Shown piece by piece: positions 1 through 64,000 of a stretch of DNA of 64,000 nt; positions within the stretch are counted from its first letter, which is position 1, and each line of letters opens with the position of its first letter. Under the pieces are notes generated by a model that was not told where the DNA came from, did no database searches, and worked only from the letters and a program-made list of their open reading frames with translations. Source of the DNA: Stegostoma tigrinum. Its lineage: Eukaryota. Both the position numbers and the translations under genes were made by a program. The stretch is from positions 27,840,116 to 27,904,115 of the forward strand of contig NC_081363.1 of the NCBI RefSeq assembly GCF_030684315.1, read 5' to 3'.

Positions 1-1333
1 TCGTTGAGCTTGTAATATGAGCATAACAGCTCCAGATGTGCACAAAAGGCAAGGCAAGGCAAGTCAATGGAAGGAAGGGATGCTGTAAGCATCCAGGTAG
101 GCTCAGAATGAGTGAGCACTAGGGCAGTGAGTTGAGCCTGGAGTTGCAGCCTGGTCCAGTCCAGATTCTGGGTACATGTCCCTGAGTGCACAGTTCCTTG
201 CTGCAGTATTATACTGATATTTGCTAATGTAACCCGGGTGCAGTATTAAAGTGCATAAGCATATTGTACATGGTTCAGAGTTGTGCATGGAGGCTTTCAG
301 AAGCTGACACATATTGGGAGCCAATGTTCATGGACACCAGGCGCATGTGGCTGGTGCCCATGGAATGTGCCTTGAGGCGTTGGGGCCTGATATCCAACAA
401 CGTGGCCAGTTGGATTATGCAGCAAGCTGAGGGCACCAGGTACCCATTCTGACCTCTAACTTATTTGGCAGGTTTGGTTAAACAGAAAGCTGAATATTAA
501 TAGTGTGGGTTGGGCAATAACCAACTGTTCAACAAAAAAACAATTCCCTTTTTAATTGACAACTTGCTGCTGCCGAGTGGGAAACTCATCACACCATTAT
601 CGAATCAGAAAAACTGGAGCAAGATGCTCCAGATGTACAAATAGGCAGTCAGACTTTGTAATTCTTCAACAAATCACACTTTAAACCACTTTGCTGATTT
701 TTTAAGATTGGAACCATCGTTTAAAAAAAACAAAGTATCTCCAAGATGCTTTGCCACTTCATTGGAATATCACCTTCCTCTTAGCCCCTACTTCATTGAA
801 TATTACAATAAACCTCGATATCTTTCCGTAAATCCTTTTTATTACATTTAATTTGTCCAGTACTACAAGTAAATATATTTAAGTCATCTGTGTCCTGCTT
901 TGCCCTAATGATAATTGTAGCTTGCAAGACAGATCTTTTTAACAGTGACTAAAGCTCACTGAAGCAAAGGTATCCTGGGCTACCTTCAGTTGAGAGGCAC
1001 AATTAGTGATGAGCTTAACTTGAGGGCTCCCGCACCTCAGGCAGGAAGCAAAATTGAGGGACAAGCTTCACGCTGTCAAAGAGATGGAGAGAGATGGTGA
1101 TAGTGATTTGTCCTAAATGTTTTCTGCTTTCTCTCAAAATTGGAGAGAGTTCAAACTCCAATTTCAACATGAGGTACAAGCAAAGAGACAATAACTACAA
1201 TGTGCACGCTCACTTGAGGCAATAGATAAATCAGCAACTAAGTGGTGTCAGATTGCAACAGAGTTCAGTGAAAAACTATTCGTGACAAATTCAAGTCTGA
1301 CATTAGTTGCTGAGGTGATTGAAAAATGACAAG

Positions 1334-2594
1334 TCCCACCCAGCTTCCTGCAAAAGTGCCATTCCCTATTCCCAATTCCTTCGCCTCCGCCACGTCTGCA
1401 TCCAGGATGAAGCATTCCACTCCTGTACACCTCACATGTCCTCGTTTTTCAAGGACAGCAACGTCCCTCCCGCAGTGGTCAAGAACGCCCTTGACCGTGT
1501 CTCCTGCATTTCCCGCAACTCGCCCCTCACATCCCGTCCCCTCAACAACCACCAAAAGGAGAATACCCCTCCTCCTCACGTACCACCAAACCAACCTCCA
1601 GATCCAATGCATCATCCTCCAACACTTCCGCCATCTGCAAGCCAACCCCACCACCAAAGACATTTTTTCCTCCCCACCCTTGTCTGCTTTCCAGAGGGAC
1701 CACTCTCTCCGTGACTCCCTTGTCCGCTCCGCACTCCCCTCCAGCCCCACCACACCTGGCACCTTCCCCTGCAACCACAGGAAATGCTACACTTGCCCCC
1801 ACACCTCCTCCCTCACCCACATCCCAGGCCCCAAGAAGACTTTCCACATCAAGCAGATGTTCACCTGCACATCTGCCAATGTGGCATACTGCATCCGCTG
1901 TACCTGTTGTGGCTTCCTCTACATTGGGGAAACCAAGCGGAGGCTTGGGGACCGCTTTGCAGAACACCTATGCTCGGTTTGCAATAAACAACTGCACCTC
2001 CCAGTTGTGAACCATTTCAACTCCCCCTCCCATTCTTTCAATGACATGTCCATCATGAGCCTCCTGCAGTGCCACAATGATGCCACCCGAAGGTTTGCAG
2101 GAACAGCAACTCATATTCTGCTTGGGAACCCTGCAGCCCAATGGTATCAATATGGATTTCATCAGCTTCAAAATCTCCCCTTTCCCCACCGCATCCCAAA
2201 ACCAGCCCAGCTCATCCCCGCCTCCCTAACCTGTTCTTCCTCTCACCTATCCCCTCCTCCCACCTCAAACCGCACTCCCGTTTCCTTCCTACTAACCTCA
2301 TCCCGCCCCCTTGACCTGTTCGCCCTCCCCGGACTGACCTATCCCCTCCCTACATCCCCACCTACACTCACCTGTACTAGATCCGTCCCCGCCTCTTTAA
2401 CTTGACTGTCTCCTCTCCACCTATCTTCTCCTCTTTCCATCTTCGATCCGCCTCCCCCTCTCTCCCTATTTATTTCAGAGCCCTCTCCTCCTCCGCCATT
2501 TCTGATGGAGGGTCTCAGCCCGAAACGTCAGCTTTTGTGCTCCTAAGATGCTGCTTGGCCTGCTGTGTTCATCCAGCTCCGCACTTTGTTATCT
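1334..2594 (+). mobile_element. Penelope-like retroelement, 5'-truncated and frameshifted (RT C-terminus, GIY-YIG endonuclease, pseudo-LTR family A)
   Basis: SHPASCKSAIPYSQFLRLR in ORF 1319..1714; Cys/His linker CNHRKCYTC and GIY-YIG motif NVAYCIRCTCCGFLYIGETKRRLGDRFAEH in ORF 1326..2405; C-rich 3' region ending in the short repeat found many times in the window. Confidence 0.93.
2502..2529 (+). ncRNA. Minimal hammerhead ribozyme motif in the PLE pseudo-LTR (one core substitution)
   Basis: CTGATGG-A-GGGtctcagCCC-GAAA-CGTC; the core CTGANGA has an A>G change. Confidence 0.6.
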
Positions 2595-3236
2595 AAGTTC
2601 AACCAAAATCTAGCTTTTGAAAGATAAATCCCTTGGGGCTGGTGTGCTCCCAACTGTCTTTGTAGTAATGTAGGTCATGTTCATGTAACCAGTAAATAGT
2701 TCTTGTAATGCAATAAACTTCATCTTGTTTGCTCAACAAGTCTCTTCCAGTTAACCCGATCCACATTAGACCACTTTAGGCTTGAATGAACCCACACATA
2801 ACTCTCTTGGCCAGAGTGTTGAAATAATAGCCAGCAAAGTAACATTCCAAATCAACTGCATCAATTAAATCATAACATATTCCATGCAAGATCACCCTTG
2901 TACATCCCTTTATTCTTTTTTTCCATGTGCTGCACACTATCGTGCTGTTTCACAGATCTGAGCAAGTAGTCGTGGTATGTCTAATTGAAGGCTTCTGACT
3001 TCTAGTGTAGGATGACAACTGGTCTGGCTTTGGACTGCATCAGCCTCAGCTTGTGCAGCTACAGCCTGGGTTGGCTGGCTGACCAGCCACAATAAGGGTA
3101 CAACAGCAGTGGTGGGATCCTGAGAAGGGGCAATGGAGTCACTGAAGTTGTGTCTCAGCTGTCCAATAGGGTTTTGCATTGACGAGAGACTCTACAAAGC
3201 ATAGAACTGGAGATCCATTCGGTCTCGATCTGTACC

Positions 3237-3339
3237 ATCAGCCTTCCTGCTCCTCTGATGCTGCTTGGCCATCTGTGTTCATCCAGCTCCACACCATGTT
3301 ATCTCAGATTCTCTAACATCGGCAGTTGCTACTATCTCT
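3237..3339 (+). mobile_element. Solo PLE pseudo-LTR fragment, family A, with 3' tail
   Basis: Matches 2525-2594 and continues into the tail cagattctctaacatcggcagttgctactatctc. Confidence 0.8.
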
Positions 3340-3569
3340 ATCCATTTGATCAGTTGATCTTTTGTAGGCTGTACCAATGGAGTGTCACTTATTTAGGTAT
3401 GTGTTGAGTGGCATGAGCAAGTTGAGCCAAAGGGCCTGTTTCAATGCTATAGATCCCTATGATGTAACTTTCAGAATATTTGATGGTAATATGTTGTTAA
3501 TGCATAGCTTCCTTGTCAATTTTTGCTTTTATTATGTATTGCTCCATCTTTTGTGAGATATTAATGGTT

Positions 3570-5042
3570 ATAGAAGTTTCTGATCACCAGTGACGTTGTG
3601 TGTAAAGTTAACACCATGGTAAATATTGTCACCTTATGAAATTTGCCTTTTGTTTAGCTATCTCTGAATCTCATCAGTACATTTGATTTCTGCATCTTCT
3701 TAGCCCTTCCCTGCAACTGTTATAAATTTTGTAGGTTTAGTACATTTTGCTCACTGTGACAATCGTGTTGACTGTATCTAAAGCTTTTAATTGTTGCTGC
3801 CCTGCCACTATGGCTTCGTGCTTACAGCCATTCTCGAGTAACATGTGAGTTGTATGGCCCTTTAACTTGTCCACAAGAACCTCCCTAAAGGCTACAATTG
3901 GTAAAGGGATGATGACTAATTTGGTGAGCCTCCTTCACAGTTTCTCTTCAGAAACATCTTCCGAACAAACTGGTCAATGGACTCTTGGAGCACTGTCTGT
4001 ATGATGTTAATTAGAGTCCATTAAACCTGAAGCTAATTCCAACTTTGAGCTGGCCTTCAAAAGCCTTTTCTGAATCTCTCTAATTGTCCTTGTAAAAATC
4101 TGATGAGTTAACTCTGAGAAGTCTCTCTCCTCATCAGTGAGAACTAAAGAGTTTAGGCCTACTTTCTCGTAGTTTTCTATCACTTGATCTGCAAAGTAGA
4201 GCCGCACACTTTGTTTGCACAGCAGTAAGCAGTAAGGATGTCACTGGATGCCTAGTCTATAATAAGGTTCCTCTTATTCATGGTCCAACATTAAAAATAT
4301 TGTACTCTGTCACTGTAAGTGATGTGTCCCTAATTTTGTGTCAGTTTAAAACTTTTTTTCTCAGAACACATACCTTGCAGCTTCCATTCTGAGAAACTGG
4401 TACTTACAAGTTGATTGTCAGGAACAGGGCATCCTAGCTTCCAGCTTCTGTACTGGAATGCGCTGGTATCATGTCCCAGTCACGAGTGCAGTTCAGACTT
4501 TTTAAATGTTATTTTTTATTTAAGGCTATTTAGAAATGTATTTTGTTCTGAAAGAACTTACATTCTAATCAAAACTAAATTTGTTTTGATTTCTTCCTGG
4601 TTACTGCCCTGTCCACAGACCTTTCCAGTTGTCTATCCTACTGGTGTTGGATGAGAAATTCTCCTCTACTCTGAATTCTCTGTTGTTTGGTTGGTCTTTT
4701 TAAAAAATATCTTCCAACAAGTTATCACAGATTTTCCGAGATGGCCATCATTGGTGTGGTTTTGCTTCCCACAGCATGTCTGACGTGAACCCAGTGCTTA
4801 AGTTATCTCCTGCAACATAAAAAATTAGGTGCGATATTGCGATACAACTAATAAGTGTGTACAAGCATTACATTCCTCAGGCACATGAAAGCCTAAGCTA
4901 ACATTGAGCTATCAATTTATAACAGAGGAGCATATATCAACCAGAATGTCGTGCTTCAAGTAAATTGAGCGAAGAGGGACCTTAAGACCTTTATACCCTC
5001 AGGTCACAAGCCAAGATGATACCTCTTAAAGCCTTACTAACA
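3570..5042 (-). mobile_element. Highly degenerate Gypsy LTR-retrotransposon (gag remnant, possible LTR about 4817-5042)
   Basis: Minus-strand peptides RLYFADQ, FEGQLKVGISFRF, IDQFV and LLENGCKHEAIVAGQQQLKAL resemble Gypsy gag (recognised from memory, many frameshifts). Confidence 0.5.
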
Positions 5043-5116
5043 TATTGGCTCTAAGACTTCACACAACAAATAGAGTTAATATAAAGAAAAACTGCCTACA
5101 TACATCTGGTAAGATA

Positions 5117-5733
5117 GCTGTGCCGTAGGGCTTCTGAGCCTGGGGCTCGTCCACTCTGTTCACTTTTTTACTAATTCCTTTCTCTTCTCTCTTTTCTCAT
5201 CTTTTTTTCCTCCTTTCTTTCTCTTTTATTTTACTTACCTCTTGTTGACGATCTCAGCCATGGCGATGACATCGGGCCAAGTGGGCCCAGCGCTAACATT
5301 TGGCGGTGGTGTTAGAGGCACATTTGGGTTCCCAGTGGCTTCTACTTGCAGTGCAAATTCATGGAGGCAGTGGCAGGGTCGAGTTTGGGCCAGTGCAGTA
5401 CCCAGTGGCAAAGGTGGCATCTGCATGGGCGATGTCCAGGAAGGATGTCAAAGGAGGCAAGATGGCGCGAAGGGTGGCCACATTTGTTCTAGCAGCAGTG
5501 GCACAGCAAAGGGGTCTCATGCCTGGTCACTAGGCCCATGGCAGAGCACTTAACAAGAAGGACTGCAAAGTTGAACATTTCTTCTTTATTTCTTTATTTT
5601 TCTGCTTTTATATTCTATGTTTTGGTTTACTTTTCCTTGTTTTAAGATGGCACTGGAGAGTGATGGAACTATATAACACTTTTCACAGTATTTTGTAACA
5701 AAATACATGCGGCAATAAATAAATCAAACCAAA
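5117..5733 (+). repeat. Non-autonomous interspersed repeat with L2-like 3' tail
   Basis: Pyrimidine tracts flank a GC-rich core; ends ttttcacagtattttgtaacaaaatacatgcggcaataaataaatcaaa. Confidence 0.5.
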
Positions 5734-7062
5734 AGCCCAGACAATAGCAACATAACTTCCCTGCTCAAGTGAATATGACTTATTTTGTATTTCTGCTTCT
5801 TTTTGTCTGACTTTATGTGAAATGCAGTACAGAAATTTTACAGCCATTTTTGATTCAAAAAGTACAGAGATGCTCATAGAAAAAGTGAAAGCTAACTTTG
5901 CAGCAGGTTGTCCCAGTCCAACAAATCTAATTAGTGTAGTTACTGTCATGGACATTAGACACAGTTGTACGAGGGGGAGTAAAAAAGATGGTAGCATAAA
6001 TGATGTCCTAAATCTGACATCTGAAAAAATTAAAATCATGACAAGGCTTGGAGATATATTATCCAAATCATTATGTTGTGACATTTAATTAGGAAGTTAA
6101 CTCTGAGCACCAAGATAATGCTTCAAACTTTGAGCTATTAAAAGAAGATGGATTTTTGGTATCATGTTCAATTATATCTTCCTCATGATTGAATATGACA
6201 TTTTCTCTGGAAATTTTGGCCAGTGATAATTCTATGGTGCATTTCAGCTCTTTTACTTCCATTGTCTGAATACCATAGAAGGGGTAAAGGAAAGGTTTGT
6301 CTGTGTGCTGTACATAGCAAAGCAGTCAATGGTATTTTTAAATACTAAAATCATTAAAGCATTACTCTCATTCAACTATGAACTAGAGCTAAAACTTGAC
6401 ATGAGGGAAAGGATTATAACCCAGATTAGTGAAAGTCAATATAAGACTGCTGTTCAGAGGATATTTGTCATGCAACAATGACTAATATTGTAACAGACTT
6501 TAGCTATGTGTGGTATAGAAATGGGCGAAAGAGACATAGAGAACTTATTTTATTTGTCTTGCCTCCTGTCCATAAATAGACGGGTTTAATTTCAAATGAA
6601 CAATGTATGTTCCCAAACTCATGTGTGAAATCAATTTTTCAGATGACTCTTGTGCTAAATGCCTCATTAGATCGTCATGACAATGCGTCATTTCAGCTTG
6701 CTGCTGCCCCACACAAACCTCAGAGGCCCGTACAGCGGCTGGAAGATTAAAGAGAATGTTTCACTTGAGCAGTTCAATGGTGTTTGTTAGCATCTTTGCA
6801 AGAGTAATAGCTTTCAATATGTCTTCTTTGTTGTCAGTTCTGGTTCAAAACTGGAAGGTCTCTTGTTGTGTTTGCTGTCTCTATATAATTCTATCCTTGA
6901 AATTCCTGAAGGTGATGGTTTAGCATTCTACACTGGATGTGCCCAGAACTGTACCAACTTGTGAATTAAGTGACTTGTAACAGCCACTTTCACCCAGCAA
7001 AGTCCATTTTTTTTAAATTAAACAAGAAAGTAAACACAGATCCTGAAGGAACTTCACCAGGT

Positions 7063-7400
7063 GAATGTTGAAAATATGTTTTCTCGTGTGGAAGAATCTT
7101 GAACAAGGGGTTATAGTTTAAAAATAACTGGGCATTCACTTAAAATGGAGACTAGGAAACTATTTTCTGTTGGGGGTTGTGAGTCTTTGGAACACCCTTC
7201 CTCTAAAAGCACTGGTTGTAGAATTTTTCAGTATTTTTAAGGCAGACGTAGATGGATTCTTGATTACCAAGGGGAAGAAAGATTATCAGACATATGCAGG
7301 AATGTAGAGGTACAGTTAAGATCAGATTAGCCAAATCTGATTGAATGGCAGAGCAGGCTGGAAGGACTGAGTGGCCTACACTTGTTCCTTCTTTGTATGT
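7063..7400 (+). mobile_element. CR1-type LINE 3' fragment
   Basis: Similar to the 3' ends of the CR1 copies at 54525-56285 and 40398-40825. Confidence 0.8.
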
Positions 7401-7574
7401 TAAGCTTTAAAAATATAAGCATAAGAATGTTATTCAGTAGCTAACTGGGGTTGCATTGAGGGCCTGGGGCATTTTTGATCTATGCAAGTAAGTCTATTCT
7501 GATCTCATGATCTGCTTACTAAATAGTAGCTCTGATCTATCTATTTTTCACAGACAATATATTTTTCTTTGCCC

Positions 7575-7937
7575 GGGGGAGGCAATTGCCTAGTGGTATT
7601 ATCGCTGGACTATTAATTCAGAGACCAGACAGCATTCTGGGGACCTGGGTTTGAATCCTGCCATGGCAGATGGTGGAATTTGAATTCAATAAATATCTGG
7701 AATTAAAAATCTAATGACAACCATGAGTCCATTGTCAATTGTCAGGAAAATACCATGCGATTCACTAATGTCCATTAGGGAAGGAAACTGCCATGCTTAC
7801 CTGGTCTGCTACAGGTGACTCCAGAACCACAGCAATGTGGCTGACACTTAACTACCCTCTGGGCAATTAGGGATGGGCAATAAATGCTGCCTGGCCAGCA
7901 ATTCCCTCAACCTGTGAATGAATAAGAGGAAAAAAAT
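7575..7937 (+). mobile_element. Full-length tRNA-derived SINE sharing its 3' tail with the LINE at 10878-11760
   Basis: A-box-like tgcctagtgg, B-box-like ggtttgaatcc, tail gggcaattagggatgggcaataaatgctg; an inverted copy lies at 62833-63197. Confidence 0.85.
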
Positions 7938-8659
7938 GTCTCACAGGGTATGAGAATCTCAGTACTTATTTTGTTGGATCTGATTGATTTGGGCTCGGTG
8001 TGAAAATCTCTGTGCTAATTCTCCCCCATCTCTGCTTGTCATGACACCATGTATTTCTGGTTTCACTGTCAATACAGCTGGTCATGTCTTCTGCTGCATA
8101 GGTTTGTTACAACAACATCTTGTATTTTTCATCAAGCATGCATATCCGCATTGATATTGGAGTCTATTTCTCCAAAACAGGAAATGTGACAATACCTCAA
8201 TTCAGTTTCACACAGTCAGTACATGCAAAGATTACCAGACGTTGTACTACTAATCTTTTGATACATTAATTTAAAATGATCATTTAAACAATGAACAAAT
8301 TTCAGAATTGCAAGATAAAAATAGGTCAGATTTCCTTATCACTGGAAACATTTTTTGAAATAACTCATGACCAGTGGGATAGACTTTCCTCAGAAACAAT
8401 TGGCAATCTGCCTGAAATTGTGTACAATTGTGTGGATTGAGGAATTGCTTGGAGTCTGCACTATGTAGTTTTTCTTTGATAGGTTTTCATCTTGGACTCG
8501 AACCTTTTGACAAGATTGCCCTACGGTCAAACAATAGAGCCATTCATAAGTTCTTTTCTAACTATTAGGAGGTTGGTTCCAGGGTTGGGTTAGTGGTATT
8601 TGTCCAGATTTCCGTAGATGTGGTCCACTCTATTCTTGAAGGCCATGTGTTCTGAATTC

Positions 8660-8772
8660 TGAGATAGTGGGAGCTGCAGATGCTGGAGAATCTGAGATAA
8701 CAAGGTGTAGAGCTGGATGAACACAGCAGGCTAAGCAGCATCAGGGGAGCAGGAAAGCTGACGTTTCGGACT
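8660..8772 (-). mobile_element. Solo PLE pseudo-LTR fragment, family A
   Basis: gagatagtgggagctgcagatgctggagaatctgagataacaaggtgtagagctggatgaacacagcagg. Confidence 0.85.
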
Positions 8773-9772
8773 ATTTATTGGGTTGAGAAATTTCTCCTGA
8801 AAACTCTGTTTAATTCATTTATGGCTATTATTTATGATATCCAGATTTGGGCTGGTCAACAACAACTGATACATAACAGCCAGACTTCATGCTAAGAGCT
8901 AAGCTTGCCTCATGTCTAAGAAAACCACTTCTAAGCCTAGTTCTGAAAGAAACCTGGGCTGGATTTTCTGAGGGTGGCAATCTCATACAGAATGCTCCTG
9001 TGCCCCATTTTATGTGAAAGACAAAACAGTATTTCTGACAGAAAATTCTAATCAAGGCTCCTTCAGAAATGCAGAATCATTTGTCCATTCCATCAGGTCT
9101 CTCATATTGTCGAACAGTCTGGTAAGGAAAACTACACCTCCTTTTTCAGAGCTGCCAGTTGCTATACTTTGAAATTTGAAGTTCCAGCATCACAGGCAGC
9201 CACATGAAAAGCTTCTGTGAAAAAGTAAATGCATTAGATAAGTATGATGTTTGGGTGCCAGAAGGGTAGGGTGTCAAGTGTGTATGGGGTTAGGTGCCAA
9301 GAGGGTCATGGTAACTGGGCTCCCATGAGAAAGGTGTAGTATGCCAATGAGAGTTGAGTCCTGGGGAGGGGAAGTGTTGCTAGGGTTCCAAGGAGGTAGA
9401 TTATAGCCTGCCAGGGATAGCATGCTGGTTGATTAGATCGTAAGCTGTCAGGTGAATAGGGTACCAAATAAGCTATGCACCAAGGCATAGTGATGGTATG
9501 GCATCCAGGTAAGTGACAGGGTAGATCAGTGTGTAGGGCATATTAGTCTGGTGGGAGGACAGAAGGATGGTATCTGGCCCAGACAGGGTCATGATCCAGC
9601 AATGGGCAGGAGTTTTAGGTCCAGCAGCAACAGAAGAGTAGTCAGGTCTGGCACTGGGTTTTGTTCTTGGACTCGGTGAGTGACTTGTCTTGAGTGGAGT
9701 TGGGGGAGAGGGGTTGTATCGGATTCTGAATGGGGAAGATCAGGTTGAGTCTGGTAAGGGAGTGGGTGGGAT

Positions 9773-9873
9773 GTTCTGAAGAATAGTCACTTGACAAGAA
9801 ATGTTAACTCTGCTTCTCTCTCCACAGATTCTGCCAATCTGTTGAGTTTCTCCAGCCATTTCTGTTTTTCTTT
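9773..9873 (+). mobile_element. Family B short repeat with degenerate hammerhead motif
   Basis: gtt-CTGAAGA-atagtcacttgacaa-GAAA-tgtt-aac followed by tctgcttctctctccacagattctgcc. Confidence 0.7.
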
Positions 9874-10877
9874 TAAAGTCTAACTTGGGCTGCACAACTA
9901 TTTACTTAACTGCAGTGGAGCCCTTCAAATTCTTGGATTTTAAATTGATACTTTCAGGAGGTTCCAAATTCAGTGCAATTGTCCACTGGAATCCTTAATT
10001 TCTCAGGCAATTCCTTTAGAGTCTACTACAATGGAGATTCAACAGGGTCACCTTGCAAACCTCCCATCTACACTGCTCAAAAAAAATCTCTAGCCATTGG
10101 AATAACCAAGCCCTCATATTTGACTGAAAAGAGGACCATGTCTCCATATGCTAACCTCACGTTCTTTCAGCAGCTCCTACCTTGGCTGGCTGAACCCATC
10201 TGAACCTGAGAATTTACAGAAAAGAACCTTCACTGGTCATGAACTAACTGAATTCAGATATTAATGTGAATTAATGTCTGTATCACTTTTTCGAAGCTAT
10301 TCTTGATTGTAAATGTTTTTCTTTCTTTTTCTTCTTTGTATGCTTTCTTGTGTGCATGCATTGTCGGAATCATCTGCTGGGTTTGAATGCCTGAATAAAC
10401 CATACTTCTGATTACACCCTAAAGACAGCTTGTTGCAGCTTATTTTGACACTGGAATTCACAAAGAGCATTTGTGGGAAACATGCCACAGTGTGTTTCAA
10501 AGTGAGAAAAATAACTCTGCTTATGGACAGAAGGTGAGAGAAATGAAAGTATTCAACTTACTTCTGTTCCCTATCTACAACACAAGACTCAGATCAGTGG
10601 ATGGGATAAGTTAGGGTAAAAAAGGTCATTCAAACAGTACGAAACAAAATCTTACACCAGTTGTCCAAGATGGCATTACGACAACCCACTGGCTTATTAA
10701 AATCAAGCCATTTTAAATGACATGTTTATTCAATAATGTTACCATTATTTCCAACCCGTGTACTCTCTTTATACCTGTACCATCTTTCCTGTACATCTCT
10801 GAAGTTTCTGCTGAAGGGAATGCTTGCTCCACAGTTAAAAAATGAAATTGCCATTGCCCCAAAGGTCTGTTCTCTCA

Positions 10878-11760
10878 CTGTTCAGCATCATTCGTCGCTC
10901 CTCAGGTACTGAAGCAGTCTATGTTCAAATGCAACAAGGCCTGGAAAATATCCAGGCTTGGACTGAAAAATGGGAAGCGACATTCGCGCCACACAATTGC
11001 CAGGTTATGACCATCTCCAATAAGAGGCAATCTGATTAACCCCCACCCGCTCCCCCCCAACTTAATATTCAATAGCATTGCCATCAACATCACCCATTAT
11101 CAACATCCTGGGGCTACCATTGACCAGAGACTCAACTAGACTCACCACATAAACACAACAGTCACAAGAGCAGGTCAGAAGCTAGGAATACTGCGGTGAA
11201 TAACTCACCGACTGAATCCTCAAAATCAGTCCACCATCTACAAAGCACAAGTTAAGAATGTGATGGAGTAATCCCCTCATGCATGATGGGTGCCGCTCCA
11301 ATAACATTCAAGAAGCTTGGCACTTTCCAGGATAGAGCAGCTCATTTGATTGGTACCACATCCACAAGCATCTATTCCCTCCACCAAAGAGGCTCAGCAG
11401 CAGCAGTGTGTAATATCTACAAGATGCACTGCAGAAACTGCATAATCCTCAGACTGCACCTTCCAGATCCACGAGCACTTCCATCTCAGACAAGGACTGC
11501 AAATACAGGAGATCACTACCACCTGCAAGTTCCCCTCCAAGCCACTTACCACCCTGACTTCGAAATGTATCGGTGTTCCTTCACTGCTGCTGGGTCAAGA
11601 TCCTGGAATTCCCTCCCTCACGGTGCTGTGAGTCCAACTACAACACATGGACAGCAGTACTTCTGGAAGGTAGATCATAATGACCTTGGCTAGGGCAATT
11701 AGGGAAGTGTAATAAATGCTGGTCCAGCCAGTGATGCCCACATGAATATATTTTTTAAAA
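10878..11760 (+). mobile_element. Non-LTR LINE 3' fragment (CR1/L2 group), degenerate
   Basis: RT C-terminal-like peptide QQGLENIQAWTEKWEATFAPHNCQVMTI; 3' tail shared with SINE 7575-7937. Confidence 0.8.
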
Positions 11761-12044
11761 ATGCAAAAACACAGCTGATGGTATGTTTAACCTGAGGGTC
11801 ACTACACCTCAGGAGAGGCAGGTCCTTCATAAAAACAGTTCACTTTTTATGTCATAGTCAGACTGACTGAATACTCTCAAAACCTGGGGGATTGGATTTG
11901 CTAAGGCTACAAATGGGAAGTAGCTTCATTGCATTATAAAACAAAGCTCCATAGATGGGTCAGTGGCTAGAAATATTAACTCTGTTTTTCTCTCCAGAGA
12001 TGCTGCTAGACCTGATGAGTTTCTCCAGCACTCCCTTCTTTTTG

Positions 12045-12860
12045 TATGCTTTGTTGCTTTGAGTATAGGAATTGAGAAGTCATATTGAGGTTGTACATGG
12101 CATTGGTGAGGTCTATTCTGGAATACTATGTCTGGTTCTGGTCACCCAGTTATAGGAAGAATATTATTAAGGTGGAGAGATTTTGGAAGAGATTTACCAG
12201 GATGTTGCTAGGTATGGAAGGTTTGACTCATAAAGAAAGGTTGGATAAGCTGGGGACTTTTTTTCATTGGAGCGTAGGGATACCCTGTGATACCCTCTTA
12301 GAAGTTTACAAAATAATGACAAGTATAGAGAGTTAATGGTAGTAGTCTTTGCCATAGGATAGGGGATTTCAAGATGACGGGTCACCTTTTTAAGGTGAGA
12401 GGAGAGTGATTTAAAAAAGACATGAGAGGCAAATTTCTTACACGGAGGGTGATTCACACGTGAAATGAACTTCCTGAGGAAGTGGTGGATGTGGGTACTA
12501 TTACAATGCTTCAAAGATATTTGGATAAGTACATGAATAGGAAAGGTTTGGAGGGATACGGGCAGGGGCAGACAGGCGGGACTAGGTTACTTGGGATAAT
12601 GTTTGGCATGGATTGGTTCACTGAAGGATCTCTTCCTGTGCTGTGTGTGAGTATTTTCATGCTGCCAAATTAAAAACAGAGTTATTGAATATTTTTAAGA
12701 CAGAGGTAGATGGATTCTTGTTGGACAAAGGAATCAAGGGCTATTAGGTTAGTTGGGAAAGTGGAAGTCAAAACGTAAACAGATCAACCAACGTTCTTAT
12801 GGATTGGTAGAGCAGGTTAAAGGGATCGGATGGTTTAACTGTGCTCCTAATTGTGTGTTT
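12045..12860 (+). mobile_element. Two tandem CR1 LINE 3' fragments (a family B repeat precedes them at about 11955-12044)
   Basis: LYMALVRSILEYYVWFWSPSYRKNIIKVER, the CR1 ORF2 C-terminal signature. Confidence 0.88.
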
Positions 12861-12934
12861 TGAAAAGCAGAGCTCGGCTTCATATATACTCTCCCCTAGA
12901 CTAGCAATTACTCCCAACTGGTTAGACTTAAATT

Positions 12935-13460
12935 TAAGAACAAAGAATGATACAGCACAGGAACAGGTCCTTCGGTCCTCCAAGCCCATGCTGACACATT
13001 TTGCCCTTCCATACTAAAACTGTCTTCACTTACAAGATCCCTCTATTCCCTTCCTATTCATGTACTCATCCAGGTACTTCTTCAATGCTACTACGGTATC
13101 TGCTTCTGGCAATGTGCTCCAGGCACTCATCACCCTTTGGGTGAAAAGCTTGCTTCATACATCTCTTTTAAACATCCACCAACCCCGCACCTTGAACCTG
13201 TGTCCCCTAGTAATTGACCCTTATCCCTCAAAAATGTCTCATATTTTTCACTCTATCCATACCATTTACAATCTTAGAAACTTCTTTCACGTCACCCCTC
13301 AACTTCTTGCGCTTCAGTGAAAACAAAACTAGTCTATCCAACCTTTCTTCATAGCTAAACTCCCCCATACCAGGTAACAGCCTGGTAAACCTTTGCTGTA
13401 CTCTATCCAATGCATTCACATCCTTCTGATAGTGTGGTGACCAGAACTGTATGCAATACG
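12935..13460 (-). mobile_element. CR1 LINE 3' fragment
   Basis: YCIQFWSPHYQKDVNALDRVQQRFTRLLPG in ORF 13228..13470. Confidence 0.9.
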
Positions 13461-13821
13461 ATCTGTTCATCGTCAGTTGCTAGAAATCTAGCAGTATATT
13501 TCATTTAGGTTTAAATCAACTGTCCCATGACTAAAAGCACACAACCCCAAATGTAAATTTATATGGTGTCTTAGACTATATGTTACTAATATTTAATAGA
13601 CCTAAAGTAGTTACACACTAATTATAATCTACAGTATAGACAGATGCATATTGGCTTTTTAAGTATTTGTATTCTTAAAAATATAAATATCAAAACATTG
13701 GATTGTTGCCAGTTTCTGACTTCTCTCTGGATACAGGTTATTACTGTACACAAGAAGTTAGATAATTTCATGATTAGCAAAGTTTTAAAGTTCTAAACCA
13801 GCAACTAAGCTGCTACAGCAT

Positions 13822-14600
13822 GAACATAGGAATGACAGCAGGGCAAACAGCCTCTTAAGTTTGCTTTGCCATTCAGTAACATTGTGCTTAATTTGTACAT
13901 CAACTTTTATTTACCTGTCTCCCAAGCATATCTCTTCGTAGTCTTACCTCACATAAATTTATAAAGTTCAGTCTTGAAATTTCCAATTGATTAATTTGAC
14001 CTTTTGGAGAAGAGAATTCAGGACTTCCCCAATTCTTTGTGCAATAGAGTCCTTTCTGATTTCACTTCTAAATGATTTGGCTCTAATTTTAACATTATGC
14101 CCTCTTGTTCTGGATTCTACATTTCACTAGAGGAGACTTGACATCACAAATGCTCCCAGATGTGGCCTGAACAAAGCTCCATACAATTTAAGCTCATATT
14201 TAAATTTCAACCCCACTCCATGCCCAATGAGAAAATTATAAATATTCAATTCACCTTTGTTTTATTACTTTCCCTTGCCCACTCATGTGTAATGATTTTA
14301 TGCATCCTAACAAACTGTAATTTGTAGGGTTGGATATTTATCCCTGTGTTCTTTCATCCAAATTATTAAAATTGATTAATATTATTATTTTATTGCAGTG
14401 TATTAATGTATCGATAATATGAAAAACCAAGGTCCCAGTACAGAACCCTTGGGAACATCATTTGGCACATTTCACCAAGAGAATGCTCACTCTATCTCCA
14501 TGCTGTGGCTTGCATTTCAGTCAATAACTAGCGCACTTCATAAGGTTACCACTAAATCTATGCAGTCTAACTTTTGCCAATAATTGCTTATGCACAACCC
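13822..14600 (-). mobile_element. Old degenerate CR1 LINE
   Basis: aacataggaatgacagcagggc tail and residual ggtcccagtacagaacccttggg (GVPQGSVLGP, antisense). Confidence 0.6.
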
Positions 14601-14698
14601 CATCATAGTATATTTTTCAAATGTTGTTTTCAATGATTTTAAAGTTATTTGCAGGTGGTGAATTGACTTGTTCATTAAGAATACTTTTTTTGTAATAA

Positions 14699-14801
14699 GA
14701 GATGCCGGAGAATCCGAGGCCTGAAAGCCTAGGCCTGAAACATCAGCCTTCCTGCTCCTTTGATGCTGCTTGGCCTGTTGTGTTCATGTAGCTCTACACC
14801 A
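14699..14801. mobile_element. Family A pseudo-LTR insertion with inverted tail and 14-bp TSD
   Basis: TTTTTTTGTAATAA at 14685-14698 and 14802-14815; inverted tail piece gagatgccggagaatccgag followed by a sense pseudo-LTR. Confidence 0.8.
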
Positions 14802-15109
14802 TTTTTTTGTAATAAATTCATTTTCCGTTGTATTAACCAACTAAACTGAGTTCTCACTCTTAACCATATTAATATATCAGATTTTAAAAGCTAAATTGTT
14901 AAAGCAAATGTCTGATTACCTACTGTTTATGTTGGTTCATGGCAGATTTTACTTTTGGTGATGTGCAAATGACTTTAAGTGGGGGGGTGCAGTGCTGATA
15001 GAGAAATGCAATGCTCAAAACTAGTGGAAGTTTTGGTGCAATTTGGGCCTGGATTGCTAATCATGCTCAATGCAAAATCTCTACCATTTCAATTACATTC
15101 ACATACTTA

Positions 15110-15661
15110 ATAGAACATAGAACATAGAACATAGAACAGTACAGCACAGAACAGGCCCTTCAGCCCACAATGTTGTGCCAACCATTGATCCTCATGTATG
15201 CACCCTCAAATTTCTGTGACCATATACATGTCCAGCAGTCTCTTAAATGACCCCAATGACCTTGCTTCCACAACTGCTGCTGGCAACGCATTCCATGCTC
15301 TCACAACTCTCTGCGTAAAGAACCTGCCTCTGACATCCCCTCTATACTTTCCACCAACCAGCTTAAAACTATGACCCCTCGTGCTAGCCATTTCTGCCCT
15401 GGGAAATAGTCTCTGGCTATCAACTCTATCTATGCCTCTCATTATCTTATATACCTCAATTAGGTCCCCTCTCCTCCTCCTTTTCTCCAATGAAAAGAGA
15501 CCGAGCTCAGTCAACCTCTCTTCATAAGATAAGCCCTCCAGTCCAGGCAGCATCCTGGTAAACCTCCTCTGAACCCTCTCCAAAGCATCCACATCTTTCC
15601 TATAATAGGGCGCCCAGAACTGGACGCAGTATTCCAAGTGCGGTCTAACCAAAGTTTTATA
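15110..15661 (-). mobile_element. Young CR1/HER1 LINE 3' fragment with an open ORF2 C-terminus
   Basis: 148-aa uninterrupted [36 protein letters not shown]...; (ATAGAAC)n 3' tail repeat. Confidence 0.95.
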
Positions 15662-16609
15662 GTTTTATACATCTGGATGTAGGTATGAGAAGTTAAACCA
15701 CATGAAATATAGTATGGCTTTCAATTCCTGTTCAGTGAAACGCTAATTTCTTTTTCTTAAATATCGTAATACTGATTATATATCACTATAATTTATTATC
15801 TGTCCACGATCTTGAAGCTTTCGATTTATAACGGAAACAAAGCCAGTCAAGACTGGCATTTGGATTATATACTTTGGAGTATATAAGGAGAAGCAATTTA
15901 CAATAGATTTATAGATTTTATTATTGATTGAGCAGTTTCAGTTTGTTTTCACATGTTCTTGTGAAAATAATCTTAAATTAAGAGATGGTAGAGTGCTTTA
16001 TTTTAGGAGGCATGCACTGGTTACACGTTTTACTCATAATTAGCCATCGTCCACAAAGGCATCTCTCTTCATTTGCAATACATTTGGTTACATGTAGCTT
16101 GAGGCACCATTCTGCATGCATGAGGCATGGCAAGGAGGCAAATACCATAGCTGGTACACTGATAAAGCCCCGCACTGGCATTATTCTGCATTACACTCTA
16201 ACCATCCAACCTAACCAAACTCGACTAACGCAACTCATTTTGGGAATGAAGTTGTCTTTTTTTCCAATTTTGATGCACAAGATACATAGTTCTCATCTGA
16301 AACATCTTTATCCAATACCTGGCGCAGATATTGTAGAAATTAGTAGGATGAACTATTAACAAGGTATATTTTAAAGTTGTCGGAAACAAGCCTTTCCACT
16401 TCCCAGCTAATTAGACACTAAGTTACAATGCTACTACATATCTTTACAGTTCTTTTCCTTCTAATTTGTCTTAAATTTGCCATTATGAGGTAGCATCTCT
16501 GCCTCTGGGCAAGAAGCTCCGAGTTCATATCCAAATGACCGCAATGTAAGGTGCCTTCATGACACAGCTGAACAGGTGCATTATCAACCTGAAAACCTTA
16601 GGAAGAAGG

Positions 16610-17160
16610 TCTTAGGTTACAGGAGGATATAGATGGATTGGTCAATTGTGCAGATCAGTGACAGATGGTATTTAAACCTCATAAATATAAGGTGATTCAC
16701 TTTTGAAGAAGTAAGAAGACAAGGGTGTACTTGATGAATAGCAGGCCTTTAGGAAGCTCAGAAAAGCAGAGGAATCTTGGGGTGCTTGTACACAGATCCC
16801 TGAAGATGGCAGGACAAGTTAAAAGGTAAGTTAAGAAGGTATATGGGACAATATACCATACCATACTGTACTATGCTTTGAAGGGTCAATAACAAGGGGC
16901 ATAGTGTTAAAGTGAAAAGCAGAAGGTTTACAGGGAATATATGAAAGAACCTTTTCATCCGCAAGGTGGTGGGCATCTGGAATGCACTGCCGGAGAGGTT
17001 ATTGAGGCAGGAAACCTCATTAAGTATTTAAAAGAGCATTTGAAATGTCATAACATCCAAAGCTCTGTGCCTAGGGCTAGAAAGAGGCACCAGTATAGAT
17101 TTAGAGTAGTTTTTGTTAGTGCAGACTCCATGGGCTGAAGGGCATCTTCTGTACTCTGTG
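16610..17160 (+). mobile_element. CR1 LINE fragment with internal deletion
   Basis: Degenerate similarity to the other CR1 3' halves. Confidence 0.75.
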
Positions 17161-17899
17161 AGCTTCCAATATGCCAGTGGCAAGCGGTAAGAATGGGAGT
17201 GTTGCCTGGACAGTGAGAACCATGTGGCAGCTGTAACACGTCAGTCTCCCTGTGTTCCAGATGTCCACACCTCAGTTATTGACACAGACTGTACTCTCTG
17301 GTAAGATTTCTCATCATTTCAAGGGATTGCCAGTTTCTGCAAGTTTCTCATTACAAAGGTATATTCAAAATGGTGGTTAAAAAGCATGAGTTCAGGTACT
17401 TAGAAACATTACTCAAGGTATGAAACTTTGACTAGAGTAGTTGAAATTGTGACCCACTTTTAAGAATTTAATTCTTAACAATTTGAACTAACACACTCAA
17501 TGGGGAACTAATGGGATCAGATCAGTTGGTTTTATGTCCAGCTGATCTTATTTGCTACATAGTTGAGGCCTGAGAAATTATGGGCTGAACAGTCCTTTTT
17601 TGGTCAACTCCAAGTTGTATCAAATATTTTGTAGTGTTTGTCATTGTGAGGCCAAACAAGTTCTCTCGTTGTATCTTAAAAGTGTCTCATTGATTGTCTA
17701 CCCTTTCCCTCCGGTGACCATTCCTTTTGATATATGCCCCATCCTACTGCAAGCCTTTTCCAAGACAACTGTCCACTCAGTGGTGTCTGCCCAAAGACCA
17801 GCATGCCTTGCAACTGTTCCATCTTTAAAGCATGATAGTGCACCTGAACAAGTACTGGCATTCTGAATCTGCCCTGCTTGTTGATGGACGTAACACAAA

Positions 17900-19830
17900 A
17901 TGTCAGAGAAAAAGAAGATGGCACCATGATTCAAACTCAGGGACATGGAGGTCTTGGTTGACATGCTGGTGCAGAGGAGGGTCACCCTCTTCCCAAATAC
18001 TATCAGACGAGACTGCACCACTAGATTTTGCCATCCCTTAGCCTTAAATTAAGACTTCTCATTCTAGATTACCCCACAAGGGGAAATATCCTCCCTTTGT
18101 TAATTACCTTTAGCATTTTGTACACCTCAAGTAGATCTCCTTGCATGCTTCTAAACCCTCATAAACTTTTCAATCTCTCCACAAAAGAAAAGGCTTCGTC
18201 ACTGGAATAAACTGTTTCTGAACTGGTTCCAATACAATTACATCCTTCCTCAAGTAAGGAGACCTGTAGTACTCCAGGTGCTGTCTCATTAATACCTTCA
18301 ACAATTGCAACAACACTTCACTGCTTTTATCCTTTATTTATTAAGCAATAAATGTGAACATTTCATTGGCCATCCTTATTACCCGCTGTGCTGGCATTCT
18401 AGCTTTCTGTGAATTGTGCAAGAGGATCCCAGATCCCTCTGGACTGAAACTTTTGGAAGTTTCTCTCCATTTAGATAATAAATTGTCTTTTTATACTTCT
18501 GGCCAAAATGAATAACTTCACACTTATCGATGTTAATCTCCATCTGCCAAATCTTGAGCTATTCGTCAAACCTATCTATATTTGTTTGTAATTTTCTGCT
18601 TCAACATTGCAAATTTCTTTCTCACCTATTCTAGTGTCGTTTGCAAATTTGGCTACAGTATACTCAATCCCTGCATCCAAAGCTGTAGTATAGATAGTAA
18701 ATAGTCCCAGTCGAGGACTGAAACCTGCGGCAGTTCACTGGTTAAATCTTGCCAAACAGAAGAAGACCTATTTGTTCCAACCCTCTGCTTTCTGTTGGCT
18801 AGCCAATACTCTACCTCAGCTAATAAATTACCCCAACACCTCAGCTAATAAGTTACCATTACCTAATGTGATCTTACCTTGTGTATTAATCTTTGGTGCG
18901 GTACCTTTCAAATGCCTCTAGATGTCCAGCTATGCCACATCTACAGGGACCTGGAGGTCTTGGATGAGGGTTGATACAAAGTATCACTTGAAGAACTCTA
19001 GCAAATGATTCACCCTTCATGAAGCCATGTAGACACTGATGAATTGTGTTTTGACTTGCCAAAAGTCCCTTTACCGCTTCCTTTATAATGGATTTTAACA
19101 ATTTCCTAATGACATTCGTTAAATTAATCATTTACTACTTTGTGTCCCCCTATTTTGAATAAGCGTGTTGCATTAGCAATTTTCCCATCCAGTAGAACCC
19201 TTCCAGAATCCAGTATATTTTGGAATATTATAGCCTCTGCACCTACTACCTTAGCTGCTACTTCCTTAATATGTGGTCAAAAAGCAAGAGTTCGGGTACT
19301 TAGAAACATTACTCAAGGCATGAAACTTTGACTAGAGTAGTTGAAATTGTGAACCACTTGTGTCTGTTTCTTTTGATATATGCTTCATTGAAGACCCTAG
19401 GATATGGAGCATTAGGCCCTGGAGAGTTGTCTGCCTTTATCCCAATATTTTGTTCTGTAACTTTTCTCTACTGATGACAATTGTTTTAAATTCTTTCTTT
19501 TCCAAAATCTCTGCATTCCCTATTATTATCGACATAGTTTTAGTGTACTCCACTATGAAAGCTGAGGCAAGATGTTTATTTTGTGTCTCTGCCATTGCGG
19601 TGTTTCCCATTATTAACTCCCCAGGCTTTCACATACCACATGGCCATTTCACCCATTCCTTCATTTTTCTCATTGCAGGAGAAAACAACTCATAACAGGG
19701 CAGGGAGAGACTAGACAGGTGAATGTGAGCCAAATACCAGATTCCTCACCCACTATGAGGAAAGAGTTACGGCACTCACAGTGCTGAAATCTCCGTGCCC
19801 CATCAAACAAATAAGTACCATTCTGCTCGT
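17900..19830 (+). pseudogene. Harbinger/PIF-type Myb/SANT DNA-binding gene remnant, split by a CR1 insertion
   Basis: 17900: MSEKKKMAP*FKLRDMEVLVDMLVQRRVTLFP; after acceptor ctcattgcag at 19679: EKTTHNRAGRD*TGECEPNTRFLTHYEERVTAL. These match my recollection of Harbinger Myb/SANT motifs (APRF..DLEVL..., HN.RE..TGGG...LT..EE). Confidence 0.6.
18030..19625 (-). mobile_element. Degenerate CR1 LINE (RT region)
   Basis: INLTNVIRKLLKSIIKE...HGFMKGES in ORF 18886..19131. Confidence 0.8.
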
Positions 19831-20440
19831 CCCATTAACTTTCAACATTAGATGTCACTCTTAACCAATGGCTGCAACATCTTCTGTCTCTTTTGTCTTG
19901 AAGGCCCCGCAAGCCAACTTTACCCTCAGTGTCAATATGCCTGGCTCCACCAGAAACTCTATCCTTGATATCAAAGGACAACAGTAAACAGACCATCTAG
20001 ACAGAAGCATGTTGAGGTCAACCCAACAAAGCTCCTGGGCCAACATCCTGTACCTCAGAAAAGACACCCTCCACTGCACCAGGGAGAGGACCTAAAGTAG
20101 TGGAAATGTGAGAATGAAGAAAACACATCAAAGGCATTTTGATGGTATGGGTAAAGAAGGCTATCTTGTTATTCAAAAAATATACATAAATGTTATTGAC
20201 TGTAACTTTCATGCATCAGCTTCTGATGCTCTCTGTGTAGGTCCTTAATACATTGTAACACCATCCTGCATCAACTTGTGGCCAAACAAGAGGCTTTGCA
20301 GACTGTGGTTTGTCCTCAGAGCTGATAGCATCAGCTACAAAGAGGAGAGAATTAATGTGTACGCATGGCTTCCTGTCCTGTAGGCACCTTTGGCCTTCCT
20401 GGCTGATGATACCTAATATTCGGATCCTTTTGTATGCTGA

Positions 20441-20730
20441 GGGGAGTAAGGCGTCTCAGTGGTTAGCACTGCTGCTTAGCAGCACCAGGGACCTGGGTTC
20501 AATTCCAGTGTCAGGTGACTGTCTGTGTGAATTTTTCACATTCTCCCCTTGTCAGTGTGGTTTCCTCCTGCAGTCCAAAGATGTACAGGTTAGGTGGATT
20601 GGCTGTGCTAAATTGCCCATAGTGTCTAGGGTGGAAAATGCAGGGATAAGATATAGGGTGAGTCTGGATGGGGTGTTCTTTGCAGGGTTATTGTGGGTTC
20701 AATGGGCTGAATGGTCTGCATCCATGCTGC
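20441..20730 (+). mobile_element. HE1-like V-SINE
   Basis: tRNA head ctcagtggttagcactgctg...gggttcaattcc, V-domain gtctgtgtg...cagtccaaagatgtacaggttaggtggattggc, CR1-like tail. Confidence 0.88.
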
Positions 20731-21074
20731 AAGCATTTTTAAAAAAGGGTAAAAATGTGAAAGAGTTGTTCAGCAGTGAATATGCTAAGGACATGCCATC
20801 TTCAGACTGGGTAAACTGTGCAGAGTGGCCAGAGATTGTGCATTCTACAGGCCTGTGCATGAGATATTTCAGGGACACATGACCCAAGGAGTTCCCATTT
20901 AAAAGCACTCTGAATGTTGTGTGCTTCAGCCCCTCCCATACAGATTGAGTCACTTATCCCACTCACTCTGTGTAAGTCATTGCTATTTTCCTTTCTCCAT
21001 TGATGTTTAGCACAATGGAAGGTGAGAGTGAGTGCTCCTCCTCCAGTGGTTCCCAGACTGGCCAAGAATAAGCT

Positions 21075-21485
21075 ACGTTTACTCCCCCTGGTGTGTCGGA
21101 GGCTGAGGGGTGACTTTATAGAGGATTATAAAGTCATGAGGGGCATGGATAGGGTGAATAGCCAAGGTCTTTTTCCTAGGGCAGGGGAGTCCAAAATTAG
21201 AGGGCACAGGTTTAAGGTCAGAGGGGCAAGACTTAAAAGGGACCTAAGAGGCCATTGTTTCACACAGAGGGTGGTGCATGTGTGAAATGAGCTGCCAGAG
21301 GAAGTATTGTGGCTGGTACAATGACAACATTTAAAAGTCATCTGGATGGTTACATAATAGAAAAGGTTTAGAGGGACATGGGACAAATGCTAACAAATAG
21401 GACTAGATTAATTTAGGATACCTGGTCAGCATGGATGAGTTGGACAAAAGGGTCTGCTTCTATGCTTACATCTCGATGACTCTAT
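21075..21485 (+). mobile_element. CR1 LINE 3' fragment
   Basis: RRLRGDFIEDYKVMRGMDRV...RGHRFKV. Confidence 0.9.
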
Positions 21486-21571
21486 GGCTGTTTAGCCTTT
21501 GCTCATCACTCCATGCCATGGAGCATTCTATTGAATTGTAGTGAACCTCCCTAGTGACCTATCTGTCAGCC

Positions 21572-21815
21572 TGATCAGAATCACACTTCGCCAACCCCAA
21601 CCAAGTCAACCCGATCAGAATCACACCTCCCCCCACAAGTCAACTCAATCAGAATCAGACTTTATCCCCCCAAGTAAACCCAATCAGAACCAAACGTTAG
21701 CCCCCAAGTCAACTCGATCAGAGGTCACACTCCCTCCCCCAAGTCAACTCGATCAGAATCACACCTCCTCCCCTGGCAAGTCAACTCGATCAGAATCACA
21801 CTTTCCCCTAAGTCC
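21572..21815. repeat. Minisatellite, about 35-bp unit, about 7 copies
   Basis: Repeated caagtcaactcgatcagaatcacac plus a variable C-rich linker. Confidence 0.9.
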
Positions 21816-23259
21816 CCGCCTAATATTCTCCAACACGGACCTATTCTTCACACTCAGATTCAGGCATACAGGTGAACATGTCTGGGCCAGGGTGCTCCTG
21901 ACGGGATGACCGTCCCTTCTCTCATTAAAACCTACCCAACCAGAATTTATACCCACGTCTCCTTTGACATATATGGCTCACTTTGCCTCCCCATTCACTA
22001 ATGGCACAGCACTGTTGTCCAGAGCCTGCAGCACTCATTCCTGAATACTAAACTGCTGCTATTCCAACCCCTCCCACACACCCCCATTCCTCTTCCCCTC
22101 CCCTCTTGGTTTCTGAAGACAAATCCAAAGGACGGACTGTGGCTCAACCCTTTGACCAACATGAGCAGACAAGGTGTGCCAAGATTCCTGACTCACCATA
22201 TGTCTGTGTATTTGCTAGTACATGGTGCAGGTGATTGATGGAGTACGTCATACTTAGCAAAATCTGTGCCCTGTAGACGGAGGACGAGCTCAACCTGAGT
22301 AGCTGAAAGGCAAACCTCCTGTGGAGTGACTATACTAATTGAGACAAAGCAGCAAGGCAAGGCAGTGACACTGTGAACAAGCAGGTAGTTAAGTGAGAAC
22401 TCAGAGACCAAGTGGGCAACCGTGAGATGCAACTACTCCGACCCATGAGCTGGGTCCCTGTACCTGTGTACAAAGCGTCTCCTTTGCAATCTTTCAATGC
22501 AAATTGCTGATGTGAGGGGTAATGCAAGTCTGTGCTTACAAATCACACTCAGATAGTTGATATTGTCTTACAGATGTCAAGTATCAATGTCCACAGAGGA
22601 GGAACGGTGTGCGTGTATCTTGCTCTGGCTTGCTGTTCGGCCTCAAGTAATGTAGAGGTGCAAGTTATGAGCTGAATCTGCCAGGTACCCACCCAGGTCC
22701 TTTTTGAGTTTTCCCAACATTGAGTTTGATTGGCAAGTTTGGTAAGCTGGGACTTGTGAATATTAATAAGACAAGTTTTGTTTCGTGAGATTCTCACCAT
22801 GCCACTAGTGAAAAGTATAAAGGATGGATCAAGAAGATTTTGTCATCCAGGTGGGTCTCACTGCAACCATTGCCCAAGTCTGGCACACATCTCACCAGAG
22901 CCCACATCACTCAGAGCTCTGTAAGAGACCAAGCCCACTTTCAAGTTTCTTGAATGTGAAAGTGCGTCAGAGGATTGGAGGGGCCAGTGTTTGCTCATTT
23001 CAAAGGGGAGGCAAACTTATTCTAGGTAGTAGAGCAAGCTAGTTTAACATTGCTGGTGAGACAAATATTATGAACTTTAATTAAAGCAGAAAGTTTTCAA
23101 CATCTGAATGAAGAAAACATAATTTTGAGGAACCAGGTGGAAATTTCAAATCAAAGGATTATACAAGACTAATCTGATAGCATTCTTTGGGGAGTAATAA
23201 ATGTCTGTGTGTGTGTGTAGGGTGAGGGTGATTGGTGAGGATAGTAAGTGACGGCTAAC

Positions 23260-23745
23260 ATTCCTCAAGATCATAGCTGATCAGCCCAGGCCTCAACTCC
23301 GCTTTCATGCCAGATCCTCATCGCCTTCATCTCCCCAGTATTTCAAAAATTTATCTCCCATCTCTTTTAATACTTTCAGCGATCTAGCCTCCATAACTCT
23401 CTGTGGTAGAGTATTCCAGAGGTTCATAACCTTCAGGGAGAAGAAATTCTTTCACACCCCAGTTTTAATTGGGTGCCCCTTACTCTTTAACTATGCCCCT
23501 TAGTTTGCCCCTTAGCGGAAACATCTTCTCAACATCCATTCTGTTGGAGTCTTGCATGTAATAATGAGATCACACCTCATTTTTTCTGAACTCTCACAAA
23601 TGAAATCCCAAGCTGTTCAATCACTGTTGGGTAAGTTAGCCTGTTGCTCTGAGGAATCAGCCGAGTGAATTGCTTTTGAACTGCCTCCAATGCATGGATA
23701 TCTTTCCTTAAATATAAGGACCAAACTGGACCTGGTATTCCAGGT
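23260..23745 (-). mobile_element. CR1 LINE fragment
   Basis: WSLYLRKDIHALEAVQKQFTRLIP. Confidence 0.8.
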
Positions 23746-25321
23746 GCCGAGCTGAGGCCATACGTGGCCATTCATTGCCCACATTTAAAAGGCTGAACTT
23801 GTGGTGAGCACAACTGACATGTTCAAAAGGCTCTTATAGCACAGAGTTAGGGTTCCTATCTCTGAGCTAGGTAAGGTCAGGTTCAAGCCCCACCTGTCCC
23901 AAAAGGGTGCAATAGCATCTCGGAACAGGTAGATTAGGAAAATATTTACAATTCACTTCTGTTTCCATAAAAATTTGACTTAACAATGTGGAATTTGGAC
24001 TTCACTTTAAAAAGGGGTTGAAGATTCCCAGTTTCAGAGGACATCCCATGTGCCAGAATTACGTGTGGGAAAAATTCAAGGCCACGCAGCTTTCAAGTGA
24101 CATTTGGGTGTCTAGGACATCAAGCCACTTGTTGATGCTAATGAATAGTCCACATTTGTTTTGGCATGGAGGGAGGGAATGAAGGTTATGAGAATACAAC
24201 AGGAAAGTGGAGTTGAGGATTCTCAGACCAGCCACAATCTCATTGAACCGCAAAGCAAACTCAATGAGCTGAATGGTCTACTTCTGCTGCTACATCTTAT
24301 TTTACTTAAGTAACCTTCCACAAATGAAGTGGGCATCAGGTTTTGCTGGATGCCCTATGGTCTATCATGTGCTCCTCAAGTGCTTCCCTTTAGACTCTGC
24401 TGACCATGATCCAGCTTCCATATGTTCTTGTGCCCCTGCCTCTTCCGAACCTGCCCAAGGGCACAGCCAGCAAGCCAAATGACACAAGATGTAATTCTCT
24501 TGCCTCTGTAGGTGTAACATATAACAGCAGCTCACCTCTCTGTTCAAGTGGACAGAGTCTGAGACCAGATCAATTTCTACCCCAACTAGAAGCAGATACT
24601 AAAATTGCAAGCATTCAGTCACCACACTGGTTGACAATATCACAGTGCATAATGCAATGATATAAGAGAGTAGGAAAATAAACTAAATGTGAAAAATAAC
24701 TAAAATTGCATATTTACCATAAATCCTGAAACTGTGTATCCCCTAGCACTGTGCATCCTAAAATATCACAACATAATTCCCATGAAACTGATATTGGATA
24801 TCAAAGCTACTTCTGTGATTGAAGAGGAAAAATAAGCAAGCTTGACACAACTCCATAAATCATTTGCTCAATATGTTATTAAACTAAGGTAAAGGGCTTT
24901 ATTGTCAAGGCAAGCAAATATTCACATACATAAACAGTTTGCCAAGTGCTATCAATATGTGCAGTGTGTCAAACAGCAGCACCAACTTACATTTAAACAA
25001 CGCTTCAGTATTCCAAAATGTTCCACAAAAGTTAGCTGATATTGTTAACAGTTCCCATGTTCCTGAAGTACTGCCCCGTGCTTTAATTGTGCAGTTATCA
25101 CCCTTCCACTTTTGTTTAATCTTAAACCTGTTACCCTTGCAAACTGTCATTTAAAAGCAAAGGACCCTTTTGTCTCCAAAATTCTTAATATTTTTGTTGC
25201 CTCTCTAGGCTGTGCCCACTTTCCTTACATTCCATTTAATTGGGTAGGGAAGCAAAGTGAGATCATGGCTGATCATCTGCCGCAGTACCATTTTCCTCCA
25301 TATCCCATGATGTCATTATCC

Positions 25322-26310
25322 ATAAGACCATAAGACATAGGAGCAGAAATTAAGCCATTCTGCCCATTGAGTCTGCTCCACCATTCAATCATGACTGATA
25401 AGTTCTTCAAACCCATTTTCCTGCTTTCCCGCTGTAACCCTTGATGCCCTTGAAAATCAAGAACCTATCTATCTCAGTCTTAAATGTACTCAATGACCCA
25501 GCCTCCATAGCCTGCAGTGGCAGTGAATTTCATAGGTTCACCGCTCCATGGCTGAAGACGTTTCTCCATATCTCCGTTCTAAAAGGTCCTCCCTTTACTC
25601 TAAGGCTGTGCGCTCAGGTCTTAGTCTCTCCTACCAATGGACACATCTTCCCAACATCCACTCTGTCCAGGCCATTCAGTATTTTGTAAGTTTCAATTAG
25701 ATCCCCCCTCATCCTTCTAAACTCCAATGAGTATAGACCCAGGGTCCACAAACGTTCCTCATATGTTAAGCTTTCCAAATCTGAGACCATTCTTGTGAAC
25801 CTCCTCTGAACCCACTCCAGGGCGTACATCCTTCCTGAGATATGGCGCCCAAAACTGCACGCAATACTCTCAGTGTGACCTGACTAGAGCCTTATATAGC
25901 CTCAGTAGTACATCCCTCTTTTATATTCAAGTCCTCTCAAAATAAATGCCAACATTGCATTTGCCTTCTTGACTACTGACTCAACCTACAAGTTTACCCT
26001 GAGAGAATCCTCGACTAGAACTCCCAAGATCCAGAAATCTATCAATTATCGTCTTGAAATTGCTCAATAGCTGAGCATCCTTCGCCTCTGGGGTAAGAAA
26101 TTCTTCCTCATTTTAATTTTAAATGGCCTGTTTCTTACATCCCCTAGTTTGAGCTTCACCATCCAAGTAACCTCACACTTATTCACAATATATTTCATTT
26201 TCCATGTTCCAACACATTCACTTAGTCCACCCAAATGCTCTTGACGTCTCCTTGGATCCTCCTTACAACTTACCTTCCCTTCCACCTTTGTGTTGCCTGC
26301 AAATATGTGG
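25322..26310 (-). mobile_element. CR1 LINE 3' region (nested fragments)
   Basis: [13 protein letters not shown]...[21 protein letters not shown]; (CATAAGAC) tail. Confidence 0.9.
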
Positions 26311-26774
26311 CATTACTGGGCTAGTAATCCAGAGGCCAGGATTGAAGACAAATAGTCAAACCCCAGCATGATGGCTGAACAAATATGAGTTCAGTTGATG
26401 AAATAAATCTGGAATAAAAAGTTAGCCTCAATAGTGTTGGCAATTTGTTGACTGAATTATTTTAAAGCCTATGAATGGATTATATGTGTAGTAAGGGATA
26501 TATTACACCCTAATTCATCCTGGCCTCTACATAATTCCAGTTGACAATTAGTTGCCTTTCATACAGCCTGGTAAATCATTTGGATGTATCAAACCTATAT
26601 GGAAAAATAAGAATAAAATTAGATGGGCCACTCCTGTCAATGAAGGCACATCCATCTCATTCCACATTGCAAAGTTTTCTTCAAACATTTGCAAAAAGGG
26701 AAAAAGAGTAGGCCATTCAGCCTTTGAGACTGCTCCACCATTCAATAAGATCTGATTTGAACCTCCAACCCATA

Positions 26775-27850
26775 CTCCTGCGTATCACGTGTGACGTGTT
26801 CTTGTATGTGCTGAGGAACTTGAGTCACTGTCCTAGTGACCCCTCCCCTTCTGAGAGTTTTAAGGCCTACTTCACGCATTGAACAAATTGCTCCCCCTGG
26901 TTGGTTGTTGCAGGGTGGTACAGTGCCGATCTCACATGTCTGACCCCATGATTTTCCAGGGACTCCTTGAACTCTGGTGCCACAGTCTGTACACCATTGT
27001 CACTCACAACTTGTTCGGGGTTCCCAGACATAGTTCTCTCCTTGTTAGGAGCTTTCATTGGATGGCTTCTTGTCAGAGGCCAGAAATCAAATATTCTCAA
27101 AGCACCTTGGAGGAACTCTCTGAATTCGCAATTTTCCACTAACCTCTTAAAATTGGGTGATTGAATGTCCTCTGTGCTATACCCGTTCGTAAAAACGGAA
27201 ACATCCTGTGATCAACAGCTGCTTGGGTATAAAATAATTTCCTATCATCGGTACAATGGTGTTGTGTCCCATGAGAGACACTCCCATGTCGGCCCCTCCA
27301 TCACTGACTGTGCTAGTGTACAGCTCCTTGCTAGTTTCGCCTGCTGCCCAAAACCCTCGTAACCACTCTCACAATCACTCTGATATCTCCCAGGTAAGCT
27401 TCGTCAGCCTTCAGCCTGACTGCCATTCCTGGCCCACTCCCAGGTGAGCACCTTCTTCTCTAGCATCGACCCTGGCCTGTGTCCCCTTTGTGACCACTTC
27501 CCTCGATGTTGCTTCATTACACCATTTACAAAGTCCGGGTAACATCTCCTCTGGACAAAGAGAGAGGCATTTACGTGCAGTCCGTAGGCCAGTTCCCACT
27601 CTCATCGCCAGTTGTAATTTTGGTGTTTCCTTTGGAACCAGGAATTATGCACAAGATAAGATCAATGGTAAATCTGAACAGGAACAGTTTATTGACAATG
27701 CTCACACCTCCACAACCTCTTCTAGACTGGATCCAAACTCCGCCCTGCCAGGTCACCTGACCAGCTCTCCCAAAGGGGCAGCACTCCCAGCAATATGCAT
27801 ACCAGTAGTGACCCTGGGAGCACTCAATGTTTATTCTGGATACCATGACA
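26775..27850 (-). mobile_element. Internally deleted Gypsy element: LTR (27850-27613, TGT...ACA), PBS-like TGGCGATGAG, gag remnant, integrase core
   Basis: Integrase GNPEQVVSDNG...HGVRHVRSALYHPAT in ORF 26867..27139; gag ENCEFREFLQGALR; AATAAA within the LTR; ctcatcgcca at 27601-27610. Confidence 0.8.
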
Positions 27851-28173
27851 CAGGCCGCGGTCGATGCTGGAGAAGAAGGTGCTCACCTGGGAGTGGGCCA
27901 GGAATGGTAGTCAGGCTGAAGAAGTGTACCTGGGAGATATCAGAGATTTCATGAGAGTGGTTACGAGGATGTTAGGCAGCAGGCGAAACTAGCAAGGAGC
28001 TGTACACTAGCACAGTCGGTGATGGAGGGGCCGACATGGGAGTGTCTCTCATGGGACACAACACCATTGTACCGATGATAGGAAATTATTTTATACCCAA
28101 GCCGCTGATGATCACAGGATATTTCCGTTTTTACAAACGGGTACAGCACAGAGGAGAGCCAATCACCCAATTT
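27847..28173 (+). repeat. Inverted copy of the Gypsy leader/gag segment 27150-27483
   Basis: Reverse-complement match; ORFs 27165..27362(+) and 27961..28170(-) give near-identical peptides; gag motif YFIPKPLMITGYFRFYKRVQ. Confidence 0.95.
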
Positions 28174-30509
28174 GGCAATAGGTCAAAAATCCTGATCATT
28201 ACTAACTATTGCCCTCCTTCAACTAATGAATCACTTAGAGTAGCAAGGCCACAATGTATGTTCCATAAAATGCCTTCAAAGTTCATTAACGTGCTAGCAC
28301 ATTAATTACTGAGCTGACTTCTGAAATATATATCTGCCAGACTGGGCCTGTGGCAGGTGCTGGAAGAATCAACATGAGAAAAGTACCCACTAGATCATGG
28401 CCTCACTAAATGTACTTGTTCCGTTATTTCCAGAACCAACCCTCCATATAGCTAACCATTCAGGTACAATTGGAACACTGGCATTTGCCATGCTTAGCTC
28501 TTGTAAAAACCTAAGTCCACAAGAACCTTGCAGGTCCAGGGTCATATCATCAGCCCACTCTTGCCTTCAAATCTATCCATGTCTTGAACCTCCCTATCTC
28601 TTTCATCTTCTACAATCCTGTGTCCTTCTGAGATGTCTGTGCCCCTCTGATGCTGGCTTCTTAGCCATTGCTGATTTTGTTTTGCTCCATCACTGACCGC
28701 CAAAACTTCAGCTTTGCCCTAAACTCTAGAATGTATTCCCTACATCTCGCTGCCTCTCAACATCGTTTTCATCCTTTAAGATGTCTCTTAAAATCTATCT
28801 TCCAGCTAAGTTTCTGCGCACTCACCTTATTCGCTCCTTATGTAGTTTAGCAACAAAATTTCTTTGGGAATGTTTCTTCAGAACAGCTTGTGCTGGTTTA
28901 CTATGTTAAATATGCTCTGCAACTGCACATTTTTAATGTTAGGTGGGGTAGTGGGGAATTTATAGAATGCAAAGTAAAGAAATGGTGCAGGGAGAATTCA
29001 GTAGTTGTTCAACTACCATAGCAATGCGACAAAAGTACACTCTTCGTAAAAAGGGAGCAAAGGAAGAGGTGCATGCCCTTGGAATAAGAGAGATGTTGCA
29101 ATGTGCCCTTGTAATTGTATGTTGAATGATGTGTAACAGAGAACAGAGATTTTCTGTAAGTCCTGGAAAGATGGAAGGAGGTTTGACTGCTGCAGTAGGT
29201 GGAAGATGAGAAGCAGTATTCATCTGTGCTGCTTCTTTGAGGTCACTGAATCTCTTCCTACTGAAACTCAGTCCTGGGTGTCATGTAATTGGTATTGATT
29301 CTACAGTTCTGCACCAAAGTAGCACTGGGGAATCTCCTATGGACGCACTCAACAATCTCGTTTTTATGACCTCCTCCACAAGGACATTCAGGAAAATCTT
29401 TGGGATTTTCTTCATAATCACTAATCAGTAATCCCTGCTAAAGCTACAAGAAGTAAATTTTCACCTTTGCTACATTGGTAGTAGTCTAGCAGAGCAAACC
29501 GCCTGCCAATTAAATAACCCAGCCAATTTACTTTCCATTTATTCACTCTTTAATTTTTAAAGCAATTCTAAATTTCATTCCAACAATTTTCACTCGTATG
29601 CACCCGGGCCTGTGCACAGCAATGATGATCTAATCACAAGGTATTTCTTACAAACAGCTTAATTCATTTTAGGTGAGCTTTGCATTTGTTTTTAACAGTT
29701 TGTGCAAATTACACCGCAGTATCAGCACAAAAGGAAAAGATTCTCCCTCAGGCTTAACAGAAAATCTATTGCCTTTGTTCACTCAGAACAGGAAGCAAAC
29801 ATTACCTCCATTCTGAACTATCCCTGACAAACAGCACGATATCAATTTGGTTAGTTATCAAGTTTGAAACTGCCAGTAAAAAGTATTCAGTTGTGCCTCA
29901 TAAGCTCTTTTGATGGTTAATTAAAATGCAACTTAATGAGAACATTTCAGCGATAAGTTCATTCTTTGCAGATGTTAAATGAAAATAACGAGATTTGGGG
30001 TGAACGAGGGAGTTAATGACCTCCCACTGCTGAAACACACAAACTTAGCAGAACTTTCTTCATTATGTGTAATTCATTATGCCCCCAGTGAGACATTTTC
30101 ATCTTATATAGAGTTCCTAGCTGCATCTGGGTAAACAAAGCCCCACTGAGTTCTTACCTACTACAGCCTAAACTGAATATATTTGCATATTACTGAATCT
30201 CCCTTCATCTACAGCCCACTAGTTCAACATTAAAATTTCATTTCAGCAGTAAGAGTGACAACTAATGGGGATTCCCTGCAACAACAATGTGCTTGTGAAC
30301 GAGGAGAGTAATTAGCCTGTCTGGTACAAATGATAGGATCACAATAGCCACGGTGCCGAGCTGCGGTAATAAGCACACACATAGTGACAAGCAGAATGGA
30401 AAGGAAATCGTTTTTTCCTCAAAAGTAGAAATTTTGCCTTAAGCCTGCCACAATCCCTTAACTGTCTTGACACATTGCTTGTCCAATATTCAATGCTGGA
30501 CAAGCAAAA

Positions 30510-31075
30510 CTTTCCTCTGTTAAATGTTCTAAAAACCAATGCTTTTGTCTTTGATCCCCACATGAATCTCCGTTCCCTAGTATTTATTTCATTTCCCTTT
30601 CTTGTCATTCAGTTGAGCTGGCATCCTCATATCCTGCCCAACACCAAGACTGCCTATTTGCATCTCCATAATATTGCCTATCTCTGCTGCTGGGAATCTC
30701 ATCCATGGTTTTGTTATCTCCAGTCAGGACAATACAAATACTCTCTTAGCCCGAAATCCTTCATGAAATGATCCAAAGCTCTGCACTTGCATCCTAACCT
30801 ATGACATGTCCAGCTCACCCTCATCCATGCTCACCTAGAAGTTACACTCTAATTTTTGTGTTCCAATTCCTCCATGGCCATGCATTCATTACTTCTGCAA
30901 ACTCTTGCAGCCACACTACCTTTTAAATGTTAAAATTGCTCTGTTATAAAATTGCTCTTCCCATCATTCTGTCCTTGGTGCCTGTGCCTCCAGTTGCCAA
31001 GTTAAGTTCTAAGCGCTGAAATTCCTTCCCTACGCCTCTCTCATGTACTTGAAGACACATCTTAATAACTATCGC
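30510..31075 (+). mobile_element. Old L2-type LINE 3' fragment (related pieces at about 28530-28925 +, 58020-58540 +, 61330-61810 -)
   Basis: accaagactgcctatttgcatctccataatattgcc (TKTAYLHLHNIA), then ctgaaattccttccc...cttaataactatcgctttg. Confidence 0.65.
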
Positions 31076-31329
31076 TTTGGGCAACTCTTTTTTTCCACTC
31101 ACTCACGGGATGTGGTTGTCGCTGGTTAGGCCAGCATTAATTACCCGTCCCTAGTTGCCTTTGAGAAACTGATAGTGAGCTGCCTTCTTGAACTGTGGAA
31201 GTTTTATTTGTTAGCATTCTAGTGCATAGTGACTATTTTACTGCACTCCAACATAACATAATTGTAAATTCCTGTTCTTGATGTTCAAAAGCTGTTGATT
31301 GAAGCATCATGTAATAGATATATTAACAA

Positions 31330-32175
31330 CAATGAAGCTTGGAAGAAAAGTGGGTGGTGGAAGCATAAACACAGAATGGTTGCGGGATACAAAACAATAA
31401 GCTGCGAATTTTTCACATATTGGGAGGTATACATTGAAGTTCACAAAGGGTCACTACTAAGTCCACGACAAACGTTGTGTTTGATGTGCACTGATGATTT
31501 GCTTTTAGAACTGCAAGGCATAATTTCAAATTCTGCAGAATACATGAAATTGTAGTAAACAGCACAATATGAAGTTATATATTTTAGGAGGTTGTAGATA
31601 TGTTCATGGAATGGAAGGGCAAATGACAGATAAAAATCAAAGCGCAAATACATAAAATAATACATTTTAGTAGAAAGAACAAAGGATTGCAATTCTGGGC
31701 ATCATACTTTAGGAAGGATATGAAGGCTTTGGAAAGGGTCCAGAAGAAATATTACTAGGATGGATTATTCCAGGAATGAGAGTTTGGAGTTATTTGGAAA
31801 GATGGGACAAGCTGATATTGTTCTGCTTTGGGCAGAGAAGGTTTGGAGGACATTTTATGGCTTTTTTTTTAATCATGAAGATTTAGTATAGTAACAAAGA
31901 GAAATTGATTGTAAAAGCTGAACAATAATCAAAAGACAGAGATTTAAGATGATTGACAAATAAAAGCTGAGACAACATGTAGCAAAGTGCTTACGCAATC
32001 ATTAAAATTTGAATTGCATGTCCATTGACAAAGTGATCCAATAGGAGATTACAAAAGATTACAGGCCTACAGGAAAAGATCTGCTAAGTGGGGCTAACTG
32101 GATTGATTTCTTAAAGAGGCTTGATGGGCCAAATGGACGATTTCTGTGTTATTCTATTGTATGATTCTATGATAT
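31330..32175 (+). mobile_element. Old CR1 LINE
   Basis: caattctgggcatcatactttaggaaggatatgaaggctttggaaagggtccag (QFWA..FRKD..ALERVQ); ctatgattctatga-type tail. Confidence 0.75.
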
Positions 32176-32469
32176 GGGTCTTCCTGCAATAATTTGGCCA
32201 TACTCATTGAAGCAGTTAAAATTCAGGGCTGGATTTCCCAGGAGGGCTGCAGCTTGTCTTCTGTCTACCATCACAACTCTTGTTTTTACTTGTAAGTATC
32301 AATGGCCATGTTTAAAAGCACTTCATTCAAGAAATGTGTGATTGCATATTTTGTATGAAATGTTGATATTTTCCATAAGTTAAATTAAAAGTTCATCGTG
32401 AGCGAATCCTTACACTGAAACGGTTTGACATTTAATTAAAACTAAGGTTGCCTCTCTCTTTTATTGCAG

Positions 32470-32514
32470 TACTTCCATGGGCGATCTTTGAGTACCGATC
32501 AATCAAGTTTCCAG
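32470..32514 (+). other. Candidate 45-nt internal exon of an unknown gene
   Basis: ctaag branch-like site, cctctctcttttattgcag acceptor, CAG|gtacta donor; open as YFHGRSLSTDQSSFQ or LPWAIFEYRSIKFP. Confidence 0.3.
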
Positions 32515-35500
32515 GTACTAATTAGACAGCAGCATACTGTGAACCATCCAGATACGATTCTAAAATAAAATGAAGCCAATTTCATGGCATTTCTCTTTAG
32601 ACTGTGTGCAATAAAGGGCTGTTGAATTTGTGGATTGACACGATGCCACAGCAAATGCCTTAAAGAATAACTATACTGTTCAACAACATCTATTTTCATC
32701 AAACTTAAATATATCATATACCAAAGATGTACACATGGAACAAAGTTGAGTTTGATCACGTCTCAAGTAACAGATGAAGGAAATGTGCAGAACATTAGTT
32801 CTATTAGACACAGTTAATTGATCCTCTTTAACAGCCATTACACCCATGATAATAATATCATGAAATGTGTAGTTGCACTTTAATAGATTGCTGTTTTGCT
32901 TACATCAGGTTCGAGTCAGGTTTAGTCAGACAACAAGGAATAGTTACAGGAATAAATGAGGCTGTCAACCTTGAACACTATGATCTCAATCATTGCTCAA
33001 TGATATTGTTCCTTGATTGTATACATAATGATCAGAGTTCCCATTCCTAACGGACTACGAAGAAAGGAAAGGAAAGAAAATGGGGAGGAAAGCGAAATGG
33101 AATACTTCATGGGACAAGATGAGAAAATAAAATGTTTTTTCTATTGACTTTTGTATTCTACTAGGCCTCATAGGACAAGTTTACGTCTCCCATCTCAAAC
33201 TCCACATCCTTGTTGTTCTATAAAACCCAGAATGAACTGGGTAGAAAGTGAAACAACTGCATTTTTATTAGGTTTGGGAATCTAATCCCCAGGGCAATGG
33301 GCCGTGCAAACCAGAATAAAAACAGGAGGGGCATTCCACGAAATGTTATTTTTCTCTTTGTTTCAAACACTTCCGTTTATTAATTCCAAAATATTGGAGA
33401 ATGGAGGTTAGTGGTGGTGAAGATTGGATTGCATTTTACAGTTTTTTGTGGCATTTGGTGAGGGAGGCAGATGGAAGGTGAATGGTTGCCTGGTTTTTGC
33501 CTATTCTCTCAGCTCAGTGAATCAAACATTTGCGGCCATCCAGCAGAAAGGCCTCCAGTTAGCAGTTGGGGGTGGGGGGCGGAGCTGCTCCTGCACCCTT
33601 GTCAGGATTTCAGGCAGGAGAGTGGTGGTGCTATCAATATCAGGTTAGTCACAGGTGCCAATCTGAAGGTCCCTGCTCTCTCAATCTCTCCTCATCTGTT
33701 TGGAAGCCTTGAAACAATGAATACATGAGCACTTTAAACATACAAACATGCCACCTTTACAGCAGACTGTACCTCTATATGATGCCACGATCCTATTTAC
33801 AGCCCATTTCATCTCCTAAGATTTGATGTAAATCCCTCTCAATCCACCCAATGCCTGGAAAACGGCAGTCAATGAGAAATTGTATTAACCTGGGACTTCA
33901 GCAAGTTTAATGGCTTGTTAATATTTAAAAATGGTGGGTGTATTTCCAATTTTCAAGCCTGATCTTATATTGTGATATCGGAGTTTCGTGTAATCGCAAA
34001 TGATTGCCACGCTGACATCATCAAACTATAGTATTTGTAAGCTTTGTGGGTTGGGAATGTGAGTGAGGTTCAGCCACTCTTTGGTCTCAGCTGCAAAACC
34101 AACCCATGGTCAAGGTTGATTCAACTGAGTAACAAAGGGTCTGCTCCCTTTCCAACTGGCACAGGAGGGCAGTGGACCTGGGAGACGGCTTGATGGTGGT
34201 TGGACGATCTGCCAGATGTACTTGGGTGATTTAAAGCAAGAAGCCATGTGATAAAATCTCTAGAAATAAGTATTTTGCCCCTGCTACTTTGGGAGAGTAG
34301 CAATTTGCAACCACCTCACATTGTGACTGCATCAGCATGGCATGAGCAGCTCTGAAAGTGTCCATGATTGTTACTAACAATTCGACAGCAGTGAAAGGCG
34401 AACGAACCAAAAAGTAAGCAAGCTCTTTTAATTGTGGAGGAATCTTGCTGGGAGTGGCAGGGGTTATAGCCGCCAAGCAAGACCGCAATAGCAATAAAAG
34501 TGTTGCCTTCCAGACACCAGCGATCTGAAAGAAAAACATAATGTGCAGAAAGGACTTGGCATCTCCGGCAGCATCTGTGGAGACAAACAAGAAAATTAAC
34601 ATTTTAATTTTAACATGATTCTTCTCTGGAACGGGACCTTGTATTGCCCAAATTCAGGAACTCCTAAAGTGTATTGCTCAACTCATGATCAAGGAGCTTG
34701 GGGCTTAAAGGCCTATCTGACAAAAACTGCCAGGCAACCAGAGGCCCAGAGCTCTCCTGCACTCAGCAGAATCTTCAGGAAAGCAATGGTTGTATCTGGC
34801 ATAACAAATCATCCAGGCCTTAGATCACAGAAAGTCACTTCTATTCAAAATTCATGAAGAGGGTCAGCAGCGAGGATGGGGCAGGGAGGATCCCAGTGGG
34901 GATTACACCACCCCTCCACCATTCTGGATATTGAGACCCTCTATCATACACTAAATTCCTTTGAACAAGATAGCACTCAAGGGTTTGCCTGTTGTGTTCC
35001 CTGCACAGCAAAACATGTTCATCCATGGCTAGGAGGAGTTGAAGTCCTTAGTACCCACTAAGAGTATCAATTTGTGATTGGGAATGATATTCACTGGTTT
35101 TCACACTCATAATTGGGGGTGGAGTCCAAAAACATCACTTCCCTGCCCAATTAGTTATTCCCCCACCATCAAACTCGCTAGGAAGGGAAAACTCTGAAGA
35201 AGGGCCACTCAGCCCAAAATGCTGACCCTGTTTCTCTCTCCACAGACGCTGCCTCTTCTGCTGAGTTTCTCCAGCAACTTCTGTTTTTGTCTCAGAGGGC
35301 ACAGACTCCTGACTTAGGAATTATATGAGATAATTCAAAAGCATTTGCTTTCCCCTTCATCTTCCAGTAATAATTTACAAACAAAAAATGGAATCAAATG
35401 TAAAATACATGCAACTTTTGCTCTGTTTACTTGCATTTACCAAGCACTTTATGAAATCAGACATCAGAAAAGGTACTACACTTTGAAGTCACTGACTATT

Positions 35501-37011
35501 CTGCAGTAGTAAAATCCTACAATTAACAATGAATGATGACTCAGGAACAATGCTTGTAAATCAAGCAACTGGATCTACATCGTATAGTTCAATGGGTTTC
35601 CTTAGCCTCCACTTGAACAGATAATTGGAGCTTTTGTTCAAGATCCCTTTGAAAAGACAGCAACTCAACAAACCAAAATGATACTTCGGCCTTCCAGTGT
35701 GACCTAAGTTATTAGCTGCACTCCAGGCTTCAAGCCATAACTTTTAGACCCTGATTTGAAAGTACAACAGCTGAACCAGAATCTTGTTGAGGAGTTGGTT
35801 CCAGATGGTGAGGAGGCACGAAACCTGGCTTGACACCTTAAGGCAAGGCCCACCAAATCAAATGCCAATTGGCCATTGATAAGGCAGGCCATTATGTGGC
35901 CTGAGATGTCACACTTGGAAATGCCACAGAGAAGGCTATGCTTGCTGCCATGAGGACTCCCAGAATGATGGAAACCCCAAGCTGTAACTGATTTGTGGTG
36001 GAGGAGTTTAATGAGTTGGGGGTCACTGGCACTTGCAGCTGGGTCAGTCCCACAAGTGGCAAATGATGCCCTTGAATGGTCCTTAGTTCAAAACTTCGGG
36101 ACCTCAGTTTGCTGTAGGGTGGGCAAGTCAACAACCGAACTTCCCATCCTGAAACTAATTTAGGTAGAGGTGAGATGAAAGGTTTCAAGTACAGCACATA
36201 ATGTTTAATCAAATGTCCTTCTCACCTTCGAGCTCACTACATCTGGGAACAGAGGATTCTGCCCTGTGTTTTATCGGGATTGGCAAAGAGAAACATATGA
36301 AGGATTTTGTGACAGGAAACAAGGAAAAGTAGATTTGACAGGTGAGAATTCTCCTTGCCGTGGGGACACAGAACTTAAACCAATAGACAAAAGAACTGGA
36401 GAATAGATAAGAAAATATTTATTATCTGCAGTGAGCTGTTGTTAGTGGTTCAATAGCATGGTGAAAACAGATTTCCAATAAAAGGAACTTAGATGTATGC
36501 TTGAAAATGGCAAATTAGGAGGGAAATGGGGAAGCAGCAATGAAATGTGAGGCTCATTGGATGGGTTTTTCAAAGATTCAATTAAGGAATGATGGCCTCA
36601 TCCTGTATTCTCTAATGCTATGTTCACAGATCCTTATTTGACAGCAGAAAACACTGAGTTTATTTTTAAATCATCAGACTACAACATGCTTTCAACTGTT
36701 AATAAAATGAACTAGTAGAGGAATTGAAGAATGCTATTTCCTCACTACTGGCAAGTTTTTATAATGAATTTCAATATAGTAATTTAATCAAGATACTCAA
36801 ATAACATAACAAACCACAGAAGCAAAGCCCTCATGATTTTGATGCTCATCCCAAGATTAGATTGCAACCTTGAAATTCCTCCAATTTCTATTACTATTTG
36901 TAATGTCTGGTCTCAATTTCATACAGGGAGTCTAGTTCTTTTGTAATCAGTTTTGATGCTGGTCAAGGCTGATAATACACTCCACGTCCTTGATGTCTGA
37001 ATTAAATTTCT

Positions 37012-37090
37012 TTTATTGATTATGGTGGAGAAGCAACGGGAAGAATCTTGAGCAAGTTGCAGTAAACCTATGCGGTGGTGCCGACACATC
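37012..37090 (-). other. Candidate 3'-terminal exon of an unknown gene
   Basis: Acceptor tttttattttcag, then GA TGT GTC GGC ACC ACC GCA TAG, and AATAAA about 50 nt after the stop; CpGs retained. Confidence 0.3.
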
Positions 37091-37116
37091 CTGAAAATAA
37101 AAATCATCCAACCTGT

Positions 37117-38322
37117 GGGAATAGTAAGAACTGCTGATGTTGGAGCCAGAGATAACACAGAGTGGAACTGGAGGAACATAGCAGGCCAGGCAGCACCAGA
37201 GGAGCAGGAAAGTGACCCTTCTTCAGAAATGGGAAAGGGGGCAAGGGACTCAGAAATAAATTGAGAGAGGAGGGGTGGGGCTGGGGGAGGTAGGTGGGAT
37301 GGTGATAGGTGAGTGCAGGTAGGTAGTGGTGGGAATTGGTCAGTGGGATGGGAGGAGCAGATAGGAGGGAGAGAAGATGGACAGGTTATGTTAGATCAAG
37401 GAGGCAGGAATGAGAGGGAGGGTTGGTCATGGATGAGGCTGGGGCTAGGGAGATTTTGAAACTGATAAAATCCACATTTAAGCCATTGGCCTACAGGCTC
37501 CCGAGGCAGAATATGAGGTGTTTGTGGGTGGCGTCATTGTGACACTGCAGGAGGTCCATGATGGATATGTCACCCAGGGAGTGGGAGGGGGAGTTAAAAT
37601 GGCTAGCGACCAAATGGTGTTGCCGTTTGTCATGAACAGAACGCAGATGCTCTACAAAGCAGTCTCCCAGCCCCGCCTTTGGTCTCACCGATGTAGAGGA
37701 GGCCACATCGGGAGCAGCGGATGTAATAGGCCACATTGGTGGAAAGTTTTTTTTGGGGCCTGTGATGGGGGTGAGGGGAGAGGTGTAGGGGCAGTTATAG
37801 CACTTCCTGCGGTTGCAGGGAAAGGTGCCGGGATTGGTGGAGTTAGTGGGGGGTGTGGAGCGGACAAGGGAATCATGGAGAGACCGGTCCCTACAAAAGG
37901 CAGATGGGGTGGGGAGGGAAGAGGCAGAAAATGATATGTTGGATGCAGATTTTGGTGGGATGATACATGAGGACAAGGAGGATTCTGTCTTTGTTTTTGT
38001 CGGGGGGAAGAGATGTTAGGGCAGGGGTGCAGGGAACACAAGAGGATGTAGTTGAGAGCATTTTTGACAGTGAAGAGGGGAAGTTGCGGTCCTTGAAATC
38101 GGGGGACATCTGGGATGTCCAGGAGCAGAGCAGTCCATCTTGGGAGTAGACGCAGCGGAGGCAGAGGAATTCGGAATAGGGGATTGCATTCTTGCAGGAA
38201 GGTGGATGAGAGGAGGTGTAGTCTGGGTAGCTTTGGGGGTCGTTGGGTTTGAAAGACTTGTTGGTTTTGAGATGGTCACCAGAGATGGAGACAGTGAGGT
38301 CAGGAAGGAGAGGAAGGAACTC
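37117..38322 (-). mobile_element. Penelope-like element, inverted arm (RT C-terminus, GIY-YIG, pseudo-LTR plus tail)
   Basis: YTSSHPPSCKNAIPYSEFLCLR; PGTFPCNRRKCYNCP; LGDCFVEHLRSV. Confidence 0.9.
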
Positions 38323-40072
38323 ACTGCCTACGTCCGGGACACCACCCATATCCTCTACCTCCTACAAGACTTCCAACTCCTTGCTCCCAGCACCTCATCT
38401 TCACTAAAGACACCCAATCCTGTACACTTGTATCCCCCATGCAGATGGCCTAAAAGCCCTCCACTGCTTCCTCTCCCGCAGGCCCAACCAGCACCTCCTC
38501 TACCGACACCCTCATCCGCTTAACTGAACTCGTCCTTACCCTTAACAACTTCTCCAGTAACTCCTCCTACTTCCTACAGACTGAGGTGGTGGCCATGGGA
38601 ACCCGCATGGGCCCAAGCTATGCCTGCTTCTTTGTAGGATATGTGGAACAGTTCCTCTTCCACAGCTACATTGGCACTATCCCCCACCTCTTCCTCCACT
38701 GCATTGATGACTATATCAGCACCGCCTCGTGCTCCCACAAGGAGCTTGAACAGCTCATCAACTTTATTAACACCTTTTACCCCAACCTCAAGTTCACCTG
38801 GACCATCTCCAATACCTCCCTCTCCTTCCTGAACCTCTCTGTCTCCATCTTTGGTGACCACCTCAAACCTGACATCTATTTCAAGCCCCCCAAATTCCAC
38901 AGCTACCTAGACTACACTCCTCTCACCCACCTTCCTACAAGAACGCAATCCCCTACTCCCAATTCCTCCGCCTCCACCACATATGCTCCCAACTTGGGGC
39001 ATACCACTCCCAAACATCCCAGAGGTCCTCTTACTTCAAGGACCGCAACTTCCCCTCTTTGGTGGTCGAAAATGCTCTCAACCGCTTCCTCTTGTGTTTC
39101 CTGCACTTTTGCCCTCACATCCCCTCCCTGCAACAAAACAAAGGCAGAATCCCCCTTGTTCTCACTTATCACCCAACCAACATCTGTATCCAAAGTATCA
39201 TTCTCCGCCACTTCCGCCACCTGCAATCCGAACCCACAATCAAAGAGATGGTTCCCTCCCCACCCCTATCTACCTTCTGTAGGGGCGGCTCTCTCCACGA
39301 CTACCTCATCCGCTCCACATTCCCCACTAACTCCACCACATCCAGCACCTTTCTCTACAACTGCAGGAAATGCTACACCTGCCCCTACACACCCCCTCAC
39401 CTCCATTAAAGGCCCCAAACAAACTTCCCACATTAGCCAGAGGTTCACCTGCTTGCTCGCCAATGTGGTCTATTGCATCTGCTGCTCCCAATGTGGCCTC
39501 CTCTATATTGGTAAGAACAAGTGGAGACTAGGAGACGGTTGTGTGGAGCACTTTTACTCTGTTCAGCACAAACGACCACACCTTCTGGTCTCGAACCATT
39601 TTAACTCTCCCTCCCACTCTCTGGGTGACATGTCCATCCTGTGCCTCCTCCAGTGTCACAATGATGCCACCCACAAACTGAAGGAGCAGCACCTCATATT
39701 ACACCTTGGGAGCCTATAGCCCAATGTCCTATATGTGGTTTTTACCAGTTTTAAAATCTCCCTGCCCCCGGCCTCATCCTGTGACCAACTCTCCCTCCCA
39801 TCCATGCTTCCTTAACCTGACACAACCTGTCCATCTTCTCTCCCAACTATCCACACCACCCATTCCACTGGCCAATCCCCACCACTACCTACCTGCACTC
39901 ACCTATTACCATCCCACCCACTTACCCCAGTCCAACACCTCCTCTCTATTTATTCCACAGCTCCCTGTCCCCCTCCCCAATTTCTGAAGAAGGTTCCCGA
40001 CTCGAAACATCAACTTTCCTGCTCCTCTGATGCTGCGTGGCCTGCTGAGTACCTCCAGCTCCACACTGTATT
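38323..40072 (+). mobile_element. Penelope-like element, degenerate RT plus GIY-YIG plus pseudo-LTR
   Basis: RT motifs VAMGTRMGPSYACFFVG and LHCIDD (YIDD-like); NVVYCICCSQCGLLYIGKNKWRLGD; hammerhead-like CTGAAGA...GAAA at about 39984-40011. Confidence 0.92.
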
Positions 40073-40397
40073 AAGGGGTCACCTTATGGTCTTTGCAGCT
40101 GATGGAGAGTCCCACTCACTCGGACAGAAGATCAGAAACCTGAACACAAGCCCCCCAGAATTTCTTGAACATTTTCTGTTAATCACCCACCCTGCCCACT
40201 TTGAGTTTCGTGGAAATTTGTCCCATGTCCTTTGTGCCTAAGAAAGGTCTGAAAAGATTTTTGTGCAGTTCAATGCTGACAACCATCTGCCAACTCACCT
40301 AAGTAACCCCAATTCAGCTCAGCTGGTGAGAGTTGACATGAGTACATCATAGCCAATGTGCTAATTGAACTTCTATTCAATAATTTCCACTGGACGA

Positions 40398-40825
40398 CCA
40401 TAAGACCATTAGGATATAGGAGCAGAATTAGGACATTTGGCTCATTACGTCTTCCCCACTTTTTGATCATAGTTGATATGTTTCTCAGCCTCATTCTCCT
40501 ACCTTCTCCCTGTAAGTCCTTGATCCCCTTACCAATCAAGAAGGCATTTTTCTCTGTCTTAAAGAAACTCAATGACTGGCTCATTGCAGGCAATGAGTCC
40601 CACAGATTAACCACCCTCTGGCTGGAGAAATTTAATCTCATCTCAGTTCTAAAGGGTTTTACCTTCACTCTGAGGTTGTGCCGTCACATCTTAGCTTCTC
40701 CTCCTGGAGGGAACACCTTCTCTTACATCCACTCTGTCCGGGCCTCTCAGTATTCTGTGAGTTTCAACGAAATCGCCCCTCACCTTTCTAAACTCCACCA
40801 AGTGCAGACATAGAATCCTCAACCA
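40398..40825 (-). mobile_element. CR1 LINE 3' fragment
   Basis: KPFRTEMRLNFSSQRVVNLWDSLP. Confidence 0.88.
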
Positions 40826-42894
40826 ATCAAATGATCAAGGGTGCGTGCTCTAATTGTACATTTTCTTGTTCTAAAATTGATCATTTTACTGCAACCCTTT
40901 TAAAAACTTAGTGCCATCTGTTTTTTTCTTTACTGGTTACTCAAGTAAGAAGTTGTAGATGGCCCAAGTTAAAATGTGACAGTGTGAATGACAATAGCTC
41001 TCTAAAAGGATCAGGCTGACAGCCGGAGGGATTCAGTCATCTGTGTAACATGGTGGTGAAGTTTAACTGGACCACGCTGTCCTCAAAAATGACTATGCAG
41101 AAAGCATTAGCAGCAAGCATGGAAAGTTGAAATTCTATTAGCACGATGAGAATTAATGTTCTGAATTTTTTGATATCCAGACAGTCACAGATGGGCCCTG
41201 CACATGAGAACACTATGACACTCCTTCTCTCACTCCAAACCCTATTTTCCCTCACAGTTGGACGTGACCTTCCGTTCACTCACTCTGGACCAGATCCCTC
41301 TCAAACTCTCGGGGCTAACATCTGTTCTTCTGCTGTGGGCCCAAACTGCCTCCATATGCAACACTGCATCCCCCCAGTCCCAGTAACACCCCTAACCCCA
41401 CTCCACACAACTCATCAACCCTGAGACCCAATCTACACTGGCCCCTCACCTTCCACCATCATCTCCTGACATGACACTCTCTGACCTGACATCTATTGGC
41501 CTCTTGCCCCTACCAACCCCAAGTTCTCACCCTTATCTACCCTGCATGACCTACCATACCCACTTGGCAGTGAGAGCCAATGTAATTAGCAAAAAAGGTT
41601 TAAACAAGATGATAAATATTTCAAGTTTTCATTATGTGTTTGGTAACTTTTTTGTAAGTTTTGTAATTAAGACTTTCTATCCATTTTTTTTAGGTTTAGA
41701 TTTGTCATTGCATTAGGTTTATTCTTAACCTAAAAAAGAACAGGATCATTATTTCATTAGAGAAATTGTGTGCATTCTATACATTCCCCCAACTCTGGAA
41801 GGAGACCAGCAAGAAACTGACATAAGCCTCTGTTTCCTAAGATTCCAACTAGCAACTCACAGAGACCCAAGAGCACATGTTGCATTTCAGATTTGAAGAC
41901 CAGAAGCTCGAAAGATATAAACAAAACGTCCCATGTAAGGTATTAATTTGCAGCCAGAAGCTATGAATGGAAAACAGGGAACTGCTGGAAAATGCAACCA
42001 AAACTAGAAACAAATATATTGTTATCAAGAGATGGAACGCTGCATTGCTGACAAGTATTTCAGAAGTTGTTGGCTCAACTAATAATGGGGTGCCTACATA
42101 TCCAAAAAAAAGACTGACAAGTCCTTCAAAAAGCATCAGTTTAACTGGGAAAAAAGAACAAGAAATTGCTGGAAAAACTCAGCAGGTCTGGTAGAAATCA
42201 AAATTAACATTTCGAGGACATTGACCCGTCTTCAGAATGGATCTTGCATTTCTTCAAATCATTTCTGATGTGGAAAGCCTGAAGAAACACCTTTTAATTG
42301 ATATCACTTTGAATAGTTCAGCTATGGGATGGTCTGGAAACCATACTTGCCCTGTGTTCAGAAGTTGTAGTCTAGCTATAGATTAGTGGTAAAATGAAAA
42401 TGTTATTAAATTATGTCATACTGATTTATTATTCATATTAGGAACAAATTCATGCACAGTAGCTTAAAGTAACATAGATAACCAGCTCAACACTATGACA
42501 GTAGCAGCTAGAGATTTTTTACTGCATTTTTTTCACTCTTTCAATTAGAATAACATAGAGTGGAACGATCCGTCATTCAACAGAAATAAATGGTATGTAG
42601 ACATTCTTGTTGTCCCATCCAAATGTTCACTTGCCCCTTCATCCTCACTACAAGAAGATATTCCTTGCCCTCTCCCAGCCATTGTCCAATTTCATACAAA
42701 GAAAAGGAGGGGTAAAGATTTTGGATAACTCTTAAGAAATTCTCCTCTAAATGTTATTGAGCAAGATGAGAGGGACCAGACTAAGTAAATGTTGCAACAC
42801 TCTAATATGCCATTTATTTTCTCTAGCTTACTCATTCTGCCAATTATTAGTTGGAGATAGTCTTTCTCATTTCCCAGATGCACTGTTTGGTCCA

Positions 42895-43131
42895 TCTACT
42901 CCTTCATTTTATTTCTCTTTTGTGCCTTAAGTGTACTTGAGGACAACTCTGAGATGGTTAGCAGTCAACCACACCTGTGAGTCTGGAGTCATAAGTAGGC
43001 TAGACTGGGTAGACTGCATCAAGAAGGCAGCTCGCTACCACCTTCCCAATTAGGGATGGGAAATAAATGATGGAAGCCAGTGATGACAAAATCTATGAGT
43101 GAATTAAAAAACCAGGGAGGCTTTTATGTTA
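42895..43131 (+). repeat. Left arm of an inverted duplication (partner 45995-46226)
   Basis: Reverse-complement match with few substitutions and two small indels. Confidence 0.92.
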
Positions 43132-43262
43132 GAGATAATGGGAACTGCAGATGCTGGAGAATCAGAGATAACAAAGTTTGGAGCTGGATGAACACAGCAG
43201 GCCAAGCAGCATCAGAGGGACAGGAAAGCTGATGTTTTGGGCCTAGACCCTTCTTCAGAAAT
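43132..43262 (-). mobile_element. Solo PLE pseudo-LTR, family A
   Basis: gataatgggaactgcagatgctggagaatc...gcctagacccttcttcagaaatgg. Confidence 0.88.
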
Positions 43263-44595
43263 GGTTATGGGATTACTAGCCCAGGAACATAACCACTATG
43301 TTACCGCATCCTCATCTCATGTAGGCACACATCTCTCTCTCCACCCCACCGGACTTTCCTGTCTCCTGTATCTTCTTCCCCTGTCCAACTCACAGAAAGG
43401 CTTTCTTTCCCATGGCCTCCCATTCACCAAGGCATTCGCCTTTCATGATTTGAGTATCATTGCTCGTGCCCAATAGTGCTGTATTACTTATGGTGGTTAC
43501 TGGAAATTATGTCCAGAATGGGTAGCCTGTCAGAAGTACGGTAAGATCAGGAATTTGTACGAAAGGCACATAGCAAATCAAGCCAGCAATATCAAGTAGC
43601 AGGAGATAATTTTCAAAGGACCGTGGAGGTATACATTCTATTAACAAAGCAAAGAAATTGCAGAATAATTTTCCAGTGACTCAGTTTATATGTATTTTCT
43701 TTAACAGTATAAATCAGGTGATTCTGTGACCTGCCATTTCCTCAGAAGTTACACTTAAAGAGAAAATATGCAAGTATGGCCCATGAGTTTCTATTTTCTT
43801 TACTTACAATTAATAGACACAAATTCACAAATTCTTTGCTTGAATGTCCTGTAGCAACAACTTCCAATTGGAAATAGCACATCTTAGAATCAGCCCTATC
43901 CTTCTCGTTATTTCCTCTTTCATTTTATGATACACAGGGAAGACCTTGCAAAGACAGACAAGAACTAGTCAAATCATGTATTTTATAATGTCACCACTCA
44001 GTGACAATGCACACATCATGACACTGTTCTCCCATGTAAAAAGTCATTTTTACAATAAACAGCTCATGGTTGCATTAAAGAACTTCTAAAACCAATACAC
44101 AAACAAATCTTTGCAAACATGCAAGTTGTAGTCCAGAACAGACCACGTCAAAATATTTTAAGAAGGTAGCCTAGACCCTAACTTCTTGTAATTTTAAAGA
44201 TAGATGTGGAAGTGCACATTCCAAATATGATGGGGCTGGTCAAAATACTCAACATTATTCAAAACACAATTTATTTAAATACTACTGTTAAATACAAACA
44301 AAAGAAAGAGGAATTTAGAGTAACTCAACTATTGGAAATCTTAACAGAATAGCAAATATAGTACCTATAACTACTTAGCTGTTCCAATATAGTAACATCC
44401 CATGAACACAACCCTTAGTAAAAAGGGTAAATTCAGACACAGATTCTCACATGAAATTCTCCAATCCACGAGGGAACAATATTAAGCGAAATTTCAGAGA
44501 AAGTAGCAGCTAGGAATCATTCACTGAAGCTTCCAACTCTTCTGAGACTCCAAATGGTTCCTGATTGCTGGAAAGAACAAAACCTAGAAATCCTG

Positions 44596-44860
44596 AGATA
44601 ACAAGGCGTAGAGCTGGATGAACACAACAGGCCAAGCAGCATCAGAGGAGCAGGAAAGCTGATGTTTCGGGTCTAGACCCTTCATCAGAAATGGGAAAGG
44701 GGAGGGGGATTCTGAAATAAATAGGGAGAGAGGGGAAGGTGCATGGAAGATGGATAGAGGAGAAGATAGGTGGAGAGGAGGACAGGACAAGGAGGCAGGG
44801 ATGGAGCCAGTAAAGGTGAGTGCAGGTGGGGAGTTCAGGTGGAGGTTGGTCAATCCAGGG
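44596..44860 (-). mobile_element. PLE 3' end/pseudo-LTR with hammerhead core (44661-44688)
   Basis: Antisense reads CTGATGA-A-GGGTCtaGACCC-GAAA-CATC; homologous to 2330-2594. Confidence 0.88.
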
Positions 44861-44954
44861 AAGACCTGTCCATCTCCTCTCTAGTGTAATATCTAAGACC
44901 TCTCTCTCTTCACATGCTCAATCTGGTCTGTTGTTGTCTATCCCCATGTCTTCA

Positions 44955-45088
44955 TGTGATAGTGATAATGGGAACTGCAGATGCTGGAGAGTCCAAGATA
45001 ATAAAATGTGAGGCTGGATGAACACAACAGGCCCAGCAGCATCTCAGGAGGACAAAAGCTGACGTTCCGGGCCTAGACCCTTCAGCAG
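44955..45088 (-). mobile_element. Solo family A pseudo-LTR with 10-bp TSD
   Basis: CATGTCTTCA at 44945-44954 and 45089-45098. Confidence 0.85.
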
Positions 45089-45994
45089 CATGTCTTCAGT
45101 TGCATTATCACACAGTCAGTTATGACTGACAGGTATCCAGAAGTCTCAGGGGCTGAGGAAGTACAGTTGAGGGGGTCAGCGACATGTTAAGTGGGGTGGT
45201 AATTTTAATAATTACCTAGGACTGAGAGTAGGTGTGTAATCAACTAACCTTTCCTGGGTAAATATTCAGCTTAGGTGATTGAAATCCTAAAAATTCTTTC
45301 TCTAAGGGAATTTTCAGTGAAATCTTCTATTTGAAAGTGTAATTTCTAAGGCAATCCTCATTATAGTCAGCTGCATTTGGGGGATCCACATGGTCTTGAT
45401 GCACAATTCCAGTCTACATTGTGCCAAAATCTCTCTCTGGCCATAGGTATATCTGGTCAAAAATGTGGGTTCTTTCGTTGGAAATAAGACTGTACTGACA
45501 ACATTCATTAGGAGACGGAGAGCATTACATCTGATGTCTATCAGTGCTGTCGCGGACAGACTGTATGTTTTAAGACCAATACATCACATCTTATTGAGAT
45601 GGGTCATGATCAGCAGTAGTTTAGGGCACTTTCCCTTAAAAGCATATGTGCATTACATCACAACAGGTCATATAAACAGTAATATGATAACGATCTATTA
45701 AATTGTTACCTGGAAATGTAAATTGAAGGATAAAAATTGACCAGGATCTTGGAAGGACTCCTCTACTCTTCCTCAAACAGTGACATGGAATCATTTCCAT
45801 TCATCTGAGAGTTCAGTGGTTTGATTCAAAAGATGGCACATCTGCTCAAGGAGTAACTTGACTAGATGAGCCAAATGGCCTCTTTCTTTGCTATAAATGA
45901 CTGTGACTCTTCCTTGGTACTGCTAACTACTGAAGGACATTACATTTATGACTAAATGAAGGTAACGGTAAGGGTGACCATGAAACTGCCAACT

Positions 45995-46226
45995 TAACAT
46001 AAAAGCCTCCCTGGTTTTTTTTAATTCACTCATAGATTTTGCCATCACTGGCTTCCATCATTTATTTCCCATTCCTAATTGGGAAAATGGTAGCAATGCA
46101 GTCTACCCAGTCTAGCCTACTTATGACTCTAGACTCACAGGTGTGGTTGACTGCTAACCATCTCAGAGTTGTCCTCAAGTACAACTAAGGATTATGCACA
46201 AAAGAGAAAGAAAATGAAGGAGTAGA
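45995..46226 (-). repeat. Right arm of an inverted duplication (partner 42895-43131)
   Basis: Reverse-complement match. Confidence 0.92.
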
Positions 46227-46961
46227 CTAAAATTGCACAAAGGAAAACGAGACTATTTGAACAAACTAATGATCAATTGTCTTTGTCCTGCACAGCTTAT
46301 TTTGATCTGCTGTATTAGAGCCAGTAAGGTGGAAGGGTGAGGGGGGCAGTGTAGTGGGGTGGTTGGGGGCGGGGGGGTGGTGCGGGAAGCCTTCTGAGGA
46401 TCACAGTTTTCCATAAACGTAATCTCATTATGTCATGTCAAAGCATTAATTGGATCTGTCAAGCATAGATATGAGTTGAAACATTTTGCAATCAAGTAGC
46501 TGCTTGCTCCAGATGCTCCATTTGGTCCTTGTTCATTATCATAATTGGCAGTTCTATACTCAGAGACCTCTCAAGCTGGAATGAATATGACAATTTTCCA
46601 CCATCTATTTAGTTCATGTTTTCCAAGTAGCAAATTCTACACCATTAAGCACTCAATGCAATTAAAGCACTCGTAATCCTGACACAAAATGCAATTTGAG
46701 GAGGAAATTCTTTTTATTTTACTGATTTAATGTGCTCCTGGATGTATTAATATCTCACACTAAATACACATCTGTATTATAGTCAGATCTATATGGACTG
46801 CTAGCATGGTGATTTGCCACCTATAGAATAGATCAGGAGAATATTGTGAGTGTTTTATGCATTTTCTAACAAACACACCAGTAATGTAAGTGCAACCTCG
46901 GTCAACACATGTAGAAAGTAAGCTATTCGCCCCAAGGAGGAGCAGGCATACCTTTATAAGT

Positions 46962-47177
46962 AAAAACTGAAAGAACTCTGGGTGTTGGAAATCAGAACCA
47001 AAAACAGAAACTGCTGGAAAAGCTCAGCAAGTCTGGCAGCATCTGTGGAGAGAAATGAGAGTTAATATTTCTAGTCCAGTGACACTTCCTCAGAACTGGA
47101 TCCAAAACATTAACTCTTGACTTCTCTCCACGGACACTGCCAGACTTGCTGAGCTTTTCCAGCAATCCCTGTGTTTG
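46962..47177. mobile_element. Family B fold-back element with probable 11-bp TSD
   Basis: Inverted arms ctgctggaaaagctcagcaagtctggcag / ctgccagacttgctgagcttttccagca; CC(T/A)TTATAAGT at 46951-46961 and 47178-47188; minus-strand AGTT-CTGAGGA...GAAA-TATT-AACT. Confidence 0.82.
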
Positions 47178-48719
47178 CCATTATAAGTTATCTTGAACAG
47201 AAACAAATAATGTTCACTGAGAAGTGTGAGTTCCATAACAATCCCATCACATTGCTTTGAGTTTACACAATGGATATGAAAGTAACACATATGCGCAGGT
47301 TTATCGTAAAATAACATCTTCATTCAGTACTAGTTCAATGCAGAATAATAAAATATGCTTAGCTGCAATCCAGAGGTAAGAACCTATCAAAAGTAAATAA
47401 CTTCATCATTTCTGCATTATATTTCATGACTCAAATAAATCTTCTTGATTTAGAATGCACAGAATGTATTTAAAGTATTCCACTGCCTTTATTGAGATAT
47501 GCAATATGTTCATTGTGATATAGCTTTGAGGTTTCAATTCCAGTAATGACATTTCCTACTAACATAGTATACTTCATAGGTTTTCCTATTAAATATTTAA
47601 AAAGAGACAATTTAAATGCTGATGTGAAAAAACAATACATCCATGTAATCACTCACCTAAATATAACTGTTAATTGATCATACCCATGCTAGATTTAAAG
47701 GGAGAACAATACAATAGATGATGGGCATTATGATTGATTTGGAGGATGGTTAATTGAATTAAAGCACAGATAAATTCATGTCACTGGGAAATGAAATCAT
47801 TTTGCAATAAAGATTTAGCATTTCTCAATACTCAGTTATTGTCAGGGAATTGTAAAGTAAATTCTGTCACTGGATGTGTTAAGGCTATTTTAAAGTGAAC
47901 TTCTACAGCAAAAAGATCCTTAAGAATTAGCTCCTATCTCTCACTGCCAGTACCAATGTTAAACAATGCACTGAGCGCATCATTCAAGACACGCAATTCA
48001 ATAAATCACACCAGGGCATTAATAGCCAAGCTCAAGGAATGAATATGAAACAACTACCAGAAATTATTGTTCCCTGCTTGTTCTTTATCTGTTCTTTACA
48101 AGGAAGGAAGAATAATGTACCTTAATTTAACAGTTCATTCAAATGGATTGCAGATTCAGGAAGTGTGGTACATCATTTGTGCTGTAAATTAGAGTAACAT
48201 ACAAAGCACAGAGGGGAAACTAACTGTTAAGGCAGCAGATGTGTTTCCAAAGAATAGATGTTGATTCAACAGCAGTTGATGTGAATCCAGACTGTATTTT
48301 TCCCACTTCACATGGTATACTCTGCACTGTATTCTTGCATTAGCTGCGTGACTTAACTTCTGACTGTCCAGTGCACACTAATTAAATGAGAAATTTGTCA
48401 TGAACAGGATCCCAGAAGCTAAAATAGTTTCCAGGAAGTGATCTCAAAGGACGGCACAAGTATGATTTTGGTTGTGACACTTTTGATGAGAAAACTCCCA
48501 CAATTGTAAAGGAAATAGGAATGGAAATTTCCATAGCAAGTGTTGTTAGATTGGTTTAGTGGTATTTACATTGCAGTAAAATATTTTACTCATGTACAAA
48601 CAAACAAATCAGTAGCAGGAACTGGCCATCTAGCCTTTCAAGCCTATTGCCAGATATGACTCCAGACAGCAGAAAATTTTCTCCTTAAATTCAGTGACTC
48701 CAATTTTGCTAGAGTTCCT

Positions 48720-49870
48720 TGATGCCTCACTCAGTCGAATGTGTCCCTGATGTCAAAGGGCTGTCACTCTCAGCTCACCTCTGGAATTCACCTTTTTTGT
48801 CCATGTTTGAACCAAGGCTGTAATGAAGTCAGGAGCTGAGTGGTCCTGGTGGAGCCCAAACCGGGCGTCACTGAGCAGGTTATTGCTGAGCAGATGCTGC
48901 TCAGTGTAGAACTTTTGACACTTTCCATCACTTTACTGTGATCAAGAGTGCTATTCCCGGAATGTTGTCAGAACCATAGTCATTGTAGTATGCAGTGCCT
49001 CCAACCATTCCTTGACATCATGTGGAGTAAATCAAATTTGCTGAATACTTGTACCTCTAATGCTGGGGACCATTGGAGAAGGCTGAGATGGATCATCCAC
49101 TTGGCACTTCTGGCTAAAGATGGCTACGAATGCGTCAGCCTTATCTTTTGCACTGATGTGCGGGACTCTTCCATCATTGAGGATGGGGATATTTGTGGAG
49201 CTTCCTCCTCATCCAGTAGGTTGTTTAATTTTCCACTAACATTCATGACCAGATGTGGCAGAACTGCAGAGCTTAGATCTGATCATTCCTTTTGGAATCA
49301 CTTAGCTCCATCTATCACTTACTGCTTGTGCTGTTTGGCAGGGAAGTAGTCCTGTTTGGAAGCTTGGCCATGTTGACACCTCATTTTCAGGTATGGCATG
49401 CCCTCCTGCACTCTCCATTGAACCAAAGTTGATCCCCTGGCTTGATGGTAATGGTTGAGTGTGGGATATGCCAGGCCATGAGGTTACAGATTATGCTGGT
49501 GTACAATTCTGCTGCTGTTGATGGCCCACAGCCTTACAGTGACAGTGCCACACAAGATAATGGAGGGTATCCTCAACGTGAAGGTGGAACTTCGTCTCCA
49601 CAAGGACTGTGCAGTGGTCACTCTTACCGATACTGTCATGGACAGACACTTCTGCAGCCGGCAGATTGATTAGGATGAGTTCAATTATGTTTTTCCCTCT
49701 TATTTGTATCCTCACCATCTGGTGCAGAATCAGTCCAGCAGGAATGTCCTTTAGAACCGGACCAGCTCGATCAGTAGTACTGAGGCTGATCCACTCTTGG
49801 TGGTGGCATTGAAATCCCCCCCAAGTGTCCTTGCCATCCTCAGTGCTTCTTCCAAGTATTGTTCAATCAG
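48720..49870 (-). mobile_element. Degenerate LINE (AP-endonuclease/linker region), probably the same group as 10878-11760
   Basis: GGDFN motif; NLPAAEVSVHDSIGKSDH (APE C-terminal SDH). Confidence 0.75.
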
Positions 49871-49884
49871 CCAAGTGAGGGGTG

Positions 49885-50190
49885 GAAAGAGAGGAACAGA
49901 AACAGATGGACAGAAACAGAGGGACAAAAACAGAGGGGCACAGAGTGGCGCAAACAGAGGGGCACAAACAGAAGGGCACAAACAGAGGGGCAGAAACAGA
50001 GGGGCAGAAACAGAGGTCGAGAAACAGAAGTCGAGAAACAAAGGACAGAAACAGAGGGCAAAAAACACAGTGCATGAAACAGTGGGCGCGAAAGAGAGGG
50101 AAAGAAACAGAGTGATAGAAAAAGAGGGCGCAAAACAGAGAGTGCGAAACAGTGGGGAGGAAATAGATGGGCAGAAACAGAGGGCACAAA
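49885..50190. repeat. Purine-rich low-complexity tandem repeat (about 16-bp AAACAGAGGGGCAG units)
   Basis: Directly visible. Confidence 0.9.
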
Positions 50191-50194
50191 AGTG

Positions 50195-52140
50195 TGATAA
50201 GTTCCTCAACCCCATCCTCCTGCTTTCTCCCTGTAACCATTGGTCCCCTTGAAAGTCAAGAAACTATCTAACGCAGCCTTAAGTATACTCAATGACCTGG
50301 CCTCCACAGCCTTCTGTGGCAGTGAAATCCATAGATTCACCACTCCCTGGCTGAAGAAGTTTCTCCTTATCTCCATTCTAAAAGGTCCCCCCTTTACTCT
50401 TAGGCTGTGCCGTCAGGTCCTAGTCTCTCCTACCAATGGAAGCATCTTCCCAACATTCACTTTGGCCAGGCCATTCAATATTCTGAAAGTTTCAATTAGA
50501 TCCCCCCTCATCCTTCTAAACTCCACTGAATATAGTCCGAGAGACCTCAAATGCTCCTCAAATGTTAAGCTTTTTCATTCCAGGGACCATTCTTGTGAAC
50601 CTCCTCTGAACCCGCTCCAGGCCAGTACATCCTTCCTGAGATATGGGGCCCAAAACTGTACGCAATACTTGAAATGTGGCCTGACCATAGTCTTGTAAAG
50701 CCTCAGTAGTACATCCCTGCTTTTATATTCAAGTCCACTCAAAATAAATGCCAACATTGCATTTTCCTTCCTGATTACTGATTCAACCTGCAAGTTTACC
50801 CTGAGAGAATCCTGGACTAGAACTCCCAAGTCTCTTTGTACTTCAGAATTCAGGATTTTCTGCCCATTTAGAAAATAGTCCTTGCTTTTATTCTTCTTAT
50901 CAAAGTGCATGACCTCACACTTCCCCATGTTGTACTCCATCTGCCATTTCTTTGTCCACTCTCCTAACCTATCTGCAGCCTTCTGCAGCCTCCCCACCTC
51001 GTCAACACTACCTGTCCCTCCACCTGTCTTTGTATTGTCTGCAAACTTAGCCAGAATGCTCTCAGTTCCTTCATCTGGATCATTAATGTATAAAGTGAAA
51101 AGTTGTGGTCCCAGTACTGACCCTTGTGGAACACCACTTGTCACCGGCTGCCATCTTGAGAAAGACCCTTTTATCCACACTCACTGCTTTCAGCCAGACA
51201 GCCAATCTTCTATCCACGCTAGCACCTTGCCTCTAACACCATGGCCCCTTGTCTGACTCAGCAGCCTCCTGTGTGGCACCTTATCAAAGGCTTTCTTGAA
51301 GTCCAGGTAAATAACATCAATTGGCTCTCCTTGGTCCACTCTGCTCATTACTTCCTCAAAGAATTCTAGCAGATTTGACAGGCATGACCTCCCCTTGATG
51401 AAACCATGCTGACTTTGCTCTATTTTACCACACATTTCCAAATATTCAGCAATCTCATCCTTTACAATGGACTCCAAAATCTTACCCACGACCGAGGTTA
51501 CACTAATCAGCCTATAGCTTTCCGCCTTTTGCCTTACTTCCTTCTTAAACAGGAGCGTCACCTTAGCCATTTTCCAGTCCTCTGGGACCCTCCCTGACTC
51601 CAGTGAATCCTGAAAGATCATCACTAACGCTTCCACCTATCTCTTTAGTTAACTCCTTCAGAACTCTGGGGTGTAGTCCACTTGATCTAGGTGATTTGTC
51701 CACCTTCAGGCCAATCAGTTTTATTAGCACCTTTTCCTTGGTGATGGCCACCATACTCTGTTCTGCCCCCTGACTCTCTTGAATTATTGGGATATTGCTC
51801 GTGTCTTCCACCATGAAGACTGATGCGAAATAGTTATCCAGTTCTTCAGCCATTTCTTTGTTCCCCGCTACCATCTCTCCATCATCATTTTCCAGAGGTC
51901 CAATGTCTACTTTTGCCTCTCTTTTGCCCTTTATGTACCTAAAGAAACTCATACAGTCTTACAGACTGGCTAGCTTACCCTCATATGTAATCTTCTCCCT
52001 CCTTATTTCATTTTTTGTTGCCGTCTATTGGTCTTTGTAAGCTTCCTAGTCCTCTGGTTTTGCACTGCCCTTTGCCATATTGTATGTTTTCTGTTTTGGT
52101 TTTATGCTATCCCTGACTTCCTTACTCAGCCATGGTGGCC
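50195..52140 (-). mobile_element. CR1 LINE, about 1.9 kb, RT domain with frameshifts
   Basis: [54 protein letters not shown]. Confidence 0.96.
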
Positions 52141-52557
52141 GTATCCAGGTTCTTAATGAATTCAGATTCCACCATCTGTCTTGGCAAGATTCAAGCCTAA
52201 GTTCCCAGAAAATTACCTTGGTCTCTGCATTCGTAGTCTTGGCTGATGGATAATACCACTAGACAATAAACTCCTCATCATCATTTTCTCACGTTATACT
52301 ACTTTTTCCAGTACTATGACCACTCACTTTATTTATCTTTATCCCCAATATCCTCCTTATGACCTCCCTACAATTTACTTTTCTCCTTATCTTTATATCA
52401 TCAACATATATGATAACCATACCTCCCATTCTTTCATTCACATCATTTATATAAATTAGGAAAAGTTAAGAATTGATTCCTGTGATTCACTTCTCATTTC
52501 ATCCCACATACCAAAAAATGACCAATTTCTGTCAACAACGAATGAACCTTCTATCTG

Positions 52558-52751
52558 AGATAACAAGGTGTAGAGCTGGATGAACACAGCAGGACAAGCA
52601 GCATCAGAGGAGCAGGGAAGCTGACGTTTCAGGCCTAGACCCTTCTTCAGAAATTTATGAATTTCTGATGCTGCTTGGCCTGCTGTGTTCATCCAGCTCT
52701 ACACCTTGTTATCTCGGATTCTCTGGCATCTGCAGATCCTATTACCTCTGA
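52558..52751. mobile_element. Family A fold-back element with 13-bp TSD (1 mismatch); intact hammerhead core on - strand at 52623-52650
   Basis: AACCTTC(T/C)ATCTG at 52545-52557 and 52752-52764; CTGAAGA-A-GGGtctaggCCT-GAAA-CGTC. Confidence 0.88.
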
Positions 52752-52794
52752 AACCTTCCATCTGTGTTTGTATATTACCTTTAGACCCGTATAA

Positions 52795-52922
52795 AGAGCT
52801 GACCTCGACTGAGTGTTGCAGACTGGCACATTCCAAGGTCCAGGATCACATGCTGAGGGATGCACTACAGCTTGGGACAGCTGCCACCATGGTACAGTGC
52901 AAAAAGACCACCGAGGCAGCCT
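52795..52922 (+). mobile_element. Tx1/L1-clade LINE ORF2 C-terminal fragment
   Basis: ELTSTECCRLAHSKVQDHMLRDALQLG resembles the Tx1-type ORF2 end (from memory). Confidence 0.55.
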
Positions 52923-53825
52923 GTGACTGCTCAAGTGAAATAAAAATCATTAAGAAGGCAGGCCAGAAATACAGGCACAGCAAATGGAATAAATAGGGCA
53001 TCGAAACTGGACAATAAGTGAAGCATGCTAGGAAGGGGCAACACAGTGTGGAGCTGGAGGAACATAGCAGGTCAGGCAGAATCAGAGGAGCAGGAAAATT
53101 GGTGTTTCAGGTCAGGACCCTTCCTTAGAAATCTAGCCAGGAATGCCTGGTATAAGACAATTCTGCCTGGGAGCAAGATCCAAGCCCATACAAGTGAAAC
53201 CAGAGAGGCACCAGAACACATCAGGAAGTGTGAAAGGGCAATTCAGCCCTTCCTGACAAACAAACTAAACTAGATGCATGGTGCAGACATGCCGCAGTAA
53301 GACAAAAGACCAGGTGTATATTCTGGGTTAAAACCAGACTCCCCAGCCCAAGAACAGACACATCAAAGCAGTCATTGTTAAGCAAGTCAGTGAGAGCCAT
53401 TAGCAGCATTTCAAATTGATAAAGTCAATTAATTCAATACCTCTGATTGGTCAAGTCCTTGGAAAGCTCCGGAAGGTAACTGGCAAAACCTGGGGTACCC
53501 AACTCTCCAGCCTACCTAGGGGCACATTGGGATACAGCAGTGACCACGGCAGCTGGTCCTCCAACAAGAAAGAGAATCAACCCACAAACAGAGGAACAGA
53601 GTGAACAATTCAACAGACCAGCAAAGTTACCGAGTATCTGGGAAGTATTTCAAGTTTCTAAAGAACCAGATAGTTAGCAATAGAGTTGTTAGAAGTGTAA
53701 AGATTTAACACTTAACCTCTGTCGTCATCGAAAAGGATTGTGAACTGGTTCACTGACTGCAGACTCATGCTGTGTAGTCATTTCTTGATACATGCTAAAG
53801 CACCTGGGTAAATTAATATTGTGTA

Positions 53826-54082
53826 AGTGATAATGGGAACTGCAGATGCTGGAGAATCCAACATAATGATATGTGAGGCTGCATGAACACAGCAGGCCAA
53901 GCAGCATCTCAGGAGCACAAAAGCTGACGTTTCGGGCCTAGACCCTTCTGATGAAGGGTCTAGGCCCGAAACGTCAGCTTTTGTGGCTTTCTGATGAAGG
54001 GTCTAGGCCCGAAACGTCAGCTTTTGTGCTCCTGAGATGCTGCTGGGCCTGCTGTGTTCATCCAGCCTCACATTTCACTATC
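53826..54082. mobile_element. Family A fold-back element with perfect 13-bp TSD and tandem hammerhead motifs
   Basis: TTAATATTGTGTA at 53813-53825 and 54083-54095; near-perfect inverted arms. Confidence 0.92.
53948..54018 (+). ncRNA. Tandem pair of intact minimal hammerhead ribozyme motifs (43-nt period)
   Basis: CTGATGA-A-GGGtctaggCCC-GAAA-CGTC at 53948-53975 and 53991-54018; palindromic ACGT stem III; GUC cleavage triplet. Confidence 0.78.
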
Positions 54083-54129
54083 TTAATATTGTGTATACTG
54101 GTTGAGGAGTCTGCCAGGTCTTGGAGACA

Positions 54130-54380
54130 AAAACAAAGTTGCTAGAAAAACTCAGCAGGTCTGGCAGCATCTGTGGAGGAGAAAACAGAGTTAACATTTC
54201 CTCAGAACAGGTCACTGGACCCGAAACGTTAACTCTGTTTTCTCCTCCACAGATGCTGCCAGATCTGCAGAACTTTTCCAGCAACCTTGTATTTGTGATA
54301 ACAAGGTGTCGAGCTGGATGAACACAGTAGGCCAAGCAGCATCATCGGAGCAGGAAGGCTGACGTTTCAAGTTTTTATTT
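54130..54380. mobile_element. Family B fold-back with 14-bp TSD and a nested family A fragment (about 54296-54369)
   Basis: AGGTCTTGGAGACA at 54116-54129 and 54381-54394; inverted arms. Confidence 0.85.
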
Positions 54381-54524
54381 AGGTCTTGGAGACACCCGGT
54401 TCCAGATAATACCACTCACTATCTGAGATCTTTCTGCCAAAGCATAAACACATATCTGTTCCATTATCAGATCCTCTCGTTGCATTTAATGGATGTAAAT
54501 GGTTTGTTACTTAATTAGGAATGC

Positions 54525-56285
54525 CTTCTGTCCTCACAAAAGAGGACACAAATCGATACCAGAAATGTTGAAGAATGCAAGATTTAATGAGAGGGAAGAA
54601 TTGAGGGAGATCAATATTAGAAGAGAAATGGTGTTGGGAAAATTGATGGGATTAAAGGCAGTTAAATGGCTCTAGAAATAATGATGCATTAGTGATCATC
54701 TTCCAGGATTCTACAGACGATGGAACAGTCCCTGCAGATCGGAGGTTAGCCAATGTCACTCCAATATTCAAAACGGGAGGTAGAGAGAAAACAGGGAATT
54801 ATAGGCCAGTAAACCGAACGTCAGTAGTGGGGAAAATTTTTGAATCTATAATCAAAGACTTTATAGTGGAGTATTTAGAAAGCAGTGGCAGGATCAGACA
54901 GATTCAACATGGATTTATAGAGGGGAAATCATGATTGATAAATCTGTTGAAATTACATGAAGATGTAACTAGTAAAGTTGACAAGGGGGAGCAAGTCAAT
55001 GTGGTACATTTGGAGTTTTTAGAAAGTGTTTGACAAAGTCCCACTTAAGAGATTATTGTGCAAGATTAAAGTGCTTGGGATTAGGGGAAGTGTATTGAGA
55101 TGGATAGGAAACTGGTTGGCAGAGAGGAAACAAAGAATAGGAATTACTGGGTCCTTTTCAAATTGGTAGGCAGCAACTAGCTACTCACAATATGTATTAA
55201 TGATTTGGATGAGGGAAGAAAACATAACATCTCCAAGTTTGCAGACAATACCGATTTGGGTGGGAGGGTGAGCTGTGACAAGGATGCAGAGATCCTTCAG
55301 CATGATCAGGACAGATTGGGTGATTGGACAAATCAATGGCAAATGCTGTATAATTTGGATAAATGTGAGGTTATTCACTTTGGAATCAAAAACAGGAACA
55401 TAGAACAACACAATGCAGTACAGGCCCTTCAGCCCTCGATGTTGCGCCAACCTGTGAAACCAATCTGAAGCCCATCTAACCTACACTATTCCGTTATCAT
55501 TCATATGTTTATCAAAGAGGGCAGATTACTACCTGAATAGCTGTAAATTGGGAGGGGGAATACGCAGTGGGACCTGGGTGTCTTTGTGCGCCAGTTGCTG
55601 ACAGTAAGCGTGCAGGTACAGCAGGTGGTAAAGGAGGCAAATGGTATGTTGGCCTTCATTGTGAGAGGTTTCGAGTACAGGAGCAGGGAAGAATTGTTGC
55701 AGTTACATAGGGCCTTGGTGAGGCCACACCTGGAATATCGTGTGCATTTTTCGTCTCCTTCTCTGGGAAGGGTGCTCTTTCTCTCAAGGAAGTTCAGCGA
55801 AGGTTTACCAGGCTGTTTCCGGGGATGCGTGGGACTGATGTATGAGGAGAGATTAACTCGATAAGGCTAGTTTTGCTGGAGTTCAGATGACTGAGGGGGG
55901 AATCTCATAGAGACCTATGAAATTCTAATAAGACTAGACAGGAGCGGATACAAGGAGAATGTTTCTGATGATGGGTGTGCCAGAACCAGGGGTCACAGTC
56001 CAAGGATTTGGGGTAGACCATTTAGGATGGAGATGAGGAGACATTTCTTCACCCAAAGTGTGTTGAGCTTGTGAAATTCATTACCATAGGAATTAGTTGA
56101 TGCCAAAACATTGAATATATTCAAAAGGTGGCTAGACATAGTACTTGGGGTAAATGGGATCAGAGGTTACAGGGAGAAAGTAGAATTAGGCCATTGAGTT
56201 GGATGATCAACCATAATTGTGATGAATGTCAGGAAAGGCTCAAAGGGCTGAATGGCCTCCTCCTGCACTTATCTTCTATGCTTCT
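54525..56285 (+). mobile_element. CR1 LINE with a nested antisense CR1 tail (about 55397-55515)
   Basis: ANVTPIFKTGGREKTGNYRPV, ISKFADNT, ALVRPHLEY. Confidence 0.93.
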
Positions 56286-59055
56286 AGGTTTGTTTTCGCG
56301 TCTACAGGGAAGCTCTGAGGAATGTCAAATTCCAATGTGCTGTCTGTTTCTTCTCTGCAAAAACTGTTAAGATTTGTTTTAGGACCTTTAGTTATCAACG
56401 TAAGTTCTATGAAACGTATATTTGTGCAATCAAAAAGTCCACCTAAAGTCCTCACTCTCATCCAAATCAGCTGCAAGAAATTCAAACCACATAGATTCCT
56501 AAATAAAACAGATGAAATGACATTGCAAGTCAGGCTTCCCTCCTGGGTCCTTTTCCCTGCTTCAGTTGCAGCTACACTCCTTTATATCTAATAAAATCAG
56601 AGGACTCTATCCAGGTAAATTTTCCCGTTTCTGATGTGTCTCAAGGATGTGTGGATCAGGCTCCAGTGGTTTATCAAAGCTCCTCTGCTCTCAAAAACCT
56701 GCTGCAGATGTATTTGCTCTAGATCATGCTGCACTTCAATTCTGAAAAAGGTCATCCCAGACTCAAATATTAACTCTGTTTCTCTCTCCACAGATACTGT
56801 CAGACCTGTTAAGTTTCTCCCGCACTCTGTGTTTTGTTACAAAAAGTTAGCATGCAGGTGTCACAATTAATTAAGAAGGCAAATTGCCTTTGTTGCTACA
56901 GAGCTGGAGTTTGAATACGAGTGTTATATAGTTCCTCCTTAAAACAAGTTAGACAACTCCAACCAGAATGTTGTGAATGAATTTGTCCAGATGCCCCAAA
57001 ATACCGAAGCGGTCAAATCACTACAAACACAAGGCAATACCAGCGCAAAACAGTCCCAACTTTATTAGGAAACAAGTTGCAATGACTTTTAATACTAAAC
57101 ATACTATCCCTATTCTTACTCAGCCTCTTAAGCTCACAATACATCCCAAGTCTCTTGTCAATTTACACAGTCACACTATCTCTCTGGCTCTGTCTCTGGG
57201 TCTATGAAGCTGCTCTCTCTCTCTCTCTGGGTAGTCAGCTGGTTTCTGCCTCTTACCATGCTGGTCTCCTCAAAAGGCCTCCAAAGTGAGATTGGGCTGC
57301 AGGTGAACCCTGTTCTTATACCTTTATGGATGGTTTTCTGGAACTTTCCATAGTTCCACCTAATCAGGGAGACACACTTAATAGTTTGAAACATTGTCAA
57401 TTATTTGGATGGCTTGTCACTGTTTGTTCCTTTGTGTAGCAGGACCCAGTGCCTTTCTGTCTGTGCCCTCCTTTGTTTGCTGGATAAATTGTTGGGATAT
57501 GTCTCAGCTTTCCTGCTCCTCTGATGCTGCTTGTGTTCAATCAGCTCTACACCATGTTATCTTAGATTCTCCAGCATCGGCAGTTCCTACTGTCTCTGTC
57601 CAGGATAACTGTTGCCTTTTACATTATGCTAATATCATTAGCACCTAGCTGCTGTGTTTGCACTGTATCTGGTGTGTGGGTTTTGTGATTTCAGAGTTTT
57701 ATCGGCCAACATACCCAGCATCCCTTGCTGTTTGGCCAAGTTAACAATCTATCTGAGTTTTAGCAGCCAGGACCCCTGCAATGCAGGGAAGTCTTGGGGC
57801 AAGGGCACAAAAATGCCAGCACTGGAGAGTCTGTCAATTTTCACCTGACATTTTTGAGGCTGAAGGACTCACTAGTCTCAATGATGTCTACGGGGCTTTC
57901 AGTAATTGAAAAGACAAACCAGGTGTTTTTACTGGGGCATGGTTCTGGAGCGATGCTAGGTAGAATTATGGTTAGGAAAGTCAGAAATGCAAAATTTCCT
58001 GCCTACCATGCAGTTTAACCCACTGGAACCCACAACAACACCTCTGCATTCCAATGTGTTCCTGGCCAGCAGCCCGAACATTTCATACTCGTTAAACATG
58101 GGGTCCTTTCAAAACTGATTGCTCACAACAAGATATGTTCACCTATAAACTACATTCTAACTGACCTACATTAATTTCTGATTAAACGTTGCTTTGATTT
58201 CAAATCTCTCTATGGCCTCAACACTCTTTCTCTCTGTAACATCCTTGAAACTCACATTCCTCCAAGACTTCCAGCATATTGGGCATCCCCGATTTTAATT
58301 GCACTACCATTTGTGCTCATGTCTTCGCCTGGCAAGTTCCTTTTTTCCTCCGTGCTCTCTCTCTCTCTCTCTCTCGGTCTATCTCTCTGCCTTCAAACCT
58401 TCTTCTTTGGTCAAGACTTCAGTCTTCTATGCAACTGATTCTTTACATAGACAAATTTTGCTTAATAATCTTCTTGTGAGACACTTTTGAATGTTTTATG
58501 CTAATGGCGCTGTATAAATGCAAATTTATGTTGTGTCAATATTACAATGATACTGTTTGTTAAAAATCTAATTTAAAAGGGTGATATCTACAATGACAAG
58601 CTTTGGTGTGTGACTAAAATGAGAATGGTGAAGGGAGTGAATGTTAAAGGTGGAAGATGGGGTGCCAATTATGCAAGTTGCTTTGTCCTAATTGGTGTTG
58701 AGCTTCTTAATTGCTATTCAACCCTTATTCATCCAGACAAGTGGGGAGTATTCTATCACACTCCTATTTTGTGCCTTTTAAATGGTCGACATGCAGTAGG
58801 AATAATGTAATGAATCTTTTGAAGCACCTATCAGAGTAAGTAGTTAGTATAGGTTTCAGACTGTTCAGTAAGAGATTTAAAACTGTTTACTGAAGAGTCT
58901 TGTGAAGAGATTGATAAATTTTTATTAAAATGCGCAGTAAAGTCTGATAAATGTTGTTTATCCTTGATAAAGTACGCAAAAAAGTTGTGTTGTGTTGTAC
59001 CTTCCCCTGAGTATTGTTCCCTTTGTCTATCTCACCAAGTAACATGGCTGAGTTA

Positions 59056-59178
59056 ATAAAATGTGAGGCTGGATGAACACAGCAGGCCCAGCGGCATCTG
59101 TGCCTGCTGTGTTCATCCAGCCTCACATTTTATTATCTTGGATTCTCCAGCATCTGCAGTTCCCATTATCACTGATAC
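59056..59178. mobile_element. Family A fold-back with perfect 15-bp TSD; hammerhead region deleted
   Basis: AACATGGCTGAGTTA at 59041-59055 and 59179-59193; perfect hairpin stem of about 33 bp. Confidence 0.92.
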
Positions 59179-60189
59179 AACATGGCTGAGTTAGACAGTT
59201 TTGCTGTAAACTGGTCAAGGTTAGTCAGGGTACATTTCCCCAGCATTTCAACTTACAACAGAAGGCTTTGTCACAAACTGAGATCTTTCCTTTAGGACAG
59301 CCAGTAGCCTCAGTGATGGCTGGCACAGCATGTGTAACCAAGTCCCTCACACAGCCCCAGTGGTTCTACGTAGATCAGAAACCCATCTCCTCATGAATTT
59401 AGTGTTGCCCCGTGCCAAAATTTTATTCAGACTGCCCCCGCAGTGCCTGGAGGTGCGTTCCTGGACCAAAATCAATTTTGCTTCCAATCTGTCAGTCTCA
59501 AATCTTTGGTTGTAGCTCAGTGTGTAGTCTATTCTGTTTCTAATCCATGTTAAGCCCAGAATTGTTACGCTGGGGGTTCAGTGATGGTAATACTGTTGAA
59601 TTTAAAGGGAGGATAGTTCACAGGTCGGTGCAACATCGAGGGCCGAAGTGCCTGTTCTGCGCTGTATTGTTCTATGTTCTATGTTCAATTCTCTTTTGTT
59701 TGAGATGGTCATTTCCATGCATCAAAGTTATTTTTTGCTGCTATCAGCCCAACCCTGAACATTGTCCACATCTTGCTGTATGACAAGCCAAGGTCTTGGT
59801 GACACCATCTCATATCTGCTTTGGATCTGAACCAATTTTTTTTTCCACATGCCTCAGTGAAGTGCAGGAAGACATATTTATGCTCGTTAAAGGCACTGTG
59901 TAGATACATATTTTAAATTATTTGATGCTGACAGTGAAAATATGGGCATGTCTGGATTATGACAGGGGCAATAGAGTACACCTATTCATCCTTCAGAAGG
60001 TTAGCCTCGTGAATCAAATTACAGCATTATTTGATATACTGATGGAGGCTCTGTAAGTAGTACGCCATCAAACCTGAGCTTCAGCCTGATCTCAGAAGAC
60101 CACAGAAGAGAGCAAGCAGTTTATTAATATTTCTCCCTGAAGATAATGTTTCACATTACAGCTGAGATGTTGGAATTATTTCATTAGTT

Positions 60190-60530
60190 CTTAGAAAGAC
60201 TTGTATTTATATGGTGCCTTACAGAACCTCAATACATCCAAATGTTTCTTCCCCATCCACTGCAGCCTCTTTGGGCTCAACAAACTTCCACAATATAACA
60301 ATAAACAAATAATCCCTGAATGACATTAGTCCAAGGATAAATACTAGCCAGAACACAGAGAAAGGACCTAATTAGTCAACTAAAGCCATGGAATCTTTTT
60401 CCAAGACTGCAGCTTCATCCAAAAAACAGCATCTCTCATAGTGCAGTTCTCCTTCTGCAGTGGAGTGTCAGCCTGGATTTAGTGTACGGGACTTGAAGCA
60501 ATGTCAAATTAATTCTTGAAATCGGAGCCA
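60190..60530 (-). mobile_element. Old Deu-domain-like SINE
   Basis: tcatccaaaaaacagcatctctcatagtgcag...ggagtgtcagcctggattt...gggacttgaa; related decayed pieces near 35400-35770 and 45710-45850. Confidence 0.5.
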
Positions 60531-62168
60531 ACTTATTATTACACAATACTATAAATAATACAATGCAATGGTGATATTGTAATTTGACTAGCCTTAGGAT
60601 ACCCAATTAAACCAATTTAGATTGCTGATATATACTAATATGTCGTGCATGTCAATTCAGTGCTAATTTAAAAAAAACACTCTTAAAAGAACAATACTTT
60701 GTAGTCAACAGATCCAGAATAATCATGACTAGTGGGTTCTGCAGGTCCTCCATTGGAGAATAGTAAAATCTTACAGGTATTTTGGTCATCTCTTAATTAT
60801 TGCCAAGAAAGTATAGTCCTCCATTTCCAGTGTTCTTCAAGCATAACTCTGACTGGGAAAATCAGTAGGTCTTCATCGGGTGCAGCCTAGGTAACATACC
60901 AATCATATATGTCCATAGCTGTGGAAACAGTTGCCAAGCAACAGTTTATGAAGAAATTTTCAAACTGACTGTTTTTAACAGGGCTGAGTGTCTTGAACTA
61001 CACAAGCGTCTTGTTATTTTAAAAGCTCTGTTATAACCAGAGAAAAAAAGCCGTCTAATTTTCTTCAGATTTGAGTCTGAGCTCAGCTTTGAAGTTCCAA
61101 ATGCTTATGCAAAGCTGAATTCAAGTGTTTATTTTGTACAGTTCAATGGGATGGTTGCGTTTAACATGATTTAGCTGATAACAGTAAAATAAGGTGCCTA
61201 TAACGATTGTTTGTACCTAGAGATATCACCCTTTTAAATTGGATTTTTAAAAAGTTATATCCATGTAATATTAACAGAATATCAATTTCCATTTATATAG
61301 CACCATTATCATTAAACATTCAAAGGCTCTTCACAAGAGGATTATTAAGTAAAATTTGTCACCCTAAGGAATCACTAGGACAAATGACAGAAACCTTGCC
61401 CAAATAGGAAGGTTCTTAAGGCTTGTATTGAAGGCAGAGAGAGAGGAGAGAGGGAGAGGGAGGCAGAAATGTTTGGGGGAGGGAGGTTCAGAGCTCAGGA
61501 ACTTGCCAGGAGAAAGCAAGGTCAACAATAGTATGCAACTAAAATCAGGGATGCTCAATAAGCCAGAGATCTTGGAGGATTGTGAGTTTCAAGGAGGTTA
61601 CGGAGAGAAAGAGCACTGAGGCCATAGAGGGATTTGAAAACAAAGGTAAGAATTTTTAAATCGAAGCATTGCATAACCAGAAATCAATACAAGTTATTGA
61701 GCACAAGGAATATAGATGGACAGGGCTTAGTATGAGTTTTGGATGATCCCACATTAAAAAAGGGTGGAGAATATGGGAGTCTGGTCAGAACGGTACTGAA
61801 GTGGCTGAGTTCAGAGGTTGCAAAGGTTCAACTATAGTTAAGCTGCATGATAAGCAAGGAAACCTGCTCTTCTAGGTTTCCGAATCACAGTAACTACTAG
61901 CTCTGCTCCAAAACCATGCCACAAGAAACACTGTTGGTTTATCTTTACAATTACTGAGGAGCCTGTGGATGACCTTCAGCAACTGGTGCATCCATTAGAT
62001 AGTATAGTTGGCCTAAAGTTTTGTCTGAATAAACAGACTGCTTATCTGACATCCAGTACTGTATGAGCACAAATACTGGGAAGTTCAAAGCTATTGTCTT
62101 TGATCCTTGCTACTGACTCCACTCCTTTCTTTGGCAAAACATTCCAAACAGGCTAATTCACAACTTAA

Positions 62169-62395
62169 GTGAGATAATGGGAACTGCAGATGCTGGAGAA
62201 TCCGAGATAACAAAGTGTAAGGCTGGATGAATACAGCAGGCCAAGTAGCATCTTAGGAGCACAAAAGCTGACGTTTTTGGGCCTAGACCCATCATCAGAA
62301 AAGGGTCGAAGGGTCGAGGCCGGAAATGTCAGCTTTTGTGCTCCTAAGATGCTGCTTGGCCTGCTGTGTTCATCCAGCTCCACACTTTGTTATCT
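62169..62395. mobile_element. Family A fold-back with 16-bp TSD (2 mismatches)
   Basis: CTAATTCACAACTTAA at 62153-62168 and CTAATTCACGATTTAA at 62396-62411; inverted arms. Confidence 0.88.
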
Positions 62396-62832
62396 CTAAT
62401 TCACGATTTAATGTCATTTTTGACCCTGAGATGAACTTCCAACAACATATCTATGTCACCCCAGGGCATGTTTGAATGTTTTTTCGCCAGTTGCTATCTA
62501 GAAACAGGCCCACTTGACAGTGTGGGTGGGTGGATTCGTTGGTGGGTCGGTTGGTTGAGACCCAGGGGGTCTTGTGGTGCCATGTCCTTACCTGGGTTCA
62601 AGTACTACTTGCTCTTGAGGTGTTCAATAACATCTCTGAACAAGTTGATTGGAAAAATAGGTTAATTCTTTTATTAAAAAGCAGTTCCAATATTTTGATT
62701 TAATCCCTTTCTGCTCTTCCAACTCAACCTTCCCCTCGGCTTCAATAGTCAGTATTTGCCCATAATGGGCTTTGTTTGTAAACGTTCAATTGGCTACAGG
62801 TGTTTCACTGTTGGTGTTTAGCAAGTTAAACT

Positions 62833-63197
62833 CTTTTTTCCTTTATTCATTCTCAGGATGAGGTCGTTGCTGGCCAGGCGGCATTTATTGCCCATCCCTA
62901 ATAACCCAGAGGGCAGTTAAGAGACAACCACATTGTTGTGGGTCTGGAGTCACATGTAGGCCAGACCGGGTAAGGGTGGCAGTTTTCTCCCCTAAAGGGA
63001 CATTAGTGAACCAGATGGGTTTTCCCCTGACAATCAACAATGGATTCATGGTCATCATTAGATTCTTAATTCCAAATATTTATTGAATTCAAATTCCACC
63101 ATCTGCAATGGCAGGATTTGAACACTGGTCCCCAGAATATTATCTGGGTGTCTGGATTAACAGTCCAGCGATAATACCACCAGGCCATCACCTCCCA
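62833..63197 (-). mobile_element. Full-length tRNA-derived SINE (same family as 7575-7937)
   Basis: Reverse-complement similarity over the whole length. Confidence 0.88.
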
Positions 63198-64000
63198 GCA
63201 GTGATTTGGGCGGTGGGAAAGTCACTTAGTTGTGTTTGATAAGGTAGATGAAATGAAACAGATCCATAACTAGTTCAGGCAGCAGGCTGTGGAATGGTTT
63301 ATCTGCCTACTTGTCTGCCCCTCTTCCACAGTTATGTTTGTGCCTGGTGTCCTTGGAGAAAGAGCACACAATGTCCATCAATGCTCTCAATGCCTTTCAA
63401 GAGAGGTGGGCACTGCAGGAGAAACAGTGCTTTATTTCCCCCTTCAACTCCATTTTTATTTAGCCCCTCCTCCCTCTCCTTACCTCCCCATCACTTTTGA
63501 TGGCTAGCATTACCCTTAATGGGCTTTGCATAAAAACATTCTATAGGGTGTCTGGGGGGTTTTATGAGTGGTTGTTAGTAGATAAAAACAAAGAAAATGT
63601 CAGGATGATTTGCTAATCAGAAAAAAAAGCAATACAGTTGTGTGTAAGAGCACTTCTGGTTATGGAAAAAATGGAAATTAAGAAAAAGTGAAGCAAACAC
63701 ATGGTTAGGTCTACAATGCTGGATGTCCCAGGGTGGGACTAGCCTATGTACACTACAAGTATTGGCTCTATTTTGGTGTTCAACAGCAAACAATATTCCT
63801 TTCCAGTCAGGTTTGTTAAGTTATTAAACTAATCAAACTTTCTCTATAAGGTAGCCTAATTGTTGCAGGAATCAACCTTGAGAATCTTTTCCAAACAGTC
63901 GCCAATGAAATAGATCACTCTTTGAGTAAGAAGACCCAACATGTATGCAACACACGAGAGGATGAAATTTAGTGAAAGCAATGGAATCTCATCCACCCAC

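Follow-up and report, generated by a model that had tools for sequence, protein, structure and literature searches.

Short head-to-head pseudo-LTR insertions in a Stegostoma tigrinum window are small versions of a published Penelope-like element layout

The window analysed here, a 64,000-nucleotide stretch of Stegostoma tigrinum contig NC_081363.1 in which no host exon was recognised, contains the remnant of a coding Penelope-like element (PLE) and 22 loci made of PLE pseudo-LTR (pLTR) pieces. A sequence-only reading had listed seven of these loci as fold-back elements, an inventory that missed two inverted loci, at 37121-40073 and at 44596-44884, along with 13 single-arm loci. All counts below refer to this one 64-kb window with 9 inverted loci, 7 of them chosen by that reading. 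Its density of one insertion per 9 kb is correct as a mean, but the seven are clustered, 6/7 lying inside 46.9-62.4 kb (KS p = 0.007). The features discussed are the following.

1331-2594, forward strand: 5'-truncated, frameshifted remnant of a predicted Neptune-type PLE (thumb, CX4CxxC linker, GIY-YIG)
3221-3339, forward strand: single A1 arm, tailed, probable flush direct repeat of 7 bp
8662-8770, reverse strand: single A1 arm, tailed, no TSD
14685-14815, unstranded: tail-only piece plus A1 body, non-overlapping inversion, 14-bp TSD each side
37121-40073, unstranded: large head-to-head coding pair, subfamily A0, 2.95 kb, arms 75% identical
43131-43264, reverse strand: single family A arm, tailed, 5' end at -6, no TSD
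44596-44884, unstranded: A1 arm (44596-44861, reverse strand) plus inverted 18-nt piece
44961-45088, reverse strand: single A2 arm, tailed, flanking direct repeat of 10 bp exact or 14 bp with 2 mismatches
46951-47188, unstranded: family B fold-back 46962-47177, 11-bp TSD, 1 mismatch
52545-52764, unstranded: family A1 fold-back 52558-52751, 13-bp TSD, 1 mismatch
53040-53132, reverse strand: single A0 arm without tail or TSD, 5' end at -4
53813-54095, unstranded: family A2 fold-back 53826-54082, 13-bp TSD
54116-54394, unstranded: family B fold-back 54130-54296 plus family A1 arm, 14-bp TSD
57498-57600, forward strand: single A1 arm, tailed, no TSD in an ungapped test
59041-59193, unstranded: family A2 fold-back 59056-59178, 15-bp TSD
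62153-62411, unstranded: family A3 fold-back 62169-62395, 16-bp TSD, 2 mismatches

Two side observations concern single arms: the one at 43131-43264 adjoins an inverted duplication of its own flank, and a gapped 12-13 bp TSD candidate at 57498-57600 is ambiguous.

The remnant at 1331-2594 terminates in a family A3 pLTR; neither a tail nor a TSD was found there. It aligns with RVT_1 and GIY-YIG proteins of sharks and others, the parent element showing 76% identity to proteins of whale shark and 63% to those of zebra shark in which RT and GIY-YIG were matched, and the zebra shark protein runs on into the same pLTR; in the remnant itself GIY-YIG is matched weakly (E = 0.011). Cysteines C61 and C66 are invariant and the linker reads CX4CxxC in the window frame. 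A CX2-5CxxC linker upstream of GIY-YIG marks Neptune and Nematis (PMC8557442), and vertebrate PLEs have been reported as Neptune or Poseidon. Judged from its sequence, the family A parent is an EN+ PLE, probably of Neptune type. The proposed origin of the short repeats from PLE pLTRs is supported. The coding remnant and the arms have the TTATCT end in common. Family B has no coding partner in the window; the A and B profiles cross-match and the layout is common to both.

All seven insertions carry a direct repeat of 11-16 bp at each end without any gap, as had been claimed, the lengths in order being 14, 11, 13, 13, 14, 15 and 16 bp with 0-2 mismatches. These TSDs are unrelated sequences and enclose complete inserts of 103-257 bp. 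The proposed comparison with chance also favours them (7/7 loci), as a direct-repeat score of at least 10 occurred in 0.34% and of at least 8 in 3.4% of 5000 random pseudo-element trials, and under a flush-only rule a score of at least 8 was reached in 10/1500; the only cross-paired control with a high score (13) is explained by the 47-bp spacer common to 53826 and 54130. The TSDs are AT-rich on average (68/96 bases, 71%, vs 58% in the window; p = 0.006), but single TSDs range from 50 to 93%. No paralogous empty site with one TSD copy was found within the window.

Inside each TSD lie head-to-head pLTR pieces with outward-facing 3' ends (7/7). Six of the seven are real hairpins, with folding z of -10 to -25 against doublet shuffles (40 per strand) and uninterrupted helices of 26-60 bp including G-U pairs, so that the suggested seeding of RNA hairpins is structurally possible, as predicted by folding, for these six. 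It does not extend to 14699-14801, which was rejected as a fold-back: its pieces, a 20-nt tail-only stretch (14699-14718, reverse) and an A1 body without tail (14719-14801, forward), do not overlap and its folding z is -0.67. The description as two inverted pieces of one repeat was likewise rejected for 54130-54380, a nested composite of the family B palindrome 54130-54296 and a single A1 arm (54297-54368, reverse) that occupies the expected place of the B tail, followed by a possible tail remnant of ~10 nt at 54371-54380. Centres differ between copies as stated, 0/7 sharing a centre or arm lengths; later deletions could have altered arm shapes.

An extra tail on one side had been claimed for these insertions, and exactly one is present in 6/7, shortened to the 20-nt piece at 14699, whereas 54130 keeps only the possible remnant. 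The tail lies on the left, reverse-strand arm at 46962-47177, 53826-54082, 62169-62395 and 37121-40073 (left arm 37121-38317; right arm ~38318-40073, forward, no tail) and on the right, forward arm at 52558-52751 and 59056-59178. At 53826, 59056 and 37121-40073, and probably at 54130, the tailed arm is the shorter of the two; at 46962 and 62169 it is the longer. Among inverted pairs one full or partial tail is found in 7 and a remnant in an 8th (0.5^7 = 0.008), and 0/7 clear pLTR pairs have two or zero tails. Tail-less family A arms stop exactly at TTATCT in 2/5 cases, the other three ending about 1, 5 and 8 nt short of this proposed end point, and the family A tail carries a TTATC-like motif at each of its ends. 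No TSD was found at 37121-40073. At 44596-44884 the 18-nt inverted piece is upstream PLE sequence, 17/18 identical to the coding copy, and neither a full tail nor a TSD was found.

The label hammerhead-bearing applies to part of the set, the core being intact in 2/7 loci: the left arm of 52558 (at 52650) and, twice, the right side of 53826 (at 53948 and 53991), where there is a 42-bp partial tandem (53946-53987); 59056-59178 has no hammerhead sequence. In the window 5 core matches vs 0.16 expected point to a putative hammerhead at the level of the family; in family A its helix I has only 2 bp, and an Rfam search gave no match at gathering thresholds. Of the family A arms, 18/21 reach 5' of the putative cleavage site. 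Among the 11 that reach the core, 7 end in -6..+1, no arm ends between -7 and -172 and 4 pass this boundary (constant-hazard null, p = 4e-6, or 0.003 if the hazard is tripled; 6/9 at one arm per locus). Where the alignment ran too far into low-complexity sequence, as it did for several arms, the 5' end was set by eye. The tailed arms of 46962 and 62169 reach -5 and about -3. Such stops just upstream of the hammerhead suggest run-off at the RNA 5' end.

Did each locus arise in one integration event? The seven are drawn from family B and from subfamilies A1, A2 and A3, and both arms belong to one subfamily in 6/6 family A pairs (permutation p = 3.4e-4) and in 8/8 when family B is added, with labels read by eye and a tree that broadly matches. 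TSDs are present at 7/9 inverted vs 2/13 single-arm loci (Fisher p = 0.007), a contrast inflated by TSD decay because the family B single arms are older; since 2/13 single arms have TSDs, inversion is not required for one. Both results support the claim of one event per locus. Moreover, the arms within 46962, and those within 54130, have private letters in common; those of 62169 differ at 10/86 sites and neither is the other's nearest match.

We consider it probable that ordinary retrotransposition of Neptune-type PLEs gave rise to these loci as its shortest products, each of them formed afresh and then inert. The GIY-YIG endonuclease would nick both strands 11-16 bp apart, a stagger read from the TSDs, and each nick would prime reverse transcription inward. 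One primer would start at the tail end and the other at the tail beginning, giving a single tailed arm, and the one-tail pattern suggests that the two start sites are coupled on one RNA or particle. Both cDNAs would run toward the RNA 5' end, which apparently precedes the hammerhead core by about 4-6 nt; this would be the cause of the observed boundary that limits the arms to lengths of about 100 nt and 135 nt. The cDNA ends would then join by microhomology of 2-4 nt or filler, a repair step suggested by the junctions seen, such as the 4-nt overlap at the centre of 46962, and gap filling would leave one TSD. Where priming fails at one end, that end may often be resected, yielding a single arm without TSD. 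For another PLE, nicking and extension of both strands and two start sites bounding the tail have been shown in vitro, with start-site use equal between strands, which neither shows nor excludes coupling (PMC11167929).

Priming at both staggered nicks, as the sequence-only reading had proposed, is the best-fitting mechanism, although 2/9 inverted loci have no TSD and 44596-44884 no full tail. The main competitor is fold-back self-priming, in which cDNA from a single nick snaps back on an internal inverted repeat and copies itself, one tail being trimmed by endonuclease or repair. Self-priming on an antisense template is favoured for PLE inverted repeats in the Discussion of PMC3846280, and the one-sided tail has been ascribed to endonuclease-mediated resolution (PMC8557442). 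Fold-back accounts directly for arms of one subfamily, suits the natural 3-4 nt inverted micro-repeats used at the junctions of 53826, 62169 and 46962 and expects the tail on the longer arm seen at 46962 and 62169. We nevertheless judge it unlikely: at 53826, 59056 and 37121-40073 the copied shorter arm has a tail that its template lacks, the pieces at 14699 and 44596-44884 overlap little or not at all, and the tail-less arm ends near a fixed site and not at random. Because of the tails on shorter arms at three loci and the non-overlapping pieces at 14699, neither arm appears to have been copied from the other.

Priming at both nicks could also use two independent RNAs with random 5' truncation, the -5 boundary being a polymerase stop at a C/U-rich tract. 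Arms that overlap do call for either strand displacement or a second template, a pyrimidine-rich tract lies immediately before -6 in the coding copies and 4 arms pass the boundary; this version, however, predicts pairs with zero or two tails in at least half of the cases, against 0/7 found, and is quite improbable. Very improbable is a self-propagating, non-autonomous MITE- or retrozyme-like class, whose palindromes would themselves be transcribed or excised and then re-inserted. Small size, inverted arms, TSDs and seven copies in 64 kb would fit, and non-autonomous PLE derivatives exist (10.64898/2026.07.22.740005; PMC8557442), but centres and arm lengths are never shared, four sequence groups are involved, TSDs vary between 11 and 16 bp, the core is intact in 2/7 and head-to-tail arrays are missing, while sizes grade into the 2.95-kb coding pair. 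Least probable of all is that the palindromes were built by one insertion following another at a single site, or by ectopic recombination of adjacent arms at a later time. pLTR pieces are dense (22 loci in 64 kb) and a PLE within a PLE is seen in the A1 arm at 54297-54368, but a single flush TSD encloses both arms in 7/7, the arms are of one subfamily in 8/8 and they have private letters in common at 46962 and 54130.

The loci are tiny versions of the published PLE insertion layout and, since centres and subfamilies differ, independent dead ends left by a Neptune-type PLE; they form no new element class. The earlier proposal of a retrozyme/MITE-like class fails on the lack of a common centre, the four sequence groups, the one-sided tail, which leaves the inverted repeats non-terminal at one end, and a layout already published for full-size PLEs and present at 2.95 kb in the window. 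The origin of PLE inverted pLTRs and of the one-sided tail is termed undefined in PMC8557442 and the post-priming steps unvalidated in PMC11167929; the consistent layout hints at the workings of this poorly understood insertion step. As both ends, junctions and TSD lie within less than 260 bp, counting such loci across the genome could, by computation alone, discriminate between priming at two nicks and fold-back and also locate the 5' end of the RNA. Short PLE palindromes also risk mis-annotation as MITEs. It could be imagined, as a tentative and rather doubtful extension, that PLE integration is obligately two-ended, a dimer gripping one RNA at two tail-bounding motifs and priming both nicks, with the RNA starting just upstream of the hammerhead so that the run-off mini-palindrome is the commonest product. 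If so, shark genomes would be a vast natural archive of the PLE insertion reaction, duplexes of 25-60 bp could, wherever they are transcribed, supply dsRNA pathways, and a local inversion like the one suggested at 42895-46236 could result from mis-paired nicks.

Among known systems, animal non-LTR retrozymes are likewise non-coding, PLE pLTR-related and hammerhead-related, but are described as head-to-tail arrays with a hammerhead per unit (10.64898/2026.07.22.740005), whereas the shark loci have a head-to-head arrangement and, for the most part, no intact core. This assignment was rejected, as unit ends do not lie at ribozyme cleavage and there are no tandem units, the partial tandem at 53826 being the only array-like feature among the loci. 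MITEs resemble the loci in being short and non-coding with inverted repeats and a TSD (PMC8969392), but the loci have no fixed unit or symmetric termini, a variable TSD and an RNA-mediated origin; a MITE was rejected within the window for want of a fixed-length multi-copy unit (0/7 with the same centre) and for the one-sided tail and TSDs of 11-16 bp. In L1 twin priming two sides of a break prime on one RNA and produce an inversion (Ostertag and Kazazian 2001, via PMC2246262), a layout matched by 14699 and 44596-44884; at most loci, unlike in L1, the arms cover the same sequence from fixed sites ~33 nt apart and form a palindrome. Anolis Poseidon PAc in vitro shares nicking and extension of both strands, AT-rich targets and the two tail-bounding start sites; uncleaved RNA is the template, the RNA 5' end sets product length and a dimer is predicted (PMC11167929), the difference being its Poseidon clade as opposed to a Neptune parent. 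Canonical EN+ PLEs (Adineta vaga Pen2a, Drosophila virilis Penelope) have head-to-head pLTRs, one TSD (8-10 bp in rotifer), a tail of 30-40 bp at one end and 5' truncation (PMC3846280, PMC8557442, PMC2377424); the shark loci differ in having no ORF and no second direct pLTR, a size of 103-257 bp, TSDs of 11-16 bp and several copies per 64 kb. Schistosoma mansoni PLEs also show opposite-strand minimal hammerhead pairs 100-700 bp apart beside many singles, read as truncated PLEs (PMC4209133); as described there these pairs are known by their motifs, and the shark loci add TSDs, tails and junctions.

The seven short loci built from pseudo-LTR (pLTR) pieces of Penelope-like elements (PLEs) are genuine single insertions. 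All seven intervals are bounded by flush direct repeats of 11-16 bp with 0-2 mismatches, as the sequence-only reading had claimed, and these exceed chance, comparable scores being reached in 0.3-3% of 5000 random pseudo-elements, or in 10 of 1500 when only flush repeats were counted. Their description as AT-rich holds for the pool (71% AT, 68/96, versus 58% in the window, p = 0.006) but not for each target-site duplication (TSD), individual TSDs ranging from 50 to 93%. An empty-site search with 14 flanks against the window matched other pLTR copies only. Profiles made from window copies and run on the window and on a reversed control identified 22 pLTR loci covering 11% of the window; in the reversed control family A gave no match and family B, the second pLTR sequence family, one weak match (E 0.43). 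Thirteen loci are single pLTR pieces (arms), one additional arm is nested at 54297, and nine loci are inverted (forward-strand coordinates):

14699-14801, 46962-47177, 52558-52751, 53826-54082, 54130-54380, 59056-59178 and 62169-62395: the seven short loci, each named by its start
37121-40073: large head-to-head coding pair, 2.95 kb; left arm 37121-38317 with the extra 3' piece of about 30 nt (tail), right arm about 38318-40073 without tail
44596-44884: arm followed by an inverted upstream piece of 18 nt; lacks a full tail and a TSD

Flush TSDs are present at 7/9 inverted versus 2/13 single-arm loci (p = 0.007), a contrast that is confounded by age for family B. The large pair has no TSD, and its arms are 75% identical. 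When hidden inverted pieces were sought past the 5' end of 15 arms, 44596 alone stood out (score 15), the scores of 12-13 at 3221 and 9774 lying within the null. Since six of the seven short loci fall within 46.9-62.4 kb, the proposed density of one per 9 kb is merely an average over a clustered distribution.

That each short locus arose by one integration event is supported by the single flush TSD at all seven and by arms of the same group in 8/8 pairs when family B is counted as one class. Four groups within family A were assigned by eye from diagnostic sites and are broadly recovered in a tree of 19 of the 20 arms (the 59056 right arm was too short), most forks of which are weak; both arms belong to the same group in 6/6 family A pairs (permutation p = 3.4e-4), with a handful of letters in the tail deciding the label of 14699. 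In 54130 each arm is the nearest match of the other, in 46962 this relation is one-way only, and the arms of 62169 differ at 10 of 86 sites, with mutual ranks of third and fourth.

Six of the seven loci form long hairpins (folding z between -10 and -25; helices of up to 26-60 bp, G-U pairs counted). The exception is 14699-14801 (z -0.67), whose left 20 nt consist of tail and whose right piece is a tail-less body. The description of the loci as two pieces of one repeat falls short at 54130-54380, which mixes both families, being a family B palindrome in which a family A arm replaces most of the B tail. This arm, within 54297-54380, is inserted at the arm-tail boundary of the family B element and apparently cost the B tail some 25-30 bp, as judged against one B tail copy. 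Small tandem duplications of about 7-42 bp, resembling miniature partial tandems, are seen at the right-arm 5' end in 3/7 elements (14719-14737, 53946-53987, 62303-62316).

Where do the arms end? With numbering that starts at +1 where the hammerhead core begins, and with some ends read by eye, 7 of the 11 family A arms that reach the core stop in -6..+1 and none between -7 and -172 (clustering p = 4e-6; 0.003 with tripled hazard; 6/9 counted per locus). Similarity is lost 1-5 nt upstream of the core in 7/10 arms of family B, a family with no upstream reference sequence for comparison. Run-off at the RNA 5' end is the simplest reading of this boundary, the alternative being that it is caused by a polymerase stop. 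A canonical splice acceptor at -5 was rejected as its source, AG being absent there in 3/3 coding copies. An initiator-like YYANWYY at -6..+1, spotted by eye, is a weak match to the consensus. Introns are known inside PLE pLTRs, and a pyrimidine tract inside the pLTR that ends in AG, with ATG next to it (54236-54256, and other arms of family B and subfamilies A2/A3), resembles a splice acceptor.

How could two opposed arms arise in a single event? The tail asymmetry noted in the sequence-only reading was confirmed, exactly one tail being found in seven clear pLTR pairs and a remnant in an eighth; if tails were chosen independently, the probability would be at most 0.5 per pair, hence 0.008 for seven, or 0.02 for 8/9 with 44596 as a miss. 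Among single loci, 5/7 of family A carry tails and 0/6 of family B a full one. Fold-back self-priming, a form of the self-priming favoured in the Discussion of PMC3846280, would have a single cDNA snap back on a short inverted repeat and copy itself, so that the tail is expected on the longer, loop-owning arm. This is the case at 46962 and 62169 but not in the large pair or at 53826 and 59056, nor probably at 54130. For 52558 there are two readings, a symmetric locus altered by a later deletion or a further contradiction of the expectation, and 14699 consists of two pieces without overlap. The centres, read by eye, show 2-4 nt microhomologies at 46962, 53826, 59056 and 62169 and, at 52558, a short filler; both fold-back and priming at two nicks predict this. 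Between primer and RNA, the microhomology at the ends of arms without tail amounts to 5, 2, 1, 1 and 0 nt in five of seven arms, the other two being mis-anchored. For the Anolis PLE PAc in vitro, PMC11167929 reports that both strands are nicked and extended, with a dimer predicted, that two start sites bound the tail and that the RNA 5' end sets product length. Taking these results together with the evidence from the window loci, we consider the best model, with moderate confidence, to be that both nicks prime, each from one of two start sites, whereupon the cDNAs would run off at the RNA 5' end and their ends would then be joined by microhomology. By whatever route, the loci are very probably ordinary single PLE insertions, and their value lies in what they tell about the PLE insertion mechanism.

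The coding remnant at 1331-2594 is 76% identical to a whale shark and 63% to a zebra shark protein, and its protein relatives match RVT_1 and GIY-YIG. Its frame in the window contains a CX4CxxC linker and cysteines within the GIY-YIG motif, features given for Neptune and Nematis (PMC8557442). The zebra shark protein continues into the pLTR of family A. These hits suggest a carpet shark as the host. No coding partner for family B was found within the window; the family B profile cross-matches family A. A 42-residue pLTR-plus-tail peptide searched as the start of a longer protein gave one candidate and none at E <= 0.01, which is weak evidence on whether the tail forms the start of the ORF, and an Rfam scan of the window gave no match at gathering thresholds.

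No host exons were recognised, 0/121 window frames matching Pfam, a search that short exons would escape; in a set of 12 frames two match RT, one weakly an integrase and one weakly TSLP, below cut-off. Decayed LINE fragments lie at 50575-51958, 15206-15664, 55501-55866 and 40270-40683, two of their frames matching RVT_1 and the others presumably being CR1-like. A 35-bp inverted pair (12610-12644/12952-12986; 80%, 307 bp apart) resembles LINE/SINE 3' ends. Larger inverted duplications are found at 27150-27483/27847-28173 (about 330 bp, 94%, unique spacer of 363 bp), adjoining the weak integrase-core match at 26867-27208 and ending without pLTR, and at 57899-58589/61221-61957, an older pair, about 80% identical, that encloses the 59056 element. 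A further repeat, 42895-43131, recurs inverted at 45995-46236 (about 240 bp, 94% identical, 2.7 kb apart) and stops precisely where the tail of the single arm 43131-43264 ends; this one case may reflect an inversion from staggered breaks, possibly at PLE insertion. Degenerate short-unit tandem repeats at 49751-50263 and 21535-21909 create repetitive open frames.

The seven loci are the small end of a known PLE insertion structure and not a new class. An inverted pLTR with a TSD of 8-10 bp, one arm carrying a tail of 31 bp, is described in PMC3846280, this layout is given as typical of PLEs in PMC8557442, and PMC4209133 reports hammerhead pairs on opposite strands 100-700 bp apart. A literature search, with Repbase, Dfam, subscription papers and supplementary figures outside its scope, found no account of such loci in sharks and, within the same scope, none of twin priming in PLEs. 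In flies, siRNAs match inverted regions of Penelope (PMC3681739), which gives the idea of hairpin RNAs a precedent. The suggested retrozyme/MITE-like class is not supported, as membership in both fails on the features tested: the loci share no centres, and an intact minimal hammerhead core, found five times in the window versus 0.16 expected, is present in 2/7 elements. Helix I of the family A hammerhead has two pairs. Hammerhead cleavage as the origin of the arm 5' ends is rejected, as 18/21 family A arms reach 5' beyond the cleavage site, and the template was therefore uncleaved, as it likewise was for Anolis PAc in vitro (PMC11167929).

Follow-up and report, generated by a model that had tools for sequence, protein, structure and literature searches.

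Tandem minimal hammerhead cores in a zebra shark Penelope-like insertion: a probable by-product of retrotransposition

In a 64,000-nt stretch of the Stegostoma tigrinum genome (contig NC_081363.1, positions 27,840,116 to 27,904,115; hereafter the window), two minimal hammerhead ribozyme (min-HHR) cores lie in tandem within the inverted end of a Penelope-like element (PLE). In all likelihood the pair is a passive by-product of Penelope-like retrotransposition, i.e., a local joint duplication in an inverted pLTR insertion that carries no locus-specific function.

Anatomy of the insertion and its two cores

The initial annotation of this locus had described two identical motifs 43 nt apart, and this description was borne out. 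Cores A and B read, letter for letter, CTGATGA-A-GGGTCTAGGCCC-GAAA-CGTC at 53948-53975 and 53991-54018, with C3 at 53948 and 53991, respectively, and they fall within an exact 40-nt repeat (53946-53985 = 53989-54028) with a period of 43. Both belong to a single head-to-head PLE insertion at 53826-54084, bearing a TSD, inverted arms and a one-sided tail. Its order is an antisense arm with a tail of ~34 nt, copy A, a 3-nt joint and a tail-less sense arm, as follows:

53813..53825, + strand: left TSD, 13 bp, AT-rich, identical at 13/13 positions to 54083-54095
53826..53948, - strand: left arm, an inverted, 5'-truncated PLE pLTR end; CUGAU is missing
53826..53859, - strand: "tail" extension of about 34 nt, on the left arm only
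53946..53985, + strand: copy A of the 40-nt duplicated segment; a TTC microhomology links it to the left arm
53948..53975, + strand: min-HHR core A (C3 53948, stem II 53956-53967, ACGU 53971-53974, putative cleavage site after C53975)
53976..53990, + strand: 15-nt linker, with the non-native duplication joint at 53986-53988; helix I of 2 bp in register, or 4 bp if shifted by 2 nt
53989..54084, + strand: right arm, the sense PLE pLTR end, tail-less, beginning 2-3 nt before C3
53991..54018, + strand: min-HHR core B, putative cleavage site after C54018; the ATG of the core opens MKGLGPKRQLLCS*
54083..54095, + strand: right TSD, paired with 53813-53825

The score of the 13-bp TSD was reached by 0 of 300 random position pairs, and the 13-mer occurs in the window at 53813 and 54083 only. 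When 13 hand-delimited units were searched for TSDs, four scored at least 9 (null 4/300) and the other nine were indistinguishable from chance. The arms pair over 89 nt at 94% (53860-53948 with 53996-54084) and over 33 nt at 100% (53916-53948 with 53953-53985). A tail was present on one arm only in all four two-armed hairpins of the same end family (family 1) in the window; for 53826-54084, the end of the right arm was placed separately, local alignment having stopped early.

This architecture resembles EN+ PLE insertions (Arkhipova et al., 2013, PMC3846280; Craig et al., 2021, PMC8557442) in its inverted 5'-truncated copy, its microhomology joints and its tail, reported there as 30-40 nt at one end; TSDs are 8-10 bp in those reports and 13 bp here. 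It differs from them in its short, ORF-free arms (95-125 nt) and in the 40-nt direct duplication at the joint. The initial annotation had proposed that the upstream antisense arm acts as a structural switch. The arm does exist, but since the TSD, inverted arms and one-sided tail match the described PLE pattern, it is simply the inverted pLTR that PLE insertions normally have, and one occurs at five family-1 joints in the window. No hammerhead core was found on the minus strand of the insertion; the left arm contains none there because CUGAU is missing. Further hairpin insertions, with TSDs of 15-16 bp and one-sided tails, were observed at 59041-59193 and 62153-62411. A second PLE insertion (54116-54394), apparently nested, lies ~20 nt downstream with a 14-bp TSD (54116, 54381), and contains a family-2 hairpin (54127-54296) and a family-1 antisense fragment (54294-54372).

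In both cores, stem II consists of 4 bp (three G-C and one U-G) closed by a CUAG loop, and helix III is the palindrome ACGU alone (53971-74, 54014-17), just as the initial annotation had it; the cores are PLE-type minimal type I hammerheads. Each presents the conserved CUGANGA...GAAA...UH core with stem II, a palindromic 15.2-16.2, no monomeric helix III, an extra nucleotide after A9 (A53955/A53998) and the G10.1-C11.1 pair (G53956-C53967 in core A), and each is located in the terminal repeat of a PLE. The PLE min-HHRs of Cervera and de la Pena (2014, PMC4209133) share the core, the extra nucleotide, the G10.1-C11.1 pair and the palindrome, likewise lack loop 3, and are also located at PLE ends, mostly in scattered truncated copies. 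In contrast, the Schistosoma motifs in that paper have 4-5 bp in helix I and 7-8 bp in helix II, compared with 2 and 4 bp here, and motifs there are spaced by ~3 kb rather than 43 nt; the one supplement of the paper that was searched contained no shark. We also considered stem II as a conserved kissing or dimerisation palindrome; this idea was set aside, since copy 2502, family 2 and the Stegostoma protein P0002 do not share the loop.

A strict min-HHR descriptor (core, stem II of at least 3 pairs, palindromic 15.2-16.2 and UH) matched the window three times, at 53948 (+), 53991 (+) and 52650 (-). Given a mean of 0.05 matches per window in 100 Markov-1 shuffles, the motif is not due to chance. 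Helix I, however, extends in register to only 2 bp in both cores (U-A and U-G, with a mismatch next). The native copy at 52650 likewise has 2 bp in register, and because this holds for the family's native helix I, its weakness does not discriminate the locus from a presumably once-active parent.

The Infernal search against Rfam that had been proposed as a check returned no hammerhead in the entire window at E<=1. When the search was narrowed to the stretch concerned, Hammerhead_3 (RF00008) aligned to 53968-54020 with 15.3 bits against a gathering threshold of 48.5 (E 0.34-0.58); the threshold was not reached, and no other hammerhead model was among the matches on the window or the narrowed stretch. 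The description of the hammerheads as intact therefore holds for the letters of the core, but not for helix I or the Rfam score. Matches to Rfam miRNA models were rejected as generic hairpin matches scoring far under gathering.

The surrounding sequence is the pLTR end of a Neptune-like PLE, and this end also follows each of three decayed PLE ORFs in the window:

1334..2597, + strand: decayed parent-type PLE that keeps an RT thumb, a CxxxxCxxC linker and GIY-YIG and leads into the same hammerhead end; core mutated, C3 at 2502
about 38457..40064, + strand: second decayed PLE with RT and GIY-YIG remnants and a decayed hammerhead end, C3 at 39984
37153..38317, - strand: third decayed PLE, head-to-head inverted relative to the 38457-40064 element; hammerhead partly deleted

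In translation, RT motifs are recognizable, together with a linker of the form CX4CxxC and a GIY-YIG domain. The second and third copies form a large-scale inverted arrangement (37153-40073), in which two long decayed PLEs stand head to head with 75% identity across 1266 nt. The ORF piece at 1560-2102 gave 27 matches from 190 candidates, the best being from Rhincodon typus (86%) and Stegostoma tigrinum (79%), and the matching shark proteins carry RT and GIY-YIG. Pfam detected GIY-YIG (E 8.6e-5) and RVT_1 on the matched protein P0001; on the window piece, GIY-YIG fell short of the cut-off (E 0.0075). The C-terminus of Stegostoma protein P0002 is the translated hammerhead stretch, with tblastn placing the end of P0002 on 53964-54032. 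The frame MKGLGPKRQLLCS* from the ATG of core B matches the C-terminal 13 aa of the zebra shark PLE protein at 12 of 13 positions.

The ORF remnants retain a CX2-5CxxC linker finger as well as, at the C-terminus, GIY-YIG with CCHH, which are features of the Neptune clade (PMC8557442), and only Neptune and Poseidon PLEs are reported from vertebrates in a recent preprint (bioRxiv 10.64898/2026.07.22.740005). As Nematis has a linker finger too, we call the element Neptune-like on motif and host range together. It shares with the Poseidon element PAc of Anolis (Frangieh et al., 2024, PMC11167929) an ATG at the core and stem II, an AT-rich target and two classes of 3' ends ~35 nt apart, which in PAc match two internal RT start sites. 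Unlike the shark element, which is described here from sequence alone, PAc belongs to another clade and is characterized biochemically.

BLAST with eight window-derived queries, the matches being merged, identified 30 PLE end segments of two families, covering 3080 of 64000 nt (4.8%). Among the 12 family-1 arms that span the core position, the core is broken in nine and intact in three, two of the latter being those at 53948 and 53991. Contigs from four public sequencing runs accumulate on the element; in run X1 their summed depth reached 2-25 million, versus ~20-25 on single-copy flank contigs, which is a hint of abundance and not a copy number. Members of the second end family were observed at 46985-47177, 54127-54296, 9786, 11958, 34532, 35213, 42145 and 56765; the family-2 motif at 47088 (-), judged by eye, has a GUU-type site and a helix I of 4 bp, and is better formed than that of family 1.

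Outside the PLE ends, 143 of the 179 frames of at least 72 aa were run against Pfam and yielded RVT_1 and a weak integrase only, with no host gene; the other 36 were mostly PLE, CR1-like and simple-repeat stretches, some of which were scanned separately. LINE remnants, which we take to be CR1-like from their appearance, occur at 50195-51958 (-), 54540-55500 (+), 25320-26028 and 40398-40798, with RVT_1 at 50575-51177 and 51193-51636, and a degenerate GA-rich 14-nt minisatellite lies at the end of a LINE fragment (~49870-50200). The weak integrase-core match (26870-28300, E 5.6e-4) adjoins a 334-nt inverted duplication (27150-27483 vs 27847-28173, 91%). Other inverted dispersed repeats, at 74-88%, pair 7577-7935 with 62834-63196, 58192-58589 with 61221-61645 and 42895-43131 with 45995-46226.

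The duplication at the arm joint

The two cores result from the direct duplication of 40 nt where the inverted arms meet. By eye, five family-1 head-to-head joints were recognized in the window, and in three of them the start of the right arm is directly duplicated, over 10 nt near 14715, 40 nt at 53946 and 7 nt near 62300. At the fourth (52666) the same 43-nt interval is deleted, between two TCTGATG words, and the fifth (59095) is simple; in copy 37215, part of the core is missing. Joint rearrangements are routine in the window, and that at 53946 is long enough to include a whole core. Cores A and B represent a junction duplication like the others in the window, with no sign of an independent unit. 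In the hairpin insertion 52553-52748, the right arm lacks 43 nt and the core, making it, in size, the reciprocal of the duplication at 53946.

A straightforward course of events can be proposed. A Neptune-like PLE whose pLTR begins with a minimal type I hammerhead would have left very many stubs of 90-140 nt, often paired head to head. At the joint of the arms in 53826-54084, the first 40 nt of the right arm are observed to be copied twice. Most likely, the reverse transcriptase would have run off the 5' end of the RNA, re-primed ~40 nt back and run off again; alternatively, repair may have copied the 40-nt stretch while joining two cDNAs. Two cores stand at the joint because the duplicated stretch contains a whole core.

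The same duplication might instead have arisen after insertion, by replication slippage or by repair, in either case at the tip of a palindrome that is nearly perfect and has a 4-nt loop, expanding the spacer from 4 to 47 nt. Such a product would be equally functionless and differ in timing alone, so that this account, which we consider possible though rather doubtful, overlaps with the confidence placed in the by-product reading. Long palindromes are stabilised by central rearrangements, and the reciprocal 43-nt deletion at 52666 between two TCTGATG words shows an event of the matching kind. The left arm, copy A and copy B are, moreover, identical throughout the duplicated unit, whereas 5 of the 56 sites beyond it distinguish the two arms; such identity has P = 0.03 for a duplication at insertion and P = 0.10 for a recent one. 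It hints mildly at constraint, at conversion, at two different templates or at a recent duplication and, like the presence here of two of the three intact cores, weighs against a purely neutral reading. Any of the following would account for it: a young insertion, a slip at a later time, conversion, or RNA templates of two different kinds. Against a later event, A and B begin at the 5' boundary common to the family (-2 and -3 relative to C3), where a later slip need not begin, beyond the position of the tip itself; the joint needs 1-2 untemplated letters; and a similar duplication occurred at 14715, at a joint with almost no palindrome.

An error of assembly or consensus within the hairpin repeat appears very improbable. 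The tandem and inverted structures of PLEs are known to trouble assemblies (PMC8557442), and among the contigs listed for runs X1, X2, X5 and X6 (four of 23 runs), no piece spans the insertion or crosses the joint; the left-junction contig enters the element by 21 letters and does not bridge it. However, three letters of the joint occur in neither neighbouring copy at that register, and the flank contigs of X1 and X2 show 0 differences from the window; in a related shark (organism B), the flanks are ~94% alike. The clean TSD and five differences between the arms likewise indicate that the insertion is not a fold-back read. In other genomic copies, five of the 15 contig joints listed connect a left-arm position with 53947 or 53988, which fits common hairpins beginning at the core.

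We also weighed whether the dimer could be the seed or relic of a non-LTR retrozyme family amplifying as a 43-nt unit. Like non-LTR retrozymes (Cervera and de la Pena, 2020, PMC7229834; Li, Clavereau and Pollet, 2026), it consists of tandem type I hammerhead units derived from a PLE pLTR, and copies A and B form two consecutive units with complete hammerhead motifs, the minimum in the working definition of a recent preprint, which traces retrozymes back to the pLTRs of PLEs and lists them for the single chondrichthyan it covers (bioRxiv 10.64898/2026.07.22.740005). Retrozyme families, on the other hand, are made up of dispersed or arrayed units of ~50-1000 nt, whereas the window holds a single two-copy case, at 53948/53991, enclosed in a TSD-flanked PLE hairpin. 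Its 43-nt unit is shorter than the 51-972 bp range given in the preprint, and its ribozyme is minimal, unlike the canonical hammerheads of classical retrozymes of 150-450 bp (PMC7229834). A retrozyme origin is accordingly the least credible of the readings considered, and extremely unlikely. Exact-pattern scans of metagenome, viral and prokaryotic collections returned 0 matches each.

Predicted folding and ribozyme activity

The initial annotation went on to propose that the two cores form a cis double hammerhead or a type III-like fold that cleaves. Even in a version in which cleavage is merely slow, or is assisted by the PLE protein acting as a chaperone, and need not serve a function, we regard this as unlikely. 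The pairing of ACGU with ACGU and the type III-like threading can indeed be drawn, and Rfam Hammerhead_3 selects exactly 53968-54020; the full letters of the core are also present twice. The linker, proposed as a weak helix I, does provide 4 bp, but only when shifted by 2 nt, which strands UU between helix I and C3. The Hammerhead_3 alignment suffers from the same defect, with two model positions deleted and non-pairs adjoining the core.

Nearest-neighbour predictions, which ignore tertiary contacts of the core and help from proteins, spoke against the double fold. For the isolated dimer, the predicted minimum of -36.1 kcal/mol is a 12-bp hairpin of stem II with stem II, which forms because stem II is nearly self-complementary, and the forced double hammerhead came to +0.2 kcal/mol. 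The best single-core fold, that of core B cutting after C53975, reached -18.9 kcal/mol, 17 above the minimum, so that hammerhead folds of the dimer lie a predicted 17-36 kcal/mol above competing ones. For the whole insertion, predicted values were -179.9 kcal/mol for the minimum, -113.4 with both cores and -156.4 with core B, the best single-core fold being 23.5 kcal/mol above the minimum. The predicted probability of helix III was <=0.0001. A competitive dimeric fold, i.e., both helices I plus a cross helix III, did not emerge in these predictions, which included no known active dimer as a positive control.

During transcription, the left arm comes first and is predicted to bury copy A in a perfect 33-bp stem; in the finished RNA, copy B is buried instead, so that one copy is buried in each predicted state. 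If the + strand is transcribed at all, its RNA would be expected to fold arm against arm into a long hairpin, with one copy buried and no double hammerhead formed.

Published activities leave some room for cleavage. Dimeric and trimeric constructs of PLE min-HHRs cleave at a low level, and a 2-bp helix I is described for a D. virilis PLE variant (PMC4209133). In Xenopus, one of nine dimers cleaved in vitro (bioRxiv 10.64898/2026.07.22.740005). In the anole, cleavage by the PLE hammerhead required protein, and the ribozyme was dispensable for insertion in vitro (PMC11167929). Taken together, the tandem cores are predicted not to form a working double ribozyme, and the pair is most likely inert.

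Short arms and their 5' ends

The 5' boundary at which A and B begin is shared with five other arms. Family 1 comprises 21 arms in the window, of which four extend into the ORF and 17 are short (for example 43127-43264, 52553-52655, 53040-53132 and 62166-62305). Seven of the short arms, copies A and B among them, begin at -6 to -2 relative to C3, and no short arm begins from -90 to -7; the start at 52661 was placed by eye and microhomology makes that at 62166 imprecise. A uniform model gives P of ~1e-6 for the gap in starts, an interval chosen post hoc, and ~1e-4 for the pile-up, in which two of the seven starts share one insertion. The cleavage site (+28), in contrast, showed no accumulation of 5' ends: two arms begin near +24 to +26 and none at +28. 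The 3' ends of family-1 arms fall at +89 to +100 (eight arms) and +127 to +132 (nine), with four elsewhere.

Just upstream of the native core at 2502, we noted a putative promoter:

2467..2502, + strand: TATA-like TATTTAT (2467-2473) at a distance of 31 nt from Inr-like CCATTTC (A at 2498)

In three native copies, TATTTAT stands 35-37 nt before C3 together with an Inr-like A at -4/-5, and a fourth has the Inr-like A with an ATTTAT variant; the four copies are homologous and hence not independent. These calls follow the TATA and Inr consensus sequences. Such a layout is not general among PLEs, given that the internal promoter of D. virilis Penelope has no TATA (PMC2377424).

The 5' wall suggests run-off of the reverse transcriptase at the 5' end of the RNA. 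Taken alone, the view that the stubs are run-off ("strong-stop"-like) cDNAs has, in our estimation, about an even chance of being correct. PAc provides a precedent, in that internal RT initiation, at two sites separated by about the length of a tail, and extension of both nicked strands are reported (PMC11167929). A much fuller scenario would add that transcription starts 4 nt before the core, with the TATA-like element at -31 and an Inr; that RT starts internally ~95/130 nt downstream; that cDNAs primed on two strands are joined head to head; that the dimer is an RT jump-back; and that it is the smallest natural cis min-HHR pair, cleaving with the help of the PLE protein and a possible seed of retrozymes. 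As a whole, this scenario is very improbable. A mostly open-access literature search, Repbase and Dfam aside, turned up no article dealing specifically with PLE stubs in sharks or with the 5' wall of such stubs.

As a ribozyme finding, the tandem pair is minor, min-HHRs in PLE ends and inverted pLTR insertions having already been published, and in a genome rich in stubs some joints are expected to duplicate the core. Were it to cleave, nature would have supplied a substrate with which to ask how the minimal hammerheads of PLEs come to pair with one another. Of greater use are two side results, namely that the stubs end in a sharp 5' wall at an Inr-like site and that their tails are one-sided. 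The in vivo steps of PLE integration are still described as unvalidated (PMC11167929), and genome-wide counts of stubs would test a simple model of PLE integration in which RT begins internally and runs off the RNA at its 5' end, with priming on both strands.
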